Positions 1 through 64,000 of a DNA stretch of 64,000 nt are shown in pieces; position 1 is the stretch's first letter, and the number at the start of each line of letters is the position of its first letter. This DNA is from Botryllus schlosseri (taxonomy: Eukaryota), in assembly GCA_051294905.1 (NCBI GenBank), contig CM119372.1, forward strand, positions 27,902,001 through 27,966,000, written 5' to 3'. A model generated the notes under the pieces. The model made no database searches and was not told the DNA's origin. It saw only the letters and a list, made by a program, of their open reading frames with translations. The position numbers were made by a program, and so were the translations under genes.

Positions 1-1331
1 GAAGTCACGGATTCCAGTACTGCATGTAGGCTAAGACAGTGGTCAGACTCAGCCCGGGTTTCAACCGACAACCTATTGATTGGAAAGCCACTACACTATC
101 TTGTCAGTTGATTAAGGGCTGTGAATAGTCACAAAAAACTTTAAAATGTTCAATAACGATTGAAACCTCTACTGCAAATGCAACACCAGTCCAAGTTTAC
201 GCTCGTTTGTAACACCTAAACATGCAACCCTCTTTTCAGTGTCGCAACGATGCATCAAATAATTCAGGACAACATATTTAAAAGCAAGCAAAGTGGATCA
301 GTTTCCAACTGAACTAAGTTTGTTTTGTGAAAATTGGTTCATCGTTTCGGAGTGGGTATCTTCCTGATCAGTCAATTATGACAGTGTGTTTTCACAGAGA
401 GAGATTTTAGGACTTCCTGGTATTGTTAATCAGCCGAAAAGTGTTTTTACCGAAAGCATGTTTCCGGTTCCTAAGACATATTAAAAAAAATTTGTTGCAT
501 GACATTTACCGATAAGTAAACTGTCAGACTTGTACCAACTACGAACCTGGTTAGTTAACTGTCAACTAACTCCTTTTTCTGAATAGTTTTAGTTCCAGTT
601 CCAGTTGCGGATATTAAAATGTGAGTAGTACGAGTTCTGGTCTAGTAGTTGCGCAAATTAGTTGCCAAACAATTAGAAAACATGTGTCGCTTGGCGTGAA
701 TCATATCGGTGTTCTGTTGTGTGATGCTCTTGCAGCTGTTTCTAGCTCAGAGTAATCACCAATAACAGTGACGTAACCAGGGGTGGGTTTTAGGGGTCGA
801 TACCCTTCTCATTTCAAACTCGAAACTGATATTCATGTGGCGAGCAAATACGATAACGATAAAATAAACAAATATTGAGTTGCATCAGAATATAATCTGG
901 TTAGTTGTGATTAGTTAGTTAGTTGTGGATTTTTATAGGTAATCACTTCTAGTTCTAGCCGCGAGATTTGAAAATGGAGTAGTTCTAGTTCTGATTGTGC
1001 ATTTGAAAATCAGTGATACAGTGAGTCATAAATCACGCTGAATTGCAATCAGAAGAGCTACAACAGCTAGAGGCTCGATACTGAAAAAGGAATGATTCCC
1101 AGAGTGCAGCATCATATGAAACTTGTGAATCTACATAGGCTAACTTACATTGGTCATTATTCGGGATGAAGTTATCAAGTCAAGTCAGACTATGACCAAA
1201 TTTATATGCAACTGAACAGAATACGATTCCAGCACGAGCATATTTACTGCTGGTGATTTTCACTAAATTTTATGGAAATAGAGTATTCAAGTATTTATGG
1301 AGGATAGCTCTCAACAAAATTGAGAATTCAC

Positions 1332-1418
1332 CTTGTTTTTCAGTTCAAAATTCTCTGCTTCGTATTCTTCGGAAAGTCTGTTGTTCTCAAGTTGTAACTC
1401 GACCAGTCCTTTTGACAC
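1332..1418 (-). CDS. Kinesin-like/CCDC78 exon 11
   Basis: VSKGLVELQLENNRLSEEYEAENFELKNK (DUF4472-like). Confidence 0.88.
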
Positions 1419-4400
1419 CTGAAAAAACGTGAAAATGATACAAGACTGGCATTTTGCCATCAGGTAGGCATCGGAATGAGCTCGTCAATAAGCTACTTGG
1501 AACCCTAACTAGGAATGGCCAGACCAGTGCTTTTCAACCTGTGTGACGGTTCGCACTGGTGTGAATGAAAAAAATTGCAGTGCGAATGACGAAGGTGGTG
1601 CGAATAGTGCGAATGAAAAATCCGGAAGCCAGGTTTGGAAGTTGGTGTAGTTACAAACATACAGTGTATCAAGCCCATCTGAGCCAGCGACAGGCTGGAA
1701 AAATGACGTCAAATTGATTTTCTGCTTTCTTTCGCTAAACAATCAACATTTTCGTAATAACTGATTGATTACCGCGAGGCCCGGGGATAGTAGTAAATAC
1801 CAGCATTACAGACTCACATTTGCAAGTTAATGTAACGCAAGTTTTACCCCTTCAAGGGTTATTAAAGTATGGGCAGCATCGGTATAATTTTGGGTCGACA
1901 CGGTGCAAAAGCTATCTGTTTATATGTATGTAAAATTTGTTGAATTTATTGCAAAAAATTCTGCGATAGTTTTTACATATCCAAGGTACCAAAGGGTACT
2001 GTAGTTAATAAGCGAGACACGCAGAATTTATGGCTGGATCATGAGAATCAGCCGACCTTTGGTTTGAATTCATAAGATTTGTCCGAATGTTTTTTCTTGA
2101 AAACATGGACGAAGACCGTTGGGATGAACTAGTGTAGGGGTGTGCAACGAGTGAGTTCAGGCCTATGAGACTCATTCATTTCGAGACCAACCCCTTCTGC
2201 GTTTTGACTAACATACCGCTGATAAAATGCGGTGCCGCTGATAAAATACGTGGCCAAAAACGCCAGCGGCGACAAAACCTTGGCTAAAATTGACTGACGC
2301 TGGATGACCAAACCTTTCAATATAAAAATGCTCCGTTGTCGACACGGAATAGTCCCGTTCTTGCAATCTGAGTAGACAGTAGTACAAATGCCACACGCAT
2401 AGGAATTTACTTCACCCAAATTTGAAATCGCGTGCGTCAGACATATTTAAAAAAATTAATTCCTTTTCATAGGTGAGGCTCGGGTCACGAGATGCCACAA
2501 AAATTCAGATTTTGATGGTAGTCTAAAATGCTGCTTTAAGGTTATTAAACTGCTATGAATTTTCAAGTTAGATTGAGATAAAGAGCCGAACAAACAGTAT
2601 CCTGACTTTATTTGCTCTTACTCGCTAGACAAAAATTGGGAAATCGAAAACAAAAAACAGATCTCAAGTAAGAGCAACGTATCATAGAGTAGCGAGCTCT
2701 AATGTGCCTACTCTGCTTGATGGTATTGGACTTTATTTCCCCAGACATCAGGCACAAGCCTCAACACAAGCATGTGGATTTTTCACCCTTTCCACAAACT
2801 GGAGCTTCCGGGACCTTTGTGTCGTCTCTCAAAAACGATTTCTGGCAGTAAGCGTTTCTCACTCGCAGAAAATACGCTGTATTTTGGATAGGAGTGCAGA
2901 ATAGTTCGTAAGACCTGGCCATCCAAGCACTATGGTAACCGTAATAGTACAATATCCAGCAACTTGTTTGACTGAGAATCGTATTATTAGCGAAATAGTT
3001 GAAATCAAAACGAGGGAAAAGAGTTGCCTTTTTAATGAGACACTTCATGGCCTGAAAACTATAGTAGCCAATTTGCTGCACATCTGAACAGAATATTCTT
3101 ATGTAACTTCATCTTCTTTCTGTATAGCAATTTTCGGTTGGCTTGTGCGAATGAAATTTATTTTAAAAAAAAAGTGCGAATGAAGCTCAAAAAGGTTGAA
3201 AAGCACTGGGCACATTGTTGCCGTTAAATTTTACCGAACACATTTCTCGCTTTTAGATGATTAGCTTTCAGAGGTGGTGAGTGACTTCTACTTTTTCAGA
3301 CTGCTCAGACAGCCTTTGCAAAAGCTTTGTCTTTGTAATGAACAGAATAAAGTTACAAGCAAAATACTCATTTTTAGAGTAAAATTAGGCACTGATGCAG
3401 TGGGTGGGATGTCAAAAGCGTGTGAGGATTAATCTTATTACTGTGAAACATACCTAATCAGTTGAAATTGTTTTAAAAAACTTACTCAAACAAATGAAGT
3501 CCCCTTCGAGAATAAATAAGGTGCCCGATAACGATACATTGCATGCAATACTTTTCGATTGAGATCATAAGAGATACGGTATATACAGCAAAGCCATTCA
3601 CAGTGTGATATACCGATTCTCTGTGGGCCTATTCATTGCACAATCCTCTCCATCAAGTCACTTAAAGGGGCACTGCACTCTAAAAATGATGTGGTCTCAA
3701 ACTGAAGGGTAAAACGAAAAAAATATTTTGGTTGCAGTCGTTTGCTTCAGAACGCCACCGTAATGGAGCTGCAATGTATTGAAATTTCCACAAACAAATC
3801 ACGCTCCAGCAGTCACGCAGAGATCGCACTATGTATAGTTGTCAGCCGATGTCATGAAGAAAATATGTCGTACACGCCAAGGTGGTTAAGATACAGTGTT
3901 CAACGGAAGACGTTCAGTCAGGAGATTATGTCAAAATCGGGCCTAGTGTATTCTATATCTGTCGTGTACGACATATTTCCTTCATAACATCGGCTGACAA
4001 CTATATAAAGGTCGGTCTCTGCGTGACTGCTGGAGCGTGATGTGTTTGTGGAAATTTCAATACATTGCAGCTCCAACACGGTGGCGTTCTGAAGCAAACG
4101 GCTGCGGCCAAAATGTTTTTTTCGTTTTACCCTTCAATTTGAGACCACATCATTTTTAGAGTGCAGTGCCCCTTTAATGCAAAATTACTATTTTACATCA
4201 AGTGAAACATCTTGATTCTTTTTTGTGACAAATTACGTTCTCAGATCTAATTTGTTTCCTACGTGAGCATAGTACTTGCAATACGGTACCTAGAATTACC
4301 TTATGAAGCGATCCTCGAACAGACGGGGGAATGCTAACAGCACGGGTCCCCATGCCGTGAATATATCCCTCCTTACCGTCACCATTCACAAAAGGTTTTG

Positions 4401-7400
4401 CCTCCATTACAGAGCACATAGTGGACTGACTCGGACAGCTAGTTCTGCTAATAGTAGGCAAACTTTCGCCCTCCGAAAACATTTCCGTGACTATCCCCGG
4501 CATAGATCAACAGGCAACCTTGTATAGCGGCTGCGATCGAAAAGATACCGAGGATGACCAAAAATACGAGATTATATGACAGATTTCATTTCAAAAAAAA
4601 TTCGTGAAATCATAAGGATAATCAAAATTTTTCGAGAACCCTTCAATCGAAGACATCAATTGTCTCTGCTACGAACAAAACGATTTGCTCAATTAGAAGA
4701 TGCATGTGGATTTAACGGCGCCGAAACTTTAAGGACAGTCCTAACTATGTGATAGGTGAACGGTGAAATCATAACAGGGTATCATTCAAAAAATGTCTCG
4801 TTATTCATAGGGCCTTTGATTAGATAATTCATCCACTTCAACAGTCATCGTGAGTGGATATTTTTTATTGAAACGTGAGGTCAAATACAACAAATGCTAT
4901 AATGTGGGCGCCTTTAATAATTATGCTATGTGAATGATATTGCAGCATCTATCGGGGGATTAATTTGAAGAGTCGGGTACGGTATGTGATGAAGGAATTT
5001 TGTTGATTAAGGCTGGTGAATCCATTTTAGGATTCATTACCAACTGTTACATAATAACAACAAGCGTTTCCGACAATGGGCTCTTGGCCATTCCAACGAT
5101 AGTAAATGAGAATTGAGTAATTCTTCAATTGGCTTATAAAAAGTTTGTCCTTAGTTAGGTATGAAGGAGCTGTCACTGCAGCAGATATTATTATTAACAG
5201 AATACTCATATTCTAAATTCAAACAAGGAGTTTGAATCTGAATGTGGTACTTACCTGAGAAATATGACGATGGAGAATGAGATTTGAAACTAATGTATAC
5301 TAGATTCATTCATGTATATATACGAGTCATTACTTGATTTGTATTTCTACAAAAACCGAATGGTATATTGGTGTCTTTAAGCACTTTCAATTGCAGGACA
5401 AATTCAGACAATTTGGACAAATTCGAGTGCCGTACTCCGTATTTGTCCTGAAATTACAAATCTGCTTTTGGATTTCACAATTTATAGTGCCGACCTACTA
5501 CCGCAAAGAACATCCTAATTGTGGTCTTGTCTAGGATTTAGCCAATGATATGAAAATAAAAGATCTGGAGAAAGGATGGAGAGAGAGAAACAGAACTCGA
5601 ATCGGATTGGAAACCAAAATTTACCAGTCCAGATATATAAAAATGGAAAAACGTGCAGGCAGCATCCCTTGGGGCAGGCTTAATCGAACGCAAGATATGT
5701 TTGAGGCATAGCAAATAGTCTATCTACTTAACATGAGCACTGAGCAGTTAGCACTCAAGATACATCCCAATAGCACTACATAATGAAGTTGTTTCGGTTT
5801 CTTGCCAATATCAACTGGAATTAAAGAAGATTTAAAATTTTAGACACAGGCTGTGGAATCTATCAAGGTCTTATGTTTAGATATTATACCGTTATTTGAA
5901 CAGCTTCTTGGAGGTGCAGAACTTCAATATACGGAATATACTATTCAATTATACCGTTATGTACGTGTTGCTGTTTGCGAGTCTGTTTACTTGTCAATAT
6001 TATGTCACAACACTCAAAACAACAAACTTCTGTCTATATTTTGCATTTGGTTAACCACATTTTTTCACGTTTGTTCCTGGAGTAGCTGAGTGGAACATCT
6101 TGAGGTCGAATAAATTTGGCAATATCATATCGTTTGTCGTGATATACATATAGTGATTAAAACGCTAGATCGCAAACCTTTAATTTCTCCTCTTCGCTGG
6201 CAACTAATTTGGCTGATAAATCGGATTTGGATTTAGCCAAATCAGTGAGCTTTTCCTGGACTTGCTCCAATCTTTGGAATAAACGATCGTTTCTTTCTCG
6301 CAGTTGGGTCTGTAATATAGAAAAATTGATTGATTCTCCATCTGATGAAATAAGACGAATCAAATCCCGCACACAGCTTTACAAAGTTATTGCTTCCTTT
6401 GCATTTTCAGGGACAGAGAGACACATTAGAGACACATAGTTGGAACTTCACCATCTTTGAAGAAAATTTTCGTAACAATGGACCCAAACGCCTATATTTA
6501 TTGAGCAAATTTCAGTACTTTGACAGAAGTATGTAGTTTAAACGACGCTCTTTTGATGCCAAATGTACAATATTTGTGTGTGGTGTTTTGTGTGTCGCAA
6601 CCTAACCTAACTAGATCACTATTGCAGCAATATTTCCAAAAAAAGGGTTTTTTGAACAGCACCAAGCCGCCAGTGTCTTTTTTAAGAACTAAGCTCCTGT
6701 ATGTGCGTTTGAGACTAGACGATATATCTTAATGATTTTTTTCAAATCACATCCTAACTTTATCACAGTGTTCAACTCAGATGGGGAGTTAGATTTCAAA
6801 ATTCTGGAATTTGCGCAAGCTTAAGATTCCATTTCTGCGCAATCCAGCAATTCGAGAACAGATGTCTGTCCACTTGAAATCCAGATATATTTGCCGTTGG
6901 TTCAACATTCGATCTGTAGTTTGTCGGCAGATTCAACCAAATTGTACTCAAGAATTTCACTTCAAGAGTAGTTAAGTGTTTTGAAGAGTGATTCGAATTC
7001 GAATGGAGTATTCGGCTTCCAGTGAAGTCGAGGATTCGAGAATCACTCACTATGATGTCAAATATGTAGCCGTCCCTCTATTATGACTAATAAGAATGAT
7101 GCCAATTACACATTAAAGATACTTAGGTATTTTTCGAACCATACCAATTTCATTGCACGTTGAGACAATGCTGCGGTTTGATCACTACTGCACAGAAATA
7201 TCATTTCCACCAACTTCCAGAGCATTGTGGTACGTGTTTCGGATGCGGTGTTACTGCCAATCAAGGTTTCAAGGATTGTAATGTGGAAAAAAATTATAGA
7301 AATTATAAAATCATGAGTACAATTAATACGCAACTAGGATTCGATTAGGCCTACTCGAGTTATTTTACCCCGCGCTTTCCATACTGGTTGCTAACAATTA

Positions 7401-10400
7401 CCCCTGACGAGTGTCAGCCAAAAATATTTGGATTTATTTCAATGTGAATATGTTTTTCAATTGTATACTGAAGTCCTGGAAACTTTAAAAGTCTTATCAA
7501 AAACTTGCTTATTACATGTTTATGACACAGGCCCGCTTTAAATATTGTTATATTGGTATTAAAGTTCAGGTCATCCAGGCCATAATGAAACATTACAGTA
7601 ATTGATGGTGTCAGTCATAATCTCCTGCATTCCATGTTTCGGTAATCGATAACCGCTTAGTAACTCACATTATCAGTCGTAATCTTCAACAATTGATCTT
7701 GCAATTCCGTTCTGGACAGCATTCCAGCCCCCTTACCGAGATCAGCTCCACCGTGTTGAAGGGTGGCGTCGATTTTGGCACGGTATTGTGTGACCAGATC
7801 CTAGAAAGAGTAATCAGGGTTTCTACTCACGTCGAAGCAGAAATAATGCTGTAACTTTCTACACGATTACACGTCGGGCTTGAAGTAGCAATTTTCAATA
7901 CATGTCTAAATCAATTCAAGTGGAAGAAAAAATACTCAGTAAGTGGTTTCAGAAAGTAGATTTTATAGAATGGTCGCATATTTATTTATAACAGTTAATC
8001 GAAGTTACTTTCTGAATCGCAACATGCATCTTTGTGACTAATGCAAAATTATTAGTGACACCAAAAACACGTCGAATCTTTGATACAGGGGCTATTTTGC
8101 ACACATTACAACTACTTCACTAAAAAGAATGATGGAAACTTGTTTCAAAACGACTTCAAACTTTTCAAGAAGCAAAGGTAAAAAAGCTAGTAGCATTCAT
8201 TGCCTGTAGAATGATTTAATAGGAGTGGAAGTAGTCTAAAATCAAAGTCATGACAGTAATTTCTGTAAGTAAGCAAAACCTACTTGGTAGAAGAAATTCG
8301 CTACCGAAAACTCGTCTGAAAACAGTTTTAACGAGCAACACAAAAATTGTGTCATGGGATACAAAGAACAGGTTGCGGACCGGATCTGACCCCTTGCCTC
8401 ACTGAAACTGTGTCCGTTTCTTCAAACTGGTATTATACGAACCTGCGCCAGACTGTCGTTTAAGATGGGATAATTTCGGACTTCGGTAAGCAGCCCGCAT
8501 CCAGACAGTATCGCTGCCATCACGTCTGGGTTGTTGTTCTGCGGCGGCAGGCAGCATATCACCCTTGTCTTGCAGTTTCCACCTAAGATATCTTCACAGA
8601 GGCTTGTCAGTTTTGAATCCCTGGAAATCAGTGGTTAAGGCTTTAGTATTCATGGCGTTCCGAGAAGAGCCCGGATGACATTAGTGTCCGTAGATATTTT
8701 CACAAGCAGACATTTATTGACCAAACCACTGACCACGTCACCCGTACTATTGCTCCTAGCCAGAGATTCGCCGGTACTGTTGGAGTGCTTTATGACGACA
8801 ATAGGAGATCTCTCTTTCGTGACAATGTTGAAAAGATGTGACTAAACCTACTTTCAAAACCTACTCAATATCCAATTGAATAATTCACATTGAAATAAAC
8901 CCGACTATTTTTGGCTGACACCCGTCACCAACTAGTAGAGGATTCAAAAGAAGTATACCGATTTCTAAACCCAAATATTTTTGGGTATATTTCACTATTT
9001 CACCTATTAAAAGTAATCCACAAAACAGTAAGAAATTAAAAGCATTGAGCTAGGGGGAAAACTTTTCTGTGCCATTCTGTTTACAAGACGGACGCAATTG
9101 TACTGAAGTAAAAGCAACTATAATGCTAGCACGGCTTTATAAGAGTTTATTGTCGATTGGTAATGGATGGATCTACTTTGATTCAACATAATCTTGTGTT
9201 AAAACAAACGAAGTACTGTTTATTGTATCATAACCTAACGAAAGCGATTGCGACCTTGTGTCCGAATTACCGTGTTTTTTTTAAATGATATTTTTCCTTT
9301 TGTACCATTCCCAAGCATTTTGGCCTAATAAAGCAGTTGCCCGGTGTCCGGTTATCCGGTGTCTGAATTACGAAGAGTCGATTGTATTTGAACGATCCAC
9401 ATCATCCATACACTTATGAGGTCACAATGAATTATAATCACATACTGGATTCGAAATGGAATCACTGGTTCACTTAATTTTGCCAGGCCCTAACAATCAT
9501 CTAACGATCCACACACTGAGTCACGTACGTGTAATTAATGACGCGCTCCGGTTCTTGCTGTCTTGCCAAATCTGCGGTGAGCTGATTGAAGGCCACCACC
9601 GATTTCGATAACGTCGGGCCCTCCCGCAACCTGGTCCGGGACAAATCCTCTGCCAGCTTCTCCATGCCGGGCATTCGGACGACGGTGAACTTTGACCTGT
9701 TTGGCAACGGATTTTCGGTCGTCATCTGAGAACGACAAATAGACGTTTAGGTCAGAGGTTCCATGAATGAGCGATATTGGCCCCAGGGGAAAATTTCGAG
9801 AGACAGGGGGGGACGAAAATGTCAGAATGCCTAGTCAATATTCTCAATTAACAGTCTGGTCTCCTGACAAGCTCAATTTATAATCGATGGATGTCAATAG
9901 AAAACGGGTTATATCTGTGACTCAACCCAGCCATAGAAAAATCAAATTGATCAAATAGGGAAAATTTGCTCTCACCTTTGCAGCAACAGGTTGTTGAAGT
10001 GGATACAAAAAAATTAGTATTTCAGCATAAAAAAAACTGTTCAAGTAGAACTTGAAGAGCTTCTTGGAGGTACAGAACTTCGATATACAATTGAATAGAG
10101 TATATTCATATGGAAATGAACCCGAATATTTTTGGCTGACACTCGTCAGGAGTAATTCTCAGCAACTAGTAGAGATTTGAAAACAAACATTGTATATCAA
10201 CAATCGTATCACAAAATATGAGGTCACCAACATGAAATTTCGAATAAGAAAGATTTCAATATATTGTTGACACAGCATTAGCTGGTGTATTTTAATAAAA
10301 GTCGACTCCAAGGCACACAAATGACAGTGTGAACAGGCCCCTTCCAACGACGCGAAATCTGTCATCTCGATAATTTTTCGTACAAGCGGGATTATCCAAC

Positions 10401-13400
10401 AGATGCTTGCCAATGGCAGAATTCATAGCCCTAGATTGTTCCGTATCAAGCTTGAGCGGATGAGTCAAGGGTGAGCTTTTGACCGAGCGCGATGTGCTTG
10501 TTCTAATAAATCTAGGGACATGCTGACTTATACGTTCATGCAAATGCTTTGACGTTTTTCCACGTAGTCAAAATCACAGTCGCACCAATATTCGTACACT
10601 ACATTACTTTGTTGAAATGAAGGGAGGGAGCAGTTGTGTGTTCATAAAAATCATGTTGGTCATCAGCTCTCTTCTTCGTAATTAAATGCTGGTGACGTCA
10701 TATTTTGTGATACCGTTGTTGATATACGATGATCTTTCCAATTCACTACTAGTTGCAGACGATTACCCCTGACCAGTGTCAGCCGTAAATTTTCGGGTTC
10801 ATTTCAATATGAATATACTATTCAAAAGTAGAACTTGTACAGAGACAAAACTACTTGAGTCAGTGAAACAAGTAGATACAACCTACTTGAGTACTAAAGC
10901 AAACCTGAAGTACTTCGAGACTGATGACCTTCTGCTTTTAGCAGGGTAATAATGATATGTTGAGATTATTTTGGAACCTCCGGTTTAATGGCCACAATCT
11001 GCATTGTGACAAAGCTTAAAACCTAGAAGAGCTATTTTTGTAGCTTATTATTATCGGCACCATTGAGGTAAGTGCATTTTGTAATAGTTTTAAAGTAGGC
11101 CAACAATTATCACGACTCACCATAGTCAAGTCCATTTGAAAAACGACAGTGCTGAAATTTTTGACGTGCCCGAAATCGGCGACGGTCACATTTCTCGACT
11201 GCCACGCTTGCCAGAATGCTGCAAAATATCGGTAAGTTCTAGAATCATTTCCAGCTCGGGCGTGGCACAATCGAGCATAAATTGTGTATTCCTTTTTTCA
11301 AGCAGGGTACTGGACTTATGCGCCAATTGTGAATACGAGAACTATCATTTTGTCACTTTTTTCCCACTGAAGTACTCGTGAAACCTATATTCGGCATATC
11401 ACCGCATCCAAAACATATTATATTAGAGATTAGATTAGAGATATTAGAGAATGTAGCATTTCTTAGTACTAGTGACCATGGCCAAGACTAGGCATTATCA
11501 ATTACGGTTACAAATACAATTTCCTCAATTCCTCTTAATGTGGATGACGTCATAATGAACGTTACGCAAAAACGCGACCCGAAATCAAATCAGGGATGTG
11601 CTGCATTTTGTTTAGCCCTATTTCCGACCAATTTTGAAAATATATTCTAGCTACCTGACAAGGCTTCTGCCGGCGTACGGCATCTTTCACAAGAAAGGTT
11701 CTTGATGTAAGTGCCTTCATCTGCAGAATGCTCCAACTCCATCGAGAATTTACCCCGACCTGAAATGCAGATTGCAGAATAGGAAAGTTTTCGGTGTGGG
11801 ACAAATGCAAAACATTTCACTGCGATAACAGAGTCATTCGAGTGAAGCAACGCATTGTAGGAGAATCTGTACCTAGTATAAACACAGGTCGATTTATGAA
11901 CCAAGACGAGCAAAGGCTTTCTAACATTAGTTGTGAATTGGGCAAAATACCAATTTCAGGAGAATTTGACTGGCTCAACCAGTCAGTACTAGGGTTGGGA
12001 TATGAACTCCATCTGGCATAAAACATCAGTCTAATCCAGTGGTTCCCAACGTGGGCGATATCGCCCCCCAGTAGGCGATTTGGCGGTCTAGGTGGGCGAA
12101 AATGACGAAGGGGGCGATAGGGGGCGAAAATGGACAAAGGGGGCGACAGGGAACGAAAATAGGGAAGGGGGCGATAGGGGGGCGATGACGCGTCAAAACG
12201 GCTGACCCTTATTTTTTCGGTCAACCCACACGGAAATTTAGTTGCAAAAGCGTCCAATTCTACATCGAGCCGAAAAGTTGACCTTTTTTTTTCTTAGTCA
12301 ACCCGCCGGTGATTACAGTTTGTATGCGCATTTTTCGGTACACAAAATTTGGGGGGCGATGATCGGTGTTGAGCTTGAAAAGGGGGCGATTGGTCGAAAA
12401 AGGTTGGGAACCACTGGTCTAATCAATGATGATCTAATCCGCTGCAGCAACCCTAAATCCGAAAGACTCTCTCTCTTTCTCTCTGCTATTTGTTCTATAG
12501 AGAGAGGGAGAGAGATTTTATTGCTTCGTCAACCGGCACATTAGTAATAACCAGATATAGTATGTAAAGTAACCTATGTACCCAAAAACAAAAACATATA
12601 CAGAATAATATTTGAGTGTAAATAACTGTATAGTATAGGCGTCACCGTTTATTTTACTAGAATCTGTTCCTGGAAAATCATAGGTGGCTATGAATGATTT
12701 CATATTTTGCATAAAACATTCTATCGACCTAACTTATATTGGGACCAGGTGTGTAGTACAATAGCTGACATGATAGCTTGGGTATCCTTTGCTTGGGTAA
12801 AAGTAAGGCCACGTAATTACTGACTACAGCAGAAAGAGACATGACTCTTTCCACCAAACCTCTTACTTACCGGAAACCATTCCTCTGCTGGACATGAGAT
12901 CTGTTATGACCTCGTTGTAAATTTCATACTGATACAACAACAGTCTGTAGACATCACCGTCCACACGTCCTGACAATTGTGGATCATCGATAGAATCTGA
13001 AACGTTATTACCATAGTATAATACTGCCGGGTGTATGCATACTTGCACAAAACACACTGTAGGCTACTTTGGTTATTTATCCTACTGCAGCTGCTATAGC
13101 AATTTTCATGGACTCATGACACAATACGTGCAACAATAATAAGATAATATGTAGCCTATATAATATAAGATAATTGGGAACTTGAAATAAATACAAACTA
13201 GCAAAAGAATAATGAAAGTCAGTTTGTTTTTGTCTGTAGATACGAAGAAACCGCAAGGTTATCAATTCAGCACCATCATTTTCTTCTACATGCTATCCTG
13301 GAATGTTGACATAGAGTTATCAGATGTCACTTGCAGATAGTTATGAGTCTGGATCCATTCTGCTCTAAAAAAGCTGGATTGCTAGCTAATTAGATTCCAA

Positions 13401-16400
13401 AATCGTGACTCTACACTCTACAGGCCTACATATAAAGTAGATACATAGGCATACCTGGATTAGCTTTTGAGTAAGATCTTGTATTTAGTATTCAGTATAA
13501 CAGAGCTTTGGACCCAGCCTCATAACCAGTATAGTGTTCTAATTTCTGTCATGGAATATGAGTGTTTCGACATAATAGAATGTAACATTTTAGCATGTGG
13601 CATTTGAGAATGTGAATCAAGGCTAAGGTTAGGACTCCAGTTCACGCTTGGGTCAAGGTTATTTTTAGCTCTGTACAGTGTACAAAACCATGATATTATT
13701 TATGTTCACCTGCTCAACTGGTGTTTTTGCTGCATGCTCAACTGGTGCTTTATGCTGCATGCTAAAATCATGGTCAGCTATTCCATGTGACTTACCACGG
13801 AGTCCCATCGCTTTATTCTGAAGCTCTGTCATCGTATAATTGATGGCTTGCGGCACCAATCCAGGCTGAGAGTTTGCTCCTTGCTCGCCGGCCATTGTGT
13901 ACGATTTGCCAGACCCTGGATAACACAGGTACCGGTATCAAAAGGTAGATGAATCTTGAGAGTATCGCATTGGAATCAACCAAGTGCCTGTCAAATTAGT
14001 GATGTAAATGCGTACTAACAAGATGCTTTCTTCAGTTTTTAGGCATGGAAACACTGGATTCATATGTCATTGATATGTCACCATGCACCGCAAATAATTG
14101 TACTACAATGACACATGCTACATGTTTCGAATACACATCAGGGCTGTTCAGTTCAAAGATAAATTATTTTGTCAAATCTAATAGCTACTGTAGCCTACTT
14201 GATAAAATTCTAAAAAAGCTGCACATGCACACCAAATGAGCCTGTCGTTTTTTTTCTAATTTTTTGTAATAAATTCAAAATTTTTAAACTGCAATAGCTT
14301 CACTTCTACTGGTTTGAATTGCGTTAAAATTGGAGTACGGTACGTTTTTTCAGCCAACCCACCGTAACAATTTTATGAAATAACCACAAAAATTTGAAAA
14401 GAAGTTACCCTAGTGTGCTATGCAGTGTGTACTGCATGCAAGGCGCCAGTATCTTCAAGTACGGCACCCACAACTAGAATATATATTATTCCAGTTACAA
14501 AAAAAAAAATACTAATTCAATATGAATTGGACATGGATATAATAGCCGACAAAAATAGGTTGAGATTTGACTCAGGTCATCATTAATTAGGACAACACCC
14601 AATGACAAATGGAAGTAGGATGAACAGTAGGCTAGAAGGTTATTCGCAACCGCATTTCATCGAATAAGAAATATACATACCACTCTCGCCATAAACAATA
14701 ATACAAGTGTTGAAGCCAGCAAGAAACAAATCAACGAGTGGCTGAACGGCTTTGTTGAATACATCCTGATTAGTGGCGTCGGCTTTGTACAGCAGATGGA
14801 AACTGAAAAAATCAAATATAACAAAAAAATAGAAATAAAGTACATTTTGAAGAATAGGTTGACATATCACCAGATAATTTCTACAACATTCAAATTGCAG
14901 CCATGGAGGAGTGGGGAAAATTGAGAAGGATCAAGGAACATGTAATTCCACACAAGTGATCTTGTATCAAACATAATGACAGTCAAATCCGTCGAAAGTT
15001 CCAATTATTTTTCATAAAAGTTGCAGTAAAAAGCAGCATTTATTTTTCCAAAAAGTTGCACCAAAAAGTTGCATTTATAGACAAGTTCCTTGTAATTATT
15101 AGGGTTTAAGATCAGTGGCGTATCCAGGGAGGGGTTTTAGGGGGTCGGAACCCCCCCCCTTTTCAAAATCCTAAAAATTGATGTAAAATATAGCCTCTAA
15201 TATTTTCTAATTTATTAGTTTAACATATTCGTTTTTACGTATGAGAAGGCGAATATCCGTGTTAATGTTATTTAAGGGGACTAAAACCCCTACCAAATCT
15301 TGGAATCATGCGCCGGATTAGACGAAAGGATAAAATAGGTCATTATATTTCGCTAATTCCATACGAATTCTGCGCTTGTTCAGCAACATTTCAGCGGTAG
15401 TTGCTGACGTTCTCAACTTTCTTCCCTCGATTTCTCTCTCGCCTTGCTAAAACGAGACACGCATTTTCAAGAAATCTAATCTAATTGGCCGATGCGATGC
15501 GTAATTGCAAAGACGAAGTTGTCGGCAATCAACATCGCCCGCGAATTCGCTGCGCCTGCTCCCCTCGAAATCCTAATTACGAATTGCACGGCGTGTTGAT
15601 TGATCAGCGAGACACAGACACGGCGGCACCAGTACGACAATGCTATTCTCAAATCCACATTGTCTTCGCGATTATTGGCGAGAAATTGTTTACGATTGAC
15701 ATTCACAATTCGAAATACAAGCCTAGCAATCCACGTTAACGATTGTTAGGTGGCTTGCTGGCGTCCAAATACAGGCCTGTGTTGTCGCTGAACGGGAGAA
15801 TTGAGTAGGCCTAGTAGTAAAGTTAACCTAATTATATCGGCTGACAAGTTTCTCTGTCGATCAAGTTATTATCCCAGTGTGTACTCTGTATTAATTGACT
15901 GACTTGCGTATTTGCAATTAAAGTCTAATTACCTTCGCGCGTACTACACGCTCAGCCGTAAGGCTAGTAAAGCCATCGAAAAGCACACATTCGTGTACGA
16001 CGTACACTGTTCACACCACACCTCTCTGTGGCGATTGCGATCGCCCTCGTTTATGCTACCGCCTTATTCCGCGCTTGTTCGTCCGCTGCGATACTACCGA
16101 CCGTCAAAACCCAACAAAATCGCGCTTCTCTGGCCGGAACTAGGCGCTTGGAGACGGGCGGCGTTTGCTGGCTTGTGACTAAATGTGAGCAATTACGAAT
16201 TTCTTTCAATCATACCGTAAAAGAAACGCGATTTTCAGGCAATGTCTGTATCGTATTCGTACATCTCCCACTCACCGCAAATCTCTTTTTATTATTAAAC
16301 TATACAATATCGTAAATATTCGCCATGGCGCTGAGACGAGTAATTGTAATGATGACGTCATAATAGCCGATTTCGTAACGCAAACCCCCCCCCTTTTTTC

Positions 16401-19400
16401 GCGCTCTGGATACGCGCCTGTTTAAGATACTAGAATCGATCCATATCCAAGGCACTGTGGCAAAACTCAGTGTTTGTTACTTCAACAAAATCAATAGCCT
16501 GAAAAAATTGACTCAGCGAAAATATAATTTTCGGTGGTCCACCCTGAATGTACGTTAAATCAGAAAGGACCTCAAACTTAAACGACAGTGAAATAATAAA
16601 GCGATCTCTCTACATAATAGTGCCAAATATTTCCAGTGAAAAGTTAGTTGCATGAAAATTCCGAATAAGTTGCAAAAAGTTGCATGAAAAAATGGAGAAA
16701 AGTTGCAAAAAACTGCAGTACAACATTCCTCCAAACAGCTTAAAACACCATGCCGTACTACATAACTTCTGAGTAGTTAGGAAGCTGCCGAAAGTTGCAA
16801 AAACTCGCCCTAATAATGGCGTTCGTCACACAATAGGTGAGTAGTTTTGTAGCCCTAACCCAGGTCTCACAAATTTCTGACTTAATCAGAGATCAGAGAG
16901 CAGATTTACGTTATTTCTGAGTGAAACCATCAAAGCCAAAGGCAATATTTACAGATAGCGGTAGACACAATGATTCGAGTACCGTACTCGAATCTGAATC
17001 GAGTATTAATTCGCGTAGAGTATAGTGAGGGATGATTTTTGGAGTACAGAAATAAGCCGCTCCTTGCCAACAAAAGTTAACTCAGCAATGAGATCTATAG
17101 CTTTGATACTACATTTTAATGATAAAGGGTGTAAAACTTGATTGGTAATATCGCATTGCATGAAACATGAAATACAAAGCTTCTTACATTAGTGGAAATG
17201 ACATATCAGTGAAGTCTTGATCAACCCACAGCACTGTCACGAACGGCAATGAAATAGGTATGGTAAAAAAGGCACCAAATAATCTTAAATGCTATACAGA
17301 GCTGATATTATACAGGATGAAGCCTGATACTCGATTCGTAATCGGATCACTGAAATACTCGATATTTCCCAGCCCTTCTAAGAGAATATTAATTTAAAAT
17401 GGTGCATATTAGGTAGGCTTACCATATTTTGGAAATCTAAAAAGAGGACACTTTTTCAGAAATTTGAGACTTGCAAAACCGGGGAAGAATTCTCAAAAAC
17501 CGCTGAATTTTTCCCACTTTGTGATCGGTTGACTAAAAAAAAAAAAAAAAAAAGTCATCTTTCTGCCCAGAGCTAAATTCACCGTTTTTAACTCCGAAAT
17601 ACCCGCCGGAGCGTCACTTCTGTGCTTATTTACGGCATATCATTCGCAATTTGCTCTAAATCTGGCCTAAATTTTCAAAAAAGAGGACAACATCTCAAAA
17701 AAGAGGACAGAAGGGCATCCTCCGAGGACACTTTCAACAAAGTCAAAAAAGAGGACAAATCCCCTTAAAAGAGGACGTATGGTAACCCTAATATTAGGCA
17801 ATAACTCACACATAGGTATGACTGGCAGTACAAGCCACTTAAAGTTTTGAAAAATTGCTAGGTGAGAGGTCCCACCGAGATTTGAAGTCGGATCAGAGGA
17901 TTCAGAGAGAACGGTTCGAATCTCTGAGCAGACTATAATCTATATTTTCCAAATCAGTGTGAGAATTAGCTTATAAGATAACCATTGTGGCACAAAAATC
18001 GGCACTTCTTTGTTATTCCCCACACATCGAAAAAATGATCCCCATGACACCAATAAATGTTTCCCATGGACATAAACAGAAAAATTTATATACGTCAAAA
18101 TGAATTGTTTTTCGCGTTGGGGTGGGATAGATGGATATTAGGGATGGGGATATTAGGATGGGTTAGGATATCTTAAGATTAGGGTTGGGGATATTAGGGT
18201 CGGGAGATATTAGGGATGGGGAGGGGGATGTTAGGGTCAAGGTTGGGGTTAGGATATCCTAGGATTAGGGTTGGGGATATTAGGAATGGGGGAGGAGATA
18301 TTAGGGTTATGATATCCTAAGATAAGGGTTGGGGATATTAGGGTCAAGGATGGGGTTAGGATATCTTAAGATTAGGGTTGGGGGTGAAGATTACAATATT
18401 CCAAACCCTAATCTTGGGATACCCTGACCCCAAATTTAACCCTAATCTCGGCATATCCTACCGCAAACTTTACCTCAACCTACCCTAGCACCCTCACCCG
18501 CAACCCTAATCTTAGGATATCCTAACCCACCCTAATAACCCCCTCCGCAACCCTAATCTTAGGATATGCCAACCTTGACCCTAACCCACCCTAATACCAT
18601 ACACCCTTCCCCGACCCCAATATTCCCTTCCCACGACCCTAATATCTCCCACCCCGACCCTAATATTGCCTTCCCCGACCCTAATATCTCCCACCCGACC
18701 ATAATATTCCCCTAGCCCTAATCCCGGCGCGAAAAACAATTCATTTTGACGTTTATAACTTTTCACATGTTCATGGGAATCATTGATTGGTTTCATGGTG
18801 ATCACTTCTGGATGTGTAGGGAATAACGAAGAAGTGGCCAAAAATCAGCCAGATTAGAAACAGTGGATGTTTTCTGCAATAACTGAAAGGTTTTTTGCAT
18901 AGAATAATTATTAAACGGAAAATTATGTGTGGTGTTGCCACCCATTTCACTCTGGAAAATGAGCATTAGTTACTAAATAACCGCCAAAACCGTACCACGA
19001 TTTCAGAAGAGTATAAGCCAGGGGTCGCCAACTCAAAACGGGTCGCGGGCCACTTTTCAAATTTTGTAGCGGCCGCGGGCCGCATAAATTCTATATCGAT
19101 ATAAAGGGGGCAACCACGTTTTAAAACGCTGTTCTACCTAACATAGGCAATGGGTATAGTGACCACAAAAAAGTAATATTTTATTAAAGGAATAAAAATA
19201 CAACAAAGTACCACTGTCATCAGTTTCATTTTATTTTAAACTGCGAGCTGTGCACGATACCTAGAAACGCTTTTTGGGACTAGCGAGATACGTAACTAGC
19301 TGAAAGACCATCCCCACTTGAAGCTTAATCTTGTGGGAAAGCCCTATGCCAGTGGTTCTCAAACCTTTTTTGATACGCCCCCCTATATGATACTGAAAAA

Positions 19401-20087
19401 TGTCGCGCCCCCTTATCGTCATATCACAAAATGCATCCATAGTTTCATGGTATGTGAGGTTATGAATGTTGACGAGAGAATTCGATAATATAAATTCCGG
19501 ATTATACACAGAGCACTAGCTATAACTATGAATTAGAGGAAAATCGCGCCAAGCGCGAAAATTTTTTTAGTTGAACGCAGCACCACGGCCCTTCAGATGC
19601 TTTCACGACCCCATATGGGGGACGTACCCTCAGTTTTAGAACCACTTCCCTAAGCAGTTTTCTGGCGTCTCGGTATTGGAAATGTTTGGGCCATTGCACG
19701 TCAATTTCAGAATTTCAAAATGTTTTCTTAGCTTTCTTCCGAAATCTAAAATCATGTCGCGGGCCGCAAAATATGACCTGGCATGCGGCCCGCAGGACAC
19801 GTGTTGGTGACCCCTGGTATAAGCCATATATGACTAAAAAGATGTTTATGATACCGTAATGTGCAATCAACAGTCCAGTCAAAGCACCATTAAATCACAC
19901 AAAACGGTGCATAAAATAACGATAGAACTGATACTGAATGTTACGAATGAAAACAGTGCCAGTATACTCACTTATGCGATACGCCACCTTGCTTCGCGTG
20001 TACTCTAGTATTGTCAGTTATTAGCAAGCTTGTCTGCCCCTCCCCGGCCCTGGGTGGTCTGATTTTCCCCACAGAATCGATATTCAT
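1332..20087 (-). CDS. CCDC78: Kinesin-motor-like / CCDC78 (DUF4472)-like protein, 3'-partial, 11 exons, 471 aa in window. join(20087-19972,14802-14681,13915-13796,12996-12871,11759-11655,11218-11121,9725-9529,8620-8443,7800-7669,6309-6178,1418-1332)
   Basis: 1413 nt in one frame, all GT-AG. Kinesin-fold motifs: GKIRP; TNQDVFNKAVQPLVDLFLAGFNTCIIVYGESGSGKSYTM; EIYNEVITDL; GTYIKNLS; INYTDSKLTSLCEDILGGNCKT. These are followed by the coiled coil SEEEKLKVSKGLVELQLENNRLSEEYEAENFELKNK, which resembles the N-terminal DUF4472 region of CCDC78 (recalled similarity, not searched). Confidence 0.85.
1525..3208 (+). mobile_element. Non-autonomous hAT-like element (family B, copy 1)
   Basis: TIRs CAGTGCTTTTCAACCT; homologous inverted copy at 41489-49124; TSD not clear here. 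Confidence 0.85.
3666..4173. mobile_element. Foldback MITE, Kolobok-like
   Basis: About 210-bp near-perfect TIRs starting AGGGGCACTGCACTC; flanked by TTAA on both sides. Confidence 0.85.
6178..6309 (-). CDS. Kinesin-like/CCDC78 exon 10
   Basis: Coiled coil TQLRERNDRL...LVASEEEKLK. Confidence 0.88.
7669..7800 (-). CDS. Kinesin-like/CCDC78 exon 9
   Basis: DLVTQYRAKI neck-coil-like segment; ttctag acceptor and gtgagt donor. Confidence 0.82.
8443..8620 (-). CDS. Kinesin-like/CCDC78 exon 8
   Basis: DSKLTSLCEDILGGNCKTRVICCL...VRNYPILN. Confidence 0.9.
9529..9725 (-). CDS. Kinesin-like/CCDC78 exon 7
   Basis: SKFTVVRMPGMEK...RLREGPTLSKS...VINY (switch II, L11, alpha4 position). Confidence 0.88.
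10054..10825 (-). mobile_element. Penelope-like retroelement fragment: GIY-YIG endonuclease remnant with 3' pseudo-LTR and an inverted pseudo-LTR copy
   Basis: Minus strand ~10625-10265, frameshifted: SNVVYEYWCDCDFDYV(G)KTSKHLHERISQHVP...SAIGKHLLDNPAC...LESTFIK. The repeat at 10085-10230 is inverted at 10690-10825. Confidence 0.85.
10120..10153 (-). ncRNA. Degenerate minimal hammerhead motif (G12>A) downstream of the GIY-YIG remnant
   Basis: actc CTGACGA gtgtcagcc AAAA atat TC gggt. Confidence 0.55.
11121..11218 (-). CDS. Kinesin-like/CCDC78 exon 6
   Basis: WQSRNVTVADFGHVKNFSTVVFQMDL (switch I position). Confidence 0.82.
11655..11759 (-). CDS. Kinesin-like/CCDC78 exon 5
   Basis: ELEHSADEGTYIKNLS. 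Confidence 0.85.
12037..12416. mobile_element. hAT-like MITE
   Basis: TIR CAGTGGTTCCCAAC; TSD GTCTAATC. Confidence 0.9.
12871..12996 (-). CDS. Kinesin-like/CCDC78 exon 4
   Basis: YEIYNEVITDLM. Confidence 0.88.
13796..13915 (-). CDS. Kinesin-like/CCDC78 exon 3
   Basis: GSGKSYTMAG...PGLVPQAI (P-loop). Confidence 0.9.
14681..14802 (-). CDS. Kinesin-like/CCDC78 exon 2
   Basis: NQDVF...GFNTCIIVYGES. Confidence 0.9.
15113..16420 (+). mobile_element. Non-autonomous hAT-like element (family C, copy 1)
   Basis: TIR CAG..GCGTATCCAG; TSD TTTAAGAT; highly similar inverted copy at 40385-49341. Confidence 0.9.
17414..17790. mobile_element. hAT-like MITE
   Basis: TIR TAGG(G/C)TTACCATA; TSD ATATTAGG; related copy at 27884-28134 (TSD TGGTATGG). 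Confidence 0.88.
17867..17908 (-). pseudogene. 3' half of a tRNA-Gln(CTG)-like sequence
   Basis: Minus strand CTCTGAATCC-tct-GATCCGACTTCAAATCTCGGTGGGACCT matches the anticodon arm to 3' end of eukaryotic tRNA-Gln; the 5' half is absent. Confidence 0.7.
18001..18839. mobile_element. Foldback MITE with internal inverted TTAGGG-like minisatellite arms
   Basis: About 120-bp TIRs GGC(C)ACTTCTT.GTTATTCCC; flanking direct repeat (C)AAAAATC; G-rich arm 18120-18390, C-rich arm 18400-18725. Confidence 0.85.
19019..19816. mobile_element. hAT-like MITE containing a nested MITE (19350-19647)
   Basis: Outer TIR CAGGGGTC.CCAAC with TSD GTATAAGC; inner TIR CAGTGGTTCT with TSD CCCTA(T/A)GC. Confidence 0.88.
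19972..20087 (-). CDS. Kinesin-like/CCDC78 exon 1 (MNIDSVGKIRPPRAGEGQ...)
   Basis: Kinesin beta1 'IRP' motif; gtgagt donor. Confidence 0.8.
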
Positions 20088-20734
20088 CACAGCAAGTTGT
20101 TATTATGCTTTATGCGTATTTCAAATTTGCCGTGCTGCCGCGAGCGTGCTACCGTGTGGACCAGACAACTAAATTTTCACTTTTAGATATGAAATAAGTA
20201 AAATATTTATGTTCAATACTTCAAACAATACATTATCTCTGGCAAAATTAAAGAAAATATTGATGAAAGCTTTCCTTCGTTCATCTCCCAGCAACAATAA
20301 AGCACCGTTGACAAAATAAACCTAATCCATAGCGAGTTCATGGAAGCGTGTCAACATAATATTGGAACACCATAGACGGCATAGACTTAGTTTTAAATAT
20401 GGGGCCCATACATATCTCATTAGATGGAAGAGACATATAGCCATACGCTTTTATTCCGCAATGATTGCAGTGAATTTAAGATACATTTGGAAAAGATACC
20501 ATCATTTAGAATTCTAAAGTCGGAATCTAACCACAGCTTATTCGATTCAAATCAAAAATTCCTCTCGATTCGAATTTTTCAGCTATTTTATTGATCAAAA
20601 TTTACAATAGAATACAATGTTAGTCAATCGAATCGGAATTCAAAGCATTTTACAGGGTGGAAAGCATTAAACTGAATAAACGAAATAACAAACTAACCGT
20701 GGGTCCTAAATGAACTAAAGTTACAATACGGAAT

Positions 20735-21845
20735 TATTTGTTGGGGTGCTGCCTGCAAGAATACGATTGACCCATTGCAAAAACGTCAACATCGGATCAT
20801 CCGTATCATTGCTAAAGCCTCACGGGGGCCTGGATGTGCAACTGATAAATCGCTACTCAAAAGATTTGGTGTTGCTAAACATAGAAGATATGAGGAAGCC
20901 AGAAATTGCCAATAAGTTTATGTATCAGTTCCATTGCGGTCAATGTCCCTCAAATTTCAACGAATACTTCACCTAGCAGTCAAAAGCGCACAAGTACAGC
21001 CCACGAGCGTCAACGAAGAACAACTACCATATGATCAGGACGGAATACAAGAAAAAGCATTGCTCTATCAAGCAGGGTTGTAACCAAGTCACAAGGTTCC
21101 GAGTCACAAGTCAATCTCACTTTTATAGTTTTGACTCGAGTCAAAAGTCGAGTCATTTTCAATTCACCACCGAGTCAAGTCCGAGTCCAAGTCACGGAGT
21201 AGACTGTCGAGTTCGAGTCATAGTGTTTTGACTCGAGTCTGAGTCCAAGTCATTGTGTCGACTGTTCAGTTCCGAGGTGATGTCATGTGAAACCCACTTT
21301 TCAAAACGTTGCTCGGTTATATCGAATGCTTCATATTCATAATATACCAATTTTCCTCACTCTAACGGTTTCTGGTAGCATTTTCAAGTATCAGTACTGA
21401 CAGACGAAATAAAAATCGTGTAATAATTTTACTATTCTTCGAAATTACAATGAAATGCCTGTCTTGGTAGACCCAGTCTCGAGTCATATAACTTGGTCCG
21501 AGTCATGCGCAATGACTCGAGTACAAGTCGAGTCAATGCACAAAGTGACTCGAGTCGAGTCATTTTTCAATTTTGAGAAAATGACTCGAGTCTGACTCGA
21601 GTCGAGTCATGACTCGAGTCATTACAACCCTGCTATCAAGTAGGCTATATGCCGGACCCCAATTGTGGAATAGCATATCTCGCCGGCTATCCGACAGTCG
21701 TCGAGCATGTCCGCATTCAAGTCGAAATACAGGCAATTTCTTCTAAATGAATACTAGTCAGCCTTCAGGATTACCGGACTACGACCTAACATCTATCTCG
21801 CCTTTCGCCACATATGCCACCTCATTTTGTCGCTTGCGTCTTATA
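20735..21845 (+). mobile_element. CR1/L2-like LINE 3' fragment interrupted by a MITE
   Basis: FMYQFH...NFNEYF...SIK/YAGPQLWNSISPAIRQSSSMSAFKSKY-like ORF2 tail; uninterrupted copy at 28305-28850. Confidence 0.75.
21073..21632. mobile_element. hAT-like MITE rich in GACTCGAGTC
   Basis: TIR CAGGGTTGTAA; TSD CTATCAAG; other copies at 39708-40271 and, partially, 24397-24920 and 22557-22590. Confidence 0.9.
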
Positions 21846-22594
21846 TAAGCTATTTACGATAAATTACTAGGGATGGTGTGAACCTCTGAAAGGTTCAGGT
21901 TCGTGTGAACGCGAACCTTTTTGAAAGGTTCTGTGTGAATACGAACGTGAACCTCATGACGTCACGTGACGTCATATTGGTAGGCTAATTCCAACCCTAC
22001 ATTTCAGTGAAGTGATATATTAATGTACTATACGATATCTAATGACGACTCGGGCTTCATTATGCCACAATCCTGAAGTACATACTGACTTTTTAAAGGT
22101 CGCCAAATATATCAATTTGAGCAATCAAATGATATAATTATCCCATAAAATCAATATCTCCCGTCGCTTTGCCAACAATGTCGACGAACGCTTGCAAGGG
22201 AATATAAGCTTACGCCTTAAACGGTCTATAGGCCAGACCGGAATATGTAGGCTATTCGACGTTTTAGTACTGCGCTACATTGATATTGAATAGAATGTAA
22301 AAAGGGTTTCTATACTTGCTACCTATATCATCCCATTAACAATTAAGTTATACGGGAATGTCCAACACCCCAATCACACCGATTTTTTTATGATACAATA
22401 CACATATCAAATCAAGATGGTCTCCGTATACGCTTGCTAGATTTTTTACATTTGACAACGATGTATTCTGATATGAATTTCATTGATTGGTGGAATAAGC
22501 ATCATTCGCTGACTATACCTACATGTAGCGTATCTCGCTCTTGGTATTGTGTGATTCAGGGTTGTAACCAAGTCACAAGGCTCCGAGTCACTAG

Positions 22595-23935
22595 CAGAGG
22601 TGGTCAAAGTAGTCAAGAAAGCTACTCAAGTAGAAGTAGAAGTAGCGACGAAAAAATCTACTCAAGTACGAGTAGAAGTACTTCCTCCATAAGCAACCTA
22701 AAACTACTTGAAGTAGAAGTAGAATTTACTGACTTTAAAAGTACTCAAGTAAATAAGTAGTTGTGAAAACGATCCTATAATTCGTTCACATGGATTGTAA
22801 AAAGGTGCAAATTGAGCTATGTGAAAGGTGCCGAGCTTGATTCATATTGATGCATACCAGCAGGTATCCAATTTTCGATAGCATAAGCATTTGTCCACAT
22901 CATAGGATGAAAATGATAGTATTATGATGAAAATGCGATACCTAGGCTATCGTCTGTTTTCTCGAACAGCACGTTTTAGAAAATAGCATGGTATGGCGCC
23001 ATCCCCCATACTATAAGGTCCGTAGTTTAGTCGAAGAGCAATACGGAGAAGTTGTATAGGTTACGGTGTAAACACTTCGCGCGATTAGTAAACGTTAATA
23101 AAACTATGGAGGACCGTAAAAATGCTATATTTTGTAGCTTTTTTTTTTCGGAAAATAAGGGCATTACTACACTTGCTTTTATACTTCAACATGTATTTTA
23201 TCCAGTCGAAAGAACTGATATTAATTATAACTCAAAGTATATGATACTGGGAATTGAAAATAAAACATAAATATTACTTCTAAAAGCGGAACACGTTTTT
23301 CATGCCTTCAGTCCAGAAAGTTTTAAAGGCGGTATGCTAAAACAGCACTAAAACTAACAAAAAAGTCGGAGTCCACTTTCCCAGGTTAGGACGTGGCATG
23401 GACATGCTAGATTACGATATGACAAGTAAATGATAGATTGCAAAACATCAGTTTCAAACGATATTTTGAGTCATATATACTGTGATGAATTATTTCGTAT
23501 AGGCGAAGGGCGACAATGTGGTGTGAACGCAGCGATATCTAGTTCTAGATATCCCTGTGTGAACGTAATCACGCCAACCCGCTACCTAAATTATATTCAT
23601 CGATACTTTCGTGAAATCATACTGGTAACTCCGTATCCACTGCGCGCGAAGCGCGACGAAAATTCTGGGCTTTACTAAACTTTTATGAAAATTAAATGTT
23701 GATGCTTCGTGAAAACAGCCCCGAATTTCCTCAGGTTATCTTCCTGATTGGAAAATTGAACTACTTCTACTTGACAAACTGAAAATAGCGAAAAGTAAGT
23801 AAGTAGATCACAAAATATTACGAAGTAGAAGTAGAGGTAGCGAAAATCAGATCTACTTGAGTAAGTACCAGAAGTAGAAGAAAACTACTTGAGTACTTCG
23901 AAAAAGTAGAAGTACTTCGTTACTGACCACATCTG
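22595..23935 (+). mobile_element. hAT-like element with AGTAGA-rich subterminal repeats
   Basis: TIR CAGA.GTGGTCA; inverted homologue at 25813-27482. Confidence 0.8.
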
Positions 23936-25224
23936 GCCCCTGGATACGTCAATGCGTCAGAACTGTTGTTTTAGTCATCATCAAATTTGGTCATGCTAAT
24001 CAAATTTTGGTTGACCTTGCAATTGTACCTGATGTCATAAATAATTTCGAGAATTACCTCGTAGGCCACACCTAACCTTCTCGTGTGCCAAATTTGGCCT
24101 GCGTGCCACGGGCTGGTCGCACCTGATCTGTAGTGTTATTAATAACAGTGATTGGTGGTACATAAAAATTCTATTGAAAATTCTTTAAAAGCAAATGTTT
24201 TCATGATATAGAAGTTGGAGTCGGAGTCAAAGTCAGGGTCATTCTCATAAACTCCGACTCCGACTCCAGTCAGTATTTTCCCCACGACTCCGACTCCGAC
24301 TCCAGCTATTATAGTTTTCACGACTCCGACTCCATCAAGCGAAAATTACCCAGACTCCGACTCCACCCACTCCGACTTCACAGCCTTGGTTATAACCAGG
24401 GTTGCAACCAATTAAGTCACAAAGACCCCGACTCACAATCACAAGTCAATCTCACTTTTATAGTTTTGACTCGAGTCAAGTTGAGTCATTTTCAATTCAC
24501 CACCGAATCAAGTCCGAGTCCAAGTCAGCGATAGCAGATCGAGGGTCGAGTCCGATTCATGGCATTATGACTCGAGTCCGAGTCCAAGTCATTGTGTTGA
24601 CTACTCAATTTCCAGTTAAAGCGTCTTGTTAAATCAACTTTTTATAACTCTGTTTGGTGATAGGCCTATCTATCTAATGGTTCACATTTATTATATACTA
24701 TAATTTTCCTCACTTCTAGCAGTTTCCGGCCGCATTTCCAAGTACCAGTACCAATAGACGAAATCCCAATAGTGTGGTTATACTTTGCTATTCTTCGAAA
24801 TTACAATGCAAATGTGGGTCTTGGCCGTCTGAGTCTCGAGTCATATAACTTGGTTCGAGTCATGAGCATAGGTTCGTGTGCAAGTCGATGCAATACACAG
24901 ATTGACTCGAGTCGAGTAGCCTACCCAACAGAGTTGGATCTATTACATAAATTCAGTTCAATTACAAATACAATTACAATTACTCCCGTGCATGTTTCAA
25001 AATTACAATTACTCAATGCTAAAAATGTCAAATTACAATTACAATTACTGTTAAACATGTCATTAATTACAATTACAATTGTAATTACTGTTAAACAAAG
25101 AGGTGCTTTTTGGCAACCGCAGCGTCGTAATTGGCAACAATATGCTATTCGTATGTTTCATTCATGATACGTAAAATACCCTTTAATTAAAAAAACTCGA
25201 GCGTACTCGAACTATTCCTAATCA

Positions 25225-25492
25225 TGAGTACTGAGAGAGAGATAGCCTATATATGATATTCTTTTTCGCCTGCACCATCGAGATGCTTTGACGACGGAGT
25301 TGCGATACGGCCGTGAGGTCATCTAGTCTGCGCTCCCATTTTTTTCTCCTCCATGCTATCCATGATTGCTGAGCGCCTAGCAGGATAACTGCGGATACAA
25401 ATTTTCGAGTCTTTGGTATGACCCAGCCCGGGATCGAACCCACGACCTACCTGTTGGAGAAGCCGGACGCATAACCATTACACTATCTTGCT
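25225..25492 (-). mobile_element. tRNA-derived SINE
   Basis: A box TAGTGTAATGG, B box GGTTCGATCCC, body GGTCATACCAAAGAC...GCTAGGCGCTCAGCA; related heads at ~30-105 and 60790-60865. Confidence 0.75.
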
Positions 25493-25812
25493 GAAAACTA
25501 CAAACACAGAAAAAGATTTGAAGCGACTATTGACAATCAAAAGTTTGAGCGACTGGCAACGACTATCAGCGAATAGGCTACAAGACAGTCAATGGAACGT
25601 AATCAAACGAATAGGCTACTCAGCGTAAGTAAGGCAAATGAAATGTATTTGGTAAGGCGTCAGCGATAACGAGGATACCGATAAGGTGTTTAAAATTAAA
25701 ATAACTGCAAAATGAAAGAAGCTCCTGATAACTAGGAATTACAAAATTTTGGTTCGCATTTAAATTTTCACTTGCTCAAAAACTGTTAGATTGCATTTGA
25801 TGAACATTAGGG

Positions 25813-27482
25813 CAGAGGTGGTCAGTAACGAAGTACTTCTACTTTTCATCTACTTCTGGTACTTACTCAAGTAGATCTGATTTTCTCTACTTCTACTTCG
25901 TAATATTTTGTGATCTACTTACTTACTTTTCGCTATTTTCATTTTGTCAAGTAGAAGTAGTTTAATCTCCCTCTACGAAAGATAGCCTGAGGAATTTTGG
26001 GGCTGTTGTCAAGGGGTACCAACATTTAACATTCATAAAAGTCAAGTAAAGCCCGGAAATTTTGTTGCGCTTCGCGCACAGTACTTATGGAGTGGGGGAT
26101 ATGTTTACACGAAAGTATCAGTGAATATAATTTAGGTATCGGATTGCTTGGTTCCGCTCACACCGCTTTGTCGCCCATATCAAATATTTCATCACAGTTA
26201 ATATGGCCCACCATAACGTTTGAAACTACCGTTGCGCAATCTAGCAATTACCTATCAATCATATCGTAATCTAGCAGCCCATTGCGTGTCTTGATAATCT
26301 GGAAAATCCAGCGTTATTGAACGTTATACCTGTTTTAGCAGATCACCTTTGAATGCTTATGGACATAAGACATAAAACATGTTTTCTGCATTTTAGAAGT
26401 GGTATTTGTATTTCACTTTCAACTGCGAGTATCATACTTTGAGTTCTAATTACCTAACATAACATAATGTAACATGGTTGGGTTATATTTTTGATCTGAA
26501 CAAGTCACACACAATGTACAATGCGATAAGACACAATGCGATGTCATGAACAGATAGGAGGATGTAGAACGACACGCATCAGCAGCGATCCTTCACTCTA
26601 AATCCACCTCGGCCTAGAGTGCCCGATGTCACAGTTCTTTTTCGATGTTGATCTCTTTGAAGCCGCGGCCCTTTCTACTAGTTCTTTTCCATTCATTGTG
26701 AGTGCTTTCTTTTGTCGGGTCTTTTTCTGGGCTTTTTTTTTGTCGCCGTAAGAACGGCAACGGCAGGGGAAGAGGAGCCCAGATAAACCGCCGACGGGAA
26801 TCGTCGCGGTTCGTCTGCGTGCTGGGCGCTTATCGTAACCACTACACTACCTCCCCCGCAGTTTCAGTTCTTTTGTCTGCAGAACATACATTTTGAAGCA
26901 TAAAAGCAAGTGTAGTAATGCCTCTATTTTCCGAAAATAGAGCTACACTAAATATAACTTTTACGATCCACAATATTTGTCATTAAAGTATACCAATCGC
27001 GCAAAGTGATGAAACCGTATCCTATACAACTTCTACGTATTGCTCCTCACCTAAACTTGGGTCCTTATAATACGGGGTAGGGCGCCATGCCATGATATTC
27101 TCTAAAACGGGATCTTCCAGTAAACAAAGGGTTAGTATCGCATTTTCATATCAATACTATAATTTGCATCCCATGATGCGAAAGAATACTTATTCTGTCG
27201 AAAATTAATACTTCCTGGGATGCATCAATACGAATGAAACTCTATGCACCTTGCGCATAGCTCAATTCGCAGCTTTTGACAGTCCATGCGAACGAATTTA
27301 GACTGTTTTCAAAACTATACTTACTTACTTGAGTAGATTTAAAGTCAGTCAATTCTACTTCTACTTCAAGTAGTTTTAGGTTGCTTATGAAAGAAGTACT
27401 TCTACTCGTACTTGAGTAGATTTTTTCGTCGCTACTTCTACTTCTACTTGAGTAGCTTTCTTGACTACTTTGACCACCTCCG
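25813..27482 (-). mobile_element. hAT-like element containing a SINE
   Basis: TIR C(A/G)GAGGTGGTCA; TSD CATTAGGG. Confidence 0.85.
26455..26860 (-). mobile_element. tRNA-derived SINE with (TTATG)n tail
   Basis: A box TAGTGTAGTGG; highly similar copies at 55921-56283 and 58021-58957. Confidence 0.85.
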
Positions 27483-28304
27483 CATTAGGGTGTGGAAAGT
27501 TTCTGGCCCCAGTAAATTTGGCAAAGATTGGAGGTAAGATAGGGATAACATCTCTACAAATGCGTGATCAAGTTTGCTGAAACCTTGGTTGAAAACTTGA
27601 ATTTCTTTTTTTGCAATTGTTGCAGCAAGCCTGAGTACTGGTCAGAGATTTAAAAAGAAAACTCTGACCGTAATATAGGAAATGGCTCAGTGCAGGTTTC
27701 AGAATAGTTTATTTGCTGTTCATCCATTTTTGAAATATTAAGATTTGGTTTAGCCCACTGGTTCTCAGACTTTTTAGACACGCCCCCTTTATGACCGTGA
27801 AATATTTCGTTCCCCCCTTTATCGTCATATCACACAATGAAACCAGAATGTTAGCAATCCTTACAGATAATTTGATGGTATGGTAAGGTTTACCATACGT
27901 ATTCTTTTAAGAGGATTTGTCCACTTTTTTGACTTTTTTGAAAGTGTCGTAAATCAGCACCGAAGTGACGCTTTGGCGGGTATTTCAGGAGCTGTGCGGA
28001 AAGTTGACCTTTTTTTAGGTAACCGAACACAGAGTGGGTGAAATTAACCATTTTTTGAGAATTCTCCTCCGGTTTTGCAAGTCTGAAAATTCTGACAAAG
28101 TGCATGTCCTCTTTTCCAAAATATGGTAACCCTGTGGTATGGAAGGTTATGAATGTTGATGCGAGAATTCTCCAATATGAAATTCGGACTATACACAGAG
28201 CAATAACTATGAAATGGAGGTAAATCGCGCAAAGCGCGGCATATTTTTTTAGTTTACCGGAGCTTCGCGCCCACCTTCAGATGCTTTCACGCCTCCCAGT
28301 TTGA

Positions 28305-28850
28305 GAAGATATGAGGAGGCTAGAAATTGCCAAGTTTATGTATCAGTTCCATTGCGGTCAATGTCCCTCAAATTTCAAGGACTACTTCACCTCGGAGACA
28401 AAAGCGCACAAGTACAGCACACGAGCGTGAACGAAGAACAACTACCATATGATCAGGACTGAATACAAGAAAACGCATTGCTCTATCAAGTATGCCGGAC
28501 CCCAATTGTGGAACAGCATCTCGCCGGCTATCCGACAGTCGTCGAGCATGTCCGCATTCAAGTCAAAATACAAGCAATTTCTTCTAAATCAATACTAGCC
28601 AGTCTTCAGGATTACCGGACCACGACCTAACATCGACCTCGCCCTCCGCCACATGCCACCCCATTTTGTCGCTTGCGTCTTATATTCTCAGCATTACTTT
28701 TCATTCAGTGTGCATGCCTCTTATTTACTTCGCCTAGGCTAAGGTGGGTGTCTGATCTTAATGGCTACTCCAAGTTGTTTCGACACCTTCCTATCTTTTC
28801 ATTGTATCGCAGTCTTGTGATGTTTTGAAACGATGAAAATATTAATAAAG
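28305..28850 (+). mobile_element. CR1/L2-like LINE 3' end with 3' UTR
   Basis: Homologous to 20735-21845 and to 61872-62480 (inverted); ends in AATAAA(GA)n. Confidence 0.75.
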
Positions 28851-29215
28851 AGAGAGAAAGAGAGAGAGTCTTTATTTTCATCGAACCAAAATACATAACA
28901 AACGGCAATGATGGTGGTACAGAAAATATGCGTGCACAGTATTCGGTATTAGATAGGAATGATCGATAAGACCGTGAAGGTCATCTAGTCTGATCACACC
29001 AGCATCAAACAGGTACACTTGACTCAGAACAGTCTGGCTGTAAAAAAATGTTTCGTTACGAAAGGAAAATAGAAAAAAAAATTAAACAATGGTAGCAAAT
29101 GATCAATGAAGCAATGTCTGGGCGAGGTAGGGCAACAGTGTTAGTGTAACGACAAAAGGTGATCAAGTAGGGCTTTTTTGAATCTATTATAAGGCAATTC
29201 ACGGATATGTGATGG
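28849..29215 (-). mobile_element. LINE-like 3' end (second family) with (TC)n tail
   Basis: Near-identical copy at 57577-57890; AATAAA before the microsatellite tail. Confidence 0.65.
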
Positions 29216-29260
29216 TAATGACTGACTGACTGACTGACTGATCACTGGTTTAGCCTACAT

Positions 29261-30372
29261 CAGTGGTTCCCAACCTTTTTCGACTCATCGCCCCTTGTCA
29301 ATCTCGACGCAAATCACTCCCCCCCCCCATATTTACGGATCCGAAAAAAGAGGACACTTCAGCGAAAGATTGATTCACCTAATTCAGATCGACGGTGAAT
29401 TTACTACAAAAGGCCATTTATCCAGGTGGTAGGTCAGTGGTTCTAAATTTTTTTGCTTGTGGCACACTAGAAAAATGCTAAAACACTCGCGGCACACTTA
29501 CAATAAATGCGATTTTTGAGAAAAATTTACGTGGTAATGCGATGGCTATGCTCATTTATATGAGCATATATGCGACTGAAACTATAAGCTACATTGGATT
29601 GTTGACGACATACCCGTATTTCGTCGTCAATTTCAAGCAGTCTCACTGGAGCACAACTTTAGAAGCAATGTCCACATACTCATGGTGATACAAATGGCAA
29701 TGCAACTCGGATCTCTTTTGTGCCTGTCATGATATAGGTCAGGATTTGAAATGAGACAACCATTTTTGTGAAAAAAGCGTTTCAAAAAAATGGGATGTTT
29801 CTTTTACGTGAATGGGACAACAAATCGTGAGACGAAATATTGCAATGCAAGCTGAAATCCAGGCAGTGTGCTCAGGTTTTTCGGAATAATTTTATGTTGA
29901 AGAGATGCTTCACAAGGAGCGTGAAACGAATCTTCAACACATAGCAGCCCAATTATAAAACGTGACAATTAACCTGACCTATTCATCAGCAATGTCATGA
30001 TTGGTTCCATTGTAATGTCCACATGTGCTCATTTATCAGACATGAAGCGGTTAGAGTGCCTTTTCCGCAGATGCTTGCCTGCGTGCCTTGATTTGAACAA
30101 ATTAAAAAAATATTCGCGGCATGCCTGAGAATCTGTAGCGGCACACAGTTAGGGAATCACTATGGTAGGTGCTCGGAAAACCGGTTTCCGCGTCCACTTT
30201 TCGTTGACCTCTTTTTCGGGTTATGGCAGAGTAAGCCGCCTTCATGTGCATTTTTGGCCGTGTACCGTGTTAATTAGATATATTCCACTGGACGTTTTAA
30301 CATTTTCGCCCCCCCCCACTCGCCCCTTTTCACCACCTTATTTCTCAAAATCGCCACCGTTGGGTACCACTG
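29261..30372. mobile_element. hAT-like MITE with a nested hAT-like element (29435-30162)
   Basis: Outer TSD GCCTACAT; inner TSD TGGTAGGT. Confidence 0.85.
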
Positions 30373-30844
30373 GCCTACATTGTAATTCACTAAGTTTTAG
30401 CATGGCTGAATTACCTAGTTAACCAGGCACGCATAGAACACCGATGTAGATAGGCAAATTATTTTATTTTGTGATTGTCAGGTTTCAATGACAATGTAAT
30501 TGAAATTGTCATTTGGCAAAATTTTGATCAAATTACAATTATACAAAATAGAAATGCTGCAATTACAATTACATGAAAAAATTTAATTAATTACATTCAC
30601 TTCAATTACAATTGATCCAACTCTGGTACCCAATAACCCAGATATTTGGCAATGTGAAATCGTGAGCAGGATTTTTTTTTAAAGTTGCATAAATTTATAA
30701 AAAAACTCTATAATTTATGTTAATTTACGAAATCATTTTGGGCCCCCTTCGAGCTCACCCCTCCCCAAATTAGGGTGTTTGGAGTGTGGCAGTTACGGTC
30801 CTGGTTACGCAACAATAAAGCATCCAGTCTAAAGCACCAATGTT

Positions 30845-30850
30845 TTTATT
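30845..30850 (-). terminator. Candidate PIF1 polyadenylation signal (AATAAA)
   Basis: AATAAA on the minus strand about 250 nt after the stop codon, before repeat-derived DNA begins. Confidence 0.45.
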
Positions 30851-31101
30851 GCTGGGGTTGCCAACCGGTGTGCTATGGCCACGATCTTCGATCAATGCAC
30901 AAATTGTACAGTATACAACCGTACAAGCGCCTATCTACCAAAAGCAGCCTGCCTACCTAACTAAAATGCTATCTACTGGTACTTCATACGAAATAACGAA
31001 ATGAAATACTTATAGCTTGTTATTAAAAGACAGGTAGGTTTTCATTCCATACGCAATACTGTTATAAAACGCAAGAGTCAAATAGCACGGCTGTCACAGT
31101 G

Positions 31102-31323
31102 TCATCGTCCGAGAGGTATCAGCTCATTGTAACCGTCGGTCATCTGATCTCGCCGCAAGTTGCGATAAAACCGTATTGCATCGACGTTCGACCGGACGCA
31201 CGAAGATGAGAAATCGTCCACTTTGAGTCCTCGCAAGCTCGTCGCGCGCGATAGAGCAACGTACGCCTGTCCACATTCGAACACTCTGGAAAGGCACATC
31301 TCCACGCAATCGAGAGACATACC
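31102..31323 (-). CDS. PIF1: PIF1 exon 14 (GMSLDCVEM...[10 protein letters not shown]...stop)
   Basis: Helicase motif VI; TGA at 31104-31102. Confidence 0.95.
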   Translation of the reverse strand, partial: GMSLDCVEMCLSRVFECGQAYVALSRATSLRGLKVDDFSSSCVRSNVDAIRFYRNLRRDQMTDGYNELIPLGR

Positions 31324-34300
31324 CTGAATGAATGGAAAGACCATATGTCAATGGTTTTCCAGAGTACTGAGCGATTACAAGCAGAGGTGGGTGGTCAGAA
31401 ACGAAGTACACTCAATTACGGACACCGGACCAGACAACCACTTTATTCGGTCAAAATGCTCGGGAGTGGAACAAAAGTTAAAATTGCATGTAACAAAATC
31501 TGTTGATTCGGACAATTCCCCGCTGAATTCGGACATCGGTTTGCGATTCTAATCGTTAGGGTATGACACAATCAACTTTGTTCGTTAACACAAGATGCAA
31601 TTGCATTGATTTAGGTTTAAAAGACATTCCTACTTTGTTCAACTTAACACAAGATGCAATTGCATTGATTTATGATTAAACAACGACATTCCTACTTTGT
31701 TTAATTTAACACAAGATGCAATTGCATTGATTTATGTCTAAACAATCGACAATGAATTCATGCAAGGCCTTGCCAGCTTCACAGTCACTTTTAGGTCCTT
31801 ACAATTGCGTCCATCTTGCAGAACAGAATTGTACCACAAAACGTGTAGCATTAAAGTGAAATTGCTCATTGAAGTAAATGAAGAGAAGAGTAAGACGTTT
31901 CCTTGACAGTTCGGTAGTTTGTTGCGTTGTTGGGATCAAAGAGTATGCGATTAGTGTCAATTACTGCAGTATAGCTGCAATCCAGTTACTACATAACAGT
32001 GCTGTACCTCAACACGTTGTCTTGTCTGCCGTTTCTCCACATAATTTGGCCAAAGTGAGCAGTACCACAGTGTCCAAAGAGTTGACTATAGTTACTTTAT
32101 CGGAGTATGTTTTGCCTGCATGCACTACTTTACTAACTCAAATGCTCATGTCATAGAATACTTCCACTTCTACTTAGCAACTTTCAGACAGAACTAGGCC
32201 TCAAGTACTTGCTTACTCGGACATCGCTAATTCTACCTGCACTCAAACAGAAATTTACCACAGAACTTCTGCTTCTACTTGAGAACCGACGATGACTATT
32301 TTGACCACGTTTCTGGTTACAAGTAGGCGATAAGAATCGCAATTGATATCACTAGCAGCCCTGGTAATAAGGAAATAACCTAGGTTTTCAAAGTAGTATG
32401 CATTGCTACCCAAGTAGAGGTAGAAATAACCGCATTTACCTGGCTTTTATGAATCGAGATGGCCCACGCCAGCTTCAAAGGAATCTGCTTTCGGGCGGCG
32501 ACACAATCCTGCGAAATTTTCAGCGACCATTTCTCGTGCGTAATGGTTCTCTCAATACCGGACAGAAATCGGACTATGGGCAGGCCCAGATTTTGAGGTT
32601 GGGATAACGATTCGCCTGTAAATTGAGAAAACAAAGTGAACAATAAGACCAGGCACCAATAAACGGAGATGGAAAAAAGTACTTTGAAGTCTTAACGATA
32701 CTCGAATAAGATAACTGCCAATCAAACAGGCACAAGCAGGATACTCTATAATAATAATAATAATATTCATATACATGCTTTTAGCCATTGATCAGAGGTG
32801 GCTACTTTTGAAATTGCAAGATCTCCGTGGCTAACGCAAAGTGACTAATGATATTGCAACTAGATGCAAACTTCGAAAAGACATATCCAGTTATCCGAGC
32901 CCAGCGCCCCCTGAGCGTTTCCGCTCCCTTCAAAATTCAGATCGGCCCTTGGGCTGGCGCTGGAGCCCCGGTTAGGAAACACTGATCTACAGTCCGCTAG
33001 AGAATTCATTTCCTCAGTTTTTGAAACTAAGTTACTCTTGAGTTTTATAAAATGGAAGGTCGCTTCGGATACAATTTCACAGTTTTATGGATGAAATCAG
33101 CATATCACTAGCGAAAAAGTCCAAGTCTATTTTTGAACGGGCACATATGCTACAATCTCAAAACTTATCACCGAGAGGCAGAGAATCTTTCGCCGACCGT
33201 CACATACAAGTACAACAATAATATATAAAGACAAAAAAACGAATTCGGATATGGCATTGACTGTGTGTTGTCCGAGACGTTGCACATAACATATCGTGCT
33301 CCATCTCTCGCCTTACCATGGAAATTAATCTAATTGTGCTCAAGTCAAATATCACCAGAATAATACCTTCAAAACTACATTACCAACCAACACATTACTT
33401 ACCAAGCAATTGAAATTTCGGTATTCTCATGGAGGGATTCAGGCTGTTTGTAAATCCTGTTATCACCCCTCTTGCCCCATTCACCAAACCGGCAGACACA
33501 TCAAGATTTTTGGTCAACATCACCTACAAAAAGTGCATTGCGTCACACAGGAATGTAACAGAGTTAAGAGTGAACTAACAAAATATAGAGGAAATTTCAA
33601 GACCATGTTCCCAGTACGTAGACATCGGTTTCAACGTAACAAGCTGAATAATCCAGTAAACTAATCAATACAGCGCACGATTTTGTTTGGATATGTGCTA
33701 AACGCAGGCACATTACCTGTGCCCCAAGCTTGAGTGTTAACTTCCTGGTGTCTGGCAAAGCTTGATCTAATACCGCGGAATACGACGACGAGTTATCTTC
33801 GCAGTGATAAGTGCAAGAAGCAGCAGAGAGCTCTTCCAAATGTGACTGAAAATGAATGGATTCTTGATGGAACACATGCGAATTATATCTAAAATTTTAC
33901 AAATGACTGCGATTAATGAAATATCTTATTGCTCAAAATAAATGATGGTTAAAATAAACTTTTTACCACAAGAGGACGGATACTTCTAGGCATCAGATTC
34001 CAAAACACAATTCTATAAGATCAGGAAAAAGTCAAACGCATTCTGTACAATTTTGCAGCTATATTCAGTCCCAATCAGGTGGTCAGTATAAAGTACTTCT
34101 ACTTTTCCAGACAACTCAGTCAGGTTTGGCCTACTTTAGTGGTTTGTAGGCTACTTCCACTGTTACACAAAACAGTTTTTAGACCAGAATTCTTACATCT
34201 TGGACTTTGAATTTTTCAAGATTGAAGTAGTCTTGTAATATATCAACATTTATCACTTTCAAGAGTGAAACTTTCGAAGAGCTTCTTTGAGGTAGCCTAC

Positions 34301-37300
34301 AGAACATCCATATACAATTGAATTGTAGGCTATATTATTAATGAGCCCGAATATTTTCGGCTGACACTCCGTCAGGGGTAATCGTCAGCAACTAATAGAG
34401 AATTGGAGAGAACATTGCATATGTATACCAACAATCTTATCTCAAAATATGACGTCACCGGCATGAAATTTCGAACAGTAGATGCGAAGAGAGCTCTTAA
34501 TCTAGGGTTACCATATTTCTGTGACCCCAATTCCGGACACTCTTTAGCGCCCACGAGTGGTTTTCAAAATGAGTTATGACGTCACAGTAGCAACGCTTTG
34601 CTCATAGACCAGAGGTGGTCACGATCCGGTTCAGGACTCAGGAGTATGTGGCTGTGTGTTGCGTAACCAGGACCGAAACCACATTTTTCAGCCCTTTTGC
34701 TCCCAAATAAACAATGAATTTGAGCCCACCATAAGATAATCGATACAACTTCTGGGGGAGGGGGGGGGCTTGCTATATGAATCTGGTTTCTATATGCATC
34801 TGGTCGTTGAATTTTTTGAAAGAAGTCTGTCAATAATATTGGTTGTTCCATATATTACTATTTAGTTACTACTCTCCGCCCACATCCTTATGCCGGTGCG
34901 CACCACGGAGCTTTATAAACATTCCACATCCAGTGGTTTCCAACCTTTTATGGTCGCGAGTCCATCTCCAATTTGAAAATGTTTCTTGGTCCAGATCAAA
35001 ATTTGACAAGCTGATTGCTAAAAGAAGTCAGCACCTTTGCCCAGACTCACGGGCTGATTACGTTCAACACGTCTGGAACCACTATCTTTGAATAAAGCAT
35101 TTAAACGGTCCTTTAAACGATCTCTAGGAGTATACCGTTCTCATATAGTTGCGATTCATTTATTTCAGTAAATGAACAGTGTTCTTAATTATATTTTATT
35201 GCAGTTTTTACGAGGGTGGTAGTCCCCATATCAAAACCAATAAATGTGATAGTAAATCACGCGCAGCGCGAAGAAAAATATCATGCATCAGCATAAATAT
35301 TCCCCAAAATAATGTTTTTATGTTGATTTACGAAAACAATTATGAGCCTACGTCAAGTATTCAAAATTCCGGACATTTGGCATATTTTAGAAATTCCTCC
35401 CGGACGCTAGTTTGAACAGTGAAATTCCGGACATGTCCGGGAAATTCCGGACGTATGGCAACCCTATCTTAATCTCAATGTACTAATTTTAGATGGAACA
35501 AGATAGTAAATCGAGATGGCACTCTCTTCGCCCCGATCATTCAAAATTTCCCACAGGTGACTTCATATTTTGTGATAAGGTTGTTGATATACAATGTTCC
35601 TTCCAATTCTTTACTAGTTGCTGACGATTACACCTGACGATTGTCAGACGAATATATTCGGGTCCATTTCATTATCCATATACTATTCAAGAGTAAAATT
35701 GTCGTAAAAGTCACACTATCACGACGGTAAATGAATATGCTTTCGAAAAATGCACAGTTTTGCATGTCATCAGTCATTTTGCGTTGGCCGCCATTTTGGA
35801 AAGTAGCCATCTACTCGCATAGAGAAGAGAAGCTATACTTTACTGACCAGTGACCACCAATGCCTAAAACTTCAAAATCAAACCGACCGTATTTGTGTAA
35901 TCGACGTCTTCACGGTGTGTGCAAAGTTTGGTAGCGAGTATTCCACTGCCGCCGAGTTTGTTGTTGCTCGTCTTTTGCAAAATAGCAGAAGTGGCCTCAG
36001 TACACCTAGAATGTAACCATTTGTAGATTCAAACAACAAAATATTACTGATGCAGAGTCTTGAAAACGAACGCTTCGATTATTGTAACGACTGAAACCGC
36101 ATCAATCAGACCAATGGTTCTCAACCGCCGGTCCGGAAAATATATTATAATTTCAATTGTATAATGTAAGGAGGCTTGTCCAATGTCCATTAATTAGAGG
36201 AATAAAATACCAAATGTCGAATGGAGTGAGAAATTACGAATGCATCACTTTCCGCTCAATATAGAGTTCATGGTATAAAATTCACAATGCTTCAATTGTA
36301 CCAAGACCATCAACTGTTCAGATCCGGGGCAGGTAACATACGACCCGCGATGGGATTTTGAGCAGCCCGCAGAGTTTCTACCCTGAAAGCGAAATTCTAA
36401 TCTCAAAACACACACATTTGCGAGCAAACATTTTCGACCATGAACATTAACAAGACAAGGCGACATTCCAACATAACTGATGTTCACGTGCAGTCTTTAC
36501 TAAGGGTTTAAACATCCGACATGCAGTCACATTTCAAAGAACTTGTGGACATGGAGCAATAACGAATCTGCTAATTCTCAAGTTTAAGGCTATCTGCTTC
36601 CAAGATAGTCCCAGCCACCAGTATTGATTACCAAGCAGATATTCTACACAAAACACAATCAACCTTCCGATTCTGATGTCTTGCAATAGTCGAACGAAGG
36701 TAGCATCGTTTTGTCGATATATCTGTCGCAGCTCTATGCATTTTGAGATGCAATCCGCCCAACACTTTGCCTGTACATAGGATATGGAGAAGTTAGATCG
36801 GTGAAAAGCATCAGTTACTTGTTATTTCGATTACTTGAAAGCACATTTTTTTCCTCTCGGCACCCTTAGACACCGGCGGCAATTGGAAGAAATCCCCGCA
36901 GAGAATAAGCTGAATCCCGCCAAACGGTTCACTGTTGCGTTTTGCTACCCTGTCATCGAAATGTAAAAATAGTAACGCCTGGTTGACATCAAACAAGTCT
37001 GCTGTATGAAAATAGGCTACCAGCAGGTTCAATCAAACATGATTTTGGGGCGCTGAATACGACTCTGACATTATTTCTGCTTTATCGCATCACGTTTTTG
37101 AGATATTGTATATGTTGCATATTTCTACTATTTCGAGGTACTCGGGTAGATTTTAGCTACTTGCAGTACTTACTGAAGTGGTAATGTTTTACGACTACTT
37201 CAACATCTACCTGAACAGTATTCTAGATGAGCCAATTTAGTTTTTTATGAAGTAAAAAGTAGTTCAGAGATAAGATTGCACCACTATCATGAGCTAAGTT

Positions 37301-40300
37301 GTCGTAAGAAACGCGTGAAATACCCTCTGAATCACGGTAACTGAATATATTTTTTCGAAGATTCTATCCAAGGTGGTGTTATTATAGTCCTTTTGCGTTA
37401 GCTGCGTCGATACATCTTGCGATTTCGTATGTAGGAACATCCGACTAACTGTTGAAAGTATGCGACCAAATATCGGCTACTTAGAAATTTACTCACTTTT
37501 AGTAATTCTCATACTTTTCATTTCGTCTTCCACTTGAAATAGTTTTCACATGTCTTAGAGATGACTACTTCTACTTGTCCTCGAGTAGAAATGTAAGGCA
37601 TTACTTGTGTTACTTCAGTAGCAACGCCGATCACTTCGACCAACTCTAGTTCATAGTAAAATATTACGGCAAATCAGAAACCACCAAAAATATCATACAA
37701 ACATAATATTAACATAGTAACACGTGCATAGCGTACCATGGTTATGAGAGGCTATTCTTCAGAGATTGAGACAACTTCATTTGGAATAAGAGCAGTTTGA
37801 AGTTTGACAGAGTGAGAAAATGCAGCCCACTAACCTGGCAATGGCCTCTAATTTATCAAAGAAATCTCCGTCAATCATAGAAATTTCGTCGATAATCAGA
37901 TGCTGGCATTTCTTCCATTGCTTTAACACCGACGGCCGTTTCATGGCGGCTTCAATACAGTGTTGAACCTTCGATGAAAAGAATGTATCACATAAAATGA
38001 CATTTGCAACTGGATAAGAACACTTGAGTCCAAATTTTCATTGGAGTGTTCAATACGTAAAGCTCGGGTGTGGCCAGTAACAACAGTAGCTCTAATTTTT
38101 CAGAGAAATCAAAATGGCATTGCCTACTCGCACTACTATTTGTAGTGACATTAGTTATTTTACGTTAACTACTAAAAGTATACAAAGCGACCAAATCTTG
38201 CAATCAAAAGTACTTTTAATGACTAATTTTCTACTTCTGCCAAAACTAGTTTTGACAGTCTTAGAAATTGCCACTTCTACTAGTAATTGAGTAGAAAATT
38301 ACACTACTACTTCTAATCGATTACGGTACCAACGTTAAGTACTTTGACTGCTGGCGAAGCTTTATTTGAACTGTTGGAAAACACGGAGTTTATGAAGATA
38401 TTCAATTCGCTTTTGCAAGTTATGCAAACTCGATTTAATACGGTCAGTAAATGATTTCGGATATTCCGAATTTAGTTGCGATATTGCTGAACTCAAACTT
38501 GTATTCGAACGCAAAGTCACAAGAAACAAACTCCAGATTTTAAAAATATACAAAGAACAGACTTTGCATTCCACAAATATCAGAAAACCGGGGTTTACGA
38601 CACAAGATTTTCGGTGAAATGAGACGCACAAGTCCAGTCGACCTGCGGCGTTTTACATGCGGTGCGTCTTCTTGAAACTTACCGATCCCGAAGCTCTTCC
38701 AAGGCCAGCAAACGAGTGTAGAGTCATACCACCAATTTGGCAAGCCGCCACACCGGTGCTTGCCGTTACGAAGGTATGAGCCGGAGGCAGCATGCCGACA
38801 ATATACTTGAGCAGAAACGACTTTCCTGAAATAATAAACAATTGGTATGATGCAGCTAGTTTGTTGTTGCCATTGTTACAACATGAATTTCATGGTCCAT
38901 AAATATGATCACTTTTTTCATATTTTGCCGAATAGGTGTCACTTTTGAATCTGTTTGAATCCCTTTATTTTGTTAATAACTCCTAAAATCGGGTTAAAAT
39001 AGATGTATTCTTGCAAAGGATGCTGTGACAAAAGTCTTAAGCTTCAAGTTCTGCACCATGCACCTGCTGTATAATAAACAGATTTGCGATTTAGGCACTG
39101 TAGTACATGTTTCCTATGCCGCGATATGACCATTTGAGGTTTACAACCTCAACCATAGTGGAAAATAGAATCGAAACTATTATTCTCGTTGATACCTTGA
39201 CTCTCTACTCGACTCGAATCAATTGTGCCCAATCCTACTTGTAATACGAGTGGCAGATTGCGTTCTGAAACCTTCTTAACTACATTACCAAAGTTGGCTC
39301 AAAAATCTACAACACATATTTACCCGTTCCCGCACTCCCAGTGAAGAAGATGTTCAACTTGTTTTTTACGGCAATCAACACTCGTTTCTGTTCCTGATTG
39401 AGTTTTTCGACCGGGAGAGATATCATTCTGCGTTTTGCTGCCGCTTCGCCGTTGGTACCTTTCTGAAAGAGAGAAAGAGATTTAAACGGGTGGTTCTCAA
39501 CCGCCGGTCCGCGTCAACTTTCTGGTCGATCCGCCAAATCCATCACAATTTTTCAACTCAGTTGCAAAATGCAAGAAATTTGACGCTTGCTCATTAATAA
39601 ATGAAATGAAACCTCAAATACCGTAGCATGGTAATAATATAGAGCTCACAGTCTACTCTAGACTTTGTGAACGTCACAATGCTGCTATCGGTAGTGCTGC
39701 AGCAAACCATGTTTGTAACCAAGTCACGAGACTCCGAGTCACAAGTCAATCTCACTTTTATAGTTTTACCTCGACTCAAGTCGAGTCATTTTTAATTCAC
39801 CACCAAGTCAAGTCCGAGTTTAAGTCATCGAGCAGAGTCTGAGTCATGGTATTAGGACTTGAGTCCGAGTCTAAGCCATTGCGTTGACTGCTCAGTTTCC
39901 AGTTAAAGTCATCTTGTTAAACCCACTTTTTATAACTGTGTCTAGTCATATCGAATGGTTCGCATTTATAACATACTAATTTTCCTCACTTTTAGCAGTT
40001 TTTGATCGCATCAAGTGCCAGTTACCAATAGACGAAATCCCAATAGTGTGGTTACTTTACTATTCTTTGAAATTATGATAAAATGACGGTCTTGGCCATC
40101 TTATTCTCGAGTCATATGACTTGGTTCGAGTCATGCGAAATGACTCGAGTCCAAGTTGAGTCAAGTCTTAGTCGAGTCATTTTGGTATTTCAAGAAAATG
40201 ACTCGAGTCAAGTCGAGTCATCAGAAAATCGTGACTCAAGTCTAGTCATGACTCGAGTCATTACAACCTTGTAACAAACTGTTAAAGATCAGTTAGTTGT

Positions 40301-43300
40301 GAAAGCTAAGAAGACTAGTTTTTCGTATGACGTTGTGTTAGGTTGATTTTGATATTTGGAGGTTTATCAGTCAGTCGGTATATACAGGCGCGTATCCAGA
40401 GCGCGAAAAAGGGGGGGGTTTTGCGTTACGAGATTGGCTATTATGACGTCATCATTACAATTACTCGTCTCCACGCCATGGCGAATATTTACGATATTCT
40501 ATAGTTTAATAATAAAAAGAGATTTGCGGTGAGTGGGAGATGTACGAATACGATACAGACATTGCCCGAAAATCGCGTTTCTTTGACGGTATGATTGAAA
40601 TAAATTCGTAATTGCTCACATTTAGTCATGAGCCAGCAAACGCCGCCCGTCTCCAAGCGCGTAGTTCCGGCCAGAGATGCGCGGTTTTGTTGGTTTTTGA
40701 CGATATTATGCGCACGGTCGGTAGTATCGCAGCGGACGAACAAGCGCGGAATAAGGCGGTAGCATAAACGAGGGCGATCGCAATCACCACAGAGAGGTGT
40801 GGTGTGAACAGTGTACAATGTACATCGTACACGAATGTGTGCTTTTCGATGGCTTTACTAGCCGTACGGCTGCGCGTGTAGTACGTGCGAAGGTAATTAC
40901 ACCTTAATTGCAAGTACGCAAGTCAGTCAATTAATACAAAGTACACACTGGGATAATAACTTGATCGACAGAGAAACTTGTCAGCCGATAACTATACTAC
41001 TAGGCCTACTCAATTCTCCCGTTCAGCGACAACACAGGCCTGTATTCGGACGCCACCAAGCCACCTAACATTCGGCAACGTGGATTGCTAGGCTTGTATT
41101 TTGAAATGTGAATGTCAATCGTAGACCATTTCTCGCCAATAATCGCGAAGACAATGTGGATTTGAGAATAGCATTGTCGTACCGGTGCCGCCGTGTCTGC
41201 GTCTCGCTGATCAATCAACACGCCGTGCAATTCTTAATTAGGAAGGCGAGCAGGTGCAGCGAATTCGCGGGCGATGTTGATTGCCGACAACTTCGTCTTT
41301 GCAATTACGTATCGCGTCGGCCAATTAGATTAGATTTTCCTAAAATGCGTCTCTCGTTTTAGCAAGGCGAGAGAGAAATCGAGGGAAGAAAGTTGAGAAC
41401 GTCAGCTACTACCGCGGAAATGTAGCTGAACAAGCGCAGAATTCGTATGGAATTAGCGAAATATAATGACCTATTTTATGCTTTCGACCAGTGCTTTTCA
41501 ACCTTTTTGCGCTTCATTCGCACTTTTTTTGTAAAATAAATTTCATTCGCACAAACTAACCGAAAATTTTTATGCAAAAGGAAGATGAAAATACAGCATT
41601 TATTTGTTCAGATGTGCAACAAATTGGCTACTAGGTATCTTAAGCTATCAAGTGTTGCCGGTTCGAGTCCGACCGAGATCGACTTCAGAATTTCTATACT
41701 TAAGTGTTGGAGGTTTATGTAGGCTCCTGCCCGTCACCTCATCCGCGTAAGCGGTGTCTTACAAAAAGCATAGAAGTGGACCGTGCTATAAGTCGGCAGT
41801 TACGGAATAAAAATGAAAAATATCGGCCTAGTGTAAATGACCATAGTAGTCGACAAACACCATGAATACCGCAAACAAACAAACAAACATACAAGTTTAG
41901 TGTCTCATTAAAAAGGCTACTATTTTCGCTCGTTTTGATTTCAACTACTTCACTAAAACCCTTCTCTGCCTAACAAGTTGTTGGGTTTTGTACAAGAACG
42001 TCTACTAGTGCTTGGATGGCCAGGACTTAAAATTTGTTCTGCACTCCTATCCAAAATACAACGTCTTTTTCACGAGTGAAAAATGCTTGCTGGAAGAAAT
42101 CGATTTTGAGAGCTGACGAAAAGGTCTAGGAGGCTTCAGTATGTCGAAAGGGTGAAAACCCCAACTGTTTGCGTGAGGCTTTTGCCTTATGTCTTGGAAA
42201 ATAAGGTCTAAACCAGGGGTTCTCAAAGGGTGGGCTACAGGAGCATTTGAAGTGGGCCACAGAGCTATTTAGAAAATTTTAGAATTACTGTAAGTTTAGT
42301 TATATTTGTTATGTTTACCGCTAAAATATATTCATATTATCTAATTATATGTAGGCAACGTAAAGCTTGTCATCGACTCTGATGAGACGTAGTGGCACGT
42401 ATGGAGTCAGCATGTTCAAGCCGAAGACGGGAGGGAGAACGGCGGCTTTTCCCACTGGCTATGACAACTTACGGATAACAGCAACTAAATTAATTTCGAG
42501 TATGTAATAACTGGAATGTAATGCTGAAGTATCCAAGTATTCTGGCAAGGTCATATGTCGTATGTTGTTGAAAGGGATGTGCAATAAACTCGGAATGAAG
42601 TGTAAGTGAGGTATAGATTTACTGTACTTAGGCAAGTCGAAATATTGTAAGATAAAACTAGCAATAATTGTAAATTATTAGCAACTTCTGGTGGAGGTAT
42701 CTGCACCACCGCAACGAATCGCAATTGATTGAGGATTTAGCAGAGCGCATAAGTCTTAGAAGTTGGTTTAAAATGTCTGACCTGGAAACCATTGTACCTA
42801 ATGTAAGAGTCACACGAATTGATTGTATCATTGGATTGAATATTCTGACATCGTAACTCGAGTTGGTTTGGTACAAAAGACATGCAATGTGCATGGTACA
42901 GCATGCACATTAAATAAATATTTCCCCACTTCTCCGTAGTACCCCATTCACTGATGAATTGTTTGAAGCTGACCCAGAATGATTACCGTATCATATTATT
43001 CCCCACAATGGTGGAAATAAAATCTCAATCACACAGCGTATGCGTGGATTTGATTATTGTGTTTCGCGACGCGAATGGAGCAGCGGACGATCATAATATA
43101 ATCAGAGTTTTAGCCTATGATCTACCCGGGCCGTAACTGCTGTACCCAAACCCCCAATTGCGGGAGCTCGGAGGGGCCCAAGATAATTTCCTTGGTCGTT
43201 TGTTGGAGGATATTTATCAGACATGAAAATTTTCTTCGCGCTCTGCGCGTTTTCATGGGCCGAAAGGTCTGCATAACTGCATTTAAATATCATCAGTGAA

Positions 43301-46300
43301 TTAAGAGAAAAATGCGCATATTTTAGAGAAATAGGCATAACGGCGCCTACGATTACAGCGCATTGAACAGGATTAAGACTCCAAGATAAGAGGTGGGCCA
43401 CAGCACATTTTCAACCCGGAAAATGGGCCACGGCCAAGAGAGGGCTGAGAACCCCTGGTCTAAACGATCAAGAAGAGTATAGACACATTAGATCTCGCTA
43501 CCTTATGAGACTTTTTTCGATTTACCATTTTATATCTCGCGAGTATGTGGGAAGAGCAAATCCCTTTGCGACCGGCGGACCAGTATACTACCGCGATCGT
43601 TTAACACGGAGGAGTCGTTATTTATTCTAAGATTGCTCGACCTGCATTACTTTCTAAACTGTAACAATCGATTTATATCTATAGTTATTATGAATACGCA
43701 TGCATAAGACCATGTACAACCTATTATATCAATGTATATCCTGCTTGAAATGCAGATTGAACACGCAAAAACGTTTCCCGCAAAAGTGAATTTGTAATGA
43801 TGTTCGCGTGAATGAACGCCTGGAATATAAACCATTGTATCTTCCGTTCTAGACGTCATATAACCAACTACAGTTATCTTCTATGACTTGTTGTTGGTCA
43901 TATTATTCTATGAAAGTCCTTATATCGAAGATTAGCACGTAGAGATGTTTCAAATCGACGTGAAAGAAAGCAATACCTTATTACGTGAAAATCATGGCTG
44001 CGTAGGTTCATCCGACTCGTTGCGGCTTCAAACAGATGTACAATTGCTTCAGGCAATTGCAAATTGTACATATGATTGGCCATTATCCTGGCATATTCAT
44101 CAATATCCCTATCATGGGGTTTAGTATTGTATACGAAAGCCGACACCAGCCCTAACACTACACAAATAAGCGTGAGAGTTAGGCTATTTTGGTACCAGAG
44201 CCTGTAATAACAACACCATATAGAGGCAGTTATATATCGGTTTAGATCAGTTGTTCTCAACCTTTTTTGACACGCGCCCCCCTTGGAGATGGTCAAAGAA
44301 ATCGCGCCCCCCTGACCCCCTTGCATTTATCGTCATGTTAAAAAGAGCACATCATCTAATACAGAGGTGGGCAACGTTTTTGATAATCATGGCCGCATTT
44401 CGATTGCTTATGTAGCGTACGGCCGCATTCCAGGGCATAGCCGCAATGAACGATCTGGACGCAAAATTCCTATGGTAAACTGTCCATATCCCTTCCCGGT
44501 GAACTCCGGACTCTTCTACTTTTCACAATGGCCTATTGTACGCACCGAAATCGCGAGTGGCAATGTTATGAATAGTTGCCGGGAGGTGCATATTGTCGCG
44601 CGGAGCGCGAAAATTTTTCAGGGCCGCGAACGAATTGTTATTTCTTGCCAATTCCCATTCCGGCTCAGATTAAGAAGGGCGCTACTGCATTAAAATCGAA
44701 AAATGAAGTCTAGTTGAATTGCGCGGAGGGCGAAGAAAATTTCAAGAGTAATTAAAATCTCTCGAAAATGCGGGAGTGAATTCGTAATTGCAATTTGCAT
44801 GTCTACGGCCGCCAACACATACTAATTGAATTAGGCGTCGACGTCCGCTCAAATTCCCTTCTACGGCCGCAGGCTGCCTACCCCTGATCTAATAGTATAC
44901 ATAAGGTATATCTTACGCCAATTTTGAATCTGCATTCTAGTTGTTGAGTCTTTTACATTGCTGACAAATTTCTCCAAACTTGTTTGAAAATAACAAAAAA
45001 ACATTGAACAAGACATCCATTAATTAATTTCAAGGTAGGTCACCCTGAGACTAATCCTGATGCTGGTAGTGAGTACAGAGAGCAAGGCGTCGTTCTGTCC
45101 TTTCAGGCTAAATTTGATCAGTTTTGGAAATTAAATAAATTGTGTTGATTTATATAGCCTAATTGAGGGCGAAACCGGGCAACCCATGTTGCATCTAGGG
45201 TTGGATTATCCGGATAACGGTAAACCGGTTAACCGGTTAACCGCAGGTATTTCCACTATCTGATATCCGGATATTTTTCTGCCGGTTAACCGGATAAAAA
45301 AGAATCGTTGCTAATGCATTTTACACGTTTTAGTAAGCTTCAATAAGTCGTATTCAGTGTTGGCACGGCCGATTAACGAGAAGCGTGTTGCCAATTAGCG
45401 AGATGCGTCTGTACACATTGCACAATGTAATGTGACGCGATCTCCTGCTGAGAAGATCGTTAAATTAGGTCATTGATTGCCACGCGCTCGGCTATCGTCT
45501 CTGGCCTGATTTATCGCGTCTTCAACAAGCCGATAGTTCCACTGGATTGAAGAATCGCATCTGCAATAGGCCATGTGCAGTGTACACACTATTCCATCGC
45601 TGGCCTGCACAATCGCATCTTCATTGGCTTGGTGCTCACGATATTATCGTTGACCTGCACAATCGCATCTGCAATAGGCCTACGAACGATATAATCGCTG
45701 GCCTAACCATCTCGGACCCAGCACGCATTGGCTCCTATCTCTCGATGGCTTGTTGACGATATGCCGTTAAGTGTATTCTAATTAGTGATTCTGAGAGTGA
45801 CACCGCGAAACTGAATGACATCGAATGTTCGCGAAAATGTGCGTGCGTGCAAGCGTAATTGATTTCCGCTGATGATTAATTCGAAAAAAAAATCGAAACC
45901 CCCTGATTTTATTTCAGTCCCCCTACATTTTCGGCTGGCTGCGTGCCTGATCACGTGAATTAGAGCGAGGTATGATGTCGGCATCAATTCCAGTATCAGC
46001 TAGTCGTCCTTCTAGTACTCTAAACCTAAACATAAGGATGGTCAAAAGGATGCAAAGCCGTTGAAGTTTCCGGCGTACGACCTGCCAACTTTTTGACTCT
46101 CTACGAAGCGCTGCTTTCTATTCAGCCCACTTATGTGGAAGCTGAAAAAGCATTCAATGAACGTGGACTCTTTGTTACAAAATTCCGGTCCCGGCTACAG
46201 GATCCCACAATTGATGCATCTGTGCTTTATAAAGAGGGCATTGCAGAAGCAGTGAACATTAAATTTGCGTGGTTTTTCTCGTATTCACTCATACTGCGCG

Positions 46301-49300
46301 CGTAGGTAGGTACTTAACAATAACACTGTGTAATGATTTTGCGATCCGTTTTACATGCAGACCTAATGAAATCGATTGTCTCACTTAGCAGTTATTATCC
46401 GGTTAACCGGTTAGATAAATTCCAAAATATCCGGATATATCCGTTATCCGGATAGTGAAAATTATTGATATCCGAACTAACCCTAGTTGCATCTAAGTCT
46501 GTCTTAGGCAGTGCAGTTCGCAAGCTACTAACAAGAGCTGCCCAGCGCGACAAGCTTTAGGCTACTGTCAAAGCTATGAAGCAATGAATGACTTACACGT
46601 GGGAATTGCTCTCTATATCTCCAAAGAATTTCAAAAATTTGCTGAAATGAAGTTGAAATCAGACTATACTCCGTTGAGCGCGGTGGCTAGAGTTTGTATT
46701 TTGCACGCTTTCTTGAATATGGAATAAATTTCATCTTCATTAATCGTCTTCTCATAATGGATGCGAAACACATGTTCAGGCACGTACAATTTATACTGAC
46801 TTCGTCAATTTCTCGCGCCCCCCCCTGAGAGCCTCCCGCGCCCCCCAAGGGGGGCGCGCCCCCCAGGTTGAGAACCCCTGGTTTAGATGGCACACGACGT
46901 TACTGTTGGCTTCTATGACTACTGTTGATCATACATGGAACATTAGCCGTGTAGAATACAGTTCAAATTGATGTGTCATAAAGCAATAATGTATCAGATG
47001 AAATGACTTCTGGAGCGTATATGGGCACTGGGCAGTGTCGAATAAGCCAATATGTGTAGACTTACGAATCCGTTATGCAGTTGCAAGTTACATAAAACAA
47101 GCCACTGGGGTTGATACCACTTCAATAGCATGGAGATATATAAAATAGTTACTATGTTATGTAGAATTGGAAGTGAATTGCCTTACGCGAGATTACGCGA
47201 TTACGTAATCGATTACTCATCGGCGGCGGCCGCGTGATTCGGCTTTTGTCTACCTTTCCAAGATCGTAGCGCTGGGCTATGAAGCGCCATAGTAGCGTGT
47301 AATGTCTCGTTGGAACGTAGAGATTCATGCGGAACGTAATCAGGTGGTCATATACCAAGAGAGGGCCTAAGTATGACGTCAGGAGATATAGAAGAACAAA
47401 ATTGTATTTTATTTTCAAGAAATCGAGAACATTTTCTCGCACACCGCTATTCCCTCTGGCGTCTGAGCCGTAAGAGTATCTCAGACCGCTAGGCGGCTAC
47501 TTCAGGTTTACGGCAATATATTGGGCGTCGATTTAAGCCATATGGATGACATTTTATCGTCTTTTTTTGTGGATGCAGTAAAATTTTGGTCAGTACGTCG
47601 GCCGATTAGAAAGGGATAACTGACGATACTGTGTGTTCTGCTCTTTAGCTCAATCTAACTTGAGAATTCATAACAGTTGAATAACGTTAACGCAACTTTT
47701 TAGACTACAACCAAAATCTGAGTTTTTGTGTGGCACCCGAGCCACACCCATGAAAAAGAATTCATTTTGAAAATTACAGTAGTATGCTACGATTTTACGG
47801 ACACGACATGTATGACATACAGTACGCGCACACCACAATTCTATCCAACACAGCTCTACAAAATATGTCTGATGCACGCGATTTCAAATTAGGGTGCATT
47901 AAATACCTACGCGTGTCGCAGTTGTACTGCTGTCTTACTCAGATTGCAAGAACAGGACTATTACGTGCCGACAACGTAGCATATCCATATCGAATGATTT
48001 GGCCATTCAGTATCGCTCATTTTTTTGGCCAAGGTTTTGTCGACTCTTATGTTTTGGCACCGCATTTCATCAGCGGGTTGTTTGCCAAAACTTTGCGCCA
48101 TCATTTGACCCGACTCAGAAGGGGTTGGCCTCGAAATGAATGAGTCTCATAGACCTGAACTCGCTCGTTGCACATCGCTAGTGACAAACACTAGCTCATC
48201 CCAACGGTCTTCGACCATGTTTTCCAGAAACACCAGTCGGACAAATCTCATCATGAATTCTCATGATAAAACCATATTTTTTGCTTGTCTCGCTTATTGG
48301 CTAGAGTAGCCTACTTCACTTCGTGACCTTAGATTTGTAAAAACTATCGCAGGATTTTTGCAATAAATTCAACAGATATTACATACATATTAACGGATAG
48401 CTCTGCCAACGCGTCGACCCAAAATTATACTCTTTGCGCTCCATACTTTAATAACCCATGATGGGGTAAAAATTTGCGTTACAGTAACTTGCAAATGTGA
48501 GTCTGTAATGATGGTATTTACTACTATCCTCGTGCCTCGCAATAATCCAACAGTTATTACGAAAGTATGAGGATTTTTAGCGAAAGAAAGCAGAAAGTCA
48601 ATTTGACGTCATTTTTCGAGCCTGTCGCAGGCTCAGACGGGCTGATATAGACCTACTCTATGTCTGCCACTCAGACGTGGACAACTATGAAATTTTCGGC
48701 TTTTCCAAATTAGATTAGAATTAGATTACTAGCATTTCGCTCTAATTTAGTGAAATTAGACAACTATAATTATCTAGTTGTCCAAGTTTGCTGTCACTAC
48801 ACAAGCTTCCGAGCCAGGCTTTTCGTTACGTGATAATTATAGTGCGAAAATATTAATTCACTACGGCTTGTGAGAGCTACGATTAGTGGTGCATCGTAAA
48901 TTAAACAAGTTTTTACAATTGCGTCGCAGCAACAAAAGTTATATTGCCATTGAATTTCCTAATAGGTTTATTTGAATTATTCCAGGTCAGAAATATCAGC
49001 AATTATTATTCACGATTTTCATTCGCACTCATCCGGGATTTTCATTCGCACCACCTCCGTCATTCGCACTGCAATTTTTTTCATTCGCACTAGTGCGAAC
49101 CGTCACACAGGTTGAAAAGCACTGCTTTCGACTAATTCGGCGCATGATTCCAAGATTTGGTAGGGGTTTTAGTACCCTCAAATAACATTAACACGCCATA
49201 TTCGCCTTCTCATACGTAAAAACGAATATGTTAAACTACTAAATTAGCAAATATTAGAGGCTATATTTTACATCAATTTTTAGGATTTCGAAAAGGGGGG

Positions 49301-52300
49301 GTTCCGACCCCCTAAACCCCCCCCCCCTGGATACGCCACTGGGTATATATATGTGTTTTCGAATATTACTGGTCCACGAAAGGTTCGGAACAACCGGTTT
49401 ACATGATATACTCGCATTTCCACTATGACTGCCGACAAATATAGAGATTAGAGATTGCAGAAAATTATATGTAACAGGATAGGCTATATACCGCTGATTA
49501 GCATAAGTGTTCAAAGAAGCCGACAATACTACTCGAGTAGAAGAAACGCCACAGATTTCTACTCAATTACAAGTAGACGTAGCAATTTCCAAGACATCTC
49601 ATTGCAAGATCGCAAGATTATCTTCACAACGAATATGATATGACTGCATGACACTACAAATGGACACTTTATTCGAAATTATCTTCTGATACAGGGGTGA
49701 CTTCACACTATTCTTATGACAATTTCGCTTGTAAAAGTAATACAAAACTACTTTCCATTTTGCAAAACCCAAAATGTAAAAGTAAGGTCTGCCTAAAAAA
49801 CTGTTAAATTAGAAGTGAAAGTAGGTTAAAAACTTGAACACCAGAGCAACTGGTTCAAGTATGGAAAACCTACTTAAAATCTGAAAAAGCATAAATACTT
49901 TGTCATGTGGGCTACCTGCGCTCTGTTGGTGGCGTCTCCTAGTGGTAATTTTCTCTTGCGATTCTCAGGCTTGACCGCGTCACCTGGTACGGAGGTTTGA
50001 AATAATAAAAAATGTATACCGGTATTGTAAAAATTGTATCAGTATTGTATCTCATCGAGTATTGAAACTCAAATAACTCCATTTAGCTAGGTCACCTTTT
50101 ACAGCATTCTCTTTCGAAGCGTTTCTTTCATTCACTTTTGCAATGTCTTTTTCATTCAACGGGCTGATCTCTTCCAATGCTTTCGGAAGTCCGAGCAACA
50201 TTTTTTGGCGGAGAGACATCGGACCTATATCCAGACAATTAGGTTTATCACTCGCTTGTATGCGAGGTCATTTTTTAATGTAAATTTAGCTCTGGCGCAG
50301 ACAAGTCAGTGGATACCAGATCAAGTCAGAACAGCATATTGTAATTGATTAGTGCCTACTCAACATGCCATAGACATCAGCGACAGAAAGTTTTCAGTTC
50401 ATCACAAATATGAGTAAGTATTTTTTCTGAAATTCAATGCTCAAATCGGTTAGGCCTATAAGTGAATCCTTGGTGAATTTGGCATTTGGCAGAATTCAGC
50501 ACTTGACAGACCCTTATCCTAATCTATCCCCGACATTAATGCATAGGCTAGATCCCAAGTGCCGAGATCAGAATGAACCATATTCAGTGAAGACATTCAT
50601 ATTCGAAATTACCAACACAATATTGATGCATCACTTTAATAATTTCAACAGGTTCATTACATTTCTAATGCCCAACTCCCCAGGTGCCAAATTAACTAGT
50701 AACCGTCATGTCGATGGTGCATGTTCCACAAATCTAAATTGATGACAAAAATTAGCCTAAAGTTCCAAGCCTTCCCACATATATATATAACACAAATGAA
50801 GTTGAAATTGGACAATCAGAGTGTTTTACATATCTGCATATTATAGCCTACATTTTCCATCTTTACCATCTCCAATTTCAAGCATGGATTACGATTATTC
50901 CAGATAGAAGCTGGACGGCAATGTGTTTTAATTCATTTTTATGCCCCCACAAAAGCATCGTAATATACACTTACACATGATCAACTGGAGATAGCTACTG
51001 GTTGGAATGGTGCGAGACTAATTTTCGAAGACGTTCAGCTAGGCAGTTTAACAAAGTTACTTTACAATCGCACAAATACTGACCTTTCCCCTTCTCATTG
51101 GATAGCTTCACCGATAAAATCTTGCAGAAATTCTTCAAGTTTTCCGGAGGGCAGTTGGAAAGCAGAAACCGGACACTGTGATTGATAATCGTGATCGAGA
51201 CTTTTCCTTCCTAAAAATCAATGGATAACTTTGTTTCAAAAGTAGTATTACCGCAATAAATTGCAAAGAGATAGCGTTAGGGATGGGGAGTAGGCCTATA
51301 TTGCCCGCTATGGAATCTCAGTTCATTTTTGGAAATAAATCCTGCATGATAAGAGCTTTTCTGCATAGAATAATTCAGTAATTAAACAGAAAGTTCTGCG
51401 TGACGTTGCCACCAATTCCACTCTGTTATATTGCTAAGTTACCGGTAGCCTACTTGTAGCGTTCGAAGAGTACCGGTATATTGAAAATGTCTTTGATGAA
51501 AAAGCAAAATTAATTTTGAAAACATTACAATCTTATGATAAAAACACTGAACTCAGTTGCAGTAACTGCATTACTAAGGATGTAGGCCTAATCCTATTTA
51601 CAGAATGTCATCATTAGCGATATTAAACTGATTGTTGTAAAACATGGCTTTTTGAATGCTCGCGGTATTGCGAATTTGTATGGAACATACATGTTATTTT
51701 CTAAAATGATATATTGTACACTACAAAAAATAATTTGCAATTTTGGTCTCAAATTCAAGACATTAGGAAGATTTGGTATCATTTTCAGCAAATTCAGTCT
51801 TACTGATGAAGTGAGGTCTTGAAATCGAGACTGATTCAGCTTTTCAAGACCATATTAAATTGTTAAGATTATTCGGTCTTAAAATGAAGACTGATTCAGC
51901 TTTTTAAGACCATATTCCAGTGGCGGCTCGTGACAATATCGGGTGGTGGGGCAAGGGCTGCGAGCGACTTTTATCAACATGACGTCACAATGGCGTTTTC
52001 CAACGTAAAAAAGTAACTTTAATATGATGGTCACATGAATTTCCCGACAACAGTGATTTTAACGTAGGTGCCGCGAGAGGTTTGCCGGTGAGCCGTGACT
52101 TGAAGTGTGGTAACAAATGTTTTATTCATTTTTTTTAATCAAAGGATTATTTTACATAATGTACGTGAACTAAGAATCGTCCCTATGCCACGAATCAATT
52201 ATCAGGTCATCCTTAGTAGCATGCGTTATGATTTCATGGTAGAGTTAGAGATTACGCAAATCGATAGGCCGTCCGAAAGTGTTTCGTACACGATCCTGGT

Positions 52301-55300
52301 GTGTTACGACCACTGAGCTGGTGGTTACGAGTTACGACCAGGTGATAGGCAACCAAAGCGGAGGTACCCGGCGTACGATTGGATCAATGGACTGGACAAT
52401 TTCTATCATCATCATCATTGGTTTATTAGCAATTTTATCAGTTCAATACACCACAAAAATGCGATACAATGAAAAGACAGGAATATGTCGAAGCGACAAG
52501 GAGTAGTCTTCTAGACCTTTAATTTTCGCTCTAAAGGCAACTGCGTAAACTAGCCTACGTACGGAGCAAAGATTCAATACGATTCATGTTCGCACTTGAC
52601 TTGACCAGACTAATTCCAATGACTAGAACTCGAGAGATTGCGTAAGCCTAACTGCAAAGGTCAACGACTTCGGACACATACGCAATTGTTATCTCATGGA
52701 TTGGGCCTGTCATATTGAATCCAGAACATCAATTTGAATGGTCTTTGAAGAACTAAGGACAGCAGCCTCGGAACTTCGGTCTCGGAACAACATAGTACAT
52801 TTTGGCCTTGAAACTGGAGATTGTGACGCAACACATACGGCTTACTGTCTGCTGCCAAATCGCCGTTGGAAAATATATTAATCAATAAATACATGAATGA
52901 AAGCCGTAAACTTAGCATACTGTTACATGAAATCATCGAGAAGTAGCATTCGCAATCTCATAACCCATTCCGGCATGGTACACTGTCAAAATCAATACAA
53001 ACAGACGAACACCGAACTTTGAGTAAAATAGATCGAGGAATAGGCTGATCGAATGATCAGCTGTTAGCCGACATCGAAAATGAAATAGCTATCGCATTTG
53101 ACAGGGGATTGTAAGCAAATGGTTTGAAGGCCACAATTTCACAGTGAAATGCACATTGGCGAACATAAAATTATGTGAATATTTGAATGCAAACCGAGAA
53201 TCTTAGTTAGCTGTTTCATGCGATCATCGAGATATACCATTGGAAATATCATCACCGATCTCGTTATGGAACGCAGACTAGATTAGCACAGACAGACACC
53301 GGCTTTTCCGTGAGATCCGCAATGATGTAGGTAGGCTAAGTATCAGATCAGCGCGCATCTCTACCATACTCGACCTCGAAAACGAAATAACTGCCTCAAT
53401 CATTGAGCGTCAACTTTAAGACTTGGCACCGCGTTCGATACTAAAATCAAGACATACCATGCAAAAGCTCATGACTAGAGCCCGACCGATATTGGATTTC
53501 TGAGCCGATACCGATAAGACCGATATCCAGTACCTCCACCGATAACCCCGATATATTCAGCCGATATTCAAAAGATATGGAATCCAGCTCAAGGCCCATA
53601 TTTAACACCTCAGAGCATTTATTTCAACAACTTTACAGCCATTGATATGCTTAAACATGAAATAAATGATCTTGGGGCTGTAAAAATATATCAAAAGCAC
53701 CAATCCAGCAGTTGCAGATTACAGTTCACGAAGCACAATTTCTCGGGCCTTTCTCCAGGGACTGAATCTCTGTGGTCTTTCATAAATGATGTATATAGTA
53801 CTAAACACAGTGAGCAGTCTGACACTTGATACCATAGCTAGTGGCACAGCAAGAATTGGAAATCTTTCTTCATTTCGGCTCCACCGCTCCCGTGCAGGGG
53901 ATCTTTCCTTCGATGGTTTCACCAAATATTGATATTAATATTGATATTCTTCTGGCAGTGCACCTGAAGCCTTCAGCATATCATTAACAAATAGATGAAG
54001 AGAATGTGCGAAACAACTCAAATTGTACACGTCTGAAACTGCTCCACGCCTCCACCCATCCCCCTTGGCCCTTGACCATGAGTCCATGACCAGCATGTCA
54101 ACAATCAATTGATTTTACGCTCTTTCGTCAGAATTGGCCAATGTCATCACGGAATCAAAAATTTTCGTATCAATTATTGGCATTACTCCACGTTTGCTTG
54201 ATTTTCTTGCCCTATATGCTCGCATATTTCCTATCATGGTGGGCCCGCAGGCCTCAGTCAGACGACTTCATGCATTACTGGTATAATTAGCTCTGTTGGT
54301 ACCGAACCAATAGCACTATCTTCAGAGAAATGTTTCGACGCGACGCTTTTCTTTATCATCACGAGGGTCAGTCCAGCATGATTGAAGTTCTCATTTCTCT
54401 TACTGATTAAAATCTTCTGCAGACAACTATCCATCCAGCTGCTTAGTGATCGATTACTGCAGGGGGATTCCCACGAAGTCAGTGGGGCATAACGGTGGTT
54501 AGTTATCTATAATATTTTTCAGATAGGCACACCTACTGCCCTGTATGCAGTATGCCTTATGCAGCTTAGCCATTTATTTTTATAATTTACCGTCCTCGTG
54601 TCTTCTATCGACTTCTCTGACTCCCTGCCACCATGATGTGACGTCACGAAAATGGCCGATATTTTTTGAACTCCAATGGCCGATACCGATATTTCTCTCC
54701 AAGCGTGATATCGACTCGATATTATCGGCGAGCCGATAATCGGTCGGGCTCTACTCATGACAGATCTAGGTATGGAACATCGTTAAAATCAATAGAGACC
54801 AATAACGGCTTTTGCGTAAATCTGTTAGCAATAAATGAAGAGTCAGCTCTCACTCGACTTTGGAAACGAAATTACCACCCACATAGTTCAGTGACAAACT
54901 TAAAACTTATTACAGCGGTCGATACTAACATTAAGACTTACTGTGCCAAATATCATGACCGATCTCAGTATGGAACATCGTCAAAATCAATGGAGACCAA
55001 TACCGGCTTTTGAGTAAAATCTGTTTGCTGTACAATGTACATGATAGATCAGCACACACTGAACTTCGGAAACGAAATTACCACCCTTATCTTTGAGTAG
55101 CAAGCCTGAAACTTGGAGCAGTGCTAAATACTACCTTCACGACATATCGTACCAAGTTTCAAGAATTATCATGGTGCGAAACACCGTCAAAATCGACATA
55201 TACCAGCAAAGGTCGAGTCAACGCATATCACGGTAACCGAGTTCAGATATAGATACGATTGTTACATCACACCTTAAGGGCGACAGGCATAGTTGCCCCA

Positions 55301-57356
55301 CTTGCTCGGCCATTTTACGTATAGGAGAGAGTAAATCACCGTTTCTTTATTGTGCGCGGCTTTGAGAGAATAGATAGTGAAAGCTTGTTATGAGCGCTAC
55401 CGGGGCAAGCCCCGGCTAGGCATTCACAAAGCGAAAACACAGAAGAGAATTCGATTTTCGCAGAGACTTCGCTATGTATGGGCATTTGTTAGCGAAAGCA
55501 AAAGAATAATGCGGGTTTCGCCGTGATCTCGGTATATACTGATTGCTGTGCGTCTATAAATGGTTAAATTGTTATTGAACAGAATTTTAGGTGGGGCAAT
55601 GCCCCAGTTGCCCTATAGGACGAGCCGCCACTGCCATATTCAATCATGTCAAGATTATTTGGTCTTAAAATTGAGACTGAAATAACTTTTAAGACCATAT
55701 TGAATTTTCGAAATTGTTCGGTCTTGAAATTAAGACTGATTCAGCTTTATATGACCATATAAAACTGTCAAGATTATTCGGTCTTAAAATTAGGACTGAT
55801 CAAACATTTCAAGACCATTATTGAATTGTCAAGATTATTCGGTCTCAAAATTGAGACTGATTCAGCTTTTTAAGACTACATTTGAATTGTCCAGATAATT
55901 CGGTCTTAAAACCGAGACCAATAACATAACATAACATGGTTGAGTTATATTTTTGATCTGAACAAGTCACACACAATGTACAATGCGATAAGACACAATG
56001 CGATGTCATGAACAGATAGGAAGATGTAGAACGACACGCATCAGTAGCGATCCTTTACTCTAACATCCACCTCGGCCTAGAGTGCCCGATGTCACAGTTC
56101 TTTTTCGATGTTGATCTTTTTGAAGCCGCGGCCCTTTCTACTAGTTCTTTTCCATTCATTGTGAGTGCTTTCTTTCGTCGGGTCTTTTTCTGGGCTTTTT
56201 TTGTCGCCGTAAGAACGGCAACGGCAGGGGAAGAGGAGCCCAGATAAACCTCCGACGAGAATCGAACGCGGTTCGTCTGCGTGCGCGTCTTATAAGACAC
56301 ATTGTGCTTTTTGAGACAATTTTTGATGCATCAGTTTTTCTGGTCTTGTTTTTAAGACGAATTTTGCTAATCAAGAAACATCATGGTCCGTGGTCTTATA
56401 AATCAGAATGGTAAAATGTCATGAGCCCGGAGCACAAGACGTAATTAGCTTTCTTTGACAAATTTTGATCCATCAAAGGTCATTGCAAATATAATCCAGC
56501 AGTGACTTGAGAGCGGAGAGCCAAAACGTATTTGGTGGTGCCATGACAATTTACCATTCTGATTTATAAGACCACGGACCATGATGTTTCTTGATTAGCA
56601 AAATTCGTCTTAAAAACAAGACCAGAAAAACTGATGCATCAAAAATTGTCTCAAAAAGCACAATGTGTCTTATAAGACGCGTTTATTGGTCTCGGTTTTA
56701 AGACCGAATTATCTGGACAATTCATAATGGTCTTGAAATGTTTGATCAGTCCTAATTTTAAGACCGAATAATCTTGACAGTTTTATATGGTCTTATAAAG
56801 CTGAATCAGTCTTAATTTTAAGACCAAATAATCTTGACATGATTGAATATGGTCTTAAAAAGCTGAATCAGTCTTCATTTGAAGACCGAATAATCTTAAC
56901 AATTTAATATGGTCTTGAAAAGCTGAATCAGTCTTGATTTTAAGACCTCACTTCATCAGTAAGACTGAATTTGCTGAAAATGATACCAAATCTTCCTAAT
57001 GTCTTGAATTTGAGACCAAAATTGCAAATTATTTTTTGTAGTGTAACAGTAAGTGCACACCAGGCAACGTTATGTTCGGAGATCGGAGCTAAAAATGCTC
57101 TGCACAAAAATAATACAATGCCTTATAAACAAATTACCTTGAGATACTTGCAATGGAACTTCAAGTCTTTGACGACATATTTCTGAAAAGACTGCTTGCC
57201 GCTCGTTCCTCTGAACCCAAGAACAACTTCCTTGTGCTCATTTCGCCAAAGCGATATTTCCCCCTTTCGCGAAGCTTGTCTTTTCAAGGTCTCTTGCGAT
57301 GAATTCAGGTTCTCAATAACCACGTTGCATATCAAGGATGAATCCGAGCTATCCAT
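31102..57356 (-). CDS. PIF1: ATP-dependent DNA helicase PIF1, complete 14-exon gene, 648 aa. join(57356-57138,51210-51084,50224-50096,49983-49916,39462-39324,38825-38683,37968-37835,36949-36835,36770-36664,36005-35888,33845-33717,33523-33403,32615-32440,31323-31102)
   Basis: Exons sum to 1947 nt in one open frame with GT-AG junctions. N-terminal PINT region ([12 protein letters not shown]); motif [30 protein letters not shown]; motif [34 protein letters not shown]; Pif1 signature [56 protein letters not shown]. Confidence 0.96.
32440..32615 (-). CDS. PIF1: PIF1 exon 13 (GLPIVRF...[18 protein letters not shown])
   Basis: Helicase motif V. Confidence 0.94.
33403..33523 (-). CDS. PIF1: PIF1 exon 12 ([24 protein letters not shown]...)
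   Basis: Second half of the Pif1 signature; gtaagt donor. Confidence 0.92.
33717..33845 (-). CDS. PIF1: PIF1 exon 11 (SHLEEL...[10 protein letters not shown])
   Basis: First half of the Pif1 signature. Confidence 0.93.
34345..34379 (-). ncRNA. Minimal type I hammerhead ribozyme-like motif, near-intact (1-nt insertion in the core), in a Penelope pseudo-LTR
   Basis: accc CTGACG(G)A gtgtcagcc GAAA atat TC gggc; sibling copies at 7400-7433, 8900-8930, 10120-10153, 10765-10798 and 35630-35663. Confidence 0.65.
34503..35466. mobile_element. hAT-like MITE
   Basis: TIR TAGGGTT(A/G)CCATA; 8-bp TSD TCTTAATC. Confidence 0.88.
35888..36005 (-). CDS. PIF1: PIF1 exon 10 ([12 protein letters not shown]...[19 protein letters not shown])
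   Basis: Pif1-family ATxLCTH motif. Confidence 0.93.
36664..36770 (-). CDS. PIF1: PIF1 exon 9 ([36 protein letters not shown])
   Basis: Helicase motif IV; preceded by a 64-nt intron. Confidence 0.94.
36835..36949 (-). CDS. PIF1: PIF1 exon 8 ([19 protein letters not shown])
   Basis: Helicase motif III. Confidence 0.95.
37835..37968 (-). CDS. PIF1: PIF1 exon 7 ([11 protein letters not shown]...[22 protein letters not shown])
   Basis: Walker B motif DEISM. Confidence 0.94.
38683..38825 (-). CDS. PIF1: PIF1 exon 6 ([10 protein letters not shown]...[21 protein letters not shown])
   Basis: Helicase motifs I, Ia and Ib. Confidence 0.95.
39324..39462 (-). CDS. PIF1: PIF1 exon 5 (...[26 protein letters not shown])
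   Basis: Q motif and start of Walker A; long pyrimidine tract acceptor. Confidence 0.93.
39708..40271. mobile_element. GACTCGAGTC-rich hAT-like MITE
   Basis: Homologous to 21073-21632; degenerate TSD CAGCAAAC/TAACAAAC. Confidence 0.82.
41650..41895 (+). mobile_element. 5'-truncated tRNA-derived SINE with (CAAA)n tail
   Basis: B box GGTTCGAGTCC; absent from family B copy 1; relative at 60880-61043 (minus strand). Confidence 0.7.
42214..43457. mobile_element. hAT-like element
   Basis: TIR CAGGGGTTCTCA; TSD GTCTAAAC. Confidence 0.88.
44362..44886. mobile_element. hAT-like MITE
   Basis: TIR CAG.GGT.GGCA; TSD ATCTAATA. Confidence 0.85.
45196..46485 (+). mobile_element. Deleted hAT transposon with a dimerization-domain remnant
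   Basis: TIR TAGGGTT; TSD GTTGCATC; 46093-46305 encodes [15 protein letters not shown]...[14 protein letters not shown], similar to the hAT C-terminal dimerization motif. Confidence 0.88.
49916..49983 (-). CDS. PIF1: PIF1 exon 4 ([22 protein letters not shown])
   Basis: ccag acceptor and gtagcc donor; restores the phase between exons 3 and 5. Confidence 0.75.
50096..50224 (-). CDS. PIF1: PIF1 exon 3 ([26 protein letters not shown]...)
   Basis: EEISP motif; phase 1 to phase 1. Confidence 0.88.
51084..51210 (-). CDS. PIF1: PIF1 exon 2 ([28 protein letters not shown]...)
   Basis: tttttag acceptor, gtcagt donor, PINT-domain LSNCPP motif. Confidence 0.9.
51918..55633. mobile_element. hAT-like element with internal ~200-bp degenerate tandem units
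   Basis: TIR CAGTGGCGGCTCGT; TSD CCATATTC. Confidence 0.88.
53476..54753 (-). mobile_element. Deleted hAT transposon with transposase remnants
   Basis: TIR TAGAGCCCGACCGAT; TSD CTCATGAC; minus-strand [14 protein letters not shown] (CxxH motif) and [12 protein letters not shown]. Confidence 0.88.
55921..56283 (-). mobile_element. 5'-truncated (TTATG)n-tailed SINE
   Basis: Copy of 26455-26860; absent from the mirror arm of the CACTA element. Confidence 0.85.
57138..57356 (-). CDS. PIF1: PIF1 exon 1 ([15 protein letters not shown]...FHCKYLK)
   Basis: ATG at 57356; AAG|GTAA donor; joins exon 2 in frame (EGKVSI). Confidence 0.85.
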
Positions 57357-57491
57357 TTGTGCATGTATTTGACAAAACACATAAACGATCCCGAAATTTA
57401 AAATCTAACACACGATACCGATACTCGAGAAAGTCGTACACTCGTACTCCACTCCAAGATCTTGTATTTCAATTTCAACAAAGCTTTACAT

Positions 57492-57517
57492 TTCAAATCC
57501 GCGCTTCTATGACGTCA
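57492..57517 (-). promoter_or_regulatory. Candidate CDE/CHR cell-cycle element plus CRE in the PIF1 promoter
   Basis: Minus strand reads TGACGTCA-tagaa-GCGCGG-a-TTTGAA about 140 nt upstream of the ATG. Confidence 0.45.
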
Positions 57518-57576
57518 ATTTTAAATCCCCCTGGACACGGTCGGTTTAGCTCGAAGTTTATGGAAAGGACGTAGTT

Positions 57577-57890
57577 TAGAGAGAGAGAGAGAGTCTTTAT
57601 TTTCATCCAACCAAAATACATAACACACGGCAGTGATGGTGGTACAGAAAATATTCTTGCACAGTATTCGGTATTAGATAGGAATGATCGATAAGACAGT
57701 GAAGGTCATCTAGTCTGATCACACCAGCATCAAACAGGTACACTTGACTCTAAGCAGTCTGGCTGTAAAAAAGGTTACAGTAGTTAAAAAAATAAAATAG
57801 AAGAAAAATTAAACGATGGTAGCAAATGATCAATGAAGCAATGTCTGGGCGAGGTAGGGCAACAGTGTTAGTGTAACGACAAGAGGTGAT
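57577..57890 (-). mobile_element. LINE-like 3' end directly upstream of the PIF1 promoter
   Basis: Near-identical to 28849-29165. Confidence 0.7.
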
Positions 57891-58020
57891 TTTTGTCCTT
57901 GATGTTTTTGCGGCATATACACCGACTCATAATCAGTGTTGCCAATTTAGCGATTTTCGCGCTAGATCTAGGCGATTTTCCATCCGGTTTAGCGCCAAAA
58001 AATATGGATCTAGCGCCTAG

Positions 58021-58957
58021 GCAGGGAGATAGTGTAGTGGTTACGATTAGGGCTGGGCACAATGATTCGAGTACTCGAATCTGAATCGAGTATTAATTTT
58101 AATGATTCGAGTCGAGTGGTAAAAGACGATTATTTCGAGTACTGACATTATACGCTCCTCGCAACTGAAAGTTAATTTACTAACGACTGTAACGAGTATT
58201 ATAGTTTTGATACTATTTTCCACCGAGGAAGCCTTGAAACCTTGATTATGGCCGTGTCGCAGCATACGAGGCATAGGTCAAAACTACGAACGTTACCGGA
58301 AATAACACATTTCCGAAGTCATGACCATCCCACAACATTGTCAACAAGTGCAATGAAATCGGTATGGTCGAAAAATACCAAAGTATCTTTAATGTGACGG
58401 ATAACAGGCATTATGTTCTTTGTGGTGGCATAAAAGGTACATATTTGAACATTGACATAGTACGTTCTGTTGTGACGTCATAATGAGTGATACTCGAATA
58501 CTCGACTCGACTCGAAGCGTTATACGTGATTCAGAATCGAATCACTCAGGTACTCGATTTTGCCCAGCCCTAGTTACGATAAGCGCCCAGCACGCAGGCG
58601 AACAACGTTCGATTCCCGTCGGAGGTTTATCTGGGCTCCTCTCCCCCTGCCGTTGCCGTTCTTACGGCGACAAAAAAGCCCAGAAAAAGACCCGACGGAA
58701 GAAAGCACTCACAAAGAATGGAAAAGAACTAGTAGAAAGGGCCGCGGCTTCAAAGAGATTAACATCGAAAAAAAGAACTGTGACATCGGGCACTCTAGGC
58801 CGAGGTGGATGTTAGAGTAAAAGGATCGCTACTGATGCGTGTCGTTCTACATCCTCCTATCTGTTCATGACATCGCATTGTGTCTTATCGCATTGTACAT
58901 TGTGTGTGACTTGTTCAGATAAAAATATAACCCAGTTATGTTATGTTATGTTATGTT
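58021..58957 (+). mobile_element. (TTATG)n-tailed SINE interrupted by a hAT MITE (58048-58572)
   Basis: SINE homologous to 26455-26860; MITE TIR TAGGGCTGGGCA, TSD GTTACGAT. Confidence 0.88.
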
Positions 58958-59139
58958 AGCGATAAATCTAGCGCTTTTTGAAAAAGTATTTAGCGATTAT
59001 TTAGCGCTTTTTTACCGGAAATAACCAATAAAGATCAGTTCTGGCTGACATAACATCAAGTTGTGCAACATTTCTCGCTCCATGTTGAAAATACGTTCGG
59101 ACGATTTGTCATGGTTGAGTGACTTTGGGTAGTAGATAC

Positions 59140-59560
59140 CAGAGATGAGCATGGATTAGGATTAGGTTTTGAAAAAACAGGATTTGTGAAATTTTGTCGG
59201 ATTTGGATTGGATTTGGATTAGACATTTTTTTCAGAACGGATTAGGATTTGGATTGGATTGACCTATTTTCTGGGAGATTGAAATGTCGTGTGGCGAATG
59301 GCGACAAACTTTATTCAGATCAGTTATTATTGTACTCAAGGTCACTAAGTTATCTTGAATCAAGTGAATCGTTGGTTGTGAAAGAAAATTTTCGAATCTC
59401 TCCATTGCATAAATTGGTATTTTTTCTGAATTTCCAGTTGGAATCGGATTGGACTTGGACTTGAATATGTAAAAGTTATGGATTAGGATTTGGATTTGGA
59501 TTTGAAGGTTCGGATTTGGATTGGATTAGGACATAGAAATTTCAAATCCGCTCATCTCTG
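59140..59560. mobile_element. hAT-like MITE (GGATT-rich)
   Basis: TIR CAGAGATGAGC; TSD GTAGATAC. Confidence 0.88.
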
Positions 59561-61871
59561 GTAGATACGCAACTCCTGGCGGCTACGCATGGGAAAACAG
59601 CGTCTCTTCATGCTGAGTAGTTCTACATCTGCCGACCTGAGCGCTGAAATTTAATATAATTGGCAATGATCGAAAGATAGTTGCCACAGTGATTTCGAAA
59701 ATACAAAATAAAATCTCGCCCGGACAATGGAACCATGCACCCCGAAACTGCCCTCAAAGTTTGAAAACCGGCATTGCTCCAACAATGGCACCGCCGCAAC
59801 ACAATGAACATAACAATGACCAATTTCGTCCAGCGATTGTTCTGATCAATGCCGAGTTTCAGACTTTGGGGGCTGTTTTGAGGTCGTTCCATTGTCTTGA
59901 GAAGAATTTAATTCGTATTTTCGGAATCAGTGTGACACTAGCTTTCGTTTTAGACCAGATTACTTACATTTCAGACCCCGGGTTGGTCCTCGGATTATTT
60001 TCTTAATGTCTCTACTTACAGTGGCTGGCAAACCCGGTTCAAGTCGTGTTGTGTCGGGTCAAGTCGCATGTCGTGTACACGTGTATCAAGTCGCATGTCG
60101 TGTTCGAGTAGCCTACTCCAACACAGTTTAGAGAAGAAGTCAAGCGCATTTTCACGGTACATCGCATCACGTATTTACGGACGCATCGAGCAAGGCACGC
60201 TTAGGCTATATAGTGAGCGGTTATGCCTGCAAACCTGGTCAGTGGTCACGTATAGCGATCATTGCGCAAAGCGATCTGCTTTATCGAAATGCACTGCACG
60301 TTTTGTCCCACTTAGAGATGACTATTACGTATTATGAACTAGAAATATGGTAAGTGACTTTGGCCCCAGACGAGTGTAATATAGCTAAGAAGAATGTATT
60401 GAAATAATGGTTCAATTCAACACCTTTAGCGCTTAGATTTAGCGCTATTTTTTAGCGCTTTTTTCTCAATATTTAGCGACATCTATCAATTTTTGACACC
60501 AGTTTTAGCGATTTTCTTACATCCGGAGTTGGCAACACTGCTCATAATACACATACACACGATCTGAGCATATGCATACCATGAGTGCATGATGTGCATA
60601 TGCCGCTGGACAATGAAGGTGCAGATATAGCCTTTTATGGCTTTCTAAGTCTTGCACCACCTCCCCATGCTATACCATTAATGCATGAGCGACAAGCGGA
60701 GAAGTCATGGATACCAGTTTTACTAATCTGGTGTTTGGTCTGACCCAAAGTCACTCAACTATCACTTCTGTCATAGTTGAGTGACTTTGGTCTGACCCGG
60801 CCGGGGATCGAACCCACGACCTACCGATCAAGAAGCCGGACGCTTCACAATTACGCTATCTTGTCTTGATTTATCCGCTAGTCGTACTTCTTGTTATTGT
60901 ATCCAATTAATATGGTTATTTACATCAGGCCGATATTCCTTTTTGTGATTCCTAAGCTGCCGACTTATAACACGGACTACTTGTCATTTTAGGCTTTTGT
61001 GGGACACCGGTCACGCGGATCATTTGTGGCGATAGGAGCCTAGATAAACCCCCAACACTTAGGAGCATGGCATGGTATGGAATGGGAAATTTCCATACTC
61101 CATACCCGCCCCAATCGCTCCATACCATACTTCAGTTTTCCATACCATAGCAACAATCTTCCATTCCATATTTGATACTTTTTCCATACTTTCGCAACTT
61201 GCCCTACCTCTCCAGCGATATTCTATTTTTGTTGAGTGGAAAGCTCCGGCGGTAATATTCTGATTATTTTTGATGAAATTATTTGAACATATATATATAT
61301 CGTCTTTCAATTAAATAAAAGGGCAAAAGAAAACAGGAAACAAACGAACATCAAGATAATCTATTTGAACAGCCCTGATGCACCAATGATACAATGATAC
61401 CGAATAATGCATACGTCAGAGAAATCTCGATCCTGGTCTGGTGTTGACGAACTTATGCGTATGGTAGATATAAGCCGGCATAAGCTACACTTTCGCATGT
61501 TATACTATCAATCGAAAATAAATAAATATGTCATTTCATCTGTAACGATGAGTCCGGCTATGCTATCATGTAGCGAGTCCACGATCACCCGTGAATGCAT
61601 TAGAATATATCTTGGCATAAAATTTTACATCGCTACAATCATTTTGCGACAGCGGATCAAATGTCTAATTTCCTCGCCAATCTGTGGGTGAAACACTCAT
61701 TAGCCTCATTAGCCAACAGTAGGGTATCCATTATTCTTTTATCATATAACCAGATTTCATGAAGTTACAATATGCGTGTTGAGTCCGGCATATCGTAACG
61801 TCGCTCCAAGATAATTAAGCTACATAATTTTGAATTACAATGATGGTTATGCCAAGTAGATATTCTATTGC

Positions 61872-62480
61872 GTGATGATGATCATCATTGGTTTATTAGC
61901 GATTTTTATCAGTACACCACAAAAATGCGATACAATGAAAACAAAGGAGGTGTCGTGTCGAAGCGCCTTGGAATAGTCTATGGAATAAGACACCCACCTT
62001 GGTCTACTAGGCGATGTAAAGAAGGCATGCACACTGAATGAAAAGTAAAAGAAGATAGTATAAAAAAAAAGCAAGCGACAAAAAATGGGATGACATGTCG
62101 TGGAAGGCGAGATCGATAGATCAGGTCGTGGTCCGGTAATTTTGAGGATGGACTAGTATTTATTTAGTAGTATTAGTTGCTTGTATTTCGACTTGAATGT
62201 GGACATGCTCGTTGACTGTCGGATGGCCGGCAGAATACTGTTCCACACATCAGGTCCGGCATATTTGATGGAGCGATGATCTTTTCGGTCGGTCATATGA
62301 TATTTGGACGACGTGGACGCTCGTGTGTTGTACTTGTGCGCTTTTGATTCCGAGGTAAAGAAGTCCTTGAAATATTCGGGGCAATGACCTCAGTGGAACT
62401 GATACATAAACTCGTCGATTTCTAGTTTCCGCATATCTGCTATGTTTAGGACACCGAATCTCTTCAGCAGCGACTTGTTG
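61872..62480 (-). mobile_element. CR1/L2-like LINE 3' end, diverged copy
   Basis: Inverted homologue of 28305-28850; (ATG)n-like tail; a short 3' piece also lies at ~52405-52520. Confidence 0.7.
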
Positions 62481-64000
62481 GATGGACAACCAGGCCCCTT
62501 TGGGGCCCTACGATACGGAGTACGATATATGTTGTAGTTTTTGCAGTGGCACTTCATCAGCCCCCCCCCCCCCCCCCCTCCAAAAAAAACGTTGGTCTTG
62601 GGCCGCCCATATGATGATAAACCGGACTTGTGGAGGCCTCGGCCTCCCAGACTCCCCTCAGGCTGTTCGCCGTTTACCGCTACTTATCTTCTACATTGGG
62701 GCCTTTTACTGAGTCAGCATTTCTCTTCTAAACGCGCGAAGCGCGGAAAATTTCTATGCGAAATGATTGAATCGGTCAATATGATCGAGAATTACAATGT
62801 AATTGCTAATTACAATAATTACAGTAATTACAATATTTGCTATCAATTTTTATTCTCTCTCCGCTCACGTAATCAGATTTACAGGTAGAGCTGAGTGAGG
62901 TGTGTTTGAAAACTAAATTAAAAATCCGGCGTATGCCCGTTGGCAGGAACGAAACAGCACTTCGTCAGCCCCCCCCCCCAAAAAAAAACTTTGGGTCTTG
63001 GGTTCCCATAGGGTTATAAAGCTACCCCAATCACGTTGTTCGCTTTTGCCACGAAATTAGTCGTACTGCATAGTGAGTCAGCGCTAAGCGCGAAAATTTT
63101 CGATAATTCATAATAAAATCGCGGTCAATAAGATCGGGAATTGCATATATATTATATATTGCTATCAATTTCTTGTCCTCTCTGCTCACGTAATCAGATT
63201 TACCGGTAGACCTGAGTGAGGTGTCTTGGAAACTGTGGGGCCCGTTGGTATGACTCCGTAACATGATGTTATTTCGTGACCTCCTGTCTGCTATATATCA
63301 AAAAATATAGAATCGCCCAAACGTAGGCTACTAAACTAAAATACGGATACGATTTCAAATTGCTATTTCTTCACTGCATGCAGGGCCGTAGCTGCCGCAC
63401 CCCAAACCCCCCAATTGGGGCGGGGGGGCCGAGCTCGAAGGGGGCCCAAAATTATTTCGTGAATTAGCATAAATTATAGAGTATTTTTTGAAAATTTATG
63501 CAACTTTTTTGAAAATTTTTCGCGCCGTGCGCGATTTCACGTCGCCAAATATCTTTATTATTGGGTCCTCTTCCCCCAAGAAAAAATACCCAAGATTTAT
63601 AGAAATAGGCATATCATCAGCGTTGGTCATTACCGCGCCACGACGCACCAAGACATATAAAGTTTTAGGCCATGTAACATGCGATTCCAAGAAGTGTGCC
63701 AGAATTATCGGCAGCGAGAAAACCTTGGCCGTAAAGGACTGCCCTAATGCTGAGCGAAAATTTCGTTATATATACAAAATACATATGGGTTTAAATGTCC
63801 ATATGGGCGCCTAAATGACTGTCGCCGAATGTTCCTGTATTGGCAATCTGAACCTCTCAAGATAAATACCATATCCCGCAGGATAAAATTATATGCTAGT
63901 GAAGAAATGCCAATCCGAAATCGTGTGATCTTTCAATTTAGTACGTTTGGACGATTCTATTTTTTTTTTATAGCAGATATAGGAGATCACGAAATAACAT

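Follow-up and report, generated by a model that had tools for sequence, protein, structure and literature searches.

The minus strand of the window (the whole analysed stretch of 64,000 nucleotides of the Botryllus schlosseri genome) carries the single-copy ascidian orthologue of vertebrate CCDC78, as judged from sequence comparisons. Its product begins with a kinesin-like head that is probably no longer a working motor. The reading that we favour, with a probability of about 0.7 and partly by analogy with relatives, is that the head is a static microtubule-binding module, which would act as a dimer at the ciliary tip and/or at deuterosomes. The gene itself is ordinary, and the gain for genome annotation is a 21-exon CCDC78 orthologue of 998 aa with a kinesin-like head. 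The architecture is less novel than the initial annotation had supposed and is already known: it is annotated in RefSeq for species ranging from corals to sharks, and it is noted for the Tetrahymena protein I7LVY1 in two papers (PMC10522465, PMC12796433).

Gene structure and expression

Stop-to-stop frames containing the peptides quoted in the initial annotation, which gave no strand, were found on the minus strand of the window. Eleven exons between positions 20087 and 1332 were placed by spliced alignment of P0001, the closest relative, and all introns between them are of the GT..AG type (Table 1). The exons total 1413 nt, or 471 aa, in a single open frame. Both this join and its coordinates coincide exactly with the continuous frame proposed earlier, which runs from a kinesin-fold head (exons 1-8) through a neck coil into the CCDC78 coil. 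The frame continues past position 1332, and exon 12 is situated 112 bases before the first base of the window, so that exons 1-11 of the 21 lie within it. The predicted protein consists of the kinesin-fold head (residues 1-354), the neck coil, the DUF4472 coiled coil and a long coiled-coil tail.

Table 1. Exons of the Botryllus CCDC78 gene in window coordinates. Joints are those observed in contigs of public runs X1 and X4.
Feature	Position	Strand	Content and evidence
Exon 1	19972..20087	-	Start codon at 20087; N-terminal strand of the head with the KIRPP motif (kinesin N4 RxRP position); joint 14802/19972 in X1 and X4 contigs
Exon 2	14681..14802	-	Head; ends within the P-loop (GESG/SGKS, split by intron 2); Pfam Kinesin 34.7 bits; joint 13915/14681 in contigs
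Exon 3	13796..13915	-	Head; second half of the P-loop, SGKSYT; Pfam Kinesin 20.7 bits; joints in contigs
Exon 4	12871..12996	-	Head, YEIYNE strand; spliced alignment and contig joints
Exon 5	11655..11759	-	Head; spliced alignment and contig joints
Exon 6	11121..11218	-	Head; switch I position 11139-11180 reads ADFGHVKNFSTVVF, without SSRSH; translation and CENP-E alignment
Exon 7	9529..9725	-	Head; switch II position 9654-9680 reads VRMPGMEKL; next comes a well-preserved loop 11 / helix alpha4 stretch, LREGPTLSKS...
Exon 8	8443..8620	-	End of the head: helix alpha5 (DSKLTSL..LGGNCKT), alpha6, neck linker; up to residue 354; Pfam Kinesin 27.7 bits
Exon 9	7669..7800	-	Low-confidence linker and start of the neck coiled coil
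Exon 10	6178..6309	-	Coiled coil, up to the first DUF4472 residues (SEEEKLK); joints 6309/7669 and 1418/6178 in contigs
Exon 11	1332..1418	-	DUF4472 profile positions 7-37; Pfam PF14739 45.5 bits
Exons 12-21	G000:C2, window-relative -112 to -9952	-	Protein similarity and GT-AG sites only

The head and the tail are spliced into a single mRNA. All ten in-window introns are removed at the predicted positions in one cDNA-like contig of 4499 nt from run X1 (depth 44), and the same ten joints are present in smaller contigs of run X4; among them are the junctions linking exons 8-11 that had been sought. The contigs come from two public runs of two studies, and the comparison with them covered the ten in-window introns. 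One might still suppose that the joined frame is spurious and that two neighbouring genes, one for a degenerate kinesin and one for CCDC78, were read through by the gene model or fused in a chimeric contig. Some older models are indeed split: Ciona F6Z7A4 (P0007, 550 aa) contains DUF4472 only, a Lytechinus cluster member of 455 aa is named 'KIF19', and chimerism is possible in principle for assembled contigs. However, this explanation is extremely improbable, since every junction is crossed by one open frame and identical joints appear in two separate studies. Moreover, the order head, neck, DUF4472 recurs in 61 of the best 150 representatives, from a glaucophyte to an alligator, and exons 9 and 10 form a continuous helix in the predicted model of a relative.

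Domain content and orthology

Among the eight single-exon frames, three matched the Kinesin family (PF00225), with only exon 2 exceeding the cut-off of 29.3 bits, and the exon-11 frame matched DUF4472 (PF14739, cut-off 26.6), in agreement with the initial assignment. The exon-10 frame had coiled-coil matches below threshold only, and no Pfam family was found in three frames. The relative P0001, whose head is 89% identical to that of the window model, scored 155.7 bits with Kinesin over profile positions 32-310 of 327 and 101.5 bits with DUF4472, which upholds the predicted order of a kinesin N-terminus and a C-terminal DUF4472 part. All six relatives found with exon 7 bear both PF00225 and PF14739, and DUF4472 scores in relatives are about 101-110 bits over the entire profile (1-107 of 107). 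The whole 495.5-Mb assembly contains two PF14739 matches, namely exons 11 and 12 of this gene alone, exon 12 spanning profile positions 34-97.

Among solved structures, the CENP-E motor is the nearest in sequence (E 3.6e-26), and 147 PDB kinesin sequences were matched at E <= 1e-5. The AlphaFold model of the tunicate relative P0009 (pLDDT 81.9) was compared with PDB by Foldseek and matched kinesin motors with target-normalised TM 0.82-0.89 and E down to 5e-28; the fold was thus predicted on a relative, P0009, which is 60-66% identical to the other tunicate proteins in alignment A1. By profile matches and this predicted model, the N-terminus of the window gene is a kinesin-fold domain.

The relationship to CCDC78 suggested in the initial annotation is confirmed by the tail, which aligns with bowfin CCD78 at 36% identity across 79% of the query (E 2.2e-63). 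In the tail tree (34 rows), the tunicate clade (support 100) and the vertebrate clade (support 99) are grouped with amphioxus at 89, in agreement with the species tree. The closest relatives are ascidian RefSeq proteins named 'CCDC78(-like)' from Styela clava (P0002, 1002 aa), Ciona intestinalis (P0003, 979 aa), Clavelina and Phallusia. These proteins of about 980-1000 aa have the same order of kinesin head, neck, DUF4472 and long coil, and share with the window protein the replacement of switch I and Arg or Lys at the switch II Asp position. We see no substantive difference; this is the same gene in other ascidians. For the head, the window model shares 83.9% identity with S. clava and 64.2% with Ciona; for the tail, the values are 65.6% and 45.8%, respectively. 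By these values the head is conserved no less than the tail, and at the sequence level it is under purifying selection.

Nucleotide-handling motifs of the head

The window protein retains the P-loop GxxxxGK[ST] as GESGSGKS, encoded across exons 2 and 3, and the helix alpha4 and alpha5 stretches are also kept. The switch I motif SSRSH is missing from the window protein, where translation of the window letters reads GHVKNFSTVVF. In switch II, RMPGME retains Gly and Glu and departs from DxxGxE by the substitution of Asp with Arg. In the CENP-E alignment, KNFST faces SSRSH and KMPGME faces DLAGSE. Both SSRSH and DLAGSE have roles in hydrolysis.

Among the best 150 representatives, SSRSH is present in none of the 61 proteins with both a head and DUF4472, and DLAGSE in one, whereas 36 of the 39 heads without DUF4472 have both motifs. 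The P-loop GxxxxGK[ST] is kept by 33 of the 61. The switch II Asp position in the same 61 proteins is occupied by D in 35, E in 17, R in two, K in two and other residues in five; since most members have Asp or Glu, the Arg or Lys of tunicates is a derived state. In the 34-sequence family alignment, conservation reaches at least 90% for both Ser-Gly-Lys of the P-loop and Pro-Gly-x-Glu-Lys-Leu of switch II, and the family-specific motif TDFGPA...AT is conserved at the expected site of switch I.

Immotile or catalytically impaired kinesins with altered nucleotide motifs and a microtubule-binding or scaffold role include KIF26A/B, KIF7 and Drosophila Costal2, and KIF7 acts at the cilium tip. They belong to kinesin-11 and kinesin-4 and have other tails. 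KIF7 (PDB 6mlq, 4a14) is only a mid-ranking match to the head (E ~1e-18), and the comparison with impaired kinesins points to no specific relationship. Kinesin-17 is a cilium-linked family without known function. The 21 members that Wickstead, Gull and Richards (2010) list in supplementary table S3 score 330-540 bits with Pfam and are, by these scores, canonical motors unlike the window head; the same table leaves some 'divergent' kinesins ungrouped.

Proposed role of the head

A head that lacks the canonical hydrolysis motif throughout the family, yet is under selection, points to a pseudo-motor serving as a microtubule anchor. Judging from its motifs, it could not perform the canonical kinesin ATPase cycle. 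It would instead be a static, possibly nucleotide-bound module that binds microtubules without moving along them, and the coiled coil would produce a two-headed dimer. The conserved P-loop and switch II residues would fit retained binding or sensing of nucleotides, or even an unconventional ATPase. We found no biochemistry on any headed member in the literature.

Judged by its orthology to I7LVY1 of Tetrahymena and to Ccdc78 of vertebrates, the protein may reside at the distal end of motile cilia, at the deuterosomes of multiciliated cells, or at both, the basis for this localisation being a ciliate protein and headless vertebrate proteins. In PMC10522465 and PMC12796433, I7LVY1 of T. thermophila is described as having a kinesin motor domain and a CCDC78 domain, residing at the ciliary tip and depending on the cap protein FAP256/CEP104; the authors of PMC10522465 consider binding to the central-pair microtubules of the cap likely. 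The published domain description is similar to that of the window gene; the organism is very distant and was compared by description only. For Xenopus and human Ccdc78, PMC12796433 reports a position at the very end of motile cilia and joint action with Ccdc33. At the tip, the protein would anchor the cap or tip complex to microtubule ends, and in headless lineages it would get there via partners instead. The pseudo-motor reading would thus bear on how the CCDC78/CCDC33 tip complex grips axonemal ends.

One alternative is that the head is an active, unconventional plus-end-directed motor in which other residues stand in for switch I, and that it hauls the CCDC78 tail to the ciliary tip on axonemal microtubules. 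An N-terminal motor followed by a neck coil is indeed typical of plus-end-directed kinesins, and the conserved P-loop Lys, switch II Gly and Glu, the TDFGPA...AT motif and the purifying selection on the head all agree with it. However, we consider it unlikely, given the absence of SSRSH from all 61 proteins, the loss of the P-loop from many of them and the basic residue at the switch II Asp position in tunicates. In the caecilian, axolotl and alligator heads Gly-Lys-Ser/Thr of the P-loop is gone and helix alpha5 is still kept, which suggests that the conserved job is not nucleotide turnover. Much less probable still is a mainly cytoplasmic protein that, as proposed for human CCDC78, takes part in deuterosome-based centriole amplification or works in muscle, its head tethering those structures to microtubules, with no role at ciliary tips. 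Vertebrate Ccdc78 does mark deuterosomes and apical foci too (passages in PMC12796433, and in PMC10522465 citing Klos Dehring 2013), and human CCDC78 is placed at the sarcoplasmic reticulum in a statement of PMC11394131. However, the sole headed member with localisation data in these sources, I7LVY1, is ciliary. To our knowledge, every named taxon with the headed form makes cilia or flagella at some stage of its life.

Distribution and loss of the head

The headed form was found in amphioxus, a hemichordate, echinoderms, molluscs, annelids, a flatworm, cnidarians, a choanoflagellate and a glaucophyte. On this distribution the longer, kinesin-headed form is ancestral, as had been proposed. The accompanying proposal, that the head was lost in vertebrates, is correct only in part. 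CCDC78 is headless in ray-finned fish, frogs, tuatara, a bird and a marsupial, and turtle models have at most a short remnant of the end of the head, whereas RefSeq CCDC78 proteins with both PF00225 and PF14739 occur in sharks, rays, lungfish, caecilians, axolotl and alligator. Human, mouse and Xenopus CCDC78 have a tail orthologous to that of the window protein, but no head. The headless proteins of Xenopus, bowfin and a marsupial score 113-122 bits with DUF4472, and the starts of headless vertebrate proteins align to P0001 residues ~375-386, that is, to exon 9, where the neck coil begins. The presence and absence of the head on the tail tree needs at least four changes of state. Several vertebrate lineages thus retain the head and others have lost it repeatedly, which corrects a recent statement in the literature.

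A broader evolutionary reading, which we offer tentatively and at slightly less than even odds, is that CCDC78 is an ancient family, derived from kinesins and older than the animals. Its canonical switch I would have gone before the split of animals, choanoflagellates and glaucophytes, and the protein would since have anchored the ciliary tip complex to microtubule ends without walking. The decay would have proceeded from switch I, lost in all members, to the switch II Asp, lost in tunicates, amphioxus and corals, then to the P-loop, lost in caecilians, axolotl and alligator, and finally to the whole head, with at least four losses among vertebrates (ray-finned fish, frogs, mammals and most sauropsids). 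In that case, the claim in print that vertebrate Ccdc78 has no motor domain would be valid for model species only, and headed vertebrates such as shark and axolotl would provide a direct test of the contribution of the head at the cilium tip. Close relatives with and without the head, for example axolotl and Xenopus, offer natural comparisons.

Gene structure and transcripts

The kinesin-fold head (PF00225) and the DUF4472 (PF14739) tail belong to one gene. The protein of the closest relative, P0001, was aligned to the window and the preceding 20 kb of the same contig, and GT-AG sites were picked so that the frame was preserved. The resulting CCDC78-like gene has 21 exons and encodes 998 aa without a stop or frameshift. 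Exon 12 lies outside the window, and thus DUF4472 is cut in mid-domain by the window edge; for exons 12-21 the model is based solely on sequence similarity and splice sites. Residue 354, at the boundary of exons 8 and 9, is the last of the head. All peptides quoted in the initial annotation are contained in minus-strand stop-to-stop frames, and the 471-aa join proposed there is reproduced to the base by exons 1-11.

All ten introns within the window are removed at the predicted sites in a 4499-nt contig (depth 44) from the public sequencing run X1. The same ten joints are present in shorter contigs of run X4, which comes from another study; those between exons 8 and 11, through which the initial annotation had connected the head with the tail, are included. 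The skipped segments have CT..AC ends on the plus strand, corresponding to GT..AG on the minus strand. X1 and X4 are only guessed to be RNA, none of the listed runs containing this stretch being recorded as such, and their contigs are read as cDNA because all ten introns are absent. Raw RNA reads of runs X13 and X17 (approximately 6% and 13% of the respective runs) have zero depth on exon-bearing bins and cover only intronic repeats, so they are uninformative on expression.

Features of the window and its upstream edge (window-relative positions)
Feature	Position	Strand	Description
CCDC78-like gene, exons 1-11	20087 to 1332	minus	1413 nt, 471 aa
CCDC78-like gene, exon 12	starts 112 bases before the first base of the window	minus	
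Region compared with contigs of X1 and X4	1200-20150		all ten introns removed in one X1 contig of 4499 nt
Inverted repeat	3662-4177 (arms 3662-3879 and 3960-4177)		intron 10; arms of 218 nt, 93% complementary, 80 nt apart
Candidate repeat	10048-11311		intron 6
Open frame	10295-10567	minus	91 aa
Candidate repeat	17000-18263		intron 1
Tandem-repeat cluster	18133-18711		intron 1; periods 15, 21, 34, 43 and 49 nt; unit like GGGTTAGG / CCCTAATA
Open frame	33600-33896	minus	99 aa

Domains and fold

Pfam analysis of single exon frames identified Kinesin in three of eight, and the frame of exon 11 matched DUF4472 with 45.5 bits (cut-off 26.6). In the full-length P0001 both domains are recognized, Kinesin with 155.7 bits (profile positions 32-310 of 327) and DUF4472 with 101.5 bits (positions 1-107 of 107), in agreement with the initial reading of a Kinesin domain on the N-terminal side and DUF4472 on the C-terminal side. 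Apart from exons 11 and 12 of this gene, the entire 495.5-Mb assembly contains no match to DUF4472, and hence the gene is single-copy.

P0009, a tunicate relative of 547 aa, was modelled with AlphaFold using the 34-row alignment A1 (pLDDT 81.9). The model has a motor-like alpha/beta core, a low-confidence linker at 366-381 and a single long helix that starts at 377 and occupies the remainder. In Foldseek comparisons of this core with kinesin motor structures, target-normalised TM scores were 0.82-0.89. The best relatives of the head by sequence among solved structures are ordinary motors, namely CENP-E (E = 3.6e-26), followed by KIF14, OSM-3 and KIF4, and no clear affinity to a kinesin family was seen among them. 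Kinship with Kinesin-17 was unsupported by the limited evidence checked. Two reviews using this name concern KIF17 and not the Kinesin-17 family.

Distribution of the headed form

A search with the exon 7 frame considered 68 candidates, of which six proteins of 908-1005 aa had E <= 0.001. Each of the six contains both PF00225 and PF14739, and four of them are named ascidian proteins, from Styela clava and Ciona intestinalis (both 'CCDC78-like'), Clavelina and Phallusia. The head of the window model is 84-89% identical to those of its closest relatives, which suggests that the window belongs to an ascidian near Styela.

Judging by the names attached to sequence clusters, with Pfam checked on 19 proteins, the headed form is present in amphioxus, a hemichordate, sea urchin, starfish and a crinoid; among protostomes, in bivalves, gastropods, a chiton, annelids and a flatworm; and among cnidarians, in corals, anemones and a jellyfish. 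Outside animals it was found in the choanoflagellate Salpingoeca kvevrii and the glaucophyte Cyanophora. The suggestion that the headed form is ancestral was thus right.

An older model of the Ciona protein, P0007 (F6Z7A4, 550 aa), consists of the tail only, as opposed to the RefSeq protein P0003 (979 aa), and starts at approximately the same point as the headless vertebrate proteins. Either this prediction is truncated, or it hints at a headless isoform made naturally from an internal start.

Loss of the head in vertebrates

The initial annotation had placed the loss of the head at the origin of vertebrates. This is wrong, as headed proteins occur in many sharks and rays (e.g. Chiloscyllium, 916 aa, Kinesin 191 bits), the lungfish Protopterus (942 aa, 196 bits), three caecilians, axolotl (947 aa, 160 bits) and alligator (864 aa, 123 bits). 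The coelacanth and Pleurodeles models start inside the head and thus are partial. No Kinesin match was observed in the models of sturgeons, paddlefish, bowfin, teleosts, eleven frog entries, tuatara, a bird and a marsupial, headlessness in non-model species being derived from gene models. Turtle models also have no Kinesin match, and that of Trachemys retains a short remnant of the end of the head. The headless proteins begin at positions aligned to residues 375-386 or so, that is, at the start of the neck coil encoded by exon 9.

Such a distribution could be produced by two paralogues, headed and headless, or by repeated losses in one orthologous gene. A maximum-likelihood tree was constructed from the tails alone, using 34 rows selected by us from the named matches; the vertebrate sampling contained no lamprey, hagfish or chimaera sequence. 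All vertebrates form one clade (support 99) whose internal order is that of the species tree. Headed forms are intermingled with headless ones in this clade, so that the tree requires at least four changes of the head state. The pattern is therefore one of repeated losses in a single orthologous gene and not of two paralogues.

Motifs of the head

Aligned to CENP-E, the head retains the P-loop (GESGSGKS opposite GQTASGKT). The switch I motif SSRSH is opposite KNFST, which is also what the window itself encodes (...KNFST...), and the switch II motif DLAGSE is opposite KMPGME, the window reading RMPGME. An exhaustive search produced 16051 matches at E <= 0.001, 68 of them at E <= 1e-30; the best 150 representatives were aligned to the family profile and then sorted by a local DUF4472 profile.

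Motor motifs among the best 150 representatives
Group	n	SSRSH	DLAGSE	GxxxxGK[ST]
Head and DUF4472	61	0	1	33
Head without DUF4472	39	36	36	38
DUF4472 without head	39	-	-	-
Neither	11	-	-	-

Of the heads without DUF4472, three also lack SSRSH; these are short fragments resembling family members. At the position of the switch II aspartate, the 61 family heads have D in 35 cases, E in 17, R and K in two each, and other residues in five; since D and E predominate, the arginine or lysine of tunicates is derived. The place of switch I is occupied by a conserved family-specific motif with consensus TDFGPA...AT.

Two other stretches are well preserved, loop 11 with helix alpha4 (LREGPTLSKS...) and helix alpha5 (INY.DSKLT.LL.D.LGGNCKT), which form the main microtubule-binding face of kinesins. 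The window model and Ciona are 64.2% identical in the head compared to 45.8% in the tail, indicating that the head is under constraint. Switches I and II have established roles in hydrolysis, and from these roles we infer that the head is not a canonical motor; it would bind microtubules, and perhaps nucleotide, without stepping. The conserved P-loop lysine and the glycine and glutamate of switch II make an unconventional ATPase possible.

In the heads of a caecilian (P0215), axolotl (P0218) and alligator (P0220) the Gly-Lys-Ser/Thr of the P-loop has decayed, e.g. to GETDSRKS, and switch I is also lost; helix alpha5 is intact and almost unchanged. The P-loop decay seems to take the deterioration of the motor one step further in proteins that still bear a head.

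Relation to described proteins

In one study, the Tetrahymena protein I7LVY1 is listed as a kinesin by prediction that also has a CCDC78 domain. Its amount in cilia drops at least fourfold when FAP256/CEP104 is missing, and the authors consider it likely that the protein binds central-pair microtubules of the cap (PMC10522465). Another study places Xenopus and human Ccdc78 with Ccdc33 at the extreme distal tip of motile cilia, and states that the kinesin motor domain of the Tetrahymena relative is 'absent from vertebrate Ccdc78' (PMC12796433). RefSeq already names headed proteins CCDC78 or CCDC78-like. The headed family is therefore on record, the gene is an ordinary member of it, and the novelty initially assigned to it was too high. 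Neither the motif loss nor a headed vertebrate CCDC78 was found described in the part of the literature on CCDC78 with kinesin, DUF4472 and I7LVY1 that was covered. Only the pseudo-motor reading and the mosaic loss of the head within vertebrates may be new.

Repeats and the rest of the window

The inverted repeat of intron 10 has a high contig depth in the two runs (approximately 700-970) and hence probably belongs to a repeated, transcribed family of hairpin or MITE-like elements. The candidate repeats of introns 6 and 1 have a summed contig depth of 1300-6400 in X1 and X4, with many loose ends, and raw RNA reads reach a sizeable depth nowhere else. Both resemble dispersed repeats or transposon fragments; the 91-aa frame inside the former has no Pfam match.

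The window has 61 long open frames (>= 90 aa), of which 53 were run against Pfam; four of the other eight were exon-bearing frames scanned separately. Except for the 99-aa frame, the other 52 scanned frames had no Pfam match, and thus genes in the remaining 44 kb, if any, would be short-exon. The 99-aa frame matches the Pif1 helicase 2B domain below threshold (19.8 bits, cut-off 23.9) and may be a Helitron or Pif1-like remnant.
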